In this document: one piece after another, positions 1 through 64,000 of the stretch
Layout: the number at the start of each line of letters is the position of its first letter
Numbering within the stretch: the stretch's first letter is position 1
Assembly: GCA_024102815.1 (NCBI GenBank)
Contig: JAGFJJ010000068.1
Location: 7,915 to 71,914 of the forward strand
DNA length: 64,000 nt
Reading direction: 5' to 3'
Source of the DNA: Phycisphaerae bacterium
Lineage (GTDB): Bacteria; Planctomycetota; Phycisphaerae; UBA1845
Made by a program: the position numbers and the translations under genes
The notes under the pieces: generated by a model
What the model was told of the DNA's origin: nothing
Databases searched by the model: none
What the model saw: only the letters and a program-made list of their open reading frames with translations

Positions 1-783
1 CGCCATGCCGCGCAGCTCGCCGTCGGGCATCTGTTGAGGAAGCCGCTGCGGTGGCAACGGTCCTATGGCCGACTTCAGGCTGAACTCAAGTCGCATGAGC
101 AGTTCAACGTTGCGATGCCAGTTGTGGTTCGGTGCCACCGGCTGGAATATGATCTGATACAACCCGACGGCGGGCGACTGAATGTTTGCCAAAGAAGTCA
201 TGATCGACCCGTAGGGCGAGGTGTTCAGTTCGTCCGGCCTCGTGAATAGATGCGAACATGGGGGCGGCGGCAGATAGTCTTCAAAAACGACGTCGTTCCG
301 CGCAGACCGGAAGAGCGCTCCAAGCGTGTTGTCGCCGTGCAAGGTGAGCTTGCATCGGTCGAACTGACCATAAAAGGCCGCCTGAAGCACGGGAAGATCC
401 TCCCGCTGGCATAGCAGCAGGATCTCGATCAGGGCCCCGTTTCCCACGATCTCGAAGCCGACACGGTGGCGCACGCGGCCAAGTTGCTTCAGGAACAGCT
501 CCGACCGCCGCCACTTGCATGACTGTTCCGGGGACACCCATACCTTCAGTCTCATCTGATCGTCCGGCCGTGTCTTTGGCGCAGCAATCCATGCCACATC
601 TGCGGGGGCACACTCAGATGGTCCCGCGGCACCCAGCGGGACGTACACCGGCTCGAGCGCCACCGGATGTGGAGCGATCTCGGGCTGGCAGCCTTTGACA
701 ACCTCTGCGGCGTAGGTATCTCGCAGCTTCGCCGCCAACATGCTTGGCCTCGGCTGCGCCACCAGCGCCTGTTCGATCGACAT
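1..783 (-). CDS. hypothetical protein, N-terminal part only (ORF runs off the left edge; absent from supplied ORF track)
   Basis: Hand translation of the minus strand from ATG 783..781 (MSIEQALVAQPRPSMLAAKLRDTYAAEVVKGCQPEIAPHPVALEPVYVPLG...FEIVGNGALIEILLLCQREDLPVLQAAFYGQFDRCKLTLHGDNTLGALF...LLMRLEFSLKSAIGPLPPQRLPQQMPDGELRGMA). It is stop-free to position 1 (~260 codons), has ordinary composition and G/C-rich third positions. In-frame TGA at 840..838; AAAGGA ~10 nt upstream of the ATG. Listed ORFs 281..613, 552..926 and 614..919 lie in the other two frames and are Arg/Pro/Trp-rich. Confidence 0.45.
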   Translation of the reverse strand, partial: MSIEQALVAQPRPSMLAAKLRDTYAAEVVKGCQPEIAPHPVALEPVYVPLGAAGPSECAPADVAWIAAPKTRPDDQMRLKVWVSPEQSCKWRRSELFLKQLGRVRHRVGFEIVGNGALIEILLLCQREDLPVLQAAFYGQFDRCKLTLHGDNTLGALFRSARNDVVFEDYLPPPPCSHLFTRPDELNTSPYGSIMTSLANIQSPAVGLYQIIFQPVAPNHNWHRNVELLMRLEFSLKSAIGPLPPQRLPQQMPDGELRGMA

Positions 784-922
784 AACGCGGGCATCCTTTC
801 TTCCATCCGGGTAGGCGGCGGACTTGGCCCCGCCGTTTCAGGGATTGATCCGGAATCGTAGGAAGGGATTCGGATGGTGCGGGTTCCGCCCGAAGTCCAG
901 TCGCCTGCCGTGGCCGCACGCG

Positions 923-1510
923 TCAACTCCGGCCGATTCGCGAGAGACGCTGCATGAGGGCCGGATGCTCGCCTAGCACCCTTGGGAAGTCAGCGCGTAG
1001 GCGGCCGGCAGAGCCTTCGGTCAATTCAGAAGGCAGCAGATGCCCGAAGCGTTCGAGGTACTCGTCCGGGGCGGCGAGCTTCTCTTTGGTTGACAGGCCA
1101 TTCCAGTAGTGCGCTATTCTCGCGGCCACCTCGTTCTCTGCGTATTGACCGGCGAGCCTCCGCGCGAGGTCCTTGAGCACGCGGTAGACGCCTCCCTCGG
1201 TACCGGTTCGGGCCATTTCAAAAGCGGCCTTCTCTCCATTGGGTCCGTATTCCTTCAAAAGTAGCGGCAAACATCGCCCCCAGTTGAATCCGAAACTTGC
1301 CGCCACCGGCTCGGGAAGACGCCACACGCGAGCCTCGACATGACCGAGGAAGTCCGTAACGCATCGGCGGAACTCTCCGACATCCGTGATTCGGCCCGCC
1401 GGGTACGAAAACGAGTTCATCGCCGCATCGACGCGCCGGTCTACTTCGTCCAGCGTCCGATCAGCAGCGATACGCTCCAAGAGCACAGCTAGTTTGCTGT
1501 CGGCCATCAT
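923..1510 (-). CDS. hypothetical protein; stand-alone copy of an unrecognised ~170-aa domain ('domain X') shared with 1519..2100 and the C-terminus of 2119..3795
   Basis: Alignable blocks: VGEFRRCVTDF / EGGVYRVLKDLARRL / YLERFGHLLPSEL. These match NFEEFCEVIGDY / NGGLRVVLDTIALAF / FIRQCGANLSSSI and HEEFLDTTCAFY / HGGMRFVLDLMTEQH / LLERIGSALPEDI in the two upstream genes. Only 8 bp separate it from the upstream stop. Confidence 0.6.
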   Translation of the reverse strand: MMADSKLAVLLERIAADRTLDEVDRRVDAAMNSFSYPAGRITDVGEFRRCVTDFLGHVEARVWRLPEPVAASFGFNWGRCLPLLLKEYGPNGEKAAFEMARTGTEGGVYRVLKDLARRLAGQYAENEVAARIAHYWNGLSTKEKLAAPDEYLERFGHLLPSELTEGSAGRLRADFPRVLGEHPALMQRLSRIGRS

Positions 1511-1518
1511 CGTTTTGA

Positions 1519-2100
1519 CTACAAGCGCCGGAAGATCGAAGAGGTCCTCTGAAGGGATTCGACGTACGAACGAATCAATTCGGAGAAGTCGTGCGCGTAC
1601 CGTTCAGGCTGATCGGCGTGAATAGACGAGGAGAGATTCGCTCCGCATTGACGGATGAACTGTCTGATGATCTCGACTTTGTCTTCCCAGATATTGGGCG
1701 CAACCTGCCGATCGAATACCCCGCGGACATATCGCTCGATGGAGTCGTCGATGAAAGCAAGGGCAATCGTGTCGAGAACGACTCGAAGACCGCCGTTGGT
1801 TCCATCCGCCGCGTCATTGTAAGCGTCCATAATAGTGGCCCGGCGGCGGCGCAGCTGACTTTCGAGAGCTTCCTTGGCACGGCCGGTGGCCTCAGACTCT
1901 GATAACCGTGCACCATCAGTGACGCAGTAGGAAAAGTGATGGTTGTAGTAGTCCCCGATGACTTCGCAGAACTCCTCGAAGTTGCGTACTGTGTTTCCGT
2001 TAAGCGCGAAACGCATGCGCGCCTCATCGTGGCGACCGCGCACGCGCCTCGCGATTTCACGCTCATCGAGCGCGGCCAGCGTAGCGTTAATCGATACCAT
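1519..2100 (-). CDS. hypothetical protein; second stand-alone copy of domain X
   Basis: 193-aa ORF with ordinary composition. ATG at 2100 is preceded by AAAGGAA at 8 nt spacing. Shares the motif blocks listed for 923..1510. The overlapping ORF 1575..2216 in another frame is Ser/Arg-rich and rejected. Confidence 0.6.
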   Translation of the reverse strand: MVSINATLAALDEREIARRVRGRHDEARMRFALNGNTVRNFEEFCEVIGDYYNHHFSYCVTDGARLSESEATGRAKEALESQLRRRRATIMDAYNDAADGTNGGLRVVLDTIALAFIDDSIERYVRGVFDRQVAPNIWEDKVEIIRQFIRQCGANLSSSIHADQPERYAHDFSELIRSYVESLQRTSSIFRRL

Positions 2101-2118
2101 CGTGGCGTTCCTTTCTGT

Positions 2119-3795
2119 CTAAAGTGTGCGAAGTAGTTCTCCGACGCGGTCCACGGACCGCACGTAAGCAAGGACAATCGGTTCGAGTTTTCGAACGAAT
2201 CGATGCGGCGGCGCACTTCGTATGTCCTCAGGCAAGGCCGAACCGATACGCTCGAGCAACGCCCTCATGAAGGCGACTCTTGCGTCCCAGTCCAGAGGGT
2301 CCAAAGCCTCTTTCAGAAGCCGCCGGACGTGAAGCGACTGTTGACTGGCCTTGTGCTGTTCGGTCATCAGGTCAAGGACGAACCGCATGCCGCCGTGGAT
2401 CCCGTACCTCGCCTCGGTCTCCGCCGCCTCCGGCCCTCCTCTGTCGGCGAATGCGTTAGCGACAAGTGCGAGTGCCCCTCCAGCCAGATCGTCGGCTCGT
2501 TCACTTGGAGGAGTGACAACATCGGCCTGCACCAGGGCGGAGTAAAAGGCGCAGGTCGTATCCAAGAACTCTTCATGCGAGGCGACGATGACATGCGGAA
2601 GAACATGTCTTGCCCTCACCGCATCAATAGGATTCCCGATCTTCTGAGCCAGCGCATCAGCGCTGATCTCTGCCAACACGACGTCGACTGCCGTCGCCGC
2701 GTCGCCCTTTCGTCGTCTCGATGAAGATGCCGTCGGTGTGTGGCGGTCGATGAGCCCCTTTCCTGCGGAGGCCTCGAAGAGGCGCCGAACGTCGCAGTCA
2801 TCTTCCTTGGTGGCGAAACGGCTCAATGCCACGCAGGTTCTGGCGGAGAGTAACGGGAACGTCACCCTGATGCGCCGTGTGGCCTGCGGCAGGGATCCGA
2901 TCAGGTGGCTCAGCTTAAGCCCGAAGTCTGTTGGGTAATGTTTGCGCTGGAGGTGGTGCCTCACCCACGTATTCAGAAGCAGCTTTGCGGGGCGGCTCTT
3001 CCCGGATCGCAGGTGCGATTCCAGTGCTCGCCAGAGTCGAAGCTCGTTGCCTTGGCCCAACAGCTGCGCTGCGCGACCCGGGATGCCCCGATCCTCCACC
3101 GACTCCAGCGGAGCGCTGAAGAACCCGCTGCGTAAGGCGCCCAGCGCGCGGGCCTCATCGGATGTTGTTTCGTTCAACAGATCGGCAACATCGTGTACCC
3201 CGATCGGGCGCATTCGAATGCACACCTCCGCAATGGAATCAGCGATGTGTTGCCTTGCGACAGGACTGAGCGACTCGAGCGACGTATCGGCGTCCGACCC
3301 AGGGTAGATAAACCGCGACACATCCGGCAGCTCCGCAGCCGCCGCCAGTTTGGCGGGTATGCTTTCGACGGAACGAATGTCCCCGTCCGGCGAGGCAATG
3401 TGCCCGGTCGTGACTACGTCCTGGCGCAGAGGCATCTTCAACCCGGCGGAGACCAGAGCGAGAAAGACCGGCGCATCCGATGAGAATCCGGACACGCTCA
3501 CGCCCAGATCCGCCGTCGAAGCCGCGCCGATGTTAACGACGGAAACCTCGAATGACCGCCTCGGCAGACACAGTAGCTGCATGATTCGATCGACAACCGG
3601 CAGGACCGTGTCGACCAGATGCTCGATCACCCGCGGTCTGAAGGCTACCGAGCCCGCAACCGTCAACCGCCTGCCCGCGGATCTCGGACGCGACTTGGCG
3701 ACCACAGCCGTCACCACGGCCCTTGCGTCCGGTCCCTTGCCGAACACGAGTGCGGCTCGCGCTCTGCCGGTTGTTTCCGGTGCGGTCTTGGTCAC
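2119..3795 (-). CDS. Lon-like (S16-type) protease domain protein with C-terminal domain X
   Basis: GVSVSGFSSDAPVFLALVSAGLKMPLRQDVVTTGHIASPDGDIRSVESIPAKLAAAAE resembles the Lon proteolytic core (GPSAG...ALVSAL...MTGEI...G.V.PIGG.KEKL.AA); candidate Ser and Lys are both present. I see no AAA+ module. The C-terminal ~190 aa is domain X. The ORF track starts at TTG 3819. I prefer GTG 3795, which forms a GTGA overlap with the stop of 3792..4496. Confidence 0.55.
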   Translation of the reverse strand: MTKTAPETTGRARAALVFGKGPDARAVVTAVVAKSRPRSAGRRLTVAGSVAFRPRVIEHLVDTVLPVVDRIMQLLCLPRRSFEVSVVNIGAASTADLGVSVSGFSSDAPVFLALVSAGLKMPLRQDVVTTGHIASPDGDIRSVESIPAKLAAAAELPDVSRFIYPGSDADTSLESLSPVARQHIADSIAEVCIRMRPIGVHDVADLLNETTSDEARALGALRSGFFSAPLESVEDRGIPGRAAQLLGQGNELRLWRALESHLRSGKSRPAKLLLNTWVRHHLQRKHYPTDFGLKLSHLIGSLPQATRRIRVTFPLLSARTCVALSRFATKEDDCDVRRLFEASAGKGLIDRHTPTASSSRRRKGDAATAVDVVLAEISADALAQKIGNPIDAVRARHVLPHVIVASHEEFLDTTCAFYSALVQADVVTPPSERADDLAGGALALVANAFADRGGPEAAETEARYGIHGGMRFVLDLMTEQHKASQQSLHVRRLLKEALDPLDWDARVAFMRALLERIGSALPEDIRSAPPHRFVRKLEPIVLAYVRSVDRVGELLRTL

Positions 3796-4496
3796 GTTCG
3801 AGTCTCCTGCCCCTTCCAAGTAATCGCAATTGAACCGGATTCGAGGCCTGGATGTACGTGAAGAATCAGGCGATTTCCGATGAGACTCGCTTGGAAGGCC
3901 GGCTCGGTGTCCGGCTCCCCGCTATCGGCCGCCATCGGGAGCGGATCTTCTGGAAACCCCACGGACCAGATGAGGTCTTCGGCCGTCAGCGTACGCTCCC
4001 ACAGGACGCGGCCGGACTCCAGGCGCAGCCGGTAGTGCCCCGGCGTGACGTCGTGAATACTGTATGCGTCGCTGTCCTGCCCCAGGGCGAAACCGGCCAT
4101 CACCACTCCATTCCGCTCCACGATGATCTCACGAATCGAGGGGCGGTCCGCTGCGGAGCGGATGCCGCCACAGAACGTCTGGTAAATCTCGTCATCTCCG
4201 GAGGGGCCTGAATCGCCCGGTGTCTGGGTGACCCCCGGCTCCCCCTCCGAACCGGTCAGGCGTCTCACGCAGGACGCCACAACATCATCCAAGACCGACG
4301 ATTCTCCGGTGAATCCCGTTCTTGAGTACTCCCGAGCGACTTCGTCCATGAAGCGACGGAACTGCCTGAAGCCTGCCGTTTGTCTGGAAGGGCCGATTCT
4401 CGTGATCCGATCAAACGCCTCTCGAAGCGCGGACTTCGGATCGGGCTGCTCGAACGCATTGACAACAATCGGGATGAAAAAGAGGCGATCGTTCAC
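3792..4496 (-). CDS. hypothetical protein
   Basis: ORF with ordinary composition. The track starts it at GTG 4505. GTG 4496 lies 8 nt after a GGAGG and forms a GTGA overlap with the stop (4495..4493) of the upstream gene. No family recognised. Confidence 0.5.
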   Translation of the reverse strand: MNDRLFFIPIVVNAFEQPDPKSALREAFDRITRIGPSRQTAGFRQFRRFMDEVAREYSRTGFTGESSVLDDVVASCVRRLTGSEGEPGVTQTPGDSGPSGDDEIYQTFCGGIRSAADRPSIREIIVERNGVVMAGFALGQDSDAYSIHDVTPGHYRLRLESGRVLWERTLTAEDLIWSVGFPEDPLPMAADSGEPDTEPAFQASLIGNRLILHVHPGLESGSIAITWKGQETRT

Positions 4497-5644
4497 GGCG
4501 AGCACCTCCGGTTATCAGCGCGCACGATCACCTCGATCTTGGGCCACACGCCGGCTTCTCTGGCCATCTCGACGAATTCAGAATGATGGGCCAGGACTCT
4601 CGCGGTATTGGCCCACAGGTCCGGGACCACGGACTTCGAATTGGTTTGCCAACGGCTGCCTGCGAAACGGCTAAACGTAGCCTTGCTGATGTCGAATGCA
4701 CTGGCCACGGCGCTGTCCCGGTAGCACCCCCGGCTCAGGTCTTCGAAGACACGCAGAATCAGTCTACGCAAGTTGTGACAGCCGATGGCACGGATTGCAT
4801 CGCGCTGGCGCGCGAGGTTGTTGGCCTTTTCGTCGGCCACCGTTTCGGCCAAGCCACGGATGCTGACCTCTCTTTCCAGCAACCAACGGAGCGGCGCGTC
4901 CTCGGCGCGGTCTGTGGGGAGTCTGTTGACCTTGCTACCGAGGGGTAGGGTCGAGGCCCAGCCGAACCGTAGATTGACGATGCTCTGAACGCGTTTGGTC
5001 TCACCTGGTCGTGCGGGATCCGGATCGTCGATGTTGGCCTCCAACCACGCCCGGCGCTGATTGCCCGGCAACCGTGAAGGGAGCCAGACATAGACCACGC
5101 CGCCGCCGACTGACCAGGCGTAGCGAGTTCTTGTCCGATCGAGACTCCGCTTTGCGTCGAGACAAGAGAGGTAGAAGTGACGCACCACAAGGCGCTGAAG
5201 GTACCTGGCAATGGCTGTCTCCTCCTGCAAATCATCCGCGGAAGGATGAGATCGTCTCCAAGCCTCGCCGTGGCGCAGCACCGTCCCGAAGTACAAGCGG
5301 CAGTCCGAACCACTCTGTTTCACCGGCGCGCCTTGCCGGGGCGCGCCTGGCAAGTTGGTGAACTTGTCGATGGTGATGTCATAACCCCGATCGGCTACGC
5401 TTGGATCATCCCCGGACAGCCTCCGGGTGGCATATTCCCGGCGAAGGGAATCCAGGAGTTTGACCAAAAGCGAGGGAGGCCCACCGCGAAATCGAAACAC
5501 AGGCCGGTATCCATGGAATTCCTCCAATGCCCGCCGATCGCCGGAATGGCAGATCAAAGCGATCAGGCAAAGGAGCGAAGATGCACGAAGGGGGCGGTGA
5601 TCGTCCGCGCGGGAATGCCGTAGGTGAGCCGCGAGCGACGTCAT
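4493..5644 (-). CDS. hypothetical protein with C-terminal sigma-70 region-4-like HTH
   Basis: ATG 5644..5642 overlaps the kinase stop TGA 5643..5641 (ATGA). The C-terminal LRRLILRVFEDLSRGCYRDSAVASAFDISKATFSRFAG looks like a region-4/LuxR-type HTH. The rest is unrecognised. Confidence 0.5.
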   Translation of the reverse strand: MTSLAAHLRHSRADDHRPLRASSLLCLIALICHSGDRRALEEFHGYRPVFRFRGGPPSLLVKLLDSLRREYATRRLSGDDPSVADRGYDITIDKFTNLPGAPRQGAPVKQSGSDCRLYFGTVLRHGEAWRRSHPSADDLQEETAIARYLQRLVVRHFYLSCLDAKRSLDRTRTRYAWSVGGGVVYVWLPSRLPGNQRRAWLEANIDDPDPARPGETKRVQSIVNLRFGWASTLPLGSKVNRLPTDRAEDAPLRWLLEREVSIRGLAETVADEKANNLARQRDAIRAIGCHNLRRLILRVFEDLSRGCYRDSAVASAFDISKATFSRFAGSRWQTNSKSVVPDLWANTARVLAHHSEFVEMAREAGVWPKIEVIVRADNRRCSP

Positions 5645-7275
5645 GACCGCTCTCCAACTGACCTGGACCGCAGCGCGGCCGTCCATTGGGCGACGCGTCG
5701 GTCCACCCGCCGAGCGAGAGCGAGAGCACGGTCCCGGTCACCCGCGGCGACAGCCTGGTCGATCCGCACACGTTCCCGTCGAATGAACTCCACGACCTTC
5801 GCCGCCTGTCGCCGGGCCGGCATAACAGCCGTGCCTCCGGGGGAGAGCCGCTCCGCCTCTTCGAAACAGGACAGCGCCTTTTCCCAATTGCCGTCTTCCG
5901 CGTTTACCAGTCCCTGCTGCATCGCATCTCGATACAGTCGGGCCCGGAATGTCACCTGGACCTGGATCAGCCGTGCGGAGGGATGCTCAGGATACAGTCT
6001 GGCGGCTTCCGCGAGCATTCCCAGAAGCTCCTCAAGTCCCGACTCGTTCATTCCGTCCTTAATAGTGCGGTACAAACACTCGGCCTGATGAAAACGATCT
6101 TCGATCGCTTCCTGCATGTGTTTGGCGTCCGTGTTGTTTGGGCATTCCTCAAGAATGTGATGACACAGCCTCAGCGCATCGTCGAAGCGACCGTGCTCCA
6201 CCATGCGGCATGCCTGGTCCCACGATTCGTCTTGCGGATCGGGGTTGGCGACCGGTCGATCGGCCTGCGGGCGGCATGTGGGAGATTCAAGGTCGTCGAG
6301 GATGTCCGCTACACGCACGTAGCGCTGAGCGCTGTGTTTCGCCAGACAGCGGTTGATGACGTGCGCGACGTTTCTCGCTACGTCCGGCAGCGGTGGCGCT
6401 GCGACCTGAGTATGCAGATAACGGAGCCGTTCGAAGTTCCCTCCGAATGGAGGCCTGCCCTTCGGGTTGAGGATTTCGTATAGTACGACACCGAGACTGT
6501 AAACGTCGGAGCGGGCGTCGAGATCATCCGGATGCGGCGCGTTGAAGTGCTCCGGACTCATGTAGGCGGGCGTACCGGGGCAAGGATTGTCGTCCGCGCT
6601 GAACGACCCGTTTTCCGGATTGGGCGCCAGGCTCTCGAGGTACCGGGACAGACTGAAGTCCGCCACTTTCACGACGCCACGAACAAGAAGGAAGTTCTCC
6701 GGCTTCAGGTCGAGGTGCACAACGCCGGCGCCGTGGATGGCGGCGACGCCGCGGCAAATCTCCTTGAACATCTCAATGCCGCGGGTCTGGCGAGCCTCGA
6801 TATCAGACCGTCGGTTGAGCAACCACTGCCGCAGATCACCGCCGTCCGCATGCTCCATGGAAAGGACCATCAACATCGTGCCATGCCACGGCACCACGTG
6901 AAGATCGTACACTTTGAGAACGTGCCTGTGATCTTGAACGCGATCGTAAAGATCCTGTTCTTGCTGAAGCTCCCGTGCGGTGTGTTCCGAACCGGAGGGA
7001 CCTACGTCCACGACCTTGATCGCCACATCATGCGCACGCGTGGTATCACGGGCTGCGTAGACCTCGCCGATGCTCCCGCTGCCGATGTGCCTGTGGATGC
7101 AAAACCGCCCGAGCTGCGTGTTGCGCGATAGTGAAGGGGCACGATGGGCGTGTCCGTGCGCCATAGAGAGAAACGGGCCATCTCCCCGAACAGACTGCGA
7201 CCCGTTACACGATCCGGGACCCCAATCGAATGGTCTGCCGATTCTCGGAGTCAGACTCAATATGTTCTGCGACAT
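5641..7275 (-). CDS. Hanks-type Ser/Thr protein kinase with C-terminal TPR-like helical region
   Basis: Gly-loop IGSGSIGEVY; VAIK; catalytic HLDLKPENFLL; VADFSLSR (DFS in place of DFG); GTPAYMSPE. The C-terminal half is helical and repeat-like. Confidence 0.9.
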   Translation of the reverse strand: MSQNILSLTPRIGRPFDWGPGSCNGSQSVRGDGPFLSMAHGHAHRAPSLSRNTQLGRFCIHRHIGSGSIGEVYAARDTTRAHDVAIKVVDVGPSGSEHTARELQQEQDLYDRVQDHRHVLKVYDLHVVPWHGTMLMVLSMEHADGGDLRQWLLNRRSDIEARQTRGIEMFKEICRGVAAIHGAGVVHLDLKPENFLLVRGVVKVADFSLSRYLESLAPNPENGSFSADDNPCPGTPAYMSPEHFNAPHPDDLDARSDVYSLGVVLYEILNPKGRPPFGGNFERLRYLHTQVAAPPLPDVARNVAHVINRCLAKHSAQRYVRVADILDDLESPTCRPQADRPVANPDPQDESWDQACRMVEHGRFDDALRLCHHILEECPNNTDAKHMQEAIEDRFHQAECLYRTIKDGMNESGLEELLGMLAEAARLYPEHPSARLIQVQVTFRARLYRDAMQQGLVNAEDGNWEKALSCFEEAERLSPGGTAVMPARRQAAKVVEFIRRERVRIDQAVAAGDRDRALALARRVDRRVAQWTAALRSRSVGERS

Positions 7276-7287
7276 CGCGGACCCTCC

Positions 7288-9276
7288 TCAGATGGGTCGA
7301 AGCGCGAGCGCTTCGGTGCGCAGACGCTGCAAGGTGTGGTTGATGACTCGGTTCAAGCCACGCAGCCATGAATTGCTCGTTTCGTGCCGATAAAGTCCGT
7401 CGAACGCCTCAAGCAGCGTCCGGTTATGTTCCGCAGGCGTATGGCCGGGATCACCTGTTCCGGCATCGAAGAGGACCGAGCGGACAAGTACATTTTGCAG
7501 CCCATCGTGAAAGGCCTCGATGGTCGAACAGAGCCTCGGCAGGCGAGAACGCGAATCACCTCCAAACACAACCGTTTCGGTCTCGCGTACTCTCCCATCT
7601 GTTATCCACCAGAGGGCCTGAACCCTGGCCGGCGACAGGCCCATCCGTCCGTCCTCGGCGCGGATCTCTTCAAACTTGGCGGCGATCTTCTCGGCGGTCA
7701 GGGCGGCCTCGGGGCACGGCACAGGCTTGGATCGCTCCAGCAGCCACAGACCTTGGAACTTCATGTCGAGTACCGCTGCCGCCTGAATCCCGAAAGCGAG
7801 TCTCTCCTCCGTGGGCGCCGAGGTTGCGATGACGCACCTATTCTCCTTGAGCAGCTTCGCGATCCTCGCCAGGCGCTCGAACGTCTCCGAATCGTCAGGG
7901 GCGCGCTGGAGGTTCCGGAGGCAAGCGCTGTGGGCCTCAGCATACAGGCCGATCTGTTCGAGGATCTCCGCGTAGCGAAGTATGGACCGGGTGGAGCGCG
8001 GATCACCAGCCGGCAGCAACTGTATGAGGCGATGGCGCGCCTTGAGTTCACCCAAAGAGTCGTTTTTCGCAGCAGCCTCGTGAGCGCGCAGGCCCGAGAT
8101 GACCGCCTCGAAGCCACGTTTTTCAAGCTTGTGGTAGCTTTCCTCCAGTCCTTCGAAGCGTCTCGAATGGATGCCCTGCTGAATCCGATAGCACAATGCC
8201 CGCGCTTCGCTGACCTCTCGCTCTCGGCGCGCTAAATGACGCACCAGAGCAGGCGGGCCGACGACAGTGCGGTAGTGGTTTCCCGGGAGACGACAGTCCG
8301 GCTGAAGTCGCTCCGTGCCAGTCGCCCAGATGGCCGCCGTGCCGTCTTCGTGGATAAGCAGTAGCTTCAACGGCCCGGTATCAGGCACAACCGCCGCGGA
8401 CACAACGCCGCACGGGCCCTTCGCCTCTGCGACCCGAGTAACGGTGCCGTGACCAGCGCTGTTCGAAGACCACGTCCAGGTTCTTAGCAGGCCGTCTTCT
8501 CGTCCGATCGTGCAGAGCCGGCCGTCCTCGGTGATCGCAACGCTGAAGTTGCCGCCATGAGCCGGGCACACGCTGATCCGCAAGTCGCCAAGGTCCACGA
8601 GGACCAGCTCTCCGTCCGCGGAGGCGTACACGGCGGAGTTGCAGACGGGCCAGTGCTGCAATTGAACCAGGCCAAGCGTGACGGGCGGAACCGGGGCGTC
8701 GACGTTGTCTGCCAACTCCCCGGAGGGGAGGCGCAGCAGCAGCACCTTGCCTGAGGACGAAAGTCCCAGCAGTCTGTGGTCAGGGAGAGCCAGAAGGGAG
8801 CAGACCTTACCCTCGCGACGTTCCAAGCAGCGCGGGCGGTCAAACGACGAGTGTCCCGGGGGCCAGAGCAGGCATCGACCGGCCATATCACTGCTGGCCA
8901 GCAATCCACCGTCCAGTAGACAGACCGACAGCACCGGCGCACCCTGAACGAGCGACAACCGCTCAAGCCGGTCCGCGCGGGCCTGCTGCGCAGTTTCTCG
9001 GAGGATATCGATCGTGCCGTGACGCGATCCTGCCGCGACAACACCGCCCCGTTCGTCCACGTCGATTGCGTAGATGCTATGGCCCGCAGGCAGGCTAAGC
9101 AGCCTCGTGGAGTCTTTCCCGGCGTGGCACAACATCATCAGCCCGGGACTGGAACCTCCGGTCCCAAGGAGCAAACTGGATGTCACACTTTGGCCGTTCT
9201 TGTTCACCATCAGGGACTGCATCCAATTCCACGCAACATAACGACGGTGTGGCAATTCACATTCGCAGACGGTCAA
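7288..9276 (-). CDS. WD40/beta-propeller-like repeat protein with helical (TPR-like) C-terminal half
   Basis: Repeated blade-like strings: GSRHGTIDIL, SSDMAGRCLLW, SSSGKVLLL, ASADGELVLVD, GREDGLLRTWTW, IHEDGTAAIWA. Start uncertain (9276 or ATG 9222). Stops 12 bp before the kinase start. Confidence 0.7.
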   Translation of the reverse strand: MTVCECELPHRRYVAWNWMQSLMVNKNGQSVTSSLLLGTGGSSPGLMMLCHAGKDSTRLLSLPAGHSIYAIDVDERGGVVAAGSRHGTIDILRETAQQARADRLERLSLVQGAPVLSVCLLDGGLLASSDMAGRCLLWPPGHSSFDRPRCLERREGKVCSLLALPDHRLLGLSSSGKVLLLRLPSGELADNVDAPVPPVTLGLVQLQHWPVCNSAVYASADGELVLVDLGDLRISVCPAHGGNFSVAITEDGRLCTIGREDGLLRTWTWSSNSAGHGTVTRVAEAKGPCGVVSAAVVPDTGPLKLLLIHEDGTAAIWATGTERLQPDCRLPGNHYRTVVGPPALVRHLARREREVSEARALCYRIQQGIHSRRFEGLEESYHKLEKRGFEAVISGLRAHEAAAKNDSLGELKARHRLIQLLPAGDPRSTRSILRYAEILEQIGLYAEAHSACLRNLQRAPDDSETFERLARIAKLLKENRCVIATSAPTEERLAFGIQAAAVLDMKFQGLWLLERSKPVPCPEAALTAEKIAAKFEEIRAEDGRMGLSPARVQALWWITDGRVRETETVVFGGDSRSRLPRLCSTIEAFHDGLQNVLVRSVLFDAGTGDPGHTPAEHNRTLLEAFDGLYRHETSNSWLRGLNRVINHTLQRLRTEALALRPI

Positions 9277-9838
9277 TCTCGAAGAGGCCGTCCAGCTCCG
9301 TCTGTCCGGAAGGCAACAGGCAATGCGGAGGCGCCGTCACGGGACTCGACGTAAGCAGCGGGTCACACGGTTGTTGAACCGGCGGTCTCGGCAGGCTGCT
9401 CGGCAACGCGGGGGCGACCGCATCTTGCAGCGCATTTTCGGCAGACGCGATTTTCTGCTCGATTTGCGAGTGCATGGCAACGTGTTCCCGGTGTTCGGCA
9501 TTCAGCTGGTCCTCGGCCTCGGAATAGTGGTCTTCAGCTTGCCGGCCATGGAGCCGGGCGCAGTGGTCCGCGATGAGCTCACGGTTGCGGAAAAGCCGAT
9601 CGATCTCGGATTCCGAGGCCGCCAGATACTCGTGCAGTTCCTTGTCCAGCGTTTGCAGGCGGGCCCTCTCTGCGTTCAGCTCACCGATATACGGCCATTC
9701 CCAGACACCATCGAAGCCGAGCCTCGGTGGAACACCGGCGATCCTCTTCAGTTCCTCAATACACTCGTCAACTCTGGTTAGCAGCTGGGTGGCGTTTTCG
9801 AGGCTGTACGATTCCTGAGCGGGAGGTGACGGCGGCAT
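9257..9838 (-). CDS. hypothetical coiled-coil protein
   Basis: I use the internal ATG 9838 (MPPSPPAQESYSLENATQLL...), which sits 1 nt after the stop of 9840..10358. The 102 codons upstream in the track ORF (to 10144) are Arg/Lys/Ser-rich and overlap the better acidic ORF. Confidence 0.5.
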   Translation of the reverse strand: MPPSPPAQESYSLENATQLLTRVDECIEELKRIAGVPPRLGFDGVWEWPYIGELNAERARLQTLDKELHEYLAASESEIDRLFRNRELIADHCARLHGRQAEDHYSEAEDQLNAEHREHVAMHSQIEQKIASAENALQDAVAPALPSSLPRPPVQQPCDPLLTSSPVTAPPHCLLPSGQTELDGLFEIDRLRM

Positions 9839-9839
9839 G

Positions 9840-10358
9840 CTACGATCTCCCCGCCGCTTGAATTCGCGCGCGTTGTTCCTCGTGAAGGCGCTCGCTCTCC
9901 TGGCGGGCCTCTTGGGCTTCACGCTCATGCTCATCGAGGAGTTCGATGTCACGCTGCGTTTCCATCTTGGCCTTTTCGAGTTCGCTTTTCGCCTCGTCGC
10001 TGTGCAGGCGATTCTCGCCGTCCGCGATCTTGCCCATATCCGATGAGGCCGCGTCGGATCGCTCGTGAAGCTCCTTCTCGAACTCTTCGCCCTCGTTCTG
10101 GACCTGTTCCAGCGTTTCGCCGTCTTCCTCGAACTCCCGGACACTCGTCTCCTGTGCCGCTTCGACCGCCTGTTCGACGGCCTCCGCCGCGTCGGACGTC
10201 CCGGTCAAGTCGAGACTCTCCAGAGTCTCCCGCTCCGTCTCGACGTCATCCGCGTGTTTCTCCAGGGCATCCGTCTTCTCATCGAATTCCGTCTTTCGGT
10301 CATCGACCGTTCTGGTCAGGTCGCTCCGCGTGGGAGCATCCGTTCGTCGCTTGCGCAT
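9840..10358 (-). CDS. highly acidic coiled-coil protein
   Basis: 172 aa, roughly 30% Asp+Glu by my count, with heptad-like charged repeats. GGAG lies 8 nt upstream of ATG 10358. Confidence 0.6.
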   Translation of the reverse strand: MRKRRTDAPTRSDLTRTVDDRKTEFDEKTDALEKHADDVETERETLESLDLTGTSDAAEAVEQAVEAAQETSVREFEEDGETLEQVQNEGEEFEKELHERSDAASSDMGKIADGENRLHSDEAKSELEKAKMETQRDIELLDEHEREAQEARQESERLHEEQRARIQAAGRS

Positions 10359-10451
10359 GATTGAATCTCCTTTGACTCCGTGCTCACTGACCTAATCGCA
10401 AATGCCAGGCAGCTTGGCGACGGAAAAAACCGACGACCACGACAATCCAGT

Positions 10452-13232
10452 TCACTGATCGCGATCGGGGCGACCTGCCAACTCCTCGAGTCGGTTAAGC
10501 AGCGACGCCGTTTGCGGCTCGATAAGCGTCTCGAAACGGCTCACGAGAGCGGCTCGAAGCTGACCGGTGCCACAGTCATCACCTTCAGACGGTGGTCCCG
10601 CGCCGAGGAGGTTGCGGTACGGACCGCGCCGGAGGCCGGCAAGAGAAGCGGCGAGCCGATCGCGCAGGCTCCGGGCGCACCGAGCCAACCCGGCGTGCCG
10701 GGAAGAGGAGTTCCCATTGCCGGTGGCGCTTAGAATCCGCTCGCGGTCCCTGTCTATTCGTTTGAGTCCGTCATGGACACGCCGCTTGTCCTCCTCGAAT
10801 CGATCCATCGCGTTGCGCAAGCGGCCCAGTTCGTCAGCGCTGCGAAGGACGGTGGCCTTGACAAACCAGTCCTCGCGACTGATCAGCTCTGCGAGTTCCT
10901 GATCTGTCGGCGGCGCTTCCAGCTTCAGGGTGGTGGCCAGGTCGGGCGTTCGAATCCGCTGCGGACCGTGGTACCCCTCGGTATACAGATAGGCCTCGCC
11001 CGGCGTTAGACGGGCGACCTCTTCCGTTTCGACCGGGCCGAAGAGCATCGCGCTACCCACGATCTCCCGATCGTCGGCGTCCACCAGGCGGAAGGCGAGC
11101 TTGCTACCGGTGTTCTTGATTACTTCGGGGGCGACGGCCGAAGGCAGCTGATCGATGATGATGATCGCAACTCCGAGAGCGCGCAACTCGGCCAGCATCC
11201 GGCATATGTACTCGGCGGCGAAGGCTTTGGGATCCGGGTTGTCTTCAGAGGGCGCCGCATCGCCGCTACGACCGACGACGTTGTGCGCCTCCTCAATGAC
11301 TATGACAAACCGTGTGTCGCCGGAGAATCGCGGATGGGCCCGAACGTGCTCGCGCACGGCGGTGAGGAGAAAGAGGGTCACTAGGCATTTCAATTCCGGC
11401 GGAAGCGAGTCGAGTTCGAGGATGGAGTAAGACCGCATCAACTCGTCGATTCCCGGGACGTTGGTTCCGCACTGGAACATCCGGCCAATCGTTCGACGGA
11501 TGAGCTTCCCGAGACGCACTTCCAACGCCGCCGCCAGGTCGGACTTGAGATCCGCGGAGTAGCTTTTCTCAGATAGAACGGCCTGCGCTGCAGCGCACAG
11601 ATCATGCATGACCGGGAATGTATCTGGATCCGCCTGCTCGTCGTAAACACGCTCCAGCGCCTCGCCGAGAATCCCCGGCAAGGGGCCGGACATCGCCATG
11701 GCCGCCTGGAAGCAGACCAAGAGGTTCTCGATGTGTTCATCGCGAGCGATACCCTCCGGATGCCAAAGCGGATTAAGGCGAAACGGTGAAACGATCTCGA
11801 CACCGGGCGTGTGGACCTTGAGTTGTTCTGCCAGCTCACGAGCGCCGGCGTCGTGGCTTCCCGACAGTGTCTTGAGAATGCGATACTGCGTGTTCGCAGT
11901 TTCGATAACCAGGAACGGCGTGCCGCGACGAGACAGTTGCAGCAGGGTGTTAAACGTGGACACGGTCTTGCCGCTGCCGGGAACGCCACTGATGAACCAG
12001 TGCTTGGGCAGGCCGTTATCGCGAATGCCGCGCAATACGCGCGATTCCGAGGCGCCAATATGCTGTCCATCGAATCCGACGGTGATGAGCCGATCATGCG
12101 GCACTTGGGGTGGGTCCGTATTGCGCCGGATGCAGCACGGCGATCCGTACGATGCGACCGGAAGACACCAGACTCCGGCCAATTCGTCTACGGTCGCGAC
12201 GTGGCCGAGACGCGACAGCCCGCTATATGTGGAGGCGTGTACACCCAAGACGAGGTCGTGTGTCGGAAAGCCCAGTACCTGGTGGTCCCGAACCGCCTGA
12301 AGGGCCTGATCGAAGAGACATTCACCCTTACGACATGCAAAAAGCCTATAACTGCCGCCATCAAACGCGGATTCCGCAACAGTCGACACCAGAAGATGCG
12401 CTACTTCCGGCGTCTTCGCCAGGACACGAGCGTGGAACGCGAGATGGGGCTGTGACAGGGTCTCGTGAAAGCTGCGGCGCTGCCGCAGGATGTCGTCAGC
12501 GAGAGGATCCTTGTAGCGCAGGGGCATTACGGTCGATCGCCCGCGTCGTGCGTATCGGTCTTCTGGGCAGAACGGGTCGGGTTCCGCGCCGTCCTCCGCG
12601 TCGTTGAAATCACTGGAGCGGTTGATGGCCTGCAACCTGGCCAGATCCCGGGTATGTTCGGTTCGCTCGGTTCGGACGCAGGTCGGCTCGACACAGATGT
12701 CGATCAGTGCCGGCTCATTGAGGCGGCTTAGGACGGAGTCGAGCTTCATGCCATCATTACTGTGGGTCGGCGTGAACGGATCGATAGTGTAGTATACAGG
12801 CGGGATCCGCGGATTGAATTCCGCGGAGTGGAGGGGATCGACCGCCCCCTCAGCCCGCGCTATGTCATGGGCCGCCGCAAACACCTCCCAGGGTACGCTG
12901 CATTCCTCAACGGCTTGCAGGGTGTAAAGCTCCACCAACGCCGATGACTCGATAAGGGCTCGAAAGCTGGAGGCCGTCTCTTTCCGTGGAGCGTTGATGA
13001 TCAGGAAGATAGCAAGTCGATCCTGCACGTTTCCGGACTTGGGCGCCGGAGTGAAGGCCAACCGCACGGACACCGCCACAGATTGCGGCGCTCTGGACGC
13101 CACAACCCGCAGCAGGTGCTCCTGCGCGCCTCGAACCGCCGAGGGCACGTCAGCGCGAGCGAGCAGCCGGTAGCGCGGGAAGGCCGAGTCCGGAAGATGG
13201 CCGACACGGTAGATCAACACGTGTGGCTTCAT
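10452..13232 (-). CDS. HerA/FtsK-superfamily (DUF87-like) P-loop ATPase, large
   Basis: Walker A FISGVPGSGKTVSTFNTLLQL. Walker B region FVIVIEEAHNVV. GVAIIIIDQLPSAVAPEVIKNTGSKLAFRLVDADDRE is typical of HerA-type ATPases. ATG 13232 (MKPHVLIYRV...) forms an ATGA overlap with the E1 stop (13231..13229). Coiled-coil C-terminal tail. Confidence 0.85.
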   Translation of the reverse strand: MKPHVLIYRVGHLPDSAFPRYRLLARADVPSAVRGAQEHLLRVVASRAPQSVAVSVRLAFTPAPKSGNVQDRLAIFLIINAPRKETASSFRALIESSALVELYTLQAVEECSVPWEVFAAAHDIARAEGAVDPLHSAEFNPRIPPVYYTIDPFTPTHSNDGMKLDSVLSRLNEPALIDICVEPTCVRTERTEHTRDLARLQAINRSSDFNDAEDGAEPDPFCPEDRYARRGRSTVMPLRYKDPLADDILRQRRSFHETLSQPHLAFHARVLAKTPEVAHLLVSTVAESAFDGGSYRLFACRKGECLFDQALQAVRDHQVLGFPTHDLVLGVHASTYSGLSRLGHVATVDELAGVWCLPVASYGSPCCIRRNTDPPQVPHDRLITVGFDGQHIGASESRVLRGIRDNGLPKHWFISGVPGSGKTVSTFNTLLQLSRRGTPFLVIETANTQYRILKTLSGSHDAGARELAEQLKVHTPGVEIVSPFRLNPLWHPEGIARDEHIENLLVCFQAAMAMSGPLPGILGEALERVYDEQADPDTFPVMHDLCAAAQAVLSEKSYSADLKSDLAAALEVRLGKLIRRTIGRMFQCGTNVPGIDELMRSYSILELDSLPPELKCLVTLFLLTAVREHVRAHPRFSGDTRFVIVIEEAHNVVGRSGDAAPSEDNPDPKAFAAEYICRMLAELRALGVAIIIIDQLPSAVAPEVIKNTGSKLAFRLVDADDREIVGSAMLFGPVETEEVARLTPGEAYLYTEGYHGPQRIRTPDLATTLKLEAPPTDQELAELISREDWFVKATVLRSADELGRLRNAMDRFEEDKRRVHDGLKRIDRDRERILSATGNGNSSSRHAGLARCARSLRDRLAASLAGLRRGPYRNLLGAGPPSEGDDCGTGQLRAALVSRFETLIEPQTASLLNRLEELAGRPDRDQ

Positions 13233-14719
13233 ATCGCAGCCGCCTGCTCGGCAAACTCCGCCGCGTCGTCGCCGCTGACCTCCACGCCGTCTCTTGCAGC
13301 CGTCTCGCCGACGTAGTCTCCGCAGCACGGACATCCGGTGTTACGCGGCAGGTCGACGCCGTACCAACGAAGGACATGCATGCCATCGACGCTGCACTCC
13401 AGCGGTTCGAGGTTCTCGAAGTCCGTATCCTTTTCTCGGCGATTCAACCAGATGTACCATGGGGCCGAGAGATCCTCATCCAGTGACTTCAGCGTTGTCT
13501 CCTTGCCCTTCAGCAATTCCTGGATGACGAGTTTGACGACCATGAGGCTGATCGGGGCGATGTCCGTCGAGAGCCCCGGCTCGACGGCAACCGGACGATC
13601 CGAGTACGCTACCTCATCTGCTTGCTCCTGGTTGGATACCCGCTCATACGCCGCCTGCTCGGGTAGGGCCCCCAGAAAGCACTGGTAACAGGGAGACTCA
13701 TGCGGCCGCACCCTGAGTACTTGCCCGCCGTGCGCACGCCGAAAGGCCGCCGCGATGATGCACGGCGTGTTCTCCTCCACGCAGAGCTTGTTTAGGATCA
13801 CTCGGCTTTCGCGGTTGTCCGTAGCGATGACGACGACGTCCGCCCTGCGGATGATGCGACGAAGAAACTCCGTGTTGTTCCAGGAGACTTTACAATCCCA
13901 GGCACGCACCTCGGCGAACGGGTTCTTCTCCAGGATCATCTCCCGCATCACGTCGGTCTTGAGCCGTCCCACGTCGGAGATACCCGCCATGTGCCGGACC
14001 ACATTACCGGTTTCAAGCCGATCGTGATCCATGATGTCGAAGTGCATGACTCCCTGTTTCGGCAGCTCCCAGGCAATGGGAGACCCGCCCGATCCCAGGC
14101 CGACGACGAAGACTGTTGCATCCGCGAGTGCGTCAGTCTCCAGCAGACCCTTGGCACGCGAGAACAGCTCTTCACGCACCGGAATCACGCAGACCGTCGC
14201 TGCCTTCCAGCCGTCGCCCGTCCGAACGAAGCCGAGGATCTCGTGGGGAGACTGCCCCATCGCTTCACCGGACGGTGACGTCCGCGGAGAGACAATGACC
14301 CTCACGCGATCGGTCGGCGCGCCGATCTCGGTGACGGCGATCCCCTGCCCGGGCGGGGCCCACTGGATCGTTGCAGGAAGCGCTCTGGACAGGTCTGTCT
14401 TCGCAATCCCGTTGTAGACCTTGCCGCCGTCCCTGCATTGGAGTGCCAAACGCCTGGGCTCGCGCGTGCTAAGCACGGTGTGAATCTGCTCACCGGGCAG
14501 TACGATGAACGGGACGCGCTCCTCCGGATCCGCAAACACGTCCATGTCCTCCGGCTTCACGGACAGGTACCTGTCCGGGTCCTTGCCATCCGTGACTTCC
14601 GCGTCGTCCACTCTTACGAGCCTGCGCAGGTCCTTACTGTAAACGATCCGCCCGCCGGCGGTGTTGCCGGTACGTACATCGTCCATGGCCTCACGAATCC
14701 TAGCTTCCTCAGTTTGCAT
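13229..14719 (-). CDS. E1-like ThiF/MoeB-family adenylyltransferase with ~190-aa N-terminal extension
   Basis: VFVVGLGSGGSPIAWEL (GxGxxG); DHDRLETGNVVRH; IATDNRESR; two Cys pairs (SPCYQCF and GCPCCGDY). Overlaps the E2 stop by 11 bp. Confidence 0.85.
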   Translation of the reverse strand: MQTEEARIREAMDDVRTGNTAGGRIVYSKDLRRLVRVDDAEVTDGKDPDRYLSVKPEDMDVFADPEERVPFIVLPGEQIHTVLSTREPRRLALQCRDGGKVYNGIAKTDLSRALPATIQWAPPGQGIAVTEIGAPTDRVRVIVSPRTSPSGEAMGQSPHEILGFVRTGDGWKAATVCVIPVREELFSRAKGLLETDALADATVFVVGLGSGGSPIAWELPKQGVMHFDIMDHDRLETGNVVRHMAGISDVGRLKTDVMREMILEKNPFAEVRAWDCKVSWNNTEFLRRIIRRADVVVIATDNRESRVILNKLCVEENTPCIIAAAFRRAHGGQVLRVRPHESPCYQCFLGALPEQAAYERVSNQEQADEVAYSDRPVAVEPGLSTDIAPISLMVVKLVIQELLKGKETTLKSLDEDLSAPWYIWLNRREKDTDFENLEPLECSVDGMHVLRWYGVDLPRNTGCPCCGDYVGETAARDGVEVSGDDAAEFAEQAAAI

Positions 14720-15176
14720 TTTGGATTCTCTCCTTTTGTTTATCTATGAACTTCGCAATGCTCTCACCCGTACGCAAGTGCGCCGCATACGCTTCAATCC
14801 AGAGCATTCCACGCATAAAGATCGCAATCATGGTCATGCGTGCATCCCAACCGCTCATAAAGCAGATCGCCACACAACCACTGGGGTGTTTGCTAGCCGT
14901 GTGAAACTCGTGGGATGCACCAAGCGAGTTGATCGTGGAGAGGTTTCCATGCTTCCAGAGAACTTGCGGACTCGCCACGATGAGAAAGGGCTTCTCATGC
15001 GGATAGTTGGGAGTGAGCAGCAACCTCAGGCGGTACACCTCAGATCCCGCCGTTGGCGTAACGGGTCCTTCAACATACGTGTCGCGGGCTGGGTTGAAGA
15101 ACTCAAACTGAGGCATCGTACGCTGGAGCTGCTTTTTCTCTAACGCCAAGCGGTAGCGTTCATCTGGTGACCACAT
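14709..15176 (-). CDS. E2/UBC-like protein (prokaryotic E2 family)
   Basis: Internal ATG 15176 (MWSPDERYRLALEKKQL...) with AAGGA 8 nt upstream. LLLTPNYPHEKPFLIVASPQVLWKHGN resembles the UBC YPxxPP flap plus an HPN-like HGN motif. Candidate catalytic Cys in SGCVAICFMSGWD. Confidence 0.65.
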   Translation of the reverse strand: MWSPDERYRLALEKKQLQRTMPQFEFFNPARDTYVEGPVTPTAGSEVYRLRLLLTPNYPHEKPFLIVASPQVLWKHGNLSTINSLGASHEFHTASKHPSGCVAICFMSGWDARMTMIAIFMRGMLWIEAYAAHLRTGESIAKFIDKQKERIQNAN

Positions 15177-15192
15177 GCGTGTGTTCCTTCGT

Positions 15193-16353
15193 TTACAGGT
15201 ACCTTCCAAACCACTCGAGCATGCGTCCTCGACCCGGTTGCCCGTCACGTCCGCCGGTTGCTCGGGAAGCCTCGTCGCGACCGTCCTGCTTGGGCAGATC
15301 TGTCGTACACTTGGTTTTGCCGTGATGGACAAGGGACTCGGCCCGAGCGTAGATCGTGCTGATGACCGTTTGTGGTCCATCGGGAAGGACAGCGCACGAA
15401 ATGTCGCGGACGTCACACTGCTCCGGCGTTGTGAGACCGACTGAGCGGACTTCGTGGGGCGGTGTCGCGTCGTAGGCGATGAGGATTCGCCAAGAAGATA
15501 GAGACAAGCTGAGGATGATGACTTCGCCCTCTATGTGCAAACTCAGATCCTCGAGGATTGACTCGGGCAGCGCGGCAACCTGCTGGGCGATATGCTCAGG
15601 AATATCCGTAGTTGGTTCGTCCCTCTCGACGTGGGGATCGAACAGTAGGCGGTTCATGGGGAACGCGCGATTCTCCACGCCTGGGCCCGCACCGTTAAGT
15701 AGGTCATTGAGGCTCATCGTCAGCCCGACGGGACTGATTCCTGGGATCGTCTTGATCGGACATCGCTCGTACTCGGCTGCCTGGGGATCGGTGTGATGAA
15801 AGGAGTTGATCCTTACGATGGTGTTTTCTTGATCAGGGCGAGGACGTGCTCTCGATGCGAGCAACTGCGCGCCGTTGAACGCGCGCTGCATGCACGTCGA
15901 GATCAAGCCGGCGGAGCGGTCCACTCTTGGGGCGCCGCGTTCGTGCGTGACGATGATCTCGACCAAGCGCGAAAGGTCGTTTCGTTGGCTCAGCGATTGT
16001 ATCGTCCGCTCGTCGCCGGAGCTAAGATGATCCAATCCTAGTGAGTAATGGCTGTGCCAGCGACCGACGAGCTGGATCCCGTATGTCTCCTGGAGGAACC
16101 GGGTGACTCTTTTGAAGTGGTCGACATCTTGAGCGAAGTGCGTTGCCTCGTGAACAGCGTTCGGTCCTGGACTCGAGGCAAACAGCACCACGGCTCGCCC
16201 GGCATGTGTCCATAACCCATAGAGATACCCCCCAGTCTCAAGATCTGTCCAGGCCGCGGATGTGGCTGCAATGCACTGAAGCACCGACTGCCAAGTGGTG
16301 AAGTATCGATCGTGCTCGGTCTGTTTCGCGCGTTTCTTGCGAGGTCGTGGCAT
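15193..16353 (-). CDS. JAB/JAMM (MPN+) metallopeptidase with ~230-aa unrecognised C-terminal region
   Basis: ETGGYLYG (Glu) followed by GRWHSHYSLGLDHLSSGD, which is the HxH-x7-S-xxD JAMM motif. First gene of the minus-strand run. Confidence 0.8.
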   Translation of the reverse strand: MPRPRKKRAKQTEHDRYFTTWQSVLQCIAATSAAWTDLETGGYLYGLWTHAGRAVVLFASSPGPNAVHEATHFAQDVDHFKRVTRFLQETYGIQLVGRWHSHYSLGLDHLSSGDERTIQSLSQRNDLSRLVEIIVTHERGAPRVDRSAGLISTCMQRAFNGAQLLASRARPRPDQENTIVRINSFHHTDPQAAEYERCPIKTIPGISPVGLTMSLNDLLNGAGPGVENRAFPMNRLLFDPHVERDEPTTDIPEHIAQQVAALPESILEDLSLHIEGEVIILSLSLSSWRILIAYDATPPHEVRSVGLTTPEQCDVRDISCAVLPDGPQTVISTIYARAESLVHHGKTKCTTDLPKQDGRDEASRATGGRDGQPGRGRMLEWFGRYL

Positions 16354-16632
16354 ACCTTGCCCCTTTCGTGGCGACCCTGGATCGGATCGGCGACCCGGAC
16401 CGCGCTTTCGTAGCGGACGACGCTGTCCTGGCCCTGAGCCTCCCTGTCACCCCACCAATCGCAATTGACGCCGGGGTTTGCGCCAAAAAAATCGGTGGAA
16501 TTGCCGCGCGCCGGTGAGCTTGGCCCCAGGCAGGACGTGACGGGTCGTGAAACGAAACGGCCTCGGCCACCGCTGAGTGGGTGGAAGGGCGTACGGATCA
16601 GTGAGGCACGCAACGGTACGGGACACCAAAGG

Positions 16633-17538
16633 ATGGCAGCACGTTTGACTCGCACCGACCGGGAACTGCTCGCCGCCATCGCCGAATACCGCGTGCTGAC
16701 CGTCAGACAGATTGCACGGTTGATGTCGAGGAACACCAGGGTCGTCCAGCGGCGTCTCGCCGATCTGGGAAACGAAGGCCTGGTCCTTGCGTCCTCACGA
16801 GGATACGGTCGCGGGCGCGGCCGGCCGGAGAAACTGATTTCGCTGTCGGAGCAAGGTATCGGCGTGTTGCGTTCGAAGGGCGCAATCGGGCCCGGCGTTT
16901 CGAATGATCGGGTCATGTCCGCGGCGATTCGATGCCTGGACCATCAGTTGCTGGTCAATTCGTTCCGCATCGAGCTCGCCCGCGTCGGCCAAGTGGTCCC
17001 GGGGCTCAGCGTGCGGTTTCTGTCGCCGACGTCCCCGTTCCTTGCGTTGCGCTCCGACGGTTATCCGTCCATCTCCGACCACGTGTCCGTGAGCGGCTGT
17101 ACGGACAAGAGGTTCTGGTTCACTCCTGACGGTGTTTTCTCCATCTCAGACGATCAGCGGCGACGAACCGTCCTGTTCTTCCTGGAGGTCGACATGGGGA
17201 CCGAGACCCTCGCAAGCCCCAAACGCAGTCGGCGCGACCTACGACAGAAGATCCTCAACTATCGCGAGTACTTCCGCAGCGAGCGATATAAACGATACGA
17301 GGAGACGTGGAGTTGCGACTTGCGCGGTTTTCGTCTTCTATTCGTGACGCACACGGCCGATCGACTCGCGGCGGTTTGTCGCCTGGTGCGGGACATGCGG
17401 CCGTCGGATTTCGTCTGGCTGACAGACCAGGACCGGTTAGCCCAAGCTGGAGTCTGCAGCCGGATCTGGGCGCGCGGAGGTCGACTCAACGCCTCGCTCG
17501 AGTCCATTCTCGGCTCACGGGCGCCGGCGCCGCCCTGA
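16633..17538 (+). CDS. replication-relaxation family protein (plasmid/mobile-element type)
   Basis: MAARLTRTDRELLAAIAEYRVLTVRQIARLMSRNTRVVQRRLADLGNEGLV... matches the N-terminal wHTH signature I associate with Replic_Relax proteins. Internal ATG 16633 chosen; the upstream track extension is Arg/Pro-rich. Confidence 0.7.
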   Translation: MAARLTRTDRELLAAIAEYRVLTVRQIARLMSRNTRVVQRRLADLGNEGLVLASSRGYGRGRGRPEKLISLSEQGIGVLRSKGAIGPGVSNDRVMSAAIRCLDHQLLVNSFRIELARVGQVVPGLSVRFLSPTSPFLALRSDGYPSISDHVSVSGCTDKRFWFTPDGVFSISDDQRRRTVLFFLEVDMGTETLASPKRSRRDLRQKILNYREYFRSERYKRYEETWSCDLRGFRLLFVTHTADRLAAVCRLVRDMRPSDFVWLTDQDRLAQAGVCSRIWARGGRLNASLESILGSRAPAPP

Positions 17539-17805
17539 AGCACGCGGCGGCTCCCCACCCGCGAACCGCGAGTCACCGCCACTCGGGCGACCGTTCACGC
17601 CTCGGCACATCCTGGCAGAAGATTAACAGAATTGCGGCGCCGTACCCATGGAGCATTGCGAATAACAGAGTGCGTGGCGCCCGACGTGGACCTTTGCCGC
17701 GCACGGAATTGCGGATCGCGCTCTGTGGGGCTTCGCCAGCCGAGGCCGGGCCGCAAGAGTTCCGCGCAGACAGTGATCGAAACGATTTGAACATCATCAA
17801 GGAGC

Positions 17806-18237
17806 ATGACGATGACGCACATCGACTACTGGACTGGGTTCCAGACCGGCTATGACGCAGGTAGCGCGGACGGGTTCAAGAAAGGGATGCGATTCGTATC
17901 CTCCGCGAGCTACGATTCAGGCGACGGGGGCACATGTGGCGGCGGCCCAGCGTCAACACCTGGACGTGGACTCCGCGACCCTCGGAGTAAGGAAGCAGCG
18001 GTGCCCGGCACGATCACACTCCGCCATGGCTCGTCCGTGCCAAGACTCGACCTGGAAGCAAACCGGAAGCCGGGTGGCCGCGAGACATATTCTCGCCTGG
18101 AGCCCGCGCCACTTGGGATCGATCCATCAGGGCCACGGTCCGGCCTGATCTTCTCGAAGCCCGTGCCGCCTTTCGATATGTTCCGGCTCAGCGTGCCCAA
18201 GCTCCATCCCCCGCTCGGCCTTGGCGGTCTATCGTAA
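17806..18237 (+). CDS. hypothetical protein (weak)
   Basis: AAGGAG upstream of ATGACGATG. The product is low-complexity and Gly/Pro/Ser-rich, so coding status is doubtful. Confidence 0.25.
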   Translation: MTMTHIDYWTGFQTGYDAGSADGFKKGMRFVSSASYDSGDGGTCGGGPASTPGRGLRDPRSKEAAVPGTITLRHGSSVPRLDLEANRKPGGRETYSRLEPAPLGIDPSGPRSGLIFSKPVPPFDMFRLSVPKLHPPLGLGGLS

Positions 18238-18256
18238 CCGGACGGCCAGCGCCTGA

Positions 18257-19045
18257 TTAAGGCTCAACAAGGACCAGCTCGAAGTTGTGGTCGCCGTCGT
18301 CCCAGGCGCCGCTCAAGTCGAATCGCGCCTCCGAAGGCGACGATGCTGCCGGCTCTAACAGTTCATCTTCAGTGCGCAGACGAAGCCGGTGCACCGGGTA
18401 TGTTGCGGGTAGCGCCGCGACAACCAGTGTCTGCCCCTCGGCGTCCAGTTCAATCCGAACGTCCTTCAGCGCGTGACCCTCTCGTACGACAGCCTCTGCG
18501 ACGGGTTCGTCCTCCCCCGGGCCCAGCAGACCACTGATGAGGTCTGATCCGAGAATCAGCGCGCCGAAGCTGGCAGCAATACGGTATCCGGCCGCCAGGA
18601 TCGGAGTGGCCATCTTCGCCGCGGCTGACGATCGTTTGAGCGAGTAGACTATCGCGGGCTCAAAACCATCCGTCGAGTTCGCATTGAACTCCTCCGCGCC
18701 GATCGCTGAGAGCGCTAACGCTTCGTAGTATCTCAGCTGGCAAGCCGCGCAGTGGCGCAGGTGCTCCGCATGGGCCGATCCCTCTTCCAGTTCCACGATG
18801 TCGTCAACATTGAGGCAGTCATCCGTGACCAAAGTGGGGTCGTCGTTTTCGAACTGCTCCGGCAGCAGAAACATATAAGTCTCACGAGCACGTGTGGCGC
18901 ATTCCGTACAGTAGCGTATCCTCGCGGTGTGATCCGATATCCACCGCGCACTTTCATGCTCCGAATCACCAGTCATCAGTCTGACGAAGCGTCTTACATC
19001 ATCGATTGTAATATCTTCATGGGGCATTGTAGTCACTCGCCTCAC
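18257..19045 (-). CDS. putative membrane-anchored anti-sigma factor (zf-HC2-like)
   Basis: HLRHCAAC fits the HxxxCxxC anti-sigma zinc motif. One hydrophobic helix (ATPILAAGYRIAASFGALILGSDLISGLLG). 4-bp overlap with the upstream gene. Confidence 0.5.
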   Translation of the reverse strand: MRRVTTMPHEDITIDDVRRFVRLMTGDSEHESARWISDHTARIRYCTECATRARETYMFLLPEQFENDDPTLVTDDCLNVDDIVELEEGSAHAEHLRHCAACQLRYYEALALSAIGAEEFNANSTDGFEPAIVYSLKRSSAAAKMATPILAAGYRIAASFGALILGSDLISGLLGPGEDEPVAEAVVREGHALKDVRIELDAEGQTLVVAALPATYPVHRLRLRTEDELLEPAASSPSEARFDLSGAWDDGDHNFELVLVEP

Positions 19046-20031
19046 AGGCGATCATGAAAACCTCTGACCAAGTCCCAGACGAGGCTCTGCGTTGTGCAGT
19101 GGTCGCGTGCGACGTTACTCACTGCCTCTTTCTTCTTGATGCGGTTCTTGCGTAGCGACACGTAGCTGGAGAGGATTCTACGGTGGCGAACCGGATACTC
19201 CTCCAGTACCGACTCAATGAGGTTTGCCATCGGGGCGTTGCGTTTCACGGGTGTTTCAGCCTCTTGAACGAGGTGGCTCTTTCCCGTGGTCTCCTTCTTC
19301 ATGGCCTGAAGACAGTCTCTCACGATCGAACCGAACCTCCCGAAATACGTCATGGGACTCTCCGGCCTCTTAATTGGATGCGCTACAAGACGGCGAATAC
19401 TGCCCAAAGTGATATGATCCACGTCAGGGTTCCGTTCTTTCAGGAGGCGAGGCCAACGCTCCAGGGATTTGCCTGTCGCCTTCGAATAGCAGCCGGCCTC
19501 AAAGTGTGGGTGTGCGAGAACTTCTTCTACGCGGTGCTCTATTTGTTTCTCGCTCCAGGAAAGGCGCAGAACACCGACGTACTCATTCGTTTGGTGAGTT
19601 GCGATTGCCGTGATGTCGACCATTTGGATCAAGGCCTCTCGTGCCAACTCTCCACCGCCGAATCGTTTCCGCTCGTCGGTTCGAAGGTCTGAAAGGTCGG
19701 GGCCCCTGTTGGGGCCAGAGCACCATGGGCAGTCAGCGGGTACTATCTGATGTCCCACCCTCCCGGTCAGCCCTTCACGGATTGCGCCATCGACCAGCTT
19801 CTGCATCAGTTCCACTACGGTGGTGCGATCGTTCTCGGGATCCCACAACATCCTCCGCAGCTCCACCAGCAGCCGAAAACCGAGGGCCCGGGTCATCCGT
19901 CGCGCCGCCGATCTATTCGCCTCGCCAGCGGCCGTCACCCAGTCGTGGAGATGGTGTTCGAGGTGACCGTCATACTGGCACGCCCATAGGGAGCGTGCAC
20001 AGAGCTCAGCGAATTCCGCGAATACACTCAC
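19042..20031 (-). CDS. hypothetical protein with C-terminal sigma region-4-like HTH (possible atypical sigma factor)
   Basis: LEEYPVRHRRILSSYVSLRKNRIKKKEAVSNVARDHCTTQSLVWDLVRG resembles region 4. No clear region 2 seen. Coupled to the anti-sigma-like gene. Confidence 0.4.
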   Translation of the reverse strand: MSVFAEFAELCARSLWACQYDGHLEHHLHDWVTAAGEANRSAARRMTRALGFRLLVELRRMLWDPENDRTTVVELMQKLVDGAIREGLTGRVGHQIVPADCPWCSGPNRGPDLSDLRTDERKRFGGGELAREALIQMVDITAIATHQTNEYVGVLRLSWSEKQIEHRVEEVLAHPHFEAGCYSKATGKSLERWPRLLKERNPDVDHITLGSIRRLVAHPIKRPESPMTYFGRFGSIVRDCLQAMKKETTGKSHLVQEAETPVKRNAPMANLIESVLEEYPVRHRRILSSYVSLRKNRIKKKEAVSNVARDHCTTQSLVWDLVRGFHDRL

Positions 20032-20492
20032 CTACATCGTCCCCCGGATCGAGCACAACCCGCGATGATCAGCACAATCCCGCGGGCTCATGCCAGCTAC
20101 CATGGCTCGCCGACCGGTCAAGCCAATAGCTCCGATCCACTAACGTCCACCAAACCGACGGGGGCCTCGTACGCGCCGGCTCGGCGTGGATATCCTTGCT
20201 GCCGTCGAAGCACGCTCGGATCGTTGTGAATCGTCCCGAAAGACCCTGCCGCGACGTCACAAAGGATAGCGTATCGGAACCTCGGCGCACCTCAACCTTG
20301 AAGGGCTTCTGTGCCGTAGCGGCGCCGGCGGCCCGCCTCCGTGGTGGCGACTTCTGTCGCGGCTGGGCCGCTATTGGTGCACGCAAAGCCCTACCCGGTC
20401 TAGGGGCAGTCGGATCGCGGGATTTGGACTTGCATCCGCGTTGGGAACAGGCTCCCCGCTCCTAATCCGGCCGTCCCGACTCAGTTCGAATG

Positions 20493-21152
20493 CTACCGCC
20501 AGCTGGCCATCAGCTTGATTTCCTCGGGCAGGCGCTTGTTCAGTGCGGCCAGGTCGAAGGCTTCCGGGTCGAAGGCCCCGCCCACCCACTCGAGCATGGC
20601 GTCGTGCTCCTCGTGCTTCGGGTCGCCGATCGCCTCCAGAAAGTCCTGGTAACCCCAGGGGCCGCCACAATCCTCGGGCGGGCGGGCTCGCTCTCCGGCG
20701 AGACAGCACGGGAGCCGCTGGTCGGCTTCGCGGGGCAGGATCTTCTCGACGACGACCTCGTGGTCCCAGCCGTCGCCGAAGTCGTAAAGCAGATTGAATC
20801 GCAGGCGTTCCGCCGGAGCGACCTCCGCAAGTGTCACGGCAAACTCGTCATCCGCGTCGTCCATCTCGAACCGCGGATCGGAGTACTCCACACCGTCGAT
20901 CGTGAACTGATGGAGGTGGCTGTTCGTCCAACCCATGGCCGCCTGCAGGATGAAGTTCAATTCGCCCAGGGTGATCTCCGACGGGGCTAGCACCCGACGC
21001 CAGATCGGGGGATCGACCTCAAGCAGGGTAATTTTCAGCTGGTGGACAGTGCCTCCGGTTCGAACCGTCTGTTTGGAGCGGGTTCGCTTCGTGGCCATTC
21101 CATGGCTCCGATTAGATGGATCCTTGACCCGCGGCCTCGCCGCCGCTTGCAC
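20493..21152 (-). CDS. pRiA4b ORF-3-like family protein
   Basis: VHQLKITLLEVDPPIWRRVLAPSEITLGELNFILQAAMGWTNSHLHQF...DFGDGWDHEVVVEKI...PPEDCGGPWGYQDFLEAI is the hallmark of this family. Start may be ATG 21098. Confidence 0.85.
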   Translation of the reverse strand: MQAAARPRVKDPSNRSHGMATKRTRSKQTVRTGGTVHQLKITLLEVDPPIWRRVLAPSEITLGELNFILQAAMGWTNSHLHQFTIDGVEYSDPRFEMDDADDEFAVTLAEVAPAERLRFNLLYDFGDGWDHEVVVEKILPREADQRLPCCLAGERARPPEDCGGPWGYQDFLEAIGDPKHEEHDAMLEWVGGAFDPEAFDLAALNKRLPEEIKLMASWR

Positions 21153-21308
21153 ACGCCATTAGCCCCCGCGACAGCGCCGACGTCAAGGGCACGGAGCGTC
21201 AGCGGTCCGCGCGCTTCTCGCTTGAAGGCGGACCGACGAACTCACGCGAAACGCCGGGGATCCGTTCACGATCCGATTGACCCGGCTTGGTTCGAATTCG
21301 GCGGCGAA

Positions 21309-21686
21309 TCAGATCAATTCGTCGAACGGCGTCGGCGGTTCCGGTAGATTACGCATGCTCCAATCGAAGAGCTCGTGCGTCATACGGCCGTCTTCGTACC
21401 GGACCGGCTCCGGTTCGGGTTCTGGGGCGTAGGCAGGTGGCGGCGGGGCCAGCCGCTGATAGCGCTCCGCTGCCGGTAGTTCCGGCTCGTATGGATCATA
21501 CGGCGGCCAAGGTGACACGTCGCCGGCATAAGGATCGCTCACCGGCAATCCGAAGTAGGGGTGGCTTTGCGACGCGGATTCGACCATCAGGCTTTCGATC
21601 CCACCGACCGGGCCGGAGGGACCGCGATCGGCCATTAGATCTGAAAGCTCCCTGCGTTGCGGCATGAAGTCGTCGTTTGAATGCAT
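21309..21686 (-). CDS. hypothetical Pro-rich protein (weak)
   Basis: 125-aa ORF, Pro/Glu/Tyr-rich. No family recognised. Confidence 0.3.
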   Translation of the reverse strand: MHSNDDFMPQRRELSDLMADRGPSGPVGGIESLMVESASQSHPYFGLPVSDPYAGDVSPWPPYDPYEPELPAAERYQRLAPPPPAYAPEPEPEPVRYEDGRMTHELFDWSMRNLPEPPTPFDELI

Positions 21687-21951
21687 GTTTCGGTTCCCTG
21701 TTGTCGTATGCCGGTTATGTGTCCGTCAGCACGTCGTCCCAGTCCTTACTCGTGAAGTCTGCCCCGTCATAGGGATCAGCGGATGGAGGTTGCGGGCGGT
21801 TTCAGGAAACCAGCTGCTGCTCCGTAGTACTCGGCGAAACGTCTCCGCAGAGGATCTCGAATTGTAGAGAGTTGACTCTCGATGGGCGTCGTTCGGATTT
21901 GTTGTCTGAGTCCCTCCAAGTGGACAGTGCCGGAGCGCTGGGCGACGGCCA

Positions 21952-22020
21952 GGGCCGGCGAGCGATAAGCTCGATGTCTTCCGGCAGACGCTTGCTCAAG
22001 GCGGTCAGGCAGCAGCTCAT
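21952..22020 (-). pseudogene. remnant of a second pRiA4b ORF-3-like gene (C-terminal fragment)
   Basis: FD|MSCCLTALSKRLPEDIELIARRPW aligns with the C-terminus FDLAALNKRLPEEIKLMASWR of 20493..21152. An in-frame TAG lies just upstream and the family body is absent. Confidence 0.35.
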
Positions 22021-22164
22021 GTCAAACTAGGCAATTTGAAGATGCGGGCTAACAGTCGGATGTTCCCCGCCCTCTACATGATACCAGCACCGTCCCGGAC
22101 GCGACCAGGGAGGGAACCGAGACCCTGACGACCACGTTTGCGCTTGGCGCGGAGCCACGCGCCG

Positions 22165-22182
22165 ATACAATTCCTATTGTAT
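22165..22182. promoter_or_regulatory. palindrome ATACAAT-TCCT-ATTGTAT upstream of the sigma-54 activator gene (possible operator)
   Basis: Perfect 7-bp arms, 28 nt upstream of ATG 22210. Function is inferred from position only. Confidence 0.2.
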
Positions 22183-22209
22183 GTTGCACAAAGGCGGATG
22201 TGAAATGCC

Positions 22210-23775
22210 ATGACGCGAACCTTAGTATCGTGGGTCGGGCACGCGGACCTTCGGGCGCTCGCCGCTCAGCTGCCGACTCGCGAGAGAAACGCGTTGTCGG
22301 AGATTGTCGGAGCCGTTCCCACGGATCCAGACGGGCCGATCAAGTCACTGGTTCGCGCCGAACGTTTTGACTCGATCCATCTGCTAAGCAACTACGATTC
22401 TCGCTGGAACAAGAGGTTCGCCGCATGGATTGGTCGCAATTGTGAAGTGCACAGAGTCTCCCTCCGCAACCCGACGGATTACGCGGCCATTTACGAAAGT
22501 GCCTCGAACTCGCTTGCATCGCTGACAACGGGTGGCGTCAACCAAGACGACGAATTGTGCATCCACCTGAGCCCCGGCACACCGGCGATGACGGCGATCT
22601 GGGTCCTTCTCGGCAAGACACAGTACCCCGCAACCTTCTATCAAACACACAAGGGAAAGTCCTGGGTCACGGAGATCCCGTTCGACATCACCCTCGATCT
22701 TGTGCCGAAACTGCTAAGGCAACCGGATGCCCATTTTCAGCATCTGGCCGCGAAGGGTCCGGAAGAAGTCGAAGGCTTCGGCAGCATTGTGGGCAACAGC
22801 AAGGCTATTCGACTTGCGGTCGGCCGCGCACAGCGCGCTGCAATACGCAGTGTGCCGGTACTACTGCTCGGAGAAAGCGGAACCGGGAAGGAAATGTTCG
22901 CACGGGCGATTCACGCTGCGAGCTCCAGGCGACACGGCCCGTTCATCGCAATCAACTGCGCGGCGGTTCCACGTGAGCTGCTCGAAGCCGAATTGTTCGG
23001 ATACGCCAAGGGTGCCTTCACCGGAGCGGTCAAGAGCAAGCCGGGCGCATTCGAGCAGGCAGACGGCGGGACGTTGTTTTTGGACGAAATCGGAGAGTGC
23101 GATGGGGCAATGCAAGCGAAGCTGCTTCGCGTTCTCCAGCCCACACCGGAATCGGGCCCGTGCGACCGCGTTTTTCGACCGGTCGGCGCGACGGCCGACA
23201 AAGCCGCCGATGTTCGGCTGATATCGGCGACCAATCGCGATCTTGCCAACGAGGTGCTAGAAAACCGATTCCGCGAGGATCTGTTCTATCGGGTTGCCGT
23301 CATCACCGTCTCACTTCCGGCCTTACGCGATCGCCGATCCGATGTCCCCCTGCTCGCGGAGCACTTGATGGCGACGATCAACCAGCAAGCGATGTCGGAC
23401 GAACCGGGCTACAAGGACAAATGCCTTTCTGATAGTGCAAAAGCATTTGTGAAACAGCACGACTGGCCCGGTAACGTCCGGCAGTTGTACAACGCCCTTC
23501 TTCAGGCAGCTGTGATGTCCGAGACCGAGCGAATCGACCGCGCCGATCTCGCCGCCGCCGTCACGGACCTTCCTCAACAGAACCGCCGGGATATTCTCGA
23601 ATTGCCCCTTGGAGGCACGTTTAGCCTCGAAAAGCACCTGGAATTCGTGCACAAGCACTATCTGCGGCGGGCAATGAGCGAGGCTGGCGGCAAGAAGACC
23701 CAAGCCGCGTCGCTGCTTGGAATGAAGAATTACCAGACGCTGGACGCACAGCTCAAACGGCTAGGAGTAGAGTGA
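22210..23775 (+). CDS. sigma-54-dependent transcriptional activator with RtcR-type (CARF-like) N-terminal sensor domain
   Basis: AAA+ core: LLLGESGTGKEMFARAIH, GYAKGAFTGAV (GAFTGA), LFLDEIGE. C-terminal Fis-type HTH KKTQAASLLGMKNYQTLDAQLKRLG. N-terminal NPTDYAAIYES...LCIHLSPGTPAMTAIWVLL parallels E. coli RtcR NPWDFEEVYA...YLIHITTGTHVAQICWFLL. Confidence 0.85.
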   Translation: MTRTLVSWVGHADLRALAAQLPTRERNALSEIVGAVPTDPDGPIKSLVRAERFDSIHLLSNYDSRWNKRFAAWIGRNCEVHRVSLRNPTDYAAIYESASNSLASLTTGGVNQDDELCIHLSPGTPAMTAIWVLLGKTQYPATFYQTHKGKSWVTEIPFDITLDLVPKLLRQPDAHFQHLAAKGPEEVEGFGSIVGNSKAIRLAVGRAQRAAIRSVPVLLLGESGTGKEMFARAIHAASSRRHGPFIAINCAAVPRELLEAELFGYAKGAFTGAVKSKPGAFEQADGGTLFLDEIGECDGAMQAKLLRVLQPTPESGPCDRVFRPVGATADKAADVRLISATNRDLANEVLENRFREDLFYRVAVITVSLPALRDRRSDVPLLAEHLMATINQQAMSDEPGYKDKCLSDSAKAFVKQHDWPGNVRQLYNALLQAAVMSETERIDRADLAAAVTDLPQQNRRDILELPLGGTFSLEKHLEFVHKHYLRRAMSEAGGKKTQAASLLGMKNYQTLDAQLKRLGVE

Positions 23776-23795
23776 AATGGAACGACTCCACTTGC

Positions 23796-23811
23796 TGGCA
23801 CGGCCCCTGCA
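23796..23811 (+). promoter_or_regulatory. candidate sigma-54 (-24/-12) promoter upstream of hsdR
   Basis: cTGGCACG-GCCC-CTGCA versus the consensus YTGGCACG-N4-TTGCW. Correct GG/GC spacing with one mismatch in the -12 box. Lies 20 bp after the activator stop and ~110 bp before ATG 23923. Confidence 0.5.
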
Positions 23812-23922
23812 TAAGTACGGGCGATGCAAAGCGAATCGACAAGAGCGGTGCAGTCCCAAAACGCTGTTACCGGTGCGCGCCAGGCCGGGCGGTTCACGGG
23901 ACCATGCCGGGAGCTCGACAGG

Positions 23923-26900
23923 ATGAAATCGGCGAACTTCGAGTTTCTACGCGGCCGATGGAAGGAGCTCGCGGGCCTTGGCGGGTTCGCCGAGCATTAC
24001 GTTCATCCTGACCCTCCAAGTGCCGCGGTCAAGCTTCGTTCCTACGCCGAGCAAATCGTTGAGCTTATCTGGGAAACCGCTCGTCTTCCAAAGCTCTTCC
24101 AAGCCAACCTTAACGATAAGCTGAACAACGATACGTTTCGAGAAGTCGTGCCGCGTGTTGTCGTGTCAAAGCTCCATGCGCTGAGAATCCACGGCAACAA
24201 GGCTGCGCACGGCGAAAAAGTGACCGCCTCGACCGCGCAGTGGCTCCTTCGCGAAGCCTTTGAGCTCGGGCGTTGGCTCCTCGTCGCATCAGGCGCCGGA
24301 AGTAAGGACGACTGCCCAGACTTCATTGAGCCATCACCGCCATCCGCCAAACCATCTGCCGATCAACTCAAGCAAGAAAAGCGTGCAGTGCTCGAGAAGC
24401 TTGCCGCACAAGAAGCGGAGATGCTAAAGCTCCTCGCCGAACTGGAAGCGGCGCGTGAGGCGGCCCAGACGGCGGAAGCCAGCGCTGACGAACTACGTTC
24501 CACACTCGAAGCCGGAACTCAGGCGGCAAACGTACTCGATTTCACCGAAGAACAAACTCGGCATGCGCTCATAGATTCCATGCTCATCAGTGCCGGCTGG
24601 GACGTCGGCCGAAACCGTCAGAGCAATTCGGAAGTAGGCCAAGAGATCGAAGTCGAGCATCAGCCCACCGACTCCGGCATCGGCTACGCCGACTATGTGC
24701 TCTACGACGAAGATGAAGTGACACCTCTAGCAGTAATCGAAGCGAAGAAGACATCCAAGGACGCTGAGGCCGGGAGGACCCAGGCCAAGTGTTATGCAGA
24801 CGGTCTTGAGCAGATGTCAGGCACTCGACCTGTCATCTTCTACACCAACGGGTTCGACATCTGGATTTGGAACGACGCCGAACATGAGCCACCACGCAAA
24901 ATCTTCGGCTTCTATTCCAAGGACAGCCTGCAGTACAAGCACTTTCAGCGACAGTACCCAATGGCCCCGTCGGTGGTCAAACCCGACGCGCAGATCGCGG
25001 GCCGACTCTACCAGATGGAAGCCATCAACCGCGTCGTGGAACGCTACGCAGCAAAACACTCCAGGGCTTTGCTCGTTCAGGCAACCGGTACCGGCAAAAC
25101 GCGCGTGGCCGTGTCTTTGTGCGCGGCGTTGATTAATGCGAAGCGCGTCCGACGAGTTCTGTTCCTTTGCGACCGACGGGAGCTACGGAAACAGGCCCAC
25201 AACGTGTTCAAACGGTTCTTGCCCGGCGAGCCGCGCGTCTACGTCAGCGCCACAACTGCCCAGGATCGCGACAAGCGCATTTACCTTGCGACCTACCCTG
25301 CCATGATGAAGTGTTTCGAGAGCTTCGACGTGGGCTTCTTCGATCTCATCATCGCGGACGAGTCCCATCGCAGCATCTACAACCGCTACCGGGATCTCGT
25401 TCGATACTTCGATGGCCTGTGCCTCGGGCTGACGGCCACGCCGCGAAGTGACTTGGTCTCACACAATACCTATCAGCTTTTCGGCTGCGACGACGGTGTT
25501 CCAACGGCCTACTTCAGCTACGAAGATGCAATCAATGCCAACCCGCCGTATCTGAGTCGGTTCGAGGTCGAGAAGGTTACGACGCCGTTCCTGCGCAAGG
25601 GCATCAAATACACCGAGATGACGGCCAAGCAGCGCGAGCAGCTCGAGGAAGACGAAGTGATGCCGGAGGCGATAGAGTTCGAGCAGCGTGAGGTTGACAA
25701 GCACATTTTCAACAAGGACACCAACCGTAAGATCCTTCGGAACCTGATGGAACACGGCATCCGTGACGCATCGGGCACGCGGGTCGGAAAGACCATCATC
25801 TTCGCGCGCAACCACAACCATGCCGTCTTGCTGCAGAACCTCTTCGATGAAATGTATCCACAGTATGGTGGAAACTTCTGCCGCGTGATTGACAACTACG
25901 ATCCACGCGCCGAGGAGCTCATCGACGATTTCAAGGGCGAGGGCAAGAATCCGGATCTGACGATCGCAATTTCCGTCGACATGCTCGACACGGGCATCGA
26001 CGTTCCCGAAATCGTAAACCTGGTGTTCGCCAAGCCGGTCTACTCGTACATCAAGTTCTGGCAGATGATCGGCCGGGGCACCCGTCTTTGCGAGGATCTC
26101 TTCGGGCGCGGCCAGAACAAGTCGAAGTTCCTCATCTTCGACCATTGGGGCAACTTCGAGTACTTCGAAGAACAGTACAAGGCCGCGGAGGTGAGCCTGC
26201 CGAAATCATTGCCTCAGCGACTCTTCGAGGCCCGCATCCGTTTGGCGGAAGCCGCGCTACAGCAGCAAGACACCGAGGCCTTCGACCTAACGATCTCGCT
26301 GATTCGGCAGGATATCGCCGACCTCCCCGACAAGACCATCGCCGTGCGCGAACACTGGAAGCAGATCAAAATCGTGGAACGCGAAGAACTGTTGCGCCAG
26401 TTCGATGCCGCAACCAAGGGAGTCCTTTTCCAGGAAATCGCTCCGCTCATGCAATGGCGAAATGTGGCGGGCCACGAGGCCGCGTACAAGTTCGATCTGA
26501 ACATGTGCATGGCCCAGAAAGCCCGGCTGGACAACGCCAGCCGGTACGGCGACCTGCGGGACGATCTTCGCAACCAGATCGAGCAGCTTCAGATGAACCT
26601 CAGCCAGGTCCGCGCCAGGGCGTCGGCCATCAACGAAGCGCGCAGTGCCGCCTTCTGGGATAACGCGACTGTATCCGACCTTGAGCGAATCCGTAGCGAG
26701 CTGCGCGGAATCATGAAGTACCGTCAGCCGTCGACGACGACAGCCTACCAACCCAAGGTCATCGACGTCGTCGAGGATGACGCGCTGATCGAACGAAAGC
26801 CGCACAAGGTTAAGCTGGAAGGGCTCGATCTCGCGGCCTACCGCGCCCGCGTCGAGCAGGTTCTCAAGGAACTCTTCGATGAAAACCCGACACTGCAACG

Positions 26901-27324
26901 CATCCAACGGGGCGAGCCGGTCACCGACGACGATCTACGCGCGTTGAATTCACTTGTGTTGACCCAGGACCCCGAACTCGACCTTTCCGAGTTGACGGAG
27001 TACTACCCCGAGACCGCCGGCCACCTGGACCTGGCGATCCGCAACATCATCGGCCTGGATGGCGCCGCCGTCCGCCGGCGATTCGAGACGTTTGTGCAGA
27101 CCCACGCGTCGCTGAACTCGCAGCAGATTCGTTTTCTAGACATGCTACAGAACCACATCGCCAGCTACGGCTCGATTACGGTCGATCGGCTTTACGAAGA
27201 TCCGTTCACCTCGCTCCACAGCGACGGCATCGATGGCGTGTTCACCGACGAGGCGACGATCCAGGAACTCATTGACATCATCGGGGCCTTCAACCCGGCC
27301 GCGCAAGGAGGCGAAAGCGAATGA
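23923..27324 (+). CDS. hsdR: type I restriction enzyme R subunit (DUF4145-like N-terminus, HSDR_N nuclease, SF2 helicase, EcoEI-type C-terminal domain)
   Basis: MKSANFEFL...[11 protein letters not shown] (DUF4145-like). [23 protein letters not shown] (PD-(D/E)xK). [10 protein letters not shown] and DESH helicase motifs. QMIGRGTR motif VI. Start at ATG 23923 preferred over the track start 23824. Confidence 0.9.
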
Positions 27325-28880
27325 TTACCGGCAAACTCAAGAGCGATATCAACAAGCTCTGGGATGAATTCTGGACTGGCGGCATCAGTAACCCGCTGAC
27401 CGTCATCGAGCAGATCACCTACCTCATGTTCTTCCGGCTGCTCGATCTCGCGGCAGCCCGGGAAGAAAAAAAGGCAGCTCGCACCGGCAAGAAGGCAACA
27501 ACGCCATTCAACAAGAAGCAGCAACTCCTTCGCTGGTCGCAATTCAAGAGCCTCGGCGGCGAGGAGATGCTCAAGCGCATCCGCGACGAGGTGTTCCCCC
27601 ATTTTCGCGACATGGCCAGCGAGGAATCGACCTTTGGGCGTTACATGAAGGACGCCCAGCTGATGATTCAAAAGCCGAGTCTGCTCGTCTCGGCCGTCTC
27701 GATGATCGACAACCTCCCGCTCGACAAGGGCGATACCAAGGGCGATCTGTACGAATACGTCCTCAGCAAACTCACGACCGCCGGGATTAACGGCCAGTTC
27801 CGCACACCGCGCCACATCATCCGCCTCATGGTCGAACTGGTCGATCCCAAGCCGGACGAAACCGTTGGCGACCCGGCCTGTGGAACCGGCGGGTTTCTTG
27901 TCGCAGCCATGACCTATCTGCTGGAGAAATACACGTCCAAGGCCGGGCGCATCGAACAACTCGACGAAGACGGCCGACCGGTCAAGGACGATCGCGGCAA
28001 TCCGCAGTACATCTACACCGGCGACAAACTTGAACCCTACCGCAAACATATTCAGCGCGACATGTTCCACGGCTTCGATTTCGACGCCACCATGCTGCGC
28101 ATCGCCGTGATGAACATGATGCTCCACGGCGTCGATAATCCCAGCATCGACTACCAGGATGCGCTCAGCAACTCCTTTCCCGAGCGCTTTCCGAAGACGG
28201 CCTCCGACCACTTCGATGTCATTTTGGCCAATCCGCCGTTCAAGGGCAGCCTCGATCACAGTGACGTGCATTCGTCACTAACGGGCAAGATCAAGACGAA
28301 GAAGACCGAGCTGCTCTTTCCGACGCTCATGCTGCGCATGCTGAAGGACCCGGGCGGGCGATGTGCAGTTATCGTCCCGGACGGTGTCCTGTTCGGTTCG
28401 TCCAAGGCCCATCGCGATCTCAAGCAGATGCTCGTGGACGACAATGAGCTGCACGCGGTGATCAAGCTGCCGGCTGGCGTGTTCAAGCCCTACGCCGGAG
28501 TATCGACGGCCATTCTGTACTTCGCCAAGGGGGGTAAGACCGGCGACGTGTTCTTCTACGATGTGCAGGCCGACGGGCTCAGCCTGGACGATAAGCGCAC
28601 GCCCGTCGACGAGAATGATCTTCCCGATGTGATGGCGCAGTGGAATAGGTGGAGTAACGGTAATGGCAAGAAATCGTTCGCCGATCGCAAGAACAAAGCG
28701 TTCTTCGTTCCGGTTTCGGATATCCGCGAAGCCAAATACGACCTTTCCATCAACCGCTACAAGGAGGTCGTCTACGAGGAGCCCGAGTTCGACCCGCCGA
28801 AAGCAATCTTGAAGCGATTGGCCAAGTTGAACGAACAAGAGGCCAAAGAGCTTGCTGAGCTGGAGGGAATGCTGAAGTGA
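27321..28880 (+). CDS. hsdM: type I R-M N6-adenine DNA methyltransferase subunit
   Basis: [13 protein letters not shown] (motif I) and LANPPFKG (NPPF). 4-bp overlap with hsdR. Confidence 0.95.
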
Positions 28881-30094
28881 TGCGTATGGCGGCATTGCAA
28901 GACGTAACTGAGCTAAACCCTTCGACACCGCGGGAACTAAGCGAGCGCCCTGAGCTCCCTGTCAGTTTCGTGCCAATGACTGATGTCGGAGAGGATGGTC
29001 GTCTTCACAACGGCCAGGAGCGCCCAGTCGGCGAGTTACTGAAGGGCTATACGTACTTCTCTGAGGGCGACGTGCTAGTCGCGAAGATCACGCCGTGCAT
29101 GCAAAACGGTAAGGCGGCGCACGTGACCCGGCTGAAAAACAAACACGCGTTCGGTTCGACCGAATTCCACGTTCTTCGTCCCGGCCCGACGCTTGACGGT
29201 CGATACCTCTTTTACATGGTCTGGAATCCAGCGTTCAGGCACTACGCCGAGCAGCGATTCACAGGCTCTGCGGGCCAAAAGCGCGTTCCCGCGACCGCAG
29301 TCGCGGAATTCAAGATCCCAATTCCATTTCCGAATGATGCGAAGCGCAGTCTAAAGGAGCAGAAGCGGATCGCGGAGATCCTCGACAAGGCCGACGCCAT
29401 CCGGCAACAGCGCCAAGAAGCCGCCAAGCTGGCCGGTGACCTCATCCCGAGCTTATTCTACACGACCTTCGACGACTGGCTCCGTGCGCCTGTCGAAGAG
29501 ATGCGCAGGCTCGGCGACGAAGATCTTGCGGATATCGCGTCCGGCGTTACGAAGGGGCGTCGATTCAATGGTCAGCAGACTGTCATCGTTCCCTACATCC
29601 GCGTCGCAAATGTACAGGACGGGTATCTCGACCTTTCGGAGATCAAGACAATAGAAGTCCTGCCATCCGATGTTGAATCGCTGCGGCTCGAACACGGCGA
29701 TGTCCTTATGACAGAAGGTGGTGACTTCGATAAGCTCGGGCGTGGCACGATTTGGGAACATGATGTTCCCGATTGCATTCATCAGAACCATATCTTTCGC
29801 GTTCGGTGCAACAGGAACTTACTTCTGCCGCTGTACTTTGCGCATTACATCCGAAGCCACCTTGGCAAGGCGTATTTTCTCAGATGCGCAAAGAAGACAT
29901 CGAATCTCGCGACCATCAATAAAACTCAGTTGCGAGACTTGCCTGTCCCGCTGCCTCCCATAGCCTTGCAGAAGGCATTTGCCAAAGAAGTGAAAGGCAT
30001 CCGCAAAATACAGGGCCGCCACGCTGAAATATGCTATGCTGGCGATGACCTCTTCAACTCGTTGGCACAGCGGGCATTTCGGGGAGAGCTATGA
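28877..30094 (+). CDS. hsdS: type I R-M specificity subunit (two target-recognition domains)
   Basis: [23 protein letters not shown]...[10 protein letters not shown]...TGSAGQKRV...[19 protein letters not shown] and a second TRD. 4-bp overlap with hsdM. Confidence 0.85.
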
Positions 30095-31404
30095 GCCACT
30101 TCGATAATAGGTTCCAAAACCACGCACTGCAGAACTCTCTGAAAGAGCTCCAACAGAAGATCGATTCCGCCAAGCTGAAACTGGACGATACCGCGCAAAC
30201 CGAAGGATACGCCCGGTTCTGCAAGATCGTGAGTCTCGCGAAGGGCGTACTTGAGACCGTCGATCCGGAACTTGTTACAGAGCAGGCGCTCAATCAGGTG
30301 CAGGGCGCCATCTCGAACATGTCTGCCCATTTCGATGCCTTTGTTGAAAAGAAGGATTGGAACCACCTCAACCAACCGGCCGACCAACTCCTGAACGTCC
30401 TCCACTTGCTGCCGCGAAACGAGCTGGCGGATGGCGATAGGCCATATGCCGAGCAAATCGCCAAGCTACAAGGCGCCGCTGAATCCGTAGTCGATGGTTT
30501 GCGCGCCGGTGCCGTGAAGATCGAAAAACAGCATCAACAGGTCGCCCAGAAGGTCAGCCAATTGGGTCAAAAGGTCGGTGCCTTCGAGAGCGAGATCGTT
30601 GAGCAGAAGAAACGCATCGACACCCTGATCAATGAGCAAACCACGCAGTTCTCTCAGAGGGCGGAAGAACGAAACACCAAGTTCAACGAGCAACATGGCC
30701 GATTCGAGCAAACCGAGAGCCAGCGGGCGCAGCAGTTTGCCGAGCGATTCGGGCAGTTCAAAACTGAGCACAAAGAAGTAACGAACGAAATCCGCGAGTC
30801 GGCGAAGAAGCTCTTGGATGAACAGCGCACCGCCTTCGATACGCTTGTTTCAGAGCATCGCTCAGAATCCCAGGAGGTGCTCGACGAGCTCAAGGTCAAT
30901 CTCGAAGAAGCGGCCAAGATTGTGGGGCTGATCGGGAACACGGGCCTAACTGGAAACTACCAGCGCGTGGCGAACGCGGAGAAGAAGATCGCTGACCTCT
31001 TTCGCTGGATCGCCATAGGATGCATGTTGGTGATGGTTGTGTGTGTCGTTCTCATCGTGCGAAACATCACCGCGCAGGACTTCAACTGGGAAATAGCGCT
31101 GTTCCGTCTACTCGCGGCGATCGCTTTCGGAGCGCCGGCATGGTACTGCGCGCACGAATCCACGCGTCACCGCAGAAATGAGCATCGAAACCGCCGCATC
31201 GAACTGGAATTGGCGTCCCTGAGCCCATACTTGGCTGAGATGCCGGATGAGGAACGACGTAAGATCATCGCTGAACTCTCAAAGGATTACTTTGGCCGCG
31301 AGGATGATCTGGGGCAAGACGAGATCGTCAACAAGCTAAAGCACCTTCGCGGCGAGGACCTGATCAAGCTGATGGAGCGATTGCTGAAGGCAGCGCGGCC
31401 ATGA
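30091..31404 (+). CDS. coiled-coil protein with two predicted transmembrane helices, translationally coupled to hsdS
   Basis: ATGA overlap with the hsdS stop. Long Gln/Glu/Lys-rich helical N-terminal region. Hydrophobic helices WIAIGCMLVMVVCVVLIV and LFRLLAAIAFGAPAWYCA. No family recognised. Confidence 0.65.
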   Translation: MSHFDNRFQNHALQNSLKELQQKIDSAKLKLDDTAQTEGYARFCKIVSLAKGVLETVDPELVTEQALNQVQGAISNMSAHFDAFVEKKDWNHLNQPADQLLNVLHLLPRNELADGDRPYAEQIAKLQGAAESVVDGLRAGAVKIEKQHQQVAQKVSQLGQKVGAFESEIVEQKKRIDTLINEQTTQFSQRAEERNTKFNEQHGRFEQTESQRAQQFAERFGQFKTEHKEVTNEIRESAKKLLDEQRTAFDTLVSEHRSESQEVLDELKVNLEEAAKIVGLIGNTGLTGNYQRVANAEKKIADLFRWIAIGCMLVMVVCVVLIVRNITAQDFNWEIALFRLLAAIAFGAPAWYCAHESTRHRRNEHRNRRIELELASLSPYLAEMPDEERRKIIAELSKDYFGREDDLGQDEIVNKLKHLRGEDLIKLMERLLKAARP

Positions 31405-31556
31405 AAGTGAACGGGAAGATCGACAAACGCCGCACGAGATTCGTATTGAGTAGCGCCGCGCCGGCCGGACTAGGGGGCGCATTAAATGGCGATTGACTGG
31501 ATATCGGCCACGGAACCGTTCAACTCGCTTGTACAGCGAGCGTCTCGAGGAGAGCT

Positions 31557-32210
31557 ATGAGCATCCGGGCAAGGATCGAAGATGCAGTTGTGCTGTGGCA
31601 CACTGGCCGGCGCGAGGGCGCCCTTCTCTCGGCGCTTGTCGCAGCGGCTGCAACATCGCGGAAACGCTATCCTAAGGGGCGGCACGCTTACGATCGGCGT
31701 CGTTCTCTAGTGCGGAGAGCGATCAACGGGCTCTTTGGCCGAGGGTCAAAGACCAACGCAGCACCACCGCACAAGCCCAATGTTTCCGACATTCATGGAA
31801 ACATGGAAATGGGCAAATACTGGCCATCTTCCGACAAGGAAAACAGGCTGAAGAAACCCAGAGGTGACCGCGTCGCCTTTACTCAATTCGTGCATGACGA
31901 GATGCGCCTGATCGGCGGGCCGGAGAACTTCAATCTGAAATTCAGAGGCGAAATGTGGCCACTCCAAGAACTCCTTTACACGTTCATCCGTTGCGAGCTG
32001 GCCCACGAGGCAGGCATACCGCGGGACATCGTTTTTGAGCCGGGTGATCAGTTCTCCATATGTGTCACTGACGAGCAACTTACGCTGCCTGAGATTCTGG
32101 TCGATCGCATCGCATCGGCCGTACGGCTGGCGCCGGAGAATGCGAGCGACTTCGAGAATTGGGACGAGTGGATTGTGGACACCTTTAGTAGCCGCAGTGA
32201 AGAGCTATGA
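31557..32210 (+). CDS. hypothetical protein
   Basis: GAGGAGAG upstream of the ATG. 217 aa with ordinary composition. No family recognised. Confidence 0.5.
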   Translation: MSIRARIEDAVVLWHTGRREGALLSALVAAAATSRKRYPKGRHAYDRRRSLVRRAINGLFGRGSKTNAAPPHKPNVSDIHGNMEMGKYWPSSDKENRLKKPRGDRVAFTQFVHDEMRLIGGPENFNLKFRGEMWPLQELLYTFIRCELAHEAGIPRDIVFEPGDQFSICVTDEQLTLPEILVDRIASAVRLAPENASDFENWDEWIVDTFSSRSEEL

Positions 32211-32229
32211 ATATTGTAGGAGTTGCCCC

Positions 32230-32547
32230 ATGTCCGAAATCGTGAAACGAGTTTCGCTACATTTTCCGGAAGAGAATTTGACCACCACGGCAAAAGTAGC
32301 TAACGCGATCATTCGCCCCGTCTACATTCGAGAAGAAGGTGAGGACACCTGTGTTTACTTACTCGTTGACGATAAGGAACAAACCACGGATGCTGATTTC
32401 TTCCTGCTGGCAACCAATGAAGCGATGCCCCCACGCCGAAACGCGGAATGGTTAGGTTCTTACGTGCGCGGCGACGGCGAAGTTTGGCACTTATTCGTCG
32501 AGCATCGCGCGGATAAAGGCCACAAATTCTGGAAGGCTTATGCATGA
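32230..32547 (+). CDS. hypothetical protein
   Basis: Internal ATG 32230 (MSEIVKRVSLHF...) lies 8 nt after AGGAG. The upstream part of track ORF 32035..32547 overlaps the previous gene. Confidence 0.4.
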   Translation: MSEIVKRVSLHFPEENLTTTAKVANAIIRPVYIREEGEDTCVYLLVDDKEQTTDADFFLLATNEAMPPRRNAEWLGSYVRGDGEVWHLFVEHRADKGHKFWKAYA

Positions 32548-32713
32548 AGGCCGCTGGCGAACGATGCTGAATATGATGGACGGACTCCGATCGACAAGGG
32601 CTGGGCACCTTGGATCATCCCGCGACGGTGGTGATCTTATCCATCTGCTCGATCAACGGGTGTTCTGAGGGATGTTATAGAGGCAACGACGCGGAAAAAA
32701 GCGAGAACGGCAA

Positions 32714-34633
32714 ATGGCGGACGACTATCAAATCCAGGTCAACTTCTTGCCGATCGTCGGTGAACTGCCGAGCTTCGAGGTGTACCGCCGGCTCCGCAAA
32801 GATCCACAGGAAGAAAGACCAAGCTCCGAGAGTATGTCGCATTCGCTGCCTGTCTCGGGCTCAGACCTTGAAGAGCGAGCATCTTACTGGGTGAGCTTCA
32901 CGCCCACGGATTCCTTCGAACGTGTTCCAGTGGAGCCCTCGTTCAACCACGACTTAACGCGCGCCTTGCTGTTCCGGTGCATGCGTGATGCTGCAACGCA
33001 GAAGCTCCAGTCGGAGGAGTTTCACATTCCAGATCGCGGTTTCGTGGACGAGATCAGCTTCGTCATGGCGCGGCATCGGGAAGGACAAGAGCTACTCGTT
33101 GTTCAGCCGTACTACCTGCGAGCGACAGGACGCTTTGGATATCTTGTAGACTTTCATTTCCGGCTCGCCGACGACGTTCCGTTCTCGCGCCGCGTACAGC
33201 AGTTGAGCCTCAGCCTGGATCGGAACTTTCATCGGAACCTGGACTACTACGTCGACCGAACAAGTCGAATTCGGGCATTCCTACAGACGCAGAAGGCCCT
33301 CCTCGCGTCGCTTTCTGTGCCAGGAGCTTCCGTGCCCATGCGGATCTCAGACGAATTCGTGGACTTGCGGGCATTCCGCCTGCGATCGCGTTCATACGTC
33401 TTCGGCGCCGGACGTGAATCGCGGAGCCAATTCGTGGGCCTGAAAGAGCACGGGCCCATGAAGCCGTTGGAAACATCGCCTCGGCTACTGTTCTTCTTTC
33501 GAGAGCAGGACCGCACCGCGGCACGGAAACTAGCAATGTCGCTACGCGGATCGGGTGGCCGGGAGAGGTTCGCGTTTCCCGGCTTTCGTGCCCTTTTCAA
33601 GACGGACCTAACGCTCGATTCAGATCCAATCGTGTTGCCCGACTTCTCCCAGGCAGCGATGGCTAACGCGCTCGCACGCGTCAAGGAAGAGGATGGCCTA
33701 GTGCTGCCCGTTCTTGTTCTGCCAGATGATGACGAGAACGCGTATCTGACGCACAAGGCCACGTTCGTGCATGCAGGAATACCGTCCCAGGTCTGCACGC
33801 TTCCCGTCATCCAAGATGACGACACGCTCAAGTGGTCGATCGCGAACATTGCGTTGCAGATCTTTTGTAAGGCCGGTGGACAACCCTGGAAGGTGCGCCC
33901 GACGGGTGAGCCTTCGGTTATCATCGGCATCAGCCAATCACACAAACTGCGCCGAAAAGACGAATCCATAACAGTCGAGAAGTACTTCGCGTTCTCCGTC
34001 ATGACTGATAGCAGCGGGCTGTTCCAGCGGATCCAAATACTGGGGGAGGCGAGTGACGAGCTTTCGTACCTGGACCAGCTGCGAACCAGCCTCGCGCAGG
34101 TATTGGCGGAGACGTCGCAGCGCTTTTCCCGAGTCGTGATTCACACGTCGTTCAAGCTTCGCCACCGCGAGATGGACGCCATTCACAAGACTGTCGCTCA
34201 GGCGGCCGGCAAGACGGATCGCACTCAATGCCGTTTTGCCGTTGTCAAAGTCAATCACCGCCATCGGTTCTTCGGAGTCAATCGAGCGGTCAATAGCCTA
34301 GTACCGTTTGAAGCCACCGCTGTGCGGCTTGGCCCTGGTGAGTATCTTGTCTGGTTTGAGGGCATATTCCCTGATAAGCCTACCGTTACCAAGGCATTCC
34401 CGGGTCCTACGCACCTCAAGTTCCTTCGCGTCAGCGACGACAATGCGATCACGGACAATGAGTTGCTTCAGGACTTGGTCAATCTGTCGGGAGCGAATTG
34501 GAGGGGCTTCAATGCAAAAAGTGCTCCCGTCTCCGTGTTTTACTGTCACCTCGTTGCGAATCTCGTCCATGACTTCCACGAGCGTGGCCTGCCACTTCCG
34601 GCTGTCCAGGATCTGCGTCCGTGGTTCTTATGA
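32714..34633 (+). CDS. prokaryotic Argonaute (MID-PIWI), catalytically inactive
   Basis: MID 5'-end pocket YLTHKATFVHAGIPSQV. KAGGQPWKV. The PIWI first catalytic position reads VIIGISQSH (no Asp) and the RDG position reads VVIHTSFKL. C-terminal PVSVFYCHLVANLV. ~270-aa N-terminal region with no recognisable PAZ. Confidence 0.85.
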   Translation: MADDYQIQVNFLPIVGELPSFEVYRRLRKDPQEERPSSESMSHSLPVSGSDLEERASYWVSFTPTDSFERVPVEPSFNHDLTRALLFRCMRDAATQKLQSEEFHIPDRGFVDEISFVMARHREGQELLVVQPYYLRATGRFGYLVDFHFRLADDVPFSRRVQQLSLSLDRNFHRNLDYYVDRTSRIRAFLQTQKALLASLSVPGASVPMRISDEFVDLRAFRLRSRSYVFGAGRESRSQFVGLKEHGPMKPLETSPRLLFFFREQDRTAARKLAMSLRGSGGRERFAFPGFRALFKTDLTLDSDPIVLPDFSQAAMANALARVKEEDGLVLPVLVLPDDDENAYLTHKATFVHAGIPSQVCTLPVIQDDDTLKWSIANIALQIFCKAGGQPWKVRPTGEPSVIIGISQSHKLRRKDESITVEKYFAFSVMTDSSGLFQRIQILGEASDELSYLDQLRTSLAQVLAETSQRFSRVVIHTSFKLRHREMDAIHKTVAQAAGKTDRTQCRFAVVKVNHRHRFFGVNRAVNSLVPFEATAVRLGPGEYLVWFEGIFPDKPTVTKAFPGPTHLKFLRVSDDNAITDNELLQDLVNLSGANWRGFNAKSAPVSVFYCHLVANLVHDFHERGLPLPAVQDLRPWFL

Positions 34634-34639
34634 GGTCGC

Positions 34640-35743
34640 GTGATGACAACTCGCTCTAAGGACATAATCCTGCTCTTCGGCGCCGGCGCAAGCGCCGAGG
34701 CGGGTATTCCGACATCAGGGCAGATGATCGAGAGAATCGAATCGCTCTTCACGTCGCATGATGACTGGAAGCCGTACTACGACCTGTACAACCACGTGAA
34801 GAGTGCAATCTACTACGCCGCAGGGCTCAAAGGACAATTCAACGCGGACGTGCTCTACAATATTGAGACCCTGGTGAACACCCTTTATGAATTGGAGCGT
34901 AACGAGGATCACCCGCTCTACCCATTTATCGCCTCCTGGAACTCCCGCCTCGTCGCCTTGGCGCAGGGGGACTTCGCAGGTGTCCGCTCCCTCCGCAGCT
35001 TGATCCTGCGAGAGCTGAAGGGCTGGGTATGCCCAGACGATACAACCCCGGCCGACTACTATCGGGGCTTACTGCAGCTTCAACGTGATCTCAACTACCC
35101 GCTCCGAATCTTCTCGCTGAATTACGACTTGCTTGTTGAACGGCTCGAATCACCTGAGTTTCACATTGAGACTGGTTTCGCAGGGTACGGTCCGAGCCAC
35201 ATCTGGGACTGGGAAAGGTTTGAGGATAGCGAGTCGTCACCTAACCCCTTGCCGCAGGCCTTCCTGTACAAGCTTCACGGCTCGATCAACTGGAAGCGTG
35301 ACGACGCGACGAAGAACCTTTACCGCGTCGAGCACGTCGCAACCGTCGAGCCCGAACGAATGGAAGTGATCTTCGGCCGAGACTTTAAGCTGGAAGCCGC
35401 CGATCCTTATTTGTTCTATGCGTATGAGTTTCGCAAGTTCACGCTGATTGCGAAGCTAATCGTCACTGTAGGATATGGCTTCGGAGATGCCCATATCAAC
35501 AAGATGTTGACCCAAAGCCTCCGGGATGAGGGTAGCAGAAAACTTATCGTCGTGGCGCGATGTGCTGACGAGGAAGAACGTCGCGCCAGGCGACAGGATA
35601 TCGAGGATCGTTTGGAGCTTGACGAAGGACACGATGATCAAATCGACGTGCGTTCAGAATCGGCGTGTGATTTCCTGGGAATGAACGAGCTGAGCAATGT
35701 CCTCTTGTCAGCAATACCTGAGAGCCCGAACGCGCCCTTCTAA
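34640..35743 (+). CDS. SIR2-family protein (pAgo-associated effector candidate)
   Basis: LLFGAGASAEAGIPTSGQM (GAGxSxxxGIP), FSLNYDLLVE, LYKLHGSINW (catalytic His context). Starts 7 bp after the pAgo stop (GTG 34640 or ATG 34643). Too short (367 aa) to carry an APAZ domain. Confidence 0.8.
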   Translation: MMTTRSKDIILLFGAGASAEAGIPTSGQMIERIESLFTSHDDWKPYYDLYNHVKSAIYYAAGLKGQFNADVLYNIETLVNTLYELERNEDHPLYPFIASWNSRLVALAQGDFAGVRSLRSLILRELKGWVCPDDTTPADYYRGLLQLQRDLNYPLRIFSLNYDLLVERLESPEFHIETGFAGYGPSHIWDWERFEDSESSPNPLPQAFLYKLHGSINWKRDDATKNLYRVEHVATVEPERMEVIFGRDFKLEAADPYLFYAYEFRKFTLIAKLIVTVGYGFGDAHINKMLTQSLRDEGSRKLIVVARCADEEERRARRQDIEDRLELDEGHDDQIDVRSESACDFLGMNELSNVLLSAIPESPNAPF

Positions 35744-35767
35744 GGTGATGGAATCGCGGCGGACCGC

Positions 35768-37618
35768 GTGCTTGCCGACTGTAACCAAGGTGCTCTGGAA
35801 CTGATCTTGAACATCGACGAATGCCAACTTGACGAAGTTCTGGACCGATTCGACGGGCAGACCGCGCCTTTCGACGAAGTCGAGATCACGGAAGCCATAC
35901 AGACCCTGGCGCACGCGCGTGGGGATGTTCAAAAGCTCAGCGAACATGAACTTGCCGAGGGGATGGCGTTTAGCTTTGCCACCACGTGTCCAGAGGAGCC
36001 GTCACCGTGGGGAACGTACTACGGACCCAAGAACGAGTGGCAGACCAAGAGCGGGGAACGCGTCGAGCGCCCCAGCATCAAGAGCGTGTCGGAGAGCATG
36101 CTCAAGTACTGGGAGTGTCGCCTCGAGAAAGCGAAGCACCCGCGACTTCGAGCCAGATACGCAGATCTGATCTTTGATTTTACAGAGAAGATCACAGGCA
36201 AGAAGCCGGACTACCAGCTTGCACACGTGGTTATTGACGAGACAGTTCAACTCGTCGAGGAACGGCTATTTCATTTCATGAGTGATGTCCGTGTCAAACT
36301 GACACGAGCCTTAGATCTTGCCGTCCGGCTCAACGACCAGGAGAGAATCAAGCGAGTGTGCGACGCCATTATCGCTTGTGAGGAGAAGAGCTTAGATAAC
36401 GACGGTGATGCGGCTCGCGGTCTTGCATTCGACCTTCTTGTTGAAGGCGACCATAAGGTGAAGCTCAGTGAGCAACAGGAAGCGGGCGTGATCGCTGGAC
36501 TCGAGAAACACCTCGTGTGCGTAGCGACAGGTGAGCCGCCGAAGTTTGACCCATTCGGCACCGAATCTTCGGCACTGCGGCTCGCGCACTACTATCGGCG
36601 CAAAAAGCGCGGTGACGACCTTCAACGCGTCCTACGCCTTTACACCGATGCATGGATTCGCATCTCGAGCGAGGCTTGGCCGATGCTGGGCGCCACTTGG
36701 CTGGAGAAGGTCCACAAGGTGCTGCTCGACTTCGGTCGGAAACAAGACGCAGACGCCCTGGAGGTTCGACTCCGGAAGTTGGCCGGCAGGTCGCACGAGA
36801 ATATGGCTACAATTCGTCATAGCGTCCAGTTTACCCAAGAGGAGGTTGATGAGTTCCTCAATGCTACGACCGCCGGTGATTTGCATACGACCCTGGCGCG
36901 CATCGCTGTCCAATTCCTGCCGGATCCCGAGGACGCCAAGAAGCAGGTGCTCGATACTGCCGAACAGTCTCCGCTCTTTTCACTTTTCACCAAGCGGATC
37001 ATCGATTGGGACGGGAGAGTCATCGCCGATGTCGGATCGCCAGAGAACGACATGGAGGGACAGGTCGCCCACGAGATAGGAGAAAGTATGGGCTTCTGGG
37101 TCCCGTTCCTTCGGGCGACCATCGAGAAGATGGGCGAGAAGTACGCTGTTTCTCCGGACGACATTCTTGATTTTCTATATCTATCGCCAGCGCTCACCGA
37201 GGATCGGCGCGACCTGATTCGCGCTGGGGTCGATGCGTACCTTAACGGCCAGTGCGCATTGGCGGTACACATTCTGGTGCCGCAAATCGAGGGCGCCGTG
37301 AGGAACTTGGTCGGCGGACTTGGCGGGCCGGTACTCGAACGCGGTCGCCATGGAGGAATGAATCTGAGAAACCTCGATAAGCTGCTCCGGGATGAGCGAT
37401 TGACTGCCGCGCTAACTGATCGCGTGTCAGTTTATCTGCGCGTTTTGTTCACCGACCAGCGCGGCTGGAACGCACGCAACAACATCTGCCATGGCCTTCT
37501 ACCAGGGGCACAGATTGGAACACCCATAGCGGATCGAGTGTTTCATGCCCTGTTGCTTCTCGGAGCACTGCGCGAAGGAACGCCGGCACCCGACGAGGAG
37601 AAAGGCAGCGGTAGCTGA
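35768..37618 (+). CDS. DUF4209-like protein
   Basis: The C-terminal GWNARNNICHGLL fits the RNxxxHG signature I associate with DUF4209. Large helical protein with a GTG start 25 bp after the SIR2 stop. Confidence 0.6.
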   Translation: MLADCNQGALELILNIDECQLDEVLDRFDGQTAPFDEVEITEAIQTLAHARGDVQKLSEHELAEGMAFSFATTCPEEPSPWGTYYGPKNEWQTKSGERVERPSIKSVSESMLKYWECRLEKAKHPRLRARYADLIFDFTEKITGKKPDYQLAHVVIDETVQLVEERLFHFMSDVRVKLTRALDLAVRLNDQERIKRVCDAIIACEEKSLDNDGDAARGLAFDLLVEGDHKVKLSEQQEAGVIAGLEKHLVCVATGEPPKFDPFGTESSALRLAHYYRRKKRGDDLQRVLRLYTDAWIRISSEAWPMLGATWLEKVHKVLLDFGRKQDADALEVRLRKLAGRSHENMATIRHSVQFTQEEVDEFLNATTAGDLHTTLARIAVQFLPDPEDAKKQVLDTAEQSPLFSLFTKRIIDWDGRVIADVGSPENDMEGQVAHEIGESMGFWVPFLRATIEKMGEKYAVSPDDILDFLYLSPALTEDRRDLIRAGVDAYLNGQCALAVHILVPQIEGAVRNLVGGLGGPVLERGRHGGMNLRNLDKLLRDERLTAALTDRVSVYLRVLFTDQRGWNARNNICHGLLPGAQIGTPIADRVFHALLLLGALREGTPAPDEEKGSGS

Positions 37619-37732
37619 CGTGTACAAACAGGCTTGCATCCGGACAAGTCGCCTTGTGCTGTTGCTCGCGGGCAGATGCGCACGAATGGGCCTGCGAGGC
37701 CCTGGAGGGTTCCCGTGGTCATGGTGGCGGAG

Positions 37733-37747
37733 TGGCACGGCGGTTGC
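37733..37747 (+). promoter_or_regulatory. candidate sigma-54 (-24/-12) promoter upstream of the DUF2130 gene
   Basis: gTGGCACG-GCGG-TTGCc matches TGGCACG-N4-TTGC exactly in both core boxes. ~46 bp upstream of ATG 37793, with AAGGAG in between. Confidence 0.55.
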
Positions 37748-37792
37748 CCTTAGGCAGGTAAAGATGACTGACACGATGGCAAGGAGAATAAA

Positions 37793-39259
37793 ATGAGCAG
37801 CACCATCACCTGCCCCAACTGTGACAACGAGATCGAGATTACTGAAGTCATGTCGGCCCAGCTTCGCGACGAAATTCGCCGTGAACTGGAGAAGGACGTC
37901 AACGTCAAGCGGCAACAACTCACGGCACGGGAACGCGAGATCGAGAAACGCCAGCTCGAGATCGATGAGGCGGAGAAATCGATCGACGCGAAGGTCGGCA
38001 AGCAACTCGCTGCCGAGCGCGATAAGCTCGAGGCGAGTGCCAGAGCGAAAGCGAAGGAGGAGCTGGGTGTCGAACTGAAGGACCGGGACGCGCAGATCAC
38101 GGAGCTGCGCGACAAGGTGAAGACCGCCGAGGAGACGGAGCTAGCTCTTCGCAAGAGGGAACGGGAACTTAAGGATCGGGAAGGTGAGCTTGCCCAGCAG
38201 CGGGACCGGATGGAGGAGGAGGCTCGCCAGAAGCTCGACGCTGCGCGACAAGGACTGATTGACCGGGCCAAGGCCGAAGCGAAGAACGAGCTGTCCGTCG
38301 AAATGAAGGATCGTGATGAACGCGAGGCCGAGCTGCGCGGTAAACTCGACGAGGCCAACAAGCAGGAACTCGAATGGCGGAAGCGCGAACGAGCCCTGAA
38401 CGCGGAGAAGGAAGAACTGGAGCTTTCAGTACAACGGCGTCTCACTGAAGAACGCGACAAGATTCGTGACGAAGCGCTCAAGAAGGCGGATGAGGATCAT
38501 CGATTGAAGGATGCCGAGAAGGACAAGAAGATCACCGATCTGGTGAAGCAGCTCGACGAGGCCAAGCGTCGTGCCGAGCAGGGTTCTCAGCAGTCGCAGG
38601 GCGAGATCCAGGAGCTGGCGCTTGAGGAGATGCTTGCGAGCCGATTCCCCGCTGACGATTTTGCGGAGATCGGCAAAGGCGTGGCCGGCGCCGACGTGAT
38701 GCAGCGTGTGCGGACGTCGGCCGGTGTCGATGCCGGCTCGATCCTCTGGGAATCAAAACGAACGAAGAGCTGGAAGAAGGAGTGGCTGCCGAAGCTGCGC
38801 AAGGATCAACGCGAGGCGAAGGCTGACGTCACCGTGATCGTTAGTGCGCACCTGCCCGACGGCGTGGAGACTTTTTCGCAGATTGATGGTGTGTGGGTCT
38901 GCAGCTGGCCGTGCGCTGTGAGCCTGGCGATGGCACTGCGCAGTGGGTTGCTTGAGACGGCCAAGGCCCGCCGAGCGCTGGCCGGGCAACAGGGGAAGAT
39001 GGAACAGGTGTACAACTACCTGGCCAGCCCGGAGTTTCGCAACCGCGTGGCCGGGATTGCCGAGGCGTTCGCCACGATGCAGCAGGATCTGGACAAAGAG
39101 AAGCGGGCGATCCAGAACCACTGGGCCAAACGGGAAAAGCAGATCGAGCAGGCGGTGGCTAACACGGCCGGAATGTACGGCGATTTGCAGGGCATCATCG
39201 GCGGATCCCTCCCGGAAATTCAGGGGATGGACATGTTGATGCTTGAGGCGAATGCATGA
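37793..39259 (+). CDS. DUF2130-family protein (N-terminal zinc ribbon, long coiled coil, C-terminal nuclease-like domain)
   Basis: ITCPNCDNEIEI start. ~250 aa of Glu/Lys/Arg coiled coil. C-terminal GADVMQRV...GSILWESKRTKSWKKEWLPKLRKDQREAKADVTVIVSAHLP is typical of DUF2130 as I recall it. Confidence 0.75.
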   Translation: MSSTITCPNCDNEIEITEVMSAQLRDEIRRELEKDVNVKRQQLTAREREIEKRQLEIDEAEKSIDAKVGKQLAAERDKLEASARAKAKEELGVELKDRDAQITELRDKVKTAEETELALRKRERELKDREGELAQQRDRMEEEARQKLDAARQGLIDRAKAEAKNELSVEMKDRDEREAELRGKLDEANKQELEWRKRERALNAEKEELELSVQRRLTEERDKIRDEALKKADEDHRLKDAEKDKKITDLVKQLDEAKRRAEQGSQQSQGEIQELALEEMLASRFPADDFAEIGKGVAGADVMQRVRTSAGVDAGSILWESKRTKSWKKEWLPKLRKDQREAKADVTVIVSAHLPDGVETFSQIDGVWVCSWPCAVSLAMALRSGLLETAKARRALAGQQGKMEQVYNYLASPEFRNRVAGIAEAFATMQQDLDKEKRAIQNHWAKREKQIEQAVANTAGMYGDLQGIIGGSLPEIQGMDMLMLEANA

Positions 39260-39308
39260 CCATGATCTACGATCCCGCGCCCGCCACAAACTTCGAGAGA
39301 TTAACCTG

Positions 39309-40202
39309 ATGACCGACAAAAGCGATCAAGGTCTTGACAATCAAACCGGTGGAGTCAAGTTCGGGCATCACATCGTCACGCTGATCGACTTCCTGGGCCA
39401 GCAAAGGCAACTTGAGAAATGGGATTTTCTTCCCGAAACTGAGTACGACACGGACGAGTTTGTCGCAGCGGTGCGCGCAACATTCGGCAAGGTAACCGTT
39501 TGGCGCGACCAGTTCAGCGAGAAGTTCAATCTCTGGCTGGAATCACGGTCGCTGCCGGTTGAGTTTGCGAAGACACTCCCTGACGAGGGTCGCGCGTATC
39601 GTGAGTTTGCACATACCACACTGGACTTCATGCAATTCTCCGACACGATTGTGATCTACTCGCCGATCGTCAATCAATACGGCCACGCAAACTGCGGGAC
39701 GGTCCTAGCTCATTTGTTTACTTGTGGGACCCTGATGCTGGCGGCGCTCAACCAGGATTGCGCGTTCCGCGGCGCCATCGAAATCGGCATGGCTGGGCAG
39801 ATCGACGAGGCAGGGATCTACGGGCCAGTTCTCGGCTCCGTCCATAACCTTGAGAGCACGGTGGCCGAGTATCCCCGGATTCTCGTTGGAGATAGACTTC
39901 ACGAGTACCTTGTTGCCCAGGCAGCAGATCCCGAGGATTCTCGGGAATCGAAAACGAATCGTGAAATCGCGAAGACATGCCTGAGATTGATCGGCATCGA
40001 CCTCGATCAACACAGGATTCTCGACTACATGGGGCGCGGGTTTGTTGAGTTTGCCACGAACAAGGATAGTTGGAACATGCTTCGCGATGGAGCATGTGCG
40101 TTCGCGGATCAGGAACGTGAGCGATTCAATGAGGCCGCCGACCAGAAACTTGCAGATCGATATACCCGTATGTGCGAGTACCACGCGTCACGAAGCACGT
40201 GA
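39309..40202 (+). CDS. hypothetical protein; possible nucleotidyl-cyclase/palm-like fold (weak)
   Basis: ATG 39309 (MTDKSDQG...). HHIVTLIDFLGQQ, MQFSDTIVIYSP and AFRGAIEIGMAGQIDEAGIYGPVLGSVHNLES loosely parallel class III cyclase blocks (xDIxGFT / GDxxxxxF / RIGIHxG...G..VN.A.R.ES). Confidence 0.45.
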   Translation: MTDKSDQGLDNQTGGVKFGHHIVTLIDFLGQQRQLEKWDFLPETEYDTDEFVAAVRATFGKVTVWRDQFSEKFNLWLESRSLPVEFAKTLPDEGRAYREFAHTTLDFMQFSDTIVIYSPIVNQYGHANCGTVLAHLFTCGTLMLAALNQDCAFRGAIEIGMAGQIDEAGIYGPVLGSVHNLESTVAEYPRILVGDRLHEYLVAQAADPEDSRESKTNREIAKTCLRLIGIDLDQHRILDYMGRGFVEFATNKDSWNMLRDGACAFADQERERFNEAADQKLADRYTRMCEYHASRST

Positions 40203-40250
40203 TCGTGATGTATCCCGCAGGCTCGGGCCTTTTTCTAGATCGGTGAACGC

Positions 40251-41819
40251 ATGATCACAGCCATCGAAATCGAAAACTTCAAGGGGATTGCGGACCGCAT
40301 TCGCATCGATCTCAAGCCAATCACCTTACTGTTCGGTGCCAACAGCTCGGGAAAGAGCACGATCATCCACGCCCTCCATTACGCACGCGAGGTTCTCGTA
40401 CGCCAGAATCTCGACGCCGACCGGACAGAGGCGGGCGGCGAGTTCATAGACCTCGGAGGATTCAGAAACTTCGTCCACAACAGGGACTTGGACCGCGAGA
40501 TCCACCTGCGCTTTGCCCTCAGTTTGCCTGAGGGTGAGATGCTTCCGTACTTTGGTCGATCGTCAGAGCAGCCGTATGGCGAGACCTTGCTTGATCTTCT
40601 GAATCACGTTCGCACGGCCGAGGTGGAGATTGTAATCGCATGGAGCCGGGCTGCTGAGCGACCATATGTTAAGCAGTATCTCGTTGATATTGATGGCTCG
40701 CGCGTTGGCACGCTCGCTGCGACGCCGGATACCCCGCACCAAGCGATGCTCTTGGTTGAGCGTTTGCACCCGTGGCTTAATGCGCAACCCGACAGTGCGG
40801 ATCCGGACACGCCGACAGAATGGCGGCAGATGGTGGACGATGTGCTCCCCGATGCGCCCCCGAAGTGGTTTGAGTTGCCCGTTGAGGCGCGACACGAGGC
40901 TCTGCCGAGTCTCGATTCCGGCCTATCTTGCCCGAAGCTCTTCGAGGACGTGGAGTTGGAGAAGCAGCCACTGGCAGAATCTATGATGCACGTCGTAAAT
41001 CGCATGGTGCTCGGCCCTGGCAAACTCGTTCGAGATGTTCTGCGGGCCTTTCGGTACATCGGGCCGCTACGAGAGAAGCCGCCACGTGCCTTCGAGGCGC
41101 CTCGCTTTCCCGATCCCTCACGATGGACAACCGGGATCGCCGCTTGGGACACGCTCTACAATGGAAACCGCGATGTTCTGGAGGAAGTGGGTGAGTGGTT
41201 GTCCGAACCGTCGCGTTTGGCGGCCGGCTGCTGGTTAAGGATGACCGAATACAAGGAGCTCGAGGTTGACAATCCGTTGATGTCACAATTGATGCTCGGC
41301 CACGCGTTCGATGACACCGATTTGGAGGAGGCCCGACAGTACTTGCAGCAGCTACCCGTTCGTAGGCGGTTGTTTTTGGTTGACCGAGAGTCCGGCGTCG
41401 CGCTGTTGCCGCACGATGTAGGAGAGGGGATTTCGCAGATTGTTCCCGTCGTCGTAGCCTTGTTGGAACAGAACCGACCGTTAACCGCCGTGGAACAGCC
41501 CGAGCTTCACGTGCACCCCGCCGTACAGGTGGGTATCGGCGACCTTTTGATCGAGGCCGTCGAGCGCGGAGAGTTCCCGGTCGTGCTTGAAACGCATAGC
41601 GAACATCTACTCCTCCGCCTTCTCCGCCGAATTCGCGAATCGGGAGAGAATGCACTTCCGCCGGATGTTCACGGCCTGTCGCCGTCGGACCTGTCGGTTG
41701 TTTTTCTTGACCTATCGGATGCCGGTATCCGAGTTACAAGTCTTCGCATCGATGAAACGGGCGAGTTCATTGACCGTTGGCCGCAGGGGTTCTTCGAGGA
41801 ACGACTACCTGAAGTGTGA
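40251..41819 (+). CDS. ABC/SMC-like AAA ATPase (AAA_15/21 type, DUF3696-like C-terminus)
   Basis: IENFKGI...LLFGANSSGKSTIIHAL (Walker A). VEQPELHVHP...VLETHSEHLL (Walker B / D-loop / H). C-terminal FIDRWPQGFFEE. Confidence 0.85.
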   Translation: MITAIEIENFKGIADRIRIDLKPITLLFGANSSGKSTIIHALHYAREVLVRQNLDADRTEAGGEFIDLGGFRNFVHNRDLDREIHLRFALSLPEGEMLPYFGRSSEQPYGETLLDLLNHVRTAEVEIVIAWSRAAERPYVKQYLVDIDGSRVGTLAATPDTPHQAMLLVERLHPWLNAQPDSADPDTPTEWRQMVDDVLPDAPPKWFELPVEARHEALPSLDSGLSCPKLFEDVELEKQPLAESMMHVVNRMVLGPGKLVRDVLRAFRYIGPLREKPPRAFEAPRFPDPSRWTTGIAAWDTLYNGNRDVLEEVGEWLSEPSRLAAGCWLRMTEYKELEVDNPLMSQLMLGHAFDDTDLEEARQYLQQLPVRRRLFLVDRESGVALLPHDVGEGISQIVPVVVALLEQNRPLTAVEQPELHVHPAVQVGIGDLLIEAVERGEFPVVLETHSEHLLLRLLRRIRESGENALPPDVHGLSPSDLSVVFLDLSDAGIRVTSLRIDETGEFIDRWPQGFFEERLPEV

Positions 41820-41828
41820 CGTACCGCG

Positions 41829-42770
41829 ATGCTACACGAGTTTGCGATCGACCCAGCGGCTATGAATAGCCTCGACAGAGTCGCACGTTTTATGGCTGCG
41901 TGTGGATCGGATACGCCGCGCCTTGTGTCGCACATGCCCTGCGGTGGTTGGCTTAACGCGGCGGTTAAGGCCTGTGCGATCGCTGGTTGTGGACCACACG
42001 CGCAAAAGCGCGTTGAAATCTTGATCGACGCTGCGATAAAGCGAGGCCGATTCATCGACCGTCAACGAAAAGCGCCTGCGACTATCACCTGGATCCAAGC
42101 GGCACTCGATGAACATGCCCGGCTACCCTTCCGTGCGATTCTCTCCAATCAACGCATTACCGATTCGCCCGTTACGTTGAACGTCGAGGACGATCTTTCT
42201 GATGAAACCCTGTGGAACCCGCCGAGGTCGGTGACGATACAACGGACCATTCCTGCATTGGTCGAGACTCTCCGCCCTATGCTCCAGCTGGCACGGAAAG
42301 TCGTGATAATAGAGCCGAACTTCGACATCGGCAGTCGTTCGTTCACGGAACCGTTAAGAGCCATGCTCCTTGAAGCGAACAAGACGCCGCCAGATCTCAA
42401 ACTGGTCGAGTTGCACATGACCAACAGCTTTGACGGCCTGCACAACTACCTTGCCGATGAATGTCGCGAGCAGATCGAACTGCTCATTCCCGCCAATGTA
42501 AACGCAGAGATATACTTATGGGAAGGCGGTGTCCTCAGAGGGAATACCTCGGCAACCGATCGGTTGCATGATCGCTTCATGTTGACAAACCGAGGTGGGG
42601 TAATGGTCGGATGGGGATTCGACACGCGTCCCGGATCGCAAACTACGATCACACTTCTTGATGACACGACGTGCCGTGAAATCGAGCGGGATGTATCGTG
42701 CGAGACGCGCCGGTTCCGTATGGCCGGTCGCTCACCCATCCAGTTTACGGGCCGTGCCATGCCGTCATGA
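41829..42770 (+). CDS. hypothetical protein, partner of the AAA ATPase
   Basis: Starts 9 bp after the ATPase stop. 313 aa with ordinary composition. Conserved-looking DRLHDRFMLTNRGGVMVGWGFD near the C-terminus. No family recognised. Confidence 0.55.
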   Translation: MLHEFAIDPAAMNSLDRVARFMAACGSDTPRLVSHMPCGGWLNAAVKACAIAGCGPHAQKRVEILIDAAIKRGRFIDRQRKAPATITWIQAALDEHARLPFRAILSNQRITDSPVTLNVEDDLSDETLWNPPRSVTIQRTIPALVETLRPMLQLARKVVIIEPNFDIGSRSFTEPLRAMLLEANKTPPDLKLVELHMTNSFDGLHNYLADECREQIELLIPANVNAEIYLWEGGVLRGNTSATDRLHDRFMLTNRGGVMVGWGFDTRPGSQTTITLLDDTTCREIERDVSCETRRFRMAGRSPIQFTGRAMPS

Positions 42771-42776
42771 GCTTCA

Positions 42777-43100
42777 CTACTTGTCGGTACTCGGTGGGCA
42801 ATCACTCATGTTGATCCGGCTACCGCATTGACTGCAGTATCTTCCGCGGCGGAACATGATACAATCGCAGACGCTGCAGCGCCGTACCCGTATTGCTGCC
42901 ACAGCCCCTGAAGGCAGTAGGATGAGCAGCGTTACGACGATCGTGAGCGTCGGGCCGGGAAAGTACGCCTCCCGTATGTGCTGCGCCCATGGGACGATGC
43001 CCGCCTCCTGCAGCCACCGCGTGATCACTGCCGCATTGGCCAGCATCAGGACGACCGTGATGAAAACCGCAACGGCCAACTTCCGAATGGTCAGACTCAT
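42777..43100 (-). CDS. small membrane protein with C-terminal zinc ribbon
   Basis: GGGAGA 7 nt upstream of the ATG. Two hydrophobic helices. CSVCDC...CSQCG. Confidence 0.6.
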   Translation of the reverse strand: MSLTIRKLAVAVFITVVLMLANAAVITRWLQEAGIVPWAQHIREAYFPGPTLTIVVTLLILLPSGAVAAIRVRRCSVCDCIMFRRGRYCSQCGSRINMSDCPPSTDK

Positions 43101-43304
43101 GAAACTATCTCCCAGACAACGCCACTACTTCAAGCATAGCGCACCTTGGGCGCCCGCGCAAGTGAGCAACTCGTTTTTTGCTCCTGTCTAGCGCGGATCG
43201 GTGGACATAGCTGGCGCTAGCTCGAGGGAGGAATCGCGGCCAACAAGCTCGGCCGCGAAAAAAGGAAGGGAGAAAGAAACGGTGTACGGAGACCGGGGTT
43301 GGGA

Positions 43305-43517
43305 TTAGCCCTCCGTTCCGTTGACCGTGCGCTCGATCATCGATTCATCCACAGTAACCGATTCAAAGGATCGCGATGATTTCGGGTCGCCTGCGCGCTC
43401 GTTATCGTAGTCCACAATCATCACTTGTACGCCAGCGGTGTCACTCAAGACATCCTGAACGATCCCGCCGTCTACATAGACCACGATCCGAATCGCCTCT
43501 CTTGCTTGATTCTTCAT
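43305..43517 (-). CDS. hypothetical small protein
   Basis: Internal ATG 43517 (MKNQAREAIRIVVYVDGG...) is preceded by GAGGTGAG. Confidence 0.4.
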   Translation of the reverse strand: MKNQAREAIRIVVYVDGGIVQDVLSDTAGVQVMIVDYDNERAGDPKSSRSFESVTVDESMIERTVNGTEG

Positions 43518-43583
43518 GATTCTCACCTCATTCCGCTGGAAGCACACGCTCCGCAGCGCGCAGCGTGTGCTTCCCTCCATATG

Positions 43584-44099
43584 TCAGGCCCTCGGCTGCC
43601 AAAACAGCCATCCGTTGGTCACGCCACCGCCGCGGCCTAAGCCATTGGCCTGCCGATAGGCTTCCGTCGCTTCGAGCGCGGCGCGCGTTGGCGTGATACA
43701 CAACCGTCCGTTCGCTGAGCCGGACGTGAGCAGGATGCTTCGTCCGCTCTTGACCTGCGGGTTCTCAACGACTTCCGCTGTGAATTCCTCACTTCCAATT
43801 CGGCCGACCACCTCCGTCCCGACTGGCCACCAGGCGTGCTTAACGCGCTCGGTGCCTACACAGGCCGTGGAGATCTTGGACTCGCGAGTGCGGCCCCGTT
43901 CATACTCACCTGCGGACATACTCGATGACGTCTGCCACGATGTGCTCGTAGCCTGGCCACGTGCTTGCCTCTCCGTATCAGATTGGGGAATCGCACGAGG
44001 CGGTGACTGTGCGAGCACGCCAGCCCTCAGAAACTCTATGTCGGCCGCTGTAAGCTCGCTCGCGACATCCAACATTAGCTTTGTACGTTCATCCAACAT
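43584..44099 (-). CDS. hypothetical protein
   Basis: 11-bp overlap with the vWA gene stop. The C-terminal ...NGWLFWQ resembles DUF4357-type tails, but the match is weak. Confidence 0.45.
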   Translation of the reverse strand: MLDERTKLMLDVASELTAADIEFLRAGVLAQSPPRAIPQSDTERQARGQATSTSWQTSSSMSAGEYERGRTRESKISTACVGTERVKHAWWPVGTEVVGRIGSEEFTAEVVENPQVKSGRSILLTSGSANGRLCITPTRAALEATEAYRQANGLGRGGGVTNGWLFWQPRA

Positions 44100-45972
44100 G
44101 GCGAAGTCCTTTCATAAGCGTGCGGCTCAGCAGCTTGCACAGCTCAGCCGGAAGTTCTTCGATTCGATGAACCACAATCGTGTCCGCCACGATCGCGCGC
44201 AAGCTTTCATCAGTGATCCCGACGCCAACCAGCTCAATCCCTGTTTTGATGGCTTGTTGCGCCACAAACTGTGCGTGCCGAACGGCGGCGTCATCGCAGG
44301 CCTCGCAGCCGGCGCGGCCGTCGGTCAACACAACGAGAATTCGCCGGCTCTCCGGTCGTTGAATCAGACGGCGTGCGGCTATTTGCATGCCTTCGCCCAG
44401 TGGCGTTAGGCCGGTGCCGCTGATCGTAGGCAAGCGGCGCAGGCCAGTCTTGACCGGCTCGTTGAACTGCTTGACCAGGCCGATCTCCAGATTCGCAAAG
44501 CGGCTGTAACGGGTGCGTATCTCGGTCGGGTCCTGGCCGGTCTCCTGAGCGACCTTGAACAAGTCAAAGTCTCGGCCGGTCGTGAAGGTGAGCGCCTCCG
44601 TGGCGACCTTCAGCTCCGCAAGTGCTTCCAGCAGGACCCGCAGCGCATCACGGGCGACTTCCATCTTGTTTCGGGTCATGCTGCCCGACGAATCGATCAA
44701 TATCGAAACAGCGGTCGAGCGACCCTGTACCATGGCGCGCGTTCGAAACACATCAACGCGAGGCCTGTCCATGCAGAGCCGGTGCAGTGTCTTGGGCGAC
44801 AACCGCCCTCGTTCCTGTTCATCGCGCCACCAACGTTTCTCCTGCGAACGCAGCGCATTGGCGAGACCTCGGCGCAGCCGGCGGATCACATCCGTATGAC
44901 GGCTCCGTAACTCGGCCACCTCACGCTCGCCGGCAAAAGTAATCGGCTGCATGCGATCCAACTCCTTGGTGTAGACGCGATACTCGGAGTTTGTGTTGAG
45001 CTGAGCGACGTGCTCCGCGATTGCTTTGGCTGCGATTTCACCGATCCAACTGCCGTGGTTGACCTTGCGTAGCTCTCCAGAACCGTCAGTCGATTCGGTA
45101 TCATTTTCCTGTGCCGAACCCGACTCAGATGCGGATGCGCCGCTTGCGTCATCTGTCGAGCAATCATCCTCCGGCTCGCCATCGCAGCCCGGATCAGAAT
45201 CATCCGAAGACGTTTCACGCGTCTCGCCGCTGGTTTCTTCCTTTCTGTCGAATTCGGTTGATGACTCAGGCGGGGGCGACTCGGATCCGCTTTCGCTTGA
45301 CGCAGTCCGATCACTCGGAGTGGCCCCGCCGTCATCCGTTCCGGGCGTTTCACGATTGTCGCCACCGGATTCACCTGGCGCGCCTGCTTCAGTTGGCGGC
45401 TGTTGCTTCAACCAACGATCGAGGAGCTGGCCTGCCAGATCAGCAGCGCCATCGGTGTCGTGGATTGCTGGGAACCACGCGAACAAGTCGTCGTAGCCCG
45501 CGACAAGGTCCTCCAGGCTAAGCATGTCCTTGTGATGCGACAGCTTCAAATAGACCGCCGTACAAAACTTGCCGAACGCGGCGCGCTGCCCGACGAGTCG
45601 CACGATTCGATCGCGGATCTGTCGAAACATCGCATCCAGATTGGCACGCACGCCGGGCCACCGTTCCATCGCACGGCGTTCGATCAACGCATCTTCGACC
45701 ACATTGAGCATAGCCTCGTATCCGGGATGTCGCTGCGAGAATCGCTTCACGACCCCGAAATCGGAGAAGGCCACATGGGCCATCTCATGATCCAAGAACC
45801 CTACCACCATACGCTCGAGCGCCTCGTCCATCGGTTCCGGAAGCGACGGCAGGACGATTTGTTTCCCGTCCGTCCAGGCCTCCTCGCCGCGGCAGATCAC
45901 GCGAACACCGAACTGATCAGTCAACGTTCGAGCCAGCCGTTCGAGCTGGCTTTCGAAGAGATTGAAATTCAT
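44089..45972 (-). CDS. CobT-like vWA-domain protein
   Basis: N-terminal GFLDHEMAHVAFSDF. Acidic Asp/Ser/Glu-rich linker. vWA MIDAS ILIDSSGSMT and VLTDGRAG. Confidence 0.85.
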   Translation of the reverse strand: MNFNLFESQLERLARTLTDQFGVRVICRGEEAWTDGKQIVLPSLPEPMDEALERMVVGFLDHEMAHVAFSDFGVVKRFSQRHPGYEAMLNVVEDALIERRAMERWPGVRANLDAMFRQIRDRIVRLVGQRAAFGKFCTAVYLKLSHHKDMLSLEDLVAGYDDLFAWFPAIHDTDGAADLAGQLLDRWLKQQPPTEAGAPGESGGDNRETPGTDDGGATPSDRTASSESGSESPPPESSTEFDRKEETSGETRETSSDDSDPGCDGEPEDDCSTDDASGASASESGSAQENDTESTDGSGELRKVNHGSWIGEIAAKAIAEHVAQLNTNSEYRVYTKELDRMQPITFAGEREVAELRSRHTDVIRRLRRGLANALRSQEKRWWRDEQERGRLSPKTLHRLCMDRPRVDVFRTRAMVQGRSTAVSILIDSSGSMTRNKMEVARDALRVLLEALAELKVATEALTFTTGRDFDLFKVAQETGQDPTEIRTRYSRFANLEIGLVKQFNEPVKTGLRRLPTISGTGLTPLGEGMQIAARRLIQRPESRRILVVLTDGRAGCEACDDAAVRHAQFVAQQAIKTGIELVGVGITDESLRAIVADTIVVHRIEELPAELCKLLSRTLMKGLRHVG

Positions 45973-46070
45973 TTTCTCTTGCTCCTTGCGATGCGCTAAA
46001 AAAAGGGCCGCGCCCGCCGCATCGCCATTGCGGGCGCAACCCTTTGTGATTCAGAGTCTTCGATTGGCGC

Positions 46071-47222
46071 TTAAGAAGCGGTGACCTTCTGCGCCAGGGG
46101 ACCGACGTGATGATCAAAGGTCTCGCGGACGACTTTGACATCCTCCGGCGGGACCTTGTTGAGCACGCAAACCGTAAGGGCCCGATCGAAGTCGTTTCCG
46201 CGATCCAGCCGAGCACAGAGCGCAAGCAAGCGCCGCGTGCTCAGCACCGTGGTTAGCTGCTCTTCGGCGTGCGCCTTCCTCAGATCCCCGGCCGATTTGA
46301 CCATGCACTTGATCAGGTCCTTGTTCAGCCTTGAATGTCGGGCACGCAGCAGCTCGATCTCTTGCTTGGGCGGTAGGTGATCCATACGCACTACCACGTC
46401 CCAGCGATCCAGCCAGCTGAAGTTGAGCACGTGCGTTCCGCTGGAATAAAGCCCCGAGTCGGATCCGAATCCCAACGTGTTGGCTGTAGCCACCAGCCGG
46501 AAATCCGGATGCGGAGCGATGTCCTCTCCAGTGTCCGTAAGTAGCAGGTGTCCACGGGGCTCAAGCACTTGCTGTAGAACGAAGCCCACCTCCGGCTGCA
46601 TGGCGTCGACTTCGTCCAACTGGAGGATCTGACCCTGTTCCAATGCCTGGGGCAGGATGCCCTTGACGAAAACTGTCTCCTTTCGTTCATTGACGGTCCA
46701 GTGCCCGATGAAGTCGCCCACGCTGGTCTCGCCGTTGAGCGAGACCCGCCGCACCGGTCGTTGCGTGAGCGCGCCGATTTGCCGAACCAGCGAGCTCTTG
46801 CCTGTGCCGCTCGGGCCGTAGATGAACACGCGTTCGTTGTGCTCGACCGCCTCCGCCACGTCTCGGCAGGGCTCCGTCCACACGAATGTCGGATCTTCCC
46901 GCGGAACAAGAGGGTGCTCGATGCCGAAGCTCGCGGTCATTGCGGCGCCGGCCACGTCAATCTGGTAACGCAAGACACCGGCAACTCGGTTGACGTTGCG
47001 ATCATGCAAGAACGCCCCGAACTCGCCTGTCGCCAGGGCTTGCTCTGGAAACTGCGCCTGAATCGCCTCGGGTTCGACGTTGTGCTCGTTCCGCAAGTGC
47101 GGAATGAGCGTCATTTTCTCCGATCGCCCGCAGAGCGGACACTTCAATTGATCTGCCATGAGAATACTCCTGATGAAAAAGAACCGGCGGCCGAACGGAC
47201 CCTGCGCGCGCAGGGAATCCAC
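46071..47222 (-). CDS. CobS/MoxR-like AAA+ ATPase (AAA_5) with N-terminal zinc finger
   Basis: VFIYGPSGTGKSSLVRQIG Walker A, ILQLDEVD Walker B, LKCPLCG...HLRNEH. Confidence 0.85.
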   Translation of the reverse strand: MDSLRAQGPFGRRFFFIRSILMADQLKCPLCGRSEKMTLIPHLRNEHNVEPEAIQAQFPEQALATGEFGAFLHDRNVNRVAGVLRYQIDVAGAAMTASFGIEHPLVPREDPTFVWTEPCRDVAEAVEHNERVFIYGPSGTGKSSLVRQIGALTQRPVRRVSLNGETSVGDFIGHWTVNERKETVFVKGILPQALEQGQILQLDEVDAMQPEVGFVLQQVLEPRGHLLLTDTGEDIAPHPDFRLVATANTLGFGSDSGLYSSGTHVLNFSWLDRWDVVVRMDHLPPKQEIELLRARHSRLNKDLIKCMVKSAGDLRKAHAEEQLTTVLSTRRLLALCARLDRGNDFDRALTVCVLNKVPPEDVKVVRETFDHHVGPLAQKVTAS

Positions 47223-47274
47223 GTCGTTCAGTCACGCCGGGCTTCTGATTACGGTCGGGTTGCCTGAAGGCAGG

Positions 47275-48921
47275 CTACGAAGGGGTGGCGGGTGGTGGTT
47301 GGATCGCTTTCGTTGTTCCGTCTGCGAATTGAATGTCGACGGTACCGTTCGAAGTGATGGTCACGACTTGCCATTCAGGCGTGATGCGATATGTGGCGTC
47401 CAGCAGTGCTGCGCGAAGATGTTCGTCCGGTCCGACCATGTCGCGCCAGAATCGATCCAACTCCTGCTCAACCTGCTCCGCCTGTGTATCGTAGGTGTCG
47501 CCGTCTTCGCACCAGCCGCCAAGGTGATGCCAGATCTCCGAGGCCATCAGTCGTTCCCGAGCCTCGGGCGTCACGCATACCTTGTAGTTCGATGACCACT
47601 GGTTCTGTTCATCTCCGGGTAGCAGGCCCATGCACACCGGTGATTCAAACACCGAGCCGTCGCTCGTTCGCGCCGTAATGCGAATCGACTCGACACATAC
47701 GAGCCATTCGGACCACACCGAGTCCTCATGGAGGACCTTGCCGACCTGCACGCCCACGTTCTCGATTCTTCCTATCATTGCCCAAGAGTACCCGTCGTAG
47801 GCCTTTCGAATCTCGACCGGTACGAACGGCGTTTCATGTGAACCAAGCGCCGCCAACAGATGGACATTGGCCTCGTCTGAGTCTTCCTTCGCGCGGTCCG
47901 CGTCGAAGCGGTAGCAGCGTTGAAGCGGAAAGCCCTTTGGCACCTGAACCTCCACCGGCTCCGGTGGCTCATCGCTGGACAGCAGCCCGATCAAGTAGAC
48001 CGGCTTCGCCTCGGGCAGTTTGATGCCCAGTTCATGCGCCCGGAGATACTCTTTGTACGGCAGCTCGTGCTCACTTTGGCGTTCCACGAATCGAAAGGCC
48101 TCGAGCTCCAGCGCGGACTTGAGCAAATCGAGTGCCTCATTCTCGATCAGGCATGTCCGCGCCGGCAGCATCAGCCGGATGCCGGTCGGTTCGCCGGTCA
48201 GGTCCACCAGGTAGTGCAAGCGCTGCACGCTCACCGGATGATCGTCGAACGCAACGACCTGGCCGTGGAAGTTGACCAACACGTTGGTGCACATCCAGCG
48301 CTCGCGCTTCGCCGAGTGGTGCCACGGATTCAGCTGTTCCGACGGGCGCACTTCGATTCGGCAGCCGAGCTCCGAATGATGTGTCGCCGCGTCTGAAACG
48401 AAGGGCATACTCGGACACTGCCTGCTGTCCGCCGTCACACGCAGCCCGGTGAACACGGCGTTGCGGTCCACCGCGGCCGAATCCCATGGATCGTCACGAA
48501 ACTGAAGCACCGTGCCTCCGACGTGCTCAGGATCGTCGATAATCTCTATCGGAGTGCCGGTCCAGCCGTTCTCCCTGATTACGACCATTTTGCCGTTCGA
48601 CCGGATCGTCACCTCGCGCGGTGCCAGGCAGAAGATCCCGACCCCGGCAGGGTCCTCGCTCACATCGCAGTCATCGTCCCAGCCCGTGCCGCCCAGGTCG
48701 AGCAGCTTGGAGAAATCCCCGATTCCGTTCCCGTTGTCACGGACGGTCACGAGGCCGTCCTGGTTCGTGATGTGCACTTCGGTCGCGCCGGCGCGCCGCG
48801 CGTTCTGCAGAATCTCGATCACGCGGCCCTCCAGCGTTCCGTTGAACAGCCTGCTCGCCTTTTGGAGCAAACGTTCGTTAACTTTCGCTCGGATGGTCTT
48901 CATTTTCGTGTCCTCCGGCAT
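47275..48921 (-). CDS. GHKL (HATPase_c-type) ATPase-domain protein
   Basis: VIEILQNARRAGATEVHI...VTVRDNGNGI...LDLGGTGW (N, G1 and G2 boxes). Confidence 0.75.
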   Translation of the reverse strand: MPEDTKMKTIRAKVNERLLQKASRLFNGTLEGRVIEILQNARRAGATEVHITNQDGLVTVRDNGNGIGDFSKLLDLGGTGWDDDCDVSEDPAGVGIFCLAPREVTIRSNGKMVVIRENGWTGTPIEIIDDPEHVGGTVLQFRDDPWDSAAVDRNAVFTGLRVTADSRQCPSMPFVSDAATHHSELGCRIEVRPSEQLNPWHHSAKRERWMCTNVLVNFHGQVVAFDDHPVSVQRLHYLVDLTGEPTGIRLMLPARTCLIENEALDLLKSALELEAFRFVERQSEHELPYKEYLRAHELGIKLPEAKPVYLIGLLSSDEPPEPVEVQVPKGFPLQRCYRFDADRAKEDSDEANVHLLAALGSHETPFVPVEIRKAYDGYSWAMIGRIENVGVQVGKVLHEDSVWSEWLVCVESIRITARTSDGSVFESPVCMGLLPGDEQNQWSSNYKVCVTPEARERLMASEIWHHLGGWCEDGDTYDTQAEQVEQELDRFWRDMVGPDEHLRAALLDATYRITPEWQVVTITSNGTVDIQFADGTTKAIQPPPATPS

Positions 48922-49208
48922 GGTTGTTGATCAAGAGTCGCAGCGCCCATGCCTCGCGCCGCATCTCCGTCCGATGCAGGTTGCATCATCTCCAGATCCT
49001 CATCCTCCGTATTCGAGTCCAGGAACCGCATGTGGGCGTCCTCGTATTCGACTGGCCGGCCGATCCAATCGGTGCCTTCGCAGCTTGCGATCATCCGAAA
49101 GCAGCTGTTGTCGATCGGAAATGCACCGGGCTCGGCACCATCGACTACAATCTCGACACATCCGCCGCATTGGCGCATCCCGACGATGACTCCCGTGCAG
49201 CGCCTCAT
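48900..49208 (-). CDS. hypothetical protein
   Basis: ATG 49208 abuts the stop of 49205..49705. Overlaps the GHKL gene start by 22 bp. Confidence 0.4.
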   Translation of the reverse strand: MRRCTGVIVGMRQCGGCVEIVVDGAEPGAFPIDNSCFRMIASCEGTDWIGRPVEYEDAHMRFLDSNTEDEDLEMMQPASDGDAARGMGAATLDQQPCRRTRK

Positions 49209-49705
49209 CGGGACACCTCCACGCACCAAGCGCTAACGGAGCGGGCGAGAAGCGGTGCCCGTTCTTCAACAAGCTCAAGCAGCTTTTCCAGAAAACTGTG
49301 GTAGTTGACGTCTTCGAGATCCTCGAACAGCTTGCGGGTTGCCGCTGCCGTCCAACGCTTCGGCGAAATCGTGTACTCTGCCCACGCGTCGCGAAGCGCG
49401 TCGGTCTCAAGCCACTCGTCATCGAAGCCGTCACCGTCGCGGTCCCGGTATGCGAGTCGGTAGACCTCATGCGCCGCCATGCCGCCGAGGACCCGCCGAC
49501 AGAACTGGTCCGCGAGCCACATGATGCAGCCCTCGGAGGTCTCGCCTTCCTCTTCCCAGTCGTAGCTCGTTCCGTCATCTCGCTGGAGACGATGGACGAT
49601 CGGCGGGTTATACCGACACACAAAGTGCCAGCCCATGCCCAGCCGATGCTTCTCGACACTCATCTTTCGCGCTGTGCGCTCAATTCGTTCTGTTTTCGTT
49701 GACAT
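49205..49705 (-). CDS. hypothetical protein
   Basis: GGAGG 7 nt upstream of ATG 49705. 166 aa with ordinary composition. Confidence 0.5.
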   Translation of the reverse strand: MSTKTERIERTARKMSVEKHRLGMGWHFVCRYNPPIVHRLQRDDGTSYDWEEEGETSEGCIMWLADQFCRRVLGGMAAHEVYRLAYRDRDGDGFDDEWLETDALRDAWAEYTISPKRWTAAATRKLFEDLEDVNYHSFLEKLLELVEERAPLLARSVSAWCVEVSR

Positions 49706-50236
49706 AAGTCACCTCCACCTGGCCGTCTTTGATCTTCGCCAACGAGCACCAGGCACGGCCCGATCTGGTGCTCGTTGCTTACGTTTAGGCACTATGAGTT
49801 CACCACCGTCATGCGGTGCTCTACCGATCCCAATCGCAACCTCTGCCCGGTTCAAAGTGGCACAATCCACCAGAGGGCAGGCTTTTGAGAGAGGATTGGG
49901 CCATCGCCGCGGGACCTGATGCGCGAGGCCTTGTTAAAACTCTCGACATGCGTTGGGGCGTGATCGGCCTTGCACCGAAAACCCGGTCAACTCGGCCGAC
50001 TGGCGTTTACCACGGGTGGTTGTAGCGTGAACGGCGCCTCCGAGACCGCCTTCTTCGGCGCTTTCGCTTCGGCAATCTCGGAGGGTATTTCCCTTTACAA
50101 TTCGACCGGCCGTCAAACGGCGCCCACGGCAGACGTTTCTCGACGACAACGATCAGAACCACCCACTTTTCGACAATTCGCAGCATCCTTGTAGCCCCAC
50201 AGAAGGGGCACCACGCGTGTTTTCGATAGCAGAGCA

Positions 50237-50992
50237 TCAACCAGCGCTCCTTTCTGATTCACGGTCGGCAAAGAGCTCCGGTGCGATTTCGGAGAGCGTC
50301 TTCGGCTCCCAGTACAGGTCCCGTTCAATGGGAAGTCCCATCGGGCCACGCGCCGACTCGAGCTCTGACAGGCTGAAGTAGCCAAGCTCCTTCTCGAATC
50401 CACACGCCAGTCCGAAGAATGTGTCCTCGCCATCATATTCCACGCCGTACCATGTCCATCCAGAATCCGGCGTGAAGAACTTCACGTACGCAACTGCATG
50501 GCCCCCCTTGCCGTCCTGGGCATAGAGCGGCGGGAGCCGGCGGCGCAGCGCTTTGGTTAGGAGTTTCATCCCTCGGACGACCGTGGCGTCCTTCCTGAGG
50601 TCGTTCGGCACCGGCGGCGCCGGTACCGCTGGAATGAACTTCACCTGATTCGCCTCGGGCATCAGAACAACGCGCTCGTTGCGGTCGCTGAGCCACTCGA
50701 TGTACGGGTACGGCGTGTATGACTCCGGCGCAAGGCCCGCCGTCATGTTCCCGGTGAGTCCCGTCTGCTGCAGCGCAAACCCCTCCATCTGATCCTCTGC
50801 TTCCATGGCTGTTCCTTCGTAACACCCTGAGAGGACGAGCTTGCCGCCCCGAACGTCGCGATCGAAGTCGCCCTCCAGGTCTACGGTCACGGTTTCTTCC
50901 AGGCCCGCAAACCGCAGCCAGCCTATGACTCTGCCAGGTCTGGTGTTGTCCAATTCGCCTTCAAGCAAATACTTCATAGGTCTCCATGTCAT
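50237..50992 (-). CDS. DUF2958-domain protein
   Basis: LPPLYAQDGKGGHAVAYVKFFTPDSGWTWYGVEYDGEDTFFGLACGFEKELGYFSLSELE. ATG 50992 is preceded by GGAGG. Confidence 0.8.
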   Translation of the reverse strand: MTWRPMKYLLEGELDNTRPGRVIGWLRFAGLEETVTVDLEGDFDRDVRGGKLVLSGCYEGTAMEAEDQMEGFALQQTGLTGNMTAGLAPESYTPYPYIEWLSDRNERVVLMPEANQVKFIPAVPAPPVPNDLRKDATVVRGMKLLTKALRRRLPPLYAQDGKGGHAVAYVKFFTPDSGWTWYGVEYDGEDTFFGLACGFEKELGYFSLSELESARGPMGLPIERDLYWEPKTLSEIAPELFADRESERSAG

Positions 50993-51450
50993 GTTGACAC
51001 CTCCGATTTGTGCTCTCGATGGCACGTCTCGCGCGCCTGACGTGCCATCTGCCGTTAATCTCTCTATGCGCGCAAACGAAGAGCCCCGAACGCCGGGACC
51101 CTGTCTCGTCGTGTGTTTGATGCAGCCGCTTCTCTAAATCCGCGGGGCCGAATGCAGTTACTCGTCGGTAATTGTGCGTCCGAAGGGCGTGATAGAATCA
51201 GCTAATGCGATCGTGGGCTGGCTGTTCGCCAATCCCTCCTTCTCGTCGAGGATCCGCTTCGTGATGGCCGTTCGGGCGATGCCCCGGTTCTGTCACGTGC
51301 TGAGTGATCCTCGGGCAAGGCCCGCGAGTGTCGCGGGTTGACCCTACCCATGCGCCTGTGCGCTTGTGAGGATTATTAAGTAGTGCCATGGAAATGCGTT
51401 GGCATTCATAAGTCTTTCGGTATCGTTGCCCAAGCGTTTATAGATATACA

Positions 51451-51846
51451 TCAGAAACGCCGCGTCCGGATATTCCTTGGCGCCGAGATTTCCCTGGTCT
51501 TCCAATTCTCATCGCGTTTCACCAACACATCCGGCCTGGGCTCAGACGAGATCGCGGGCAGCGTAAAGTAGCAGAGCTCACGGATCTTCCGCTCCACAAT
51601 GCCGAAGAAGAATGTCCCGTCGAACTCGGCCACGTACCAGACAGTTCCGCTGTAGGCGTCGAAGAACCTGGCACGTGCCTCGATGCGACCGTCGCTCATG
51701 TTGTGCAATCCATACAGTGGCGGGAGCTCCTCGCGGAGATCCGCTACGACCGTGGGGTCGAGCGCGGCGTAGCTGTCCCCCCGGCGCCACGGCGTTGGGT
51801 CGCCTCCGACACCGGAACTTCGCTCCTGGCGCCCTTCGGTAATCAA
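51451..51846 (-). CDS. DUF2958-domain protein (second, shorter paralogue)
   Basis: LPPLYGLHNMSDGRIEARARFFDAYSGTVWYVAEFDGTFFFGIVERKIRELCYFTL. Start unclear (TTG in the track). Confidence 0.6.
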   Translation of the reverse strand: MITEGRQERSSGVGGDPTPWRRGDSYAALDPTVVADLREELPPLYGLHNMSDGRIEARARFFDAYSGTVWYVAEFDGTFFFGIVERKIRELCYFTLPAISSEPRPDVLVKRDENWKTREISAPRNIRTRRF

Positions 51847-52008
51847 CCGGGGCCGAGATTATGCATGCCCTTCATTTACTAAATTCGCTTTCATTTCCTT
51901 GTTCATTGCGTTCACCTCCATGTTGTGCCTGTTGATGGCACGGCGCGGATCATAGACGTGCCATCAAGTGACAGATCTTACCCTCATCGCGGCCCCATAG
52001 GCTCGACG

Positions 52009-52428
52009 TCAACGAGCCAGCAAACCCGCAATGAGCTCTTCCTTGCGGCGGTGTCCGGGCGAGGTTTCACGACGCCAGTGTTCGATCCGGTCCGCGAGCG
52101 AACGCAGGCCCGTGCTCATGCGGCTCGAGAGTTTCCAGCCTTCCTGCCCTCCGTAGCGGCTGTTCATCCACGTAACCCGCTCGATCAGACCCAACCGGGC
52201 AAGCTTCGCTCGTGTACGATCCAGTGTGCGGCGGGAGACGCCGTGCCGCTCTTGGAGTTCCTGAAGCGTGGAGACAGGCCCGCCGGCAGCCTTCAGGGCC
52301 AGCAGAATCCTTGCCGCCGCATGCTGCTGATTGCGATTCCCGGGGAATAGGATCTCGACCAGGTCGACCACGTCGCCGATCTTCTTTGCCCTTCGATGCC
52401 GGAAGTCGATCTTCGTAGGCTCGGTCAT
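52009..52428 (-). CDS. winged-helix transcriptional regulator-like protein
   Basis: Internal ATG 52428 (MTEPTKIDF...). STLQELQERHGVSRRTLDRTRAKLARLGLIERV. 4-bp overlap with the upstream gene. Confidence 0.5.
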   Translation of the reverse strand: MTEPTKIDFRHRRAKKIGDVVDLVEILFPGNRNQQHAAARILLALKAAGGPVSTLQELQERHGVSRRTLDRTRAKLARLGLIERVTWMNSRYGGQEGWKLSSRMSTGLRSLADRIEHWRRETSPGHRRKEELIAGLLAR

Positions 52429-52817
52429 TCTTGACCACCCGGCGCGCGCCCCTCGCCCCCTGCGCTTTCGCGCACCGCATCTCCACCGACAAACCGGGGC
52501 TCGCCAAGCTCCTGCCGCAGGACATGCCGCTCCCTGCTGATGCGAACGGCATGCTCGCGAAGATGCGTGCCGAACGTCGTTTCGATCAAGAGGATGCTCT
52601 CGAACGCGGCAACGTAGGCATCGTTGAACACGCGATGAAATCGCCAACGGACACCCTGCCGTGACATCCGGAATGTCTTGAAGATCTTCTCGCCGTACGT
52701 CCCGCGGAGGATCATGTAGCTGGGCTTGTGGCGCTTCAGCTCAACGGACAGGTCTCGGGATTCCATGAGCCGCCGTAGTGCGTACAGGAACTCACGATCC
52801 TTCTCTGTCAGCTTCAT
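52425..52817 (-). CDS. hypothetical protein
   Basis: 130-aa ORF with ordinary composition, lying within a coupled gene run. Confidence 0.45.
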   Translation of the reverse strand: MKLTEKDREFLYALRRLMESRDLSVELKRHKPSYMILRGTYGEKIFKTFRMSRQGVRWRFHRVFNDAYVAAFESILLIETTFGTHLREHAVRISRERHVLRQELGEPRFVGGDAVRESAGGEGRAPGGQE

Positions 52818-53541
52818 CTTTCCTCATCACCACGATACCGCGCGCATAGCGCGTGATTTCGATCAGCCCGAAGTGGGCCATGAATATGATGGCGATAGAC
52901 CGCCATACGCGGTCCAACCGCGCGTTTTCTTCCAAGGGCGGCAGATCATCGAAGTACACTTCGATCGGCCCGATATGTGCCTCCAAGTGCGCCTGGTAGC
53001 GGCTCAAGTCGAACCCCTTGGCCAACGGAAGCCACGCAGCCATTTGGGGACTGCCAACGAGACCGTCGAGCGCCTCCACCAGCCCCGGCACCGCGTGCAA
53101 TTCCACGGCCGGCGGCGCGACCGCCCCGGACCGGCCATCCGCGATCACGGGACGCGCTCGTACCGGCTGCTGCCTCTTGCGCTCGCGAGACTCGGCCATG
53201 CGCCGCCGGAAGTACTCCCGGTCGAAGGGGAGCGTGTCGAAAACGAATTGAGAGTGCACCTCGGCGCTACAGCGCCGACATCGATAGCGTCGGATCCTCA
53301 GGTGCGGGCTTCCCCCGCACGCTACGCACGACTGGAAGGCCACCGTCGGGTCAAACGCCTGGCCGCACGACAGACACCGGCAGCGGCTTTCGTCCGTCAT
53401 CGTGACCTGACCGGAGCATCCTGGGCAGACTCGTCCTGACAGCATCACCTCGTAGTAGAAGCGCCGAGCGTGGGCCACAAACAGCTTCACCGTGTCTTCC
53501 AGATGGAAGGCCAGGTGGATGATACTCATCTCCTGCCTCAT
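52792..53541 (-). CDS. multi-zinc-ribbon protein
   Basis: ATG 53541 forms an ATGA overlap with the upstream stop. CPGC...CLSC...CVAC...CRRC. Confidence 0.5.
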   Translation of the reverse strand: MRQEMSIIHLAFHLEDTVKLFVAHARRFYYEVMLSGRVCPGCSGQVTMTDESRCRCLSCGQAFDPTVAFQSCVACGGSPHLRIRRYRCRRCSAEVHSQFVFDTLPFDREYFRRRMAESRERKRQQPVRARPVIADGRSGAVAPPAVELHAVPGLVEALDGLVGSPQMAAWLPLAKGFDLSRYQAHLEAHIGPIEVYFDDLPPLEENARLDRVWRSIAIIFMAHFGLIEITRYARGIVVMRKDEADREGS

Positions 53542-53777
53542 GGTCCCGGCGATGTGGGCCCACCGGCGTCCACCAACCCCTGCTCTTCCGCAACGTGTTC
53601 CGTACTCGGTTCCATAACTTCCTCCACGTCTACTTCTCGCTGGTGCTTCGGCGTAAACCTCCGGCGACAGATGCAACAGCGCCGGATCTTCCGCGCCCCA
53701 AGCGTTTTCGTGTTTCGCGAGCCCTTACTCCTCGTGTCCGTAGATCCACAGTACGGGCACTTGTGTCGTCTTCCCAT
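53538..53777 (-). CDS. small zinc-ribbon protein (IS1/IS1595 transposase N-terminal-like)
   Basis: KCPYCGSTDTRSKG...RRCCICRRRFTP. No transposase catalytic body follows. Confidence 0.45.
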   Translation of the reverse strand: MGRRHKCPYCGSTDTRSKGSRNTKTLGARKIRRCCICRRRFTPKHQREVDVEEVMEPSTEHVAEEQGLVDAGGPTSPGP

Positions 53778-54005
53778 CGTTGTTCACCTCACGGGACCGG
53801 AAAGACGCGTGAGCATATAAACCTTCGTCACCACCGTCCTGTGGTGGTCTCGCCGCGGACTCGCCGAGTTCAACAGTCGTTCGTGGCAGCCTGATCCATG
53901 CGACGGGTCGCGCGCCCCACGGTCCTTCCGCCCCGGACCCAAAAGCGAAACACATATAAACAACACCGTATTCACTACCCATAAGAAGTAACCGGAGGTG
54001 AGCCC

Positions 54006-54605
54006 ATGAACTTCGATTCCGCCAAGCACCCGCTGGCACCCATTGATCACGGCACCAGATATCATTACTCATACGGCCGCAAGCATGCATACGGCAACCC
54101 GGCAGCCGGTATGATCTACGGACCCGGCGCCGCTCGGTACGGCACACGCTCATTCTCGCGGAATGGCGCTCCTGCTCGATTGGACGATGGACCCCAAACC
54201 GTTGAACAACTGGTCGAGCAGGGCTATTTCGCGGCCCCAAAAGTGGAAGCCGAAATGGCGATTCTTCACGACAAGAAACACACCTCATGGCTCGGCCTCG
54301 ACGACATCCTTACGCAGGTCCGCCACCGCAGGCATATCTATGAGAAGAACATGACCGATATCGAATGGGCGAAGTGCTATGCCTTCAACGAATTGGTCCG
54401 TGGGGGCGGGACCCCGTCCGACGAACGATACGGTGTGTACAAGCGGCGTCTCCAGGACTTGCACGCGGAACAGCGCGCGGAACGTGCAGCCCTCTGGCGG
54501 GACGTATCGAGACTGCGACAGCAACTTCCGGAATCGGCCCAGCAGTATCTGTCGGCATCGCGCAAGCTCGACATCATCGGCGACACGGATGGTGATGCAC
54601 CATGA
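54006..54605 (+). CDS. hypothetical protein
   Basis: GGAGG 7 nt upstream. ATGA overlap with the following ATPase gene. Confidence 0.5.
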   Translation: MNFDSAKHPLAPIDHGTRYHYSYGRKHAYGNPAAGMIYGPGAARYGTRSFSRNGAPARLDDGPQTVEQLVEQGYFAAPKVEAEMAILHDKKHTSWLGLDDILTQVRHRRHIYEKNMTDIEWAKCYAFNELVRGGGTPSDERYGVYKRRLQDLHAEQRAERAALWRDVSRLRQQLPESAQQYLSASRKLDIIGDTDGDAP

Positions 54606-56719
54606 TGACTCGCGTCCAGGAATTGTGCCGCAAGCTCAAACCGATTCTTGGCAAGAAGATCGACCGCCTGTGGTCGGTCTATCTCGCCGAGTCGGACGCG
54701 AGCGGCAAGGCCGACATCGAGCAGGCGCTTGAACTGCTCGCCGCCAGGCACCTCAATCAGGATTACCAGCCGGACCGGGCGCCGTTTCCGCCGCCGGGCC
54801 GGGCGTTTGCCCAATCCGGTGACATTCAGCTCGGCGCCATGACCTATGGCAACCGGAGCTTGCATCCGTTTTTCCTCAAAAGCGATCGGCTCAAAGAGCA
54901 CATCCTGGTGGCCGGCAGGAGCGGATCGGGTAAGACGAATCTCACATTCGTACTCATGAAGGGCATCATGGCCCGGGGCATCAAAGTCCTCGCCATCGAT
55001 TGGAAGCGGGGGTATAGGGACCTTCTCTCCGTTCAGCATGACCTCCGCGTGTATACGATGGGCCGCGACGTCGCACCGTTTCGATTCAATCCGCTGATCC
55101 CGCCCCCAGGCTGCGAGCCCAACGTCTGGATCAAGCTCATTGTTGACGTCATCGCCTCCGCCTACCTGGGAGGCGAGGGCGTCATCAGCCTGCTGGTCGC
55201 CGGACTCGACCAGCTCTTCACCGACGCCGGCGTGTTCACATGTTCGGTCACGCGATGGCCGACGATTCATGACCTTCTCGCCTGGCTGCGAACCGTGAAG
55301 CTCAAGGGACGAGCCGCCATGTGGCAGGCCTCGGCCGAGAGAATCCTGCTGGGCATGACTTACGGCGAGTTCGGCGCCGTTGTCAACACGCAGGACAACG
55401 GCCACGTCCGCGATCTACTGAATCACAACGTCGTGCTCGAAATGGACGGACTGTCGAGCAACTCCGACCGGACCATGTTCTCCGAAGCGCTGACGCTGTA
55501 TTTATATCGATACCGCCTTGCCAGAGGCCCCCAGCTGAGGCTCACGAATCTGATCATCCTGGAAGAAGCGCACAACCTTCTCCTGCACAAAGGCGCCGAC
55601 GCCCGCGAATCCGTACTGGAGAATTCGATTCGAATGATCCGCCAGTACGGCATGGGCTACGTCTTCGTTGATCAGTCCGCTTCCCTGCTGAGCAAAGTCG
55701 CGTTCGCCAATTCCTACGCCACGATCGCCCTGAGCCAGAAGCTCCAGGGTGACATCCGGGCCATTGCATCGGCCATGAACCTTACGGACGAACAGAAGCA
55801 AGCCCTAAGCACGCTCCCCATCGGAACCGCGGTTGTTCGCTTGGCGGACGAACACCCCGAACCCTTTCTGGTACGGGTCCCGCGCTTTCCTGTTGACGAA
55901 GGCTCGGTATCGGATGCGCAAGTCCGAGAGCGAATGGCTGGTTGTACCGCCGATTCCGAGGCCCAACGTTCGCCGATGGAGCATTCGAGAGAGATACCAC
56001 CTCTTCCTCCTCCGGACAGGAATACTCCTGAAGATCAGAATACCCACCCACCATCCCCCATAGAATCACGGATGACCGAGGCCGATCAGGCCTCGTCCTG
56101 TGATTCTCAACCTGAGCCACCCAGACTTCAGGATGCGATGTCCCGCGAAGAGCTTCGCTTCCTGGCCGACGTCGCCACCAGGCCGCTGTCCACCACCGTC
56201 TCGCGCTACCAGCGACTCAACCTGTCCCGTCGGAAGGGCAATGCCATTCGGCAAGATCTCGCCAAGGCGGGCATCATTCAGGCCGTGCCCATCGCCACCC
56301 GCTCCGGCCAGGTTGTCCTGTACGAGCTCTCCGATCTTGGCAGATCCGTTTGCGCGGATGTTGGGATTGACGCTGGACCCTCGCCGCGCGCCAGCCTCGA
56401 ACATCGGTATTGGGTCCGCAAAGTCTCCGAGCACTTCGAGAACGAGGGTTACGGTATCACGCGCGAGTACGCCATAAAGGGTGACGGTGCCGTTGACATC
56501 GTTGCAGAGCGCCCTGGCGAGCGACTGGCGATAGAAGTAGAGACCGGCAAGTCCGACATCAAAGCGAACGTTCTCAAGACTCAGAAAGCCGGATTCGATA
56601 GAATTGTCTTGATCGCGACATCGCCGTCGGCGGTGGGCGCATGCCAGAAAGCCGTCGACGACGTCGACGTGGATCAGCGCGACCCAATCCAGCTTCTTAC
56701 CTGGCTTGATGTATCGTGA
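54602..56719 (+). CDS. HerA/FtsK-superfamily (DUF87/AAA_10-like) ATPase fused to wHTH and PD-(D/E)xK nuclease-like C-terminus
   Basis: HILVAGRSGSGKTNLTFVLM. LIILEEAHNLL. YGMGYVFVDQSASLLSKVAFANSYATIALSQK. C-terminal GDGAVDIVAERPGERLAIEVETGKSD. Paralogous to 10452..13232. Confidence 0.85.
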   Translation: MMTRVQELCRKLKPILGKKIDRLWSVYLAESDASGKADIEQALELLAARHLNQDYQPDRAPFPPPGRAFAQSGDIQLGAMTYGNRSLHPFFLKSDRLKEHILVAGRSGSGKTNLTFVLMKGIMARGIKVLAIDWKRGYRDLLSVQHDLRVYTMGRDVAPFRFNPLIPPPGCEPNVWIKLIVDVIASAYLGGEGVISLLVAGLDQLFTDAGVFTCSVTRWPTIHDLLAWLRTVKLKGRAAMWQASAERILLGMTYGEFGAVVNTQDNGHVRDLLNHNVVLEMDGLSSNSDRTMFSEALTLYLYRYRLARGPQLRLTNLIILEEAHNLLLHKGADARESVLENSIRMIRQYGMGYVFVDQSASLLSKVAFANSYATIALSQKLQGDIRAIASAMNLTDEQKQALSTLPIGTAVVRLADEHPEPFLVRVPRFPVDEGSVSDAQVRERMAGCTADSEAQRSPMEHSREIPPLPPPDRNTPEDQNTHPPSPIESRMTEADQASSCDSQPEPPRLQDAMSREELRFLADVATRPLSTTVSRYQRLNLSRRKGNAIRQDLAKAGIIQAVPIATRSGQVVLYELSDLGRSVCADVGIDAGPSPRASLEHRYWVRKVSEHFENEGYGITREYAIKGDGAVDIVAERPGERLAIEVETGKSDIKANVLKTQKAGFDRIVLIATSPSAVGACQKAVDDVDVDQRDPIQLLTWLDVS

Positions 56720-56746
56720 GGCATTCTTGTTTCGCGGTGTCCGGCC

Positions 56747-57172
56747 TCAGCAGTACCATCCGCCGTACTGCGTCGGCATTCCGTGTGCTTCCTTTGGGAT
56801 ATTCCCATACATATGACCCATCGACGGATGTCGCTCGCAACGCGTGAACGGTTCCCGTGCGAAGATCTCATCCAGCGTCCGGTAGACGTCGATCGCCCGC
56901 CGGAGCATATCCTCCTCATCGTTCGGCCGCCCGTGGGCGAACGTGCCCAAGTACATGTTTCGCCCATTGCGCCGGTAACCTTGATCGACCGCACAAGGCC
57001 TGTGCGCCGCATCCACCGGAGGGATGATGCCCAGGAGAATCTCCGGGTGCCGGCATACGTAGGCGACACCATAGCGATCGAGCATTCGGCCGGCACGCAC
57101 GTATGCCGCGTGACTCGTGTCGGGACTGTCAGACGATGCGGCCCGGCGATCCCAGGGGGCGCCGTCCCTCAT
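56747..57172 (-). CDS. hypothetical protein
   Basis: 4-bp overlap with the upstream membrane-protein gene. No family recognised. Confidence 0.4.
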   Translation of the reverse strand: MRDGAPWDRRAASSDSPDTSHAAYVRAGRMLDRYGVAYVCRHPEILLGIIPPVDAAHRPCAVDQGYRRNGRNMYLGTFAHGRPNDEEDMLRRAIDVYRTLDEIFAREPFTRCERHPSMGHMYGNIPKEAHGMPTQYGGWYC

Positions 57173-58257
57173 CCAGAACCACCCTTACCGTATTCCTTGG
57201 CCAAGTCCTCGGCAATGCCCGCCACTTTGCGCTCGGTCCGGTCGATGATCTTGAACAGTTTCTCATTGTGTGCCTGTAGCTTCTCTGCCTCCTCCAGCAT
57301 CTCGGACAGCCGCCGGTAATCGTAGCGCAGCGTCGCCCTTCGGGCTTCGAGCGTCAGGTCTTTGATCCTCCGTTCGTTCTCCGCGACCGCGGCGTCCAGT
57401 CGTTCCAGCCGCTTGTCGAGGCGCATCTCATGGTAGCGCGCGGAAAGCTCATTCGATGCCTTCTTCCGAGCCGCCGCCGGTAGTCGCCTGACGATATGCC
57501 GCAACTCGTCGATCCTTGCGGCGTGTCCCTCGCGTACGTGGTGCGCCCGTTCCCGAAGGCGCGCCAGGCGCTCGGTCAGCCACCCCTCGGCCGGCAACAA
57601 CCGGCGGAGCTGCTCGACGATCTGCGTTCCCTGCTGCGGATGCTCGACAAAGACATCCGTCTCCTGTCGCAAGCCCATCAAGGCGCTGCGGATTCTGTCA
57701 CCTACTTGGCGGTCCTCGTAGAGATCGCGCATGTCATGGCGCACATCTGCCAGCTCCGGTCCAACCGAAGCCGGAATGAGACGTCCCGGGGGGCCGTGGC
57801 CGTGCAGGTGAATCAGAAACGCCACGATCCCGACGATCAGCGCAACGATGGCAAGCGTCTGGACAATTTCGGTTGCGATCATCCAGTCGAATCCCAGCAC
57901 CCATGCCACCAGGATGCTCGCGCCGAAGGCGATTCCCGCGCCGGCCCAGGAGCCGCCGGTCCGACGGATGCCCTGGAACATGATCATGGCCAGCAGGATC
58001 ACCGCGAAACCGATGGCGATCGGCCCGAGATTCCGAACCGACCACCCGTGCTGGTGTTCCCACCAGACCAAACCGATGGCCAGGGCCAATCCCAGGGCCG
58101 CCGACATGGCCACCGCAGGCTTCTGGTGATCAAAGCGCTTGCCCAACACCGCGTAAGCGAGCGCGGTGAAAAAGGCAAACGCAAGCACGAAATCCGGAAG
58201 AAGTGATTCGAAGAACGGCCTGATTGCAGGGGTCGCGAGCGGATTCGTAGGACTCAT
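57169..58257 (-). CDS. polytopic membrane protein with cytoplasmic coiled-coil tail
   Basis: Five or six hydrophobic helices in the N-terminal 170 aa, followed by a helical charged region. Confidence 0.65.
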   Translation of the reverse strand: MSPTNPLATPAIRPFFESLLPDFVLAFAFFTALAYAVLGKRFDHQKPAVAMSAALGLALAIGLVWWEHQHGWSVRNLGPIAIGFAVILLAMIMFQGIRRTGGSWAGAGIAFGASILVAWVLGFDWMIATEIVQTLAIVALIVGIVAFLIHLHGHGPPGRLIPASVGPELADVRHDMRDLYEDRQVGDRIRSALMGLRQETDVFVEHPQQGTQIVEQLRRLLPAEGWLTERLARLRERAHHVREGHAARIDELRHIVRRLPAAARKKASNELSARYHEMRLDKRLERLDAAVAENERRIKDLTLEARRATLRYDYRRLSEMLEEAEKLQAHNEKLFKIIDRTERKVAGIAEDLAKEYGKGGSG

Positions 58258-58275
58258 AGGGCCTCTGTGGAGGTC

Positions 58276-58527
58276 CTAGTATATATATCTTGCTGTTTCG
58301 ACACTCACCGTATTGAACGGTTTCCGGCAGCGCTGGCACACGATCTTGTCTTCCCTTGTTCCCCTCGGTATGCCGATTTCAAGCCCACAAACGGGGCAAC
58401 CGGTGACGTAGAACTCCTTCAGCATGCGCTCACCCCGTTGCGTCCTGAACGCCACGGCATCGCCAGGGTCCGTGACTCGCCCCAGTTCCCAGAGACGATC
58501 GTCGATGATGTACTCCACGCCGCGCAA
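58276..58527 (-). CDS. small zinc-ribbon protein (start uncertain; may be the 49-aa form from ATG 58425)
   Basis: CPVCG...CQRCRKPF. The track start is TTG. Confidence 0.35.
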   Translation of the reverse strand: MRGVEYIIDDRLWELGRVTDPGDAVAFRTQRGERMLKEFYVTGCPVCGLEIGIPRGTREDKIVCQRCRKPFNTVSVETARYIY

Positions 58528-58695
58528 GCGGACGCGTGGCAGCCAGCGTGGGCCTGAGTATCGTTGTATTGTCTACGTCATGTTGCATTCCTCCCGGCCG
58601 AACCACTCTATTGGCGGTTCGTCCAGGCGATTCGTGAACCGCTGCATCCCGGACGATCGCCTGAATGCCCGACCGAGTACCGGCGAGGTGCCAGT

Positions 58696-58953
58696 GAGAG
58701 TAGCGTTCCACTGGAACCCTTATTATAATATGTATATCCCTTCTACTACTTACTACTACTATCAAAAGACAACGCTTATAAACCCCGCCCCATAGATCAC
58801 AACCCACGTTGCCACTACTCGGTAGTAACGCGGTGGCCGCCAGCGCACGAGCCGCTTCGGACGTTCCACTGGAACGTTACTCTGGGTGAGGATCGAAGCC
58901 TTTATATACCAGCTGTTCCACTGAAGGCATGTGGAGGTGGTTTTCCAATGGAA
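58696..58953. other. putative Orc1/Cdc6-dependent replication origin: inverted ORB-like boxes flanking an AT-rich unwinding region
   Basis: AGAGTAGC-GTTCCACTGGAAC (58696..58717) and, inverted, GTTCCACTGGAAC-GTTACTCT (58863..58884) bracket 145 bp. That span contains TTATTATAATATGTATAT and a (TAC)n tract, and it is far more AT-rich than its surroundings. Weaker copies: GTTCCACTGAAGG (58915..58927) and TTCCAATGGAA (58943..58953, overlapping the orc1 ATG). Confidence 0.6.
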
Positions 58954-60195
58954 TCAGCAACCGTGCGCAGCAAAATACTCGGCCGGATACGGCACATGGC
59001 CAGAAGCGCCATCATCAGAGACCGGCGCTTTCTGGACGACGAGCAACTGATTCGCTCCGAGCAACTGGCCGTCCTGGAGGAGATTTTCAACGCCAATGTG
59101 CGCGACGCCGAAATCCAGGAACTCAGCAGCCATTTCGCCGGCATCCTGCGCGGTGACCATCCATGCCATCTGGCCATATGGGGCAAGACCGGTACGGGCA
59201 AGACGCTGACGTTGAGCTTTTTTCTGAACCTGTTGGCCGAGATGGCCCGTGCGAGGCACGTTGCGCTTCGTCACGAGCAGCTTGACGTCTCGACGCCCAG
59301 GCCCTGTTTCCGGGCGCTCAACGATCTCGCCTGCCTGCTCGGTGCAAGCAAGCGCTACAAGAAGGGCATCTCGCTCGAGGAGCTGATGCTCCGGATCGAA
59401 GCCAAGCTCGCCGGCTACGACGGCTACCTGATCCTCTTCATTGATGAAGTCGACAATGTGCGGCGCGATCGTGACACCTTCCTGACCTTTCTGGTTCGCC
59501 GGCTTCCGCAGCGCATCAAGGCCAGACTCGTCCTCGTGTTTGCCTCCAACCGGCTCAACTGGCCGGACCACTTGGACCCGCGCGTGAAGTCGTTTCTCAA
59601 GCTCAACGAGCTGATCTTCAAGCCCTACGACGCGGTCGACCTCCAGTACATCCTGCGCATTCGCGTGGAAAAGGCGCTGAACCCCAATACCGTGGAGCCG
59701 GGCGTCATCGAGAAGATCGCCGCGATGGCCAGCCAGGACCATGGCGACGCCCGGAAGGCCGTCGCCCTGCTCGCCAAGAGCGCGTATCTCGCCGAGAAGG
59801 CCGGTAGCGCCATCACGCTTGACCTGGTCGACAGCGCCGCGGCCGAGCTGGACCGCGATCGCTATCTCACCTTGCTGCGCTCCGCACCGACACAACTCCA
59901 GGCGGCCATGGCCGCAGTGATCGAAGCGACCCGCCGATCCAACGGCATGCCCATCGGCACCGGCGAGGCCTACGACGCCTACAACCGGTTCTGCCGACGG
60001 GTCGGGCTGCGGGGGATGACGGGGCGCGCATTCGGCGACCTGCTCGCCGAGCTGGATATCTATTCGCTGATTCGCAGTCGCATCCTCTCCCGCGGGCGCT
60101 ACGGCCGCACGCGCGAAATCACCATCGACCTGCCGCAGGAACTCGTCGAAAAAATCGACGGTACCATCCGGATGAACTTCGACGTCCATGGCTGA
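58948..60195 (+). CDS. Orc1/Cdc6-family AAA+ initiator protein
   Basis: LAIWGKTGTGKT (Walker A), LILFIDEVD (Walker B), VFASN (sensor 1), HGDARKAVALL. C-terminal winged-helix RGRYGRTREITIDL. GGAGG upstream. Confidence 0.9.
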   Translation: MESATVRSKILGRIRHMARSAIIRDRRFLDDEQLIRSEQLAVLEEIFNANVRDAEIQELSSHFAGILRGDHPCHLAIWGKTGTGKTLTLSFFLNLLAEMARARHVALRHEQLDVSTPRPCFRALNDLACLLGASKRYKKGISLEELMLRIEAKLAGYDGYLILFIDEVDNVRRDRDTFLTFLVRRLPQRIKARLVLVFASNRLNWPDHLDPRVKSFLKLNELIFKPYDAVDLQYILRIRVEKALNPNTVEPGVIEKIAAMASQDHGDARKAVALLAKSAYLAEKAGSAITLDLVDSAAAELDRDRYLTLLRSAPTQLQAAMAAVIEATRRSNGMPIGTGEAYDAYNRFCRRVGLRGMTGRAFGDLLAELDIYSLIRSRILSRGRYGRTREITIDLPQELVEKIDGTIRMNFDVHG

Positions 60196-60233
60196 CCGAC
60201 CCCGCGTTACATCGATGTAAGAGTACGGGCCCG

Positions 60234-60539
60234 TCAGAGGACCCGTTCCTCCTCAACCGCCGCGGTCACCTCATCGTTGGCCTTCGGGGTACCCGCCGGT
60301 TTCTCAATCATGGCCTCGAACGCCTTCTGCAACACGTAGATCGCCAATGGGATCTCGTTCCTTGCAAAGCTCTGCGAGCTCCGCCAGTTGCCCGCCGAGT
60401 CCGTGTAGCGCCTGGCCACGGTCGCCTTCAAAATCGTGCCCGAATGCCCCTTCATCTGCACCTTGTTCTCCCATAGCGCGCCCTCGACTTGGCCCGCACG
60501 GAAGCGTTGTATTGGTTCGTTGCTCTCCATCTTTTCCAC
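60234..60539 (-). CDS. small protein, tandem paralogue 1 (possibly PC4/ssDNA-binding-like; weak)
   Basis: RFRAGQVEGALWENK...KATVARRYTDSAGNWRSSQSFARNEIPLAIYVLQKAFEAM. Likely start ATG 60530. Confidence 0.55.
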   Translation of the reverse strand: MEKMESNEPIQRFRAGQVEGALWENKVQMKGHSGTILKATVARRYTDSAGNWRSSQSFARNEIPLAIYVLQKAFEAMIEKPAGTPKANDEVTAAVEEERVL

Positions 60540-60555
60540 CTCGAAGCCAGCCGTC

Positions 60556-60870
60556 TTACGCGGCCGACCTCTTCACACCGAGTCGAAGAGGTTCGGTCGT
60601 CTTCGCCTCTATCGCCCGGGCAATCTCATGATCGATCTGCATGTCGACCATCGCCTCGAAAGCCCTCCTGAGCACATCGATCGCCAAAAGGGTCTCACTT
60701 GGCGAAAACCGGAAGGATTGCTTCCAATATCCATAGCGATCGCGGTACCGTTTCGCCACCGTCACCTTCAGCGTGCGCTCCGCCGTACTGCTTCCGTAGG
60801 TCCCATTTTCCCAGATCGCACATGTTACCTGACCGGCGCGGAACACCCGTACTGGTTGCCTCGTTTCCAT
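60556..60870 (-). CDS. small protein, tandem paralogue 2
   Basis: VFRAGQVTCAIWENG...KVTVAKRYRDRYGYWKQSFRFSPSETLLAIDVLRRAFEAM. Internal ATG 60870. The upstream sequence CACCTCGAA(G/C)CC is also duplicated. Confidence 0.55.
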   Translation of the reverse strand: METRQPVRVFRAGQVTCAIWENGTYGSSTAERTLKVTVAKRYRDRYGYWKQSFRFSPSETLLAIDVLRRAFEAMVDMQIDHEIARAIEAKTTEPLRLGVKRSAA

Positions 60871-60952
60871 AGTTGTCACCTCGAACCCCATCGACTGCCG
60901 CGACAGGGCTCTTCGCGCCAGCTTGAAGAGGCCTTGACGCCGCTTGGACGAA

Positions 60953-61516
60953 CTAATCGTCTTGCTCCGCCGCTGCCCGTCTAGCCTCCCAAGCGGCACG
61001 CCTCAGCCCACGGATCCTACGACGCAGCGTCCTTGCCCGCAGATACCATCGTGCGAATGCCCACTGACTCCAATCGTCGAAGTAATCCGCCTCCACGTTG
61101 AACATGTGGATCATCCTCAGCGCCTCACCACGTGCTTCGTTAGCCAGACGTTGTGAAACGACGCCCAGCATGATGACAGCGTTCCTCAGATCCTCCTCAA
61201 GCTCCTGTGCCAAGCGCAAGCCCGGGTTGAACGTCGGCCTCAATCTGTCGAAGTCGACGGTTCCAAAGGCCCCCCAATCGAGCTTGTTATTCCCATCTAA
61301 CTGCGGGCGAATCAAAGGGCGCTTCCATGTGATCGGAATCGCCAGTATCGGGCCCCACTCGGCGATCATCACCTGCCGCTCCAACTCATCGGGATCGGCC
61401 AGCTCTTCGTCCTCCAATCCCGGCACGCTCCCGTACCCTGTGCCTCGCTCCACCTTCAGCAGGGCTGATTCTGCAACGACCACTCCTCCCTCAATCCATC
61501 CTTCTTCCGTCTTCAT
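60953..61516 (-). CDS. hypothetical protein
   Basis: Internal ATG 61516 (MKTEEGWIEGG...) is preceded by GGAGG. Confidence 0.5.
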   Translation of the reverse strand: MKTEEGWIEGGVVVAESALLKVERGTGYGSVPGLEDEELADPDELERQVMIAEWGPILAIPITWKRPLIRPQLDGNNKLDWGAFGTVDFDRLRPTFNPGLRLAQELEEDLRNAVIMLGVVSQRLANEARGEALRMIHMFNVEADYFDDWSQWAFARWYLRARTLRRRIRGLRRAAWEARRAAAEQDD

Positions 61517-61597
61517 GTTATGTACCTCCAGCCACCCCGACCAAGCGTCGGTTCGCCTGCCTGGCCAGTGAACCGGCGCCACCAGCCAGCCCCCATC

Positions 61598-61810
61598 CTT
61601 GTAGGCGGCGGGAGATCTTCTCGTGGGCCACTCGATAAACCTTTAGGACCATAGGCCGACCTGCAGCCGACGGGGAAAAGTTTACGAAAGCGGTCCGCCA
61701 CCCAAGTGGGCGGCACCGCTCGATAAACTTTTGGCCCATGCGTTGACCCGTCGGGCTGCAGGGAAAGGTTTACGAAGTGGGTTCCACATCCAACTCCCGC
61801 CGCCTACAAG
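61598..61810. repeat. 213-bp imperfect palindrome closed by perfect 17-bp inverted arms
   Basis: CTTGTAGGCGGCGGGAG (61598..61614) is the exact reverse complement of CTCCCGCCGCCTACAAG (61794..61810). Inner units 61633..61688 and 61721..61776 (CGATAAAC[C/T]TTT...AAA[A/G]GTTTACGAA) are reverse complements of each other, with compensating changes. Confidence 0.7.
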
Positions 61811-61933
61811 ATCTCTTGTACAACACGCCTTCTACCGCCTGGCTCCTGCGTGCGCCTGCGCTGATTCCAGACGTCCAACCGACCTGTACATGGGAGTCCG
61901 CGCGGGCCCGGAACCCGGTCCAAGCCGACCCGC

Positions 61934-62143
61934 TCAAATCCACTGTTCAAGCCTCAGACGCAAGCGCTCCTTGACGTCGTCAGCCTCAGCCATGGCAGCC
62001 AACTCTTGTTTGACCTCCAGCTGCTCACTCGGTGTAAGCATGTCGTCTAGCCCGCAACACTTGAGTGCCTCATCAAGATTGCCTGCTACTGCTCCGTGTG
62101 TCCGAACGAATTCCACGACGGCTCTCAGTTTGTAATGATTCAT
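61934..62143 (-). CDS. hypothetical small protein
   Basis: GGAGG 9 nt upstream of ATG 62143. 69 aa, helical and acidic. Confidence 0.5.
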   Translation of the reverse strand: MNHYKLRAVVEFVRTHGAVAGNLDEALKCCGLDDMLTPSEQLEVKQELAAMAEADDVKERLRLRLEQWI

Positions 62144-62270
62144 CTTCGTTTACCTCCGCCTGCAACCGCTCATTGGCGGTTCGCTCGATTCCCGGCGAAC
62201 CGACCAGGAGTGGACTCGCACCTGGAGATTCGCACCCGGGCGGCGGGACAAACCAGTCAAGCAGACCCCT

Positions 62271-62334
62271 CGTTAAACGTTTAGGCTCGTGGCTTCAGGT
62301 AGGGCCGACCCGGTCCCCGGGGAAACGTTTACGA
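62271..62334. repeat. third, self-complementary copy of the TAAAC-N-TTT...AAA-N-GTTTACGA unit
   Basis: CGTTAAACGTTTAGG...GGCCGACC...GGGGAAACGTTTACGA. The outer 9-mers TAAACGTTT/AAACGTTTA are perfect complements. It shares the inner GGCCGACC with unit 1. Confidence 0.55.
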
Positions 62335-63333
62335 TTAGGGAGTCTGCGTGGCGTCGCGCCGCGAAATCCGGGTGCACCTGATACGTATCTGTGCAGGACG
62401 AACGGCGTCGTCTCCACCGCCCCCAAACCGTGGCGAGACCACGATTTCGACATGGGAACGCGCCCTCGCCCCGCGACTGCAACCTCGCAAATGGAGCGGT
62501 AAGCAAATCCTCGCAGGAGAAGTGGATCAGCTACTACCACACTACTTATTATTCGATTTTCTGCACCAGCCATAACTCCTGCCCCGGCAAGGGTTTGGCT
62601 TATCGGCATGAGTACGTTAAAAGTACGATTCGGCGAGCCTCAACTCGCGATAAGCGCACAGTTCGGCACGACTTAGTGTACGGTTTCGGTGGATAGAGTC
62701 CGCGCTGTCCACACGGAGCGGGGCGGACCTTCCGGAATGGCCGGGGCGTCCGTCGGGTGCGCTTGCTTGCAGAGCGGGAAGCCGGACGCGTCACCGAGCA
62801 ATGCACCCCACCATCGACCTCGATCGCGCGCGCCCTCCTGACATCAGTCATCCGCCTCCGTCGCCCGCACCGGCGGGTGGAAGCCGCATGAACCGTCGTC
62901 GGTGCGGTGGCGTTGAACTGCGTGGCCGAGCGACTACATGCCCCGTCTACCGCCACATTGGCGCGCACGCTAACCCTCGTCACCTGCCACGGGAGCACCA
63001 GCCCAGACTCGCGAAACGCCGGCCCCTCAACCTCCTGCCGGCCAGCGGGCTGGACGCGGTGTCTCGGCTGGCCCAAGGTGGTCCACGGGCACGTTCGCCC
63101 GTCGTCCAGGGGTAGCCAGATCAAGATGCGGGACGCCGCGCATTTCGCACGCGAATCGCGGTTGATAGAATGCTCGCGGCGGTGTGCGCGTCGGTCTCGC
63201 CGGTTGGAGCACCGAGTTTCTGTTCCGTCGTTGCGATGTTGCCCGGTTGGGTCGGCCAACCGAATCCCAAGCGCCCCCGCCGAGACAATGTTCGGCTCCG
63301 AACAAGGTGAGGCATCTGGCTGGAGCAGCCGCC

Positions 63334-64000
63334 ATGAGTCAAACCGGAGGAAACGAGTCACCCCTACACGTCGCCGTAGAATACGACAGCACATCGCGCC
63401 GCATGGTGATTTGCGTTCTCGGAGGCGCCTCGCATTCGCAGGTCTACGATGCGCAGACCGAAGCAGACATCCTGAATCGTCTCCGGCTCATCAGCTCTGC
63501 CGGACGAGATGTGAATAGTGCTCTTACGACCGACCCGCGTCCGGTCGATGCGGCCGCGGGGCGAAGGAGCCCGCAGTCAAGAGATCTGGAGGCGCTGGGC
63601 AAAACGCTGGGGAGCTTCCTGTTCGGCGGCGAGGTTGGCGAAGAAACCCGCGAGCGGCTTCGAGCCGCGCGACAGCAGGACAAGACACTGAACATCCGTC
63701 TCACGGTGAACAACCCGTGCCTGGAGTTCTTGCCTTGGGAAACCGCCTCGATCTCAGCAGAGTCGGGGGAGGAGGCGATTCCGCTGTGTTGGCTCTCAGG
63801 CGTGCAGCTACTGCGAGCCGGCCGCACTGGGTCACGTGGCCAAGGCATCGCAGGGCGCCTCGAGGTAGGTGTAATCATCGAGGACCCCGGCTACGTGGGG
63901 GAGATTCAGCGGCTTCGCGAAGCCGTGCAGGATTCGCATGCTCGCGATCTGTACTTGGAAGAACCGCTGGTGGAGCAAGGCTGGTCCTCGGTCTTCGGAC
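63334..64000 (+). CDS. hypothetical protein, N-terminal part only (runs off the right edge; absent from ORF track)
   Basis: Hand translation from ATG 63334 (MSQTGGNESPLHVAVEYDSTSRRMVICVLGG...LEALGKTLGSFLFGGEVGEETRERLRAARQQDKTLNIRLTVNNPCLEFLPWETA...) is stop-free to 64000 (222 codons). GGAG lies 8 nt upstream. The LG..L...L......L.I.L......L..LPWE pattern is reminiscent of N-terminal regions of CHAT-type proteins, but the match is weak. Confidence 0.5.
   Translation, partial: MSQTGGNESPLHVAVEYDSTSRRMVICVLGGASHSQVYDAQTEADILNRLRLISSAGRDVNSALTTDPRPVDAAAGRRSPQSRDLEALGKTLGSFLFGGEVGEETRERLRAARQQDKTLNIRLTVNNPCLEFLPWETASISAESGEEAIPLCWLSGVQLLRAGRTGSRGQGIAGRLEVGVIIEDPGYVGEIQRLREAVQDSHARDLYLEEPLVEQGWSSVFG

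Follow-up and report, generated by a model that had tools for sequence, protein, structure and literature searches.

How could an archaeal-type replication origin fire in a cell with bacterial replication machinery? Origins built from Orc1/Cdc6 and ORB sites are regarded as an archaeal hallmark with a derived form in Eukarya, and Bacteria rely on DnaA or on the Rep proteins of plasmids. The question is raised by a locus within the window, the whole 64-kb stretch of Phycisphaerae DNA analyzed here, in which ORB-like boxes and an AT-rich tract lie directly upstream of an orc1/cdc6 gene (Table 1). Positions 58690-60195 are probably the replicator-initiator module (a vegetative origin together with its own initiator gene) of an integrated Phycisphaerae mobile element that follows the archaeal Orc1/ORB plan. 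No prior description of bacterial Orc1/Cdc6 origins was found in the open-access literature searched, and such an absence is not proof.

Table 1 Features of the candidate module and its surroundings (window positions)
Feature	Position	Strand	Remarks
HerA/FtsK-type ATPase	54602-56719	+	tblastn matches in 15 loci
Membrane/coiled-coil protein	57169-58257	-	tblastn matches in 16 loci
Zn-ribbon ORF	58276-58527	-	tblastn matches in 6 loci; 13 by ORF clustering
Distal extended ORB-like box	58690-58717	+	GCCAGTGAGAGTAGC plus core GTTCCACTGGAAC; GAGTA flank points away from the AT-rich tract
AT-rich tract, candidate DNA-unwinding element	58718-58771		TATAATAT..., C/T run, (TAC)n at 58744-58761
Conserved motif ACGCTTATAAACC	58772-58784	+	Near-invariant in alignment A1
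Variable GC-rich spacer	58785-58862		From alignment A1
Proximal extended ORB-like box	58863-58889	-	Core GTTCCACTGGAAC plus GTTACTCTGGGTGA; inverted copy of the distal box
TTTATATAC, probable -10-like promoter element of orc1/cdc6	58901-58909	+	Suggested by conservation
Mini-box 3	58915-58927	+	GTTCCACTGAAGG; between promoter-like element and Shine-Dalgarno sequence
Shine-Dalgarno GGAGGTG, bacterial translation signal	58933-58939	+	Exact in 58/93 loci, position -15
Mini-box 4	58942-58954	+	TTTCCAATGGAAT; contains the orc1 start codon (58948-58950)
orc1/cdc6 gene, 415 aa	58948-60195	+	Complete Orc1/Cdc6 architecture
Two paralogous small backbone genes	60234-60539 and 60556-60999	-	Converge on orc1; in 20-23 of 48 loci

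Boxes, AT-rich tract and initiator gene in the window

The 13-mer GTTCCACTGGAAC has exactly two perfect copies in the window, at 58705-58717 and 58863-58875. When up to two mismatches were allowed, eight strand-hits were counted against 1.4 expected, a number that none of 100 shuffles reached. The two copies belong to inverted arms of 21 nt recovered by a repeat finder (58697-58717 and 58863-58883, reading AGAGTAGC... and ...GTTACTCT), which are 90% complementary, face outwards and enclose 145 nt. Extended boxes measure approximately 27 bp with their conserved GAGTA flank, and the family consensus of the distal one in alignment A1 is CCAGTGnGAGTAnnTTTCCACTGGAAC. Relative to the orc1 ATG, the boxes of the window span -250 to -6, at offsets that match those in relatives. 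The original prediction had described a 13-mer occurring twice, in outward-facing inverted elements, together with two weaker copies of which one overlaps the ATG; each of these features was recovered, the weaker copies being mini-boxes 3 and 4.

Duplex stability was calculated from nearest-neighbor free energies. At lengths of both 40 and 60 bp, no duplex in the 64 kb is less stable than that at 58721-58780 (z = 5.4-5.7, as against z ~3.6 for the next tract). The earlier claim that the boxes bracket the most AT-rich tract of this region can thus be extended to the least stable duplex of the entire window. A second (TAC)-containing tract of low stability at 62520-62559 was considered as a similar site and rejected because no ORB-like boxes lie nearby. 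DnaA boxes (TTATCCACA) occur at 0.26 per kb upstream of orc1 genes versus 0.17 per kb in the flanks, which is no enrichment, and none was found between the ORB boxes; a hybrid DnaA/Orc1 origin was rejected on this lack of enrichment. The absence of DnaA boxes able to recruit the bacterial machinery also speaks against the firing of an origin here.

The downstream gene had been predicted to encode a full Orc1/Cdc6 AAA+ and winged-helix initiator, and domain searches agree. Pfam assigned AAA_22 (AAA+), Cdc6_lid (6e-16) and a Cdc6_C winged helix (8.8e-19), and the TIGR02928 score of 236.6 bits exceeds the curated cut-off (181.3). Walker A (GKTGTGKT), Walker B (LFIDEVD), sensor-2 (GDAR) and the wing of the winged helix (SRGRYGRTREI) are all intact. 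The closest solved relatives are Aeropyrum pernix ORC1 (2v1u_A, 1.1e-53) and Sulfolobus solfataricus Orc1-1 (2qby_A, 6.4e-52), both of them ORB-bound structures; identity to these initiators is 30-32% with the DNA-contacting wing conserved, and identity to an Acidilobus Orc1/Cdc6 is 37%. A Foldseek search with the predicted model also returned 2v1u_A (6.4e-20, 32% identity). Given that the alignment was shallow, the AlphaFold model was of moderate quality (pLDDT 62.6) and serves as confirmation of the fold only. The Orc1 family of the planctomycete elements additionally carries a conserved N-terminal extension of roughly 30 residues.

Conservation of the module among Planctomycetota

Rather than being a single case, the module belongs to a large and highly conserved Phycisphaerae/Planctomycetota family. 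Approximately 130 related loci were collected, nearly all assigned to Planctomycetota and mostly to Phycisphaerae, and the named relatives, with one exception, come from Planctomycetota MAGs, closed chromosomes included; complete genomes that carry the module are, for example, OY776568.1 and CP070782.1. More than 2100 Orc1 homologues were retrieved, of which the best 120 clusters are 75-91% identical. Intermediates at 40-59% identity were also recovered (P0121, P0124, P0125, P0129, P0130).

The outward-facing extended pair was present in 31 of 38 genome loci and 45 of 59 independent metagenome loci in which it could be tested for. In relatives, the oriented distal 20-mer lies at -230 to -330 and the oriented proximal 20-mer, on the minus strand, at -82 to -142, with a box-to-box spacing of 143-198 nt (median 165). 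This layout was kept in one relative (L049) despite a protein identity of 40%. Across 48 genome loci, every copy of the palindrome TTCCAnTGGAA lay in the 420 nt preceding the gene, with none in 0.53 Mb of flanks, and the 13-mer (up to two mismatches) was enriched 57-fold near the gene. Weak matches to the extended box numbered 6 in 1.06 Mb and 13 in 1.16 Mb of flanking sequence (both strands), or 19 in 2.2 Mb. Chance and a dispersed repeat, the latter a concern raised with the original prediction, were rejected on the basis of the window counts, the shuffles and this flank comparison.

Box variants (CCGATGG or CCA(C/G)TGG) tend to agree between the distal and proximal boxes of a locus (7/10 vs 7/57). 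The residues that separate the corresponding protein groups are conservative substitutions tracking phylogeny, with no clear change in a recognition element, and any co-variation of protein and box is confounded by phylogeny.

Conservation extends to the interval between the boxes. Within 3 kb on either side, the AT-richest 40-mer falls in the tract in about 24 of 36 genome loci, and in roughly two-thirds of genome loci the AT-richest tract is located 165-300 nt upstream of orc1, directly after the distal box, whatever the upstream gene. (TAC)3 occurs in 69 of 93 loci at about -220, an enrichment of more than 100-fold. The adjoining motif ACGCTTATAAACC (up to two substitutions) was detected in 71 of the 93 at a median position of -202, with a density of 1.68 per kb near the gene versus 0.009 per kb in flanks; it may be a -10-like promoter element, a part of the unwinding element or the site of a second factor. 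The variable spacer holds an imperfect palindrome at 58808-58829 (inverted repeat I2, GTTGCCACTACTCGGTAGTAAC), which in relatives reads roughly TTACCAnnnnnTGGTAAC.

Signals for orc1 expression recur as well. TTTATATA (up to one substitution) is found upstream in 88/93 loci with a modal position of -47, and the -10-like element in the window is called probable only, since a scan for the sigma-70 consensus promoter gave no match. The sole "terminator" in a terminator scan was the distal box itself with the T-rich tract after it. Mini-box 3 has the family consensus GCTTCCACTGnAC with near-invariant columns in alignment A1, and 81/93 loci have CTTCCACTG upstream, with -33 as a recurrent position. 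For mini-box 4, TTTCCnATGGAA was found in 86/93 loci (modal position -6; 2.91 per kb versus 0.003 per kb in flanks). Boxes at the promoter and across the ATG are consistent with autoregulation, in which Orc1 would repress its own gene from mini-boxes placed between the promoter-like TTTATATAC and the ribosome binding site and across the start codon.

Element context and known systems

The gene order in relatives is orc1, Replic_Relax, a tyrosine integrase (PF00589 at 3.7e-23) and a tRNA, which lies 5-90 nt past the integrase in 8 of 10 integrase loci. Because the module of relatives adjoins these three, it is probably a module of an element and not a chromosomal origin. Neither an integrase of that family nor a tRNA was found in the 64 kb of the window, for which tRNA and Rfam scans returned nothing. 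The backbone of the element comprises a HerA-like ATPase, a membrane protein, small ORFs, DUF2958, ArdC-N, DUF932 and Replic_Relax. Among named proteins, the HerA/FtsK-type ATPase matches best to CedD, a DNA-translocating ATPase of archaea, with VirB4/TraC second. The small backbone genes have 577 homologues, and the few named ones are planctomycete hypothetical proteins. The small protein after orc1 was considered as a PC4-like single-stranded DNA binder, but this was not supported, with no significant PDB match and a best Foldseek E value of 0.11; its predicted model has a beta-beta-beta-beta-alpha core. The DNA had also been described as bacterial in context, which holds: the window encodes a sigma-54 activator (22210-23775) and other bacterial genes, and nearly all relatives belong to Planctomycetota.

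Conserved proteins of at least 400 aa are limited to Orc1, the HerA-like ATPase and the integrase. Searches of the backbone proteins against Pfam, NCBIfam and PHROGs found no helicase or primase, and the scanned window ORFs and conserved neighbors included neither MCM nor any other helicase. Large upstream ORFs of other loci are mainly IS transposases, with no helicase or primase among them. An extrachromosomal replicating form was not seen, since 80 metagenomic loci (covering the complete contig in some cases only) had no terminal overlaps indicative of circular contigs, and no plasmid record in PLSDB and no phage record, IMG/VR included, carries the family. A known bacterial plasmid or phage replicon was rejected as well: there was no phage or IMG/VR match, and plasmid matches were all archaeal and at most 33% identical.

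At 13 of 13 positions, the consensus core of the family, TTTCCACTGGAAC, agrees with that of ORB1 from Pyrococcus furiosus, as judged from the printed oligonucleotide sequence (PMC1904270), which upholds the claim of an ORB-like core; TTCC and GAA are the perfectly conserved ORB core motifs in the same source (PMC1904270). In this comparison, the flank CCAGnGnGAGTA resembles CCCCCAGAGTTTCA, and the extension CCAGTGnGAGTAnn resembles the CCAGAGT part of Pyrococcus ORB1 without the G/C string, so that the G-string extension is absent. In P. abyssi, oriC combines a pair of long ORBs in inverted orientation with mini-ORBs and AT-rich regions (PMC1904270), and cdc6 follows immediately downstream (PMC4010727). 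Archaeal oriC1-type pairs in general (Pyrococcus oriC/cdc6, Sulfolobus oriC1/orc1-1, Aeropyrum ori1/ORC1) resemble the present module in having the initiator gene directly downstream of the origin, inverted long ORBs around an AT-rich unwinding region with extra mini-ORBs, and the dyad core TTCC-N3-GGAA. They differ from it in host and setting, given that the module here resides in a planctomycete, with the Shine-Dalgarno sequence GGAGGTG, sigma-54 and other bacterial genes, and within a tRNA-targeting integrative element instead of at a chromosomal origin. Further differences are an ORB flank of GAGTA/CCAG in place of the G-string, an unwinding tract with (TAC)n and ACGCTTATAAACC, the N-terminal extension of about 30 residues and the lack of an evident MCM partner. 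We know of neither the (TAC)n nor the ACGCTTATAAACC motif from archaeal origins. Taken together, the archaeal-style origin anatomy beside an Orc1/Cdc6 gene in bacterial DNA, as originally predicted, held in all its sequence-level elements and gained comparative support.

Mobile elements that carry their own Orc1/Cdc6 beside non-coding repeats are also found among archaeal plasmids and proviruses (haloarchaeal megaplasmids, betapleolipovirus SNJ2-like), some with an integrase, as in the relatives here; the present family differs in being bacterial and closer to chromosomal initiators of the Orc1-1 type. Among bacterial elements, AICEs (pSAM2-like) have a tyrosine integrase that targets a tRNA gene, an initiator and origin of their own for the excised circle, and an FtsK/HerA-type DNA-translocating ATPase. 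Their initiators are of the RepSA, RepAM or Prim-Pol types. The modular logic is thus alike, extending to the HerA-like ATPase, whose conjugative role here is putative, whereas the initiator of AICEs is not Orc1/Cdc6 and there is no sequence relationship. Bacterial DnaA/oriC, in which Richardson et al. reportedly described DnaA-trios in 2016, likewise places an AAA+ initiator gene beside the origin and duplex boxes next to an easily melted tract of trinucleotide periodicity, and autoregulation is probable here too. It differs in its initiator, which in the present module falls in the Orc1/Cdc6 clade, with no DnaA and no DnaA-box enrichment.

Readings of the module and their consequences

If the module is the origin of an integrated element, the element-encoded Orc1/Cdc6 would bind the two extended ORB-like boxes through its winged-helix domain and initiator-specific motif. 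Binding at the outward-facing boxes around the interval of about 145 bp would distort and melt the unstable AT/(TAC)n tract beside the distal box. Once the tyrosine integrase, seen in relatives beside its tRNA target, had excised the element, the resulting circle would be maintained or amplified from this origin.

The strongest alternative, though still rather unlikely, is that the element uses its Orc1/Cdc6 homologue as a transcription factor, with the boxes as operators around a promoter region at which no replication starts. The protein would then act as autorepressor and divergent-promoter regulator, for instance in an excision or induction switch. Homologues on integrated archaeal elements can indeed have a regulatory role instead of initiating replication: in SNJ2, a switch for lysogeny induction is activated by Orf8 (PMC10123103), and Sulfolobus Orc1-2 is described as a DNA-damage regulator (PMC6061795). 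The protein encoded here is closest to the origin-binding Orc1-1/ORC1 class and not to Orc1-2-like regulators, and its sites are of the full ORB type with a core identical to that of a biochemically defined origin box. Two boxes do coincide with the orc1 promoter, ribosome binding site and ATG, as operators would, but archaeal origins combine autoregulation with origin function (PMC4010727). The AT-rich tract could itself be a promoter region between two operators, because it contains -10-like sequences (hexamers resembling TATAAT or TATAAA) and most loci have a divergently oriented gene upstream. Against this, both the extreme instability of the tract (z ~5.5) and its (TAC)n pattern persist without conservation of the upstream gene, and several loci have more than 1 kb of upstream DNA without a conserved or large ORF. 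The lack of a helicase partner among conserved neighbors speaks for a purely regulatory role.

A part in defense is very unlikely. The Orc1/Cdc6-like ATPase would then be an anti-phage or conflict component, comparable to the ORC/Cdc6-like BrxC, and the repeats would regulate transcription only incidentally. Defense genes are numerous in the window (type I R-M, short pAgo with SIR2, an AAA_15/21 ATPase and the HerA-like ATPase), and a weak Pfam match to BrxC_BrxD was obtained (E 0.0043, below the cut-off). This candidate was rejected given that PADLOC gave no match for the Orc1 protein; moreover, the conserved neighbors in relatives (integrase, Replic_Relax, ArdC-N, DUF932, DUF2958) form a mobile backbone and not a defense one, and the protein has a complete Cdc6 winged-helix domain next to ORB-type sites.

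No more credible is a secondary, domesticated origin that helps to replicate the host chromosome. Archaeal multi-origin chromosomes arose through capture of such replicator-initiator pairs (PMC4010727), and copies of the module occur inside closed chromosomes (L017). Copy number per genome is variable, however, with two loci in each of six MAGs, and truncated or IS-disrupted copies exist. The module adjoins an integrase and a tRNA, its patchy distribution at 75-91% identity across genomes is as expected of mobile DNA, and cumulative GC skew has no inflection at 58.7 kb. Equally improbable is that the boxes mark an oriT or att recombination site: inverted repeats are common at oriT and the element has conjugation-like genes (HerA/VirB4/CedD-like ATPase, ArdC-N, Replic_Relax), but the repeats match the site of the adjacent Orc1 class and not a relaxase site, no relaxase was detected, and an att site would be expected at the tRNA, about 4 kb off.

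The reading as an element origin leaves the helicase to be supplied. To our knowledge, bacteria are not expected to have MCM. We tentatively suggest, as a possibility well short of probable, that the Orc1/ORB origin fires in bacteria without MCM, with an Orc1 rewired to hand melted DNA to DnaB/DnaC or PriA, perhaps through the conserved N-terminal extension. As a pure hypothesis drawn from the analogy with DnaA-trios, (TAC)n would give the AAA+ oligomer its register on the single strand.

The family indicates a joint transfer of an Orc1 protein and its cis-acting origin from one domain to another. Strong selection on the module is apparent from the protein identity of 75-91% and the conserved box layout on hundreds of independent contigs within one bacterial phylum. 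Even a module that never fires would be a clear case of co-option, with an archaeal initiator and its operator serving a bacterial element as regulatory switch. If the module does fire, TIGR02928 (Orc1/Cdc6) would be unusable as an exclusively archaeal metagenome marker, as which one recent preprint treats it, and approximately 1.6 kb would provide a compact candidate replicon for genetic tools in Planctomycetota, which are now scarce. Firing would also show an Orc1-type initiator to be compatible with a helicase other than MCM, a point relevant to initiator-helicase matching in the evolution of replication. Should the tentative rewiring of Orc1 prove true, widespread planctomycete integrative elements would harbor a natural cross-domain hybrid pathway for loading the replisome.

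Boxes and unstable tract upstream of orc1

The 64-kb window contains only two exact copies of the 13-mer GTTCCACTGGAAC, lying within two 21-nt arms that a repeat finder identified as inverted (90% complementary, 145 nt between them) and whose AGAGTA(G/A)C flanks face outward. With up to two mismatches allowed, eight strand-hits were recovered in the window against 1.4 expected, and no shuffle gave as many. Two weaker copies (mini-boxes 3 and 4) follow, the latter spanning the start codon of orc1, to whose ATG negative positions refer. Using nearest-neighbour free energies, the least stable 40- or 60-bp duplex of the whole window was placed between the arms (instability z-score of 5.4-5.7 vs ~3.6 for the runner-up). 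The original prediction had described the exact pair, the outward-facing inverted arms, both weaker boxes and an AT-rich tract; each was recovered, the tract being more extreme than described.

Features of the window and order of elements in alignment A1 (20 upstream regions of orc1 relatives)
Feature	Window position	A1 element	Sequence or remark
Replic_Relax homologue	16465-17538
Sigma-54 activator	22210-23775
Type I R-M system (operon)	23824-30094		upstream of pAgo/SIR2 pair
Short pAgo (Piwi domain, 1.7e-20), then at once SIR2_2-domain protein	32714-35743
DUF4209, DUF2130, AAA_15/21 ATPase genes			downstream of pAgo/SIR2 pair
CobT-like VWA protein and AAA_5 (MoxR/CbbQ-like) ATPase pair	44089-47222
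DUF2958 protein	50237-51025
Ser/Thr kinase with TPR repeats			in window
HerA/FtsK-type ATPase	54602-56719		705 aa
Distal extended box	58690-58717	1	CCAGTGnGAGTAnn-TTTCCACTGGAAC
Inverted arms	58697-58717 / 58863-58883
Exact 13-mers	58705-58717, 58863-58875
AT- or CT-rich segment		2
Least stable duplex	58721-58780
(TAC)n	58744-58761	3
ACGCTTATAAACC	58772-58784
AGnGACnACGCTTATAAACC		4
GC-rich spacer		5	variable
Proximal extended box	58863-58889	6	inverted; GTTCCACTGGAAA-nCTACTCTCnCTG
TTTATATACC		7
Third box (mini-box 3)	58915-58927	8	GCTTCCACTGnAC; window copy GTTCCACTGAAGG
Shine-Dalgarno sequence		9	GGAGGTG
Fourth box (mini-box 4)	58942-58954	10	TTTTCCAATGGAAC; window copy TTTCCAATGGAAT; ATG inside (58948-58950)
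orc1	58948-60195 (+)		415 aa
Paralogous small proteins	60234-60539, 60556-60999

Elsewhere in the window, two isolated TTCCGCTGGAA palindromes were observed (43531-43576 and 46436-46446). Just upstream of an ORF at 43584-44099, a near-perfect hairpin (GGAAGCACACGCT...AGCGTGTGCTTCC) overlaps the first palindrome with its left arm; this hairpin is probably a terminator with no relation to the origin. A second low-stability tract with (TAC)-like repeats (GCTACTACCACACTACTTATTATT) is located at 62520-62559, and no ORB-like box was found near it.

The Orc1/Cdc6 protein and archaeal counterparts

The adjacent gene encodes the full Orc1/Cdc6 protein that had been predicted, with AAA+, Cdc6_lid (6e-16) and Cdc6_C winged-helix (8.8e-19) domains and a score of 236.6 bits on NCBIfam TIGR02928 (curated cut-off 181.3). 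Walker A, Walker B, sensor-2 and the winged-helix wing are intact in its sequence. The closest solved relatives are two ORB-bound archaeal initiators, A. pernix ORC1 (2v1u_A, 1.1e-53; Foldseek 6.4e-20, 32% identity) and S. solfataricus Orc1-1 (2qby_A, 6.4e-52), to whose wings, SRGRYGKTREV and NRGRYGKTKEI, the wing SRGRYGRTREI was aligned. Residues 1-50 form a conserved N-terminal extension (mean conservation 0.85) with no aligned counterpart in the solved archaeal chains, whose alignments start at query residue 52. The public gene call (P0001, 399 aa) begins at internal Met16 (58993). Three features point instead to the ATG inside mini-box 4 as the real start codon: residues 1-15 are conserved, GGAGGTG sits at -15, and most relatives are 415 aa long.

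More than 2100 homologous proteins were recovered at E <= 1e-5. The best 120 homologue clusters are 75-91% identical to Orc1, and homologues with an organism named by the source are all from Planctomycetota (Phycisphaerae, Tepidisphaeraceae or Phycisphaerales). In an exhaustive search using 50%-identity representatives, the identity of full-length relatives dropped from 59% to 40-51% (metagenomic proteins) before reaching a plateau at ~27-38%. Among the first full-length representatives on this plateau was the chromosomal Orc1/Cdc6 of Acidilobus (P0138, 37%), the only one of ten looked-up representatives with an organism named in its cluster. One related locus (L051) carries a divergent Orc1-like gene (product P0125, 51% identity) next to a bacterial HU gene. 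A lone TTTCCAGTGGAAAC box precedes the Orc1-like gene at -17, and more boxes occur within its coding region (+163, +280). P0125 has no recorded match to the Cdc6 winged-helix family, and the gene may represent a different, degenerate or repurposed lineage.

The boxes were compared with P. furiosus oligonucleotides bound by Cdc6/Orc1 (Matsunaga et al., PMC1904270). The 13-bp core of ORB1 (AAAACCCCCCAGAGTTTCATTTCCACTGGAACCAGG) is the same as that of the consensus distal box of the planctomycete family (TTTCCACTGGAAC) and matches the window's own copy at 12 of 13 positions, in agreement with the predicted near-identity to the archaeal core; its flank CCAGAGT resembles the family's CCAGnGnGAGTA, offset by one base. 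The core motifs TTCC and GAA are invariant in ORBs, and in P. abyssi oriC an inverted repeat is formed by two long ORBs, accompanied by AT-rich regions and several mini-ORBs (PMC1904270). The defining G-string of the archaeal ORB is missing from the planctomycete boxes. When initiator sequences were compared with box variants, the two boxes of a locus tended to carry the same variant, CCGATGG or CCA(C/G)TGG (7/10 against 7/57), and the residues separating the protein groups were conservative substitutions that follow phylogeny.

Conservation of the layout across related loci

The species-representative genome set yielded 48 orc1 loci, all from Planctomycetota MAGs except for one Kiritimatiellae bin, with two loci each in six MAGs. 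Three are located in chromosome-level assemblies (L017, a full-length copy; L044 and L046, partial copies), and a Phycisphaerae MAG supplied the closest locus (L001, 90% identity). Extended boxes were searched by using the oriented 20-mer GAGTAnnTTTCCAnTGGAAC with up to four substitutions. The pair was present in 31 of the 38 genome loci having enough upstream sequence, with the plus-strand box at -230 to -330 (one outlier at -425) and the minus-strand box at -82 to -142; elsewhere in the genome loci, only six weak matches were found in 1.06 Mb (both strands). This result was reproduced in independent metagenomic loci (45/59, from a set of 80; box spacing 143-198 nt, median 165; 13 weak matches in 1.16 Mb, both strands). 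A dispersed repeat does not account for the boxes: the exact palindrome TTCCAnTGGAA was confined, in related loci, to the 420 nt that precede orc1, with none in their remaining ~0.53 Mb, and the 13-mer (up to two mismatches) was 57-fold enriched upstream of orc1.

In ~24 of 36 genome loci, the distal box is directly followed by the 40-mer with the highest AT content within +/-3 kb. Inside the tract, two more motifs keep to a set position, namely (TAC)n with n = 2-8 (69/93 loci, at ~-220, >100-fold enriched) and ACGCTTATAAACC (71/93 loci, at ~-202, ~190-fold enriched). The bottom strand of the repeat reads (GTA/TAG)n, and where (TAC)n is preceded by an (AGT)n run, as in some loci, a AGTAGTAGTA...TACTACTACT symmetry results. 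A trinucleotide-periodic tract beside the duplex site of an AAA+ initiator formally recalls the DnaA-trios of bacteria. The repeat may be a single-strand register for Orc1, the site of another factor or part of a promoter.

Given that orc1 has varying upstream neighbours (a Zn-ribbon ORF, a membrane protein, other gene clusters, or >1 kb without a conserved or large ORF), the tract belongs to an orc1-linked module and not to any given neighbour. The layout outlasts deep divergence, with L049 (40% protein identity) keeping GAGTAATCTTCCGATGGAAA, a CT/AT tract, GTTCCATCGGAAAAC, CTTATATAC and the ATG in this order.

IS transposases are inserted just upstream of orc1 in L020 (2197-3567), L021 (5987-7717) and L024 (815-1942), the types being DDE_Tnp_1_4, Mu-type/rve and IS110. 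Since L020 and L021 have no distal box, the origin-like region appears to be broken by IS insertion in some copies.

Carrier element and proposed function

ORFs from the entire set of 48 genome loci were clustered, and representatives were scanned with Pfam. A Replic_Relax protein (PF13814, 6.8e-15) follows orc1 on the opposite strand in ~20 loci, and a tyrosine integrase (PF00589, 3.7e-23) is present in 13; in eight of ten integrase loci examined, the integrase is followed at a distance of 5-90 nt by a tRNA gene (Met, Phe x3, Val, Lys x2, Arg). The recurrent backbone includes a HerA/FtsK-type ATPase, a membrane/coiled-coil protein, ArdC-N, DUF932, DUF2958 and several small ORFs. The carriers of the ORB/orc1 module are tRNA-targeting integrative elements, possibly conjugative, with the module ~4 kb from one end. 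The ATPase accompanies orc1 in 15 loci and, with archaeal DNA-translocating ATPase CedD as its best NCBIfam match (VirB4/TraC weaker), could be the element's DNA-transfer motor. Its C-terminus has a PD-(D/E)xK nuclease-like motif (DIVAERPGERLAIEVETGKSD). The two paralogous small proteins have 577 homologues, the few named members all being planctomycete hypothetical proteins, and no Pfam domain; their model is a beta-beta-beta-beta-alpha fold (core pLDDT 84-95) with no significant PDB match.

As predicted, the surroundings are bacterial: the window is bacterial DNA rich in mobile and defence genes, including the sigma-54 activator and what looks like a short-pAgo/SIR2 defence pair. The CobT-VWA, AAA_5 and DUF2958 gene set is common on conjugative elements and plasmids. 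Backbone genes occupy roughly 50-62 kb of the window. Its Replic_Relax homologue is 42 kb from orc1 (43% identical to the one directly after orc1 in ~20 other loci) and the 64 kb yielded no integrase of the relatives' family; therefore, both ends of the element lie beyond the window or this copy has undergone rearrangement. The distant homologue reflects either a very large element with the defence island as cargo, a rearrangement or a second element. Scans of the window for tRNA genes and Rfam families gave no hits. The Orc1 family was absent from phage, IMG/VR and bacterial plasmid records, Orc1 had no PADLOC match and GC skew had no inflection at the site, all of which fits a mobile-element origin staying silent in the integrated state.

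The sequences establish the anatomy, its conservation, the protein family and the context, from which we infer that Orc1 would bind both outward-facing extended boxes, melt the exceptionally unstable tract between them and use the boxes at the promoter, RBS and ATG for autorepression. That the region is a working replication origin read by Orc1 is, in our view, fairly probable. The main rival, in which Orc1 is a regulator and the boxes are only its operators, draws on -10-like hexamers within the tract and on Orc1/Cdc6 homologues of integrated archaeal elements that can be pure regulators, such as SNJ2 Orf8 (PMC10123103). It is considered rather unlikely, and a working origin is favoured, because Orc1 is of the origin-binding Orc1-1 class, its sites are complete ORBs, and the instability and grammar of the tract are kept whatever the neighbour gene. 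The helicase is the weakest link of the origin model. In the 48 genome loci, the only conserved neighbours of at least 400 aa were orc1, the HerA-like ATPase and the integrase. Further scans of backbone and upstream ORFs detected no helicase or primase, there was no enrichment of DnaA boxes (a possible recruiter of a bacterial loader), and no circular contigs were seen among the 80 metagenomic loci, only some of which span a whole contig.

No description of bacterial Orc1/Cdc6 origins was found in the open-access papers searched, and the phrases "bacterial Orc1" and "bacterial Cdc6" had zero uses in the full texts searched. One recent preprint employs TIGR02928 as an archaeal chromosomal marker, and orc1 genes in public MAGs are already annotated as "Cdc6/Cdc18 family protein". 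What appears to be new is the recognition of a cognate ORB-type origin beside a bacterial orc1, its family-wide conservation and its integrative-element setting in a bacterial phylum.
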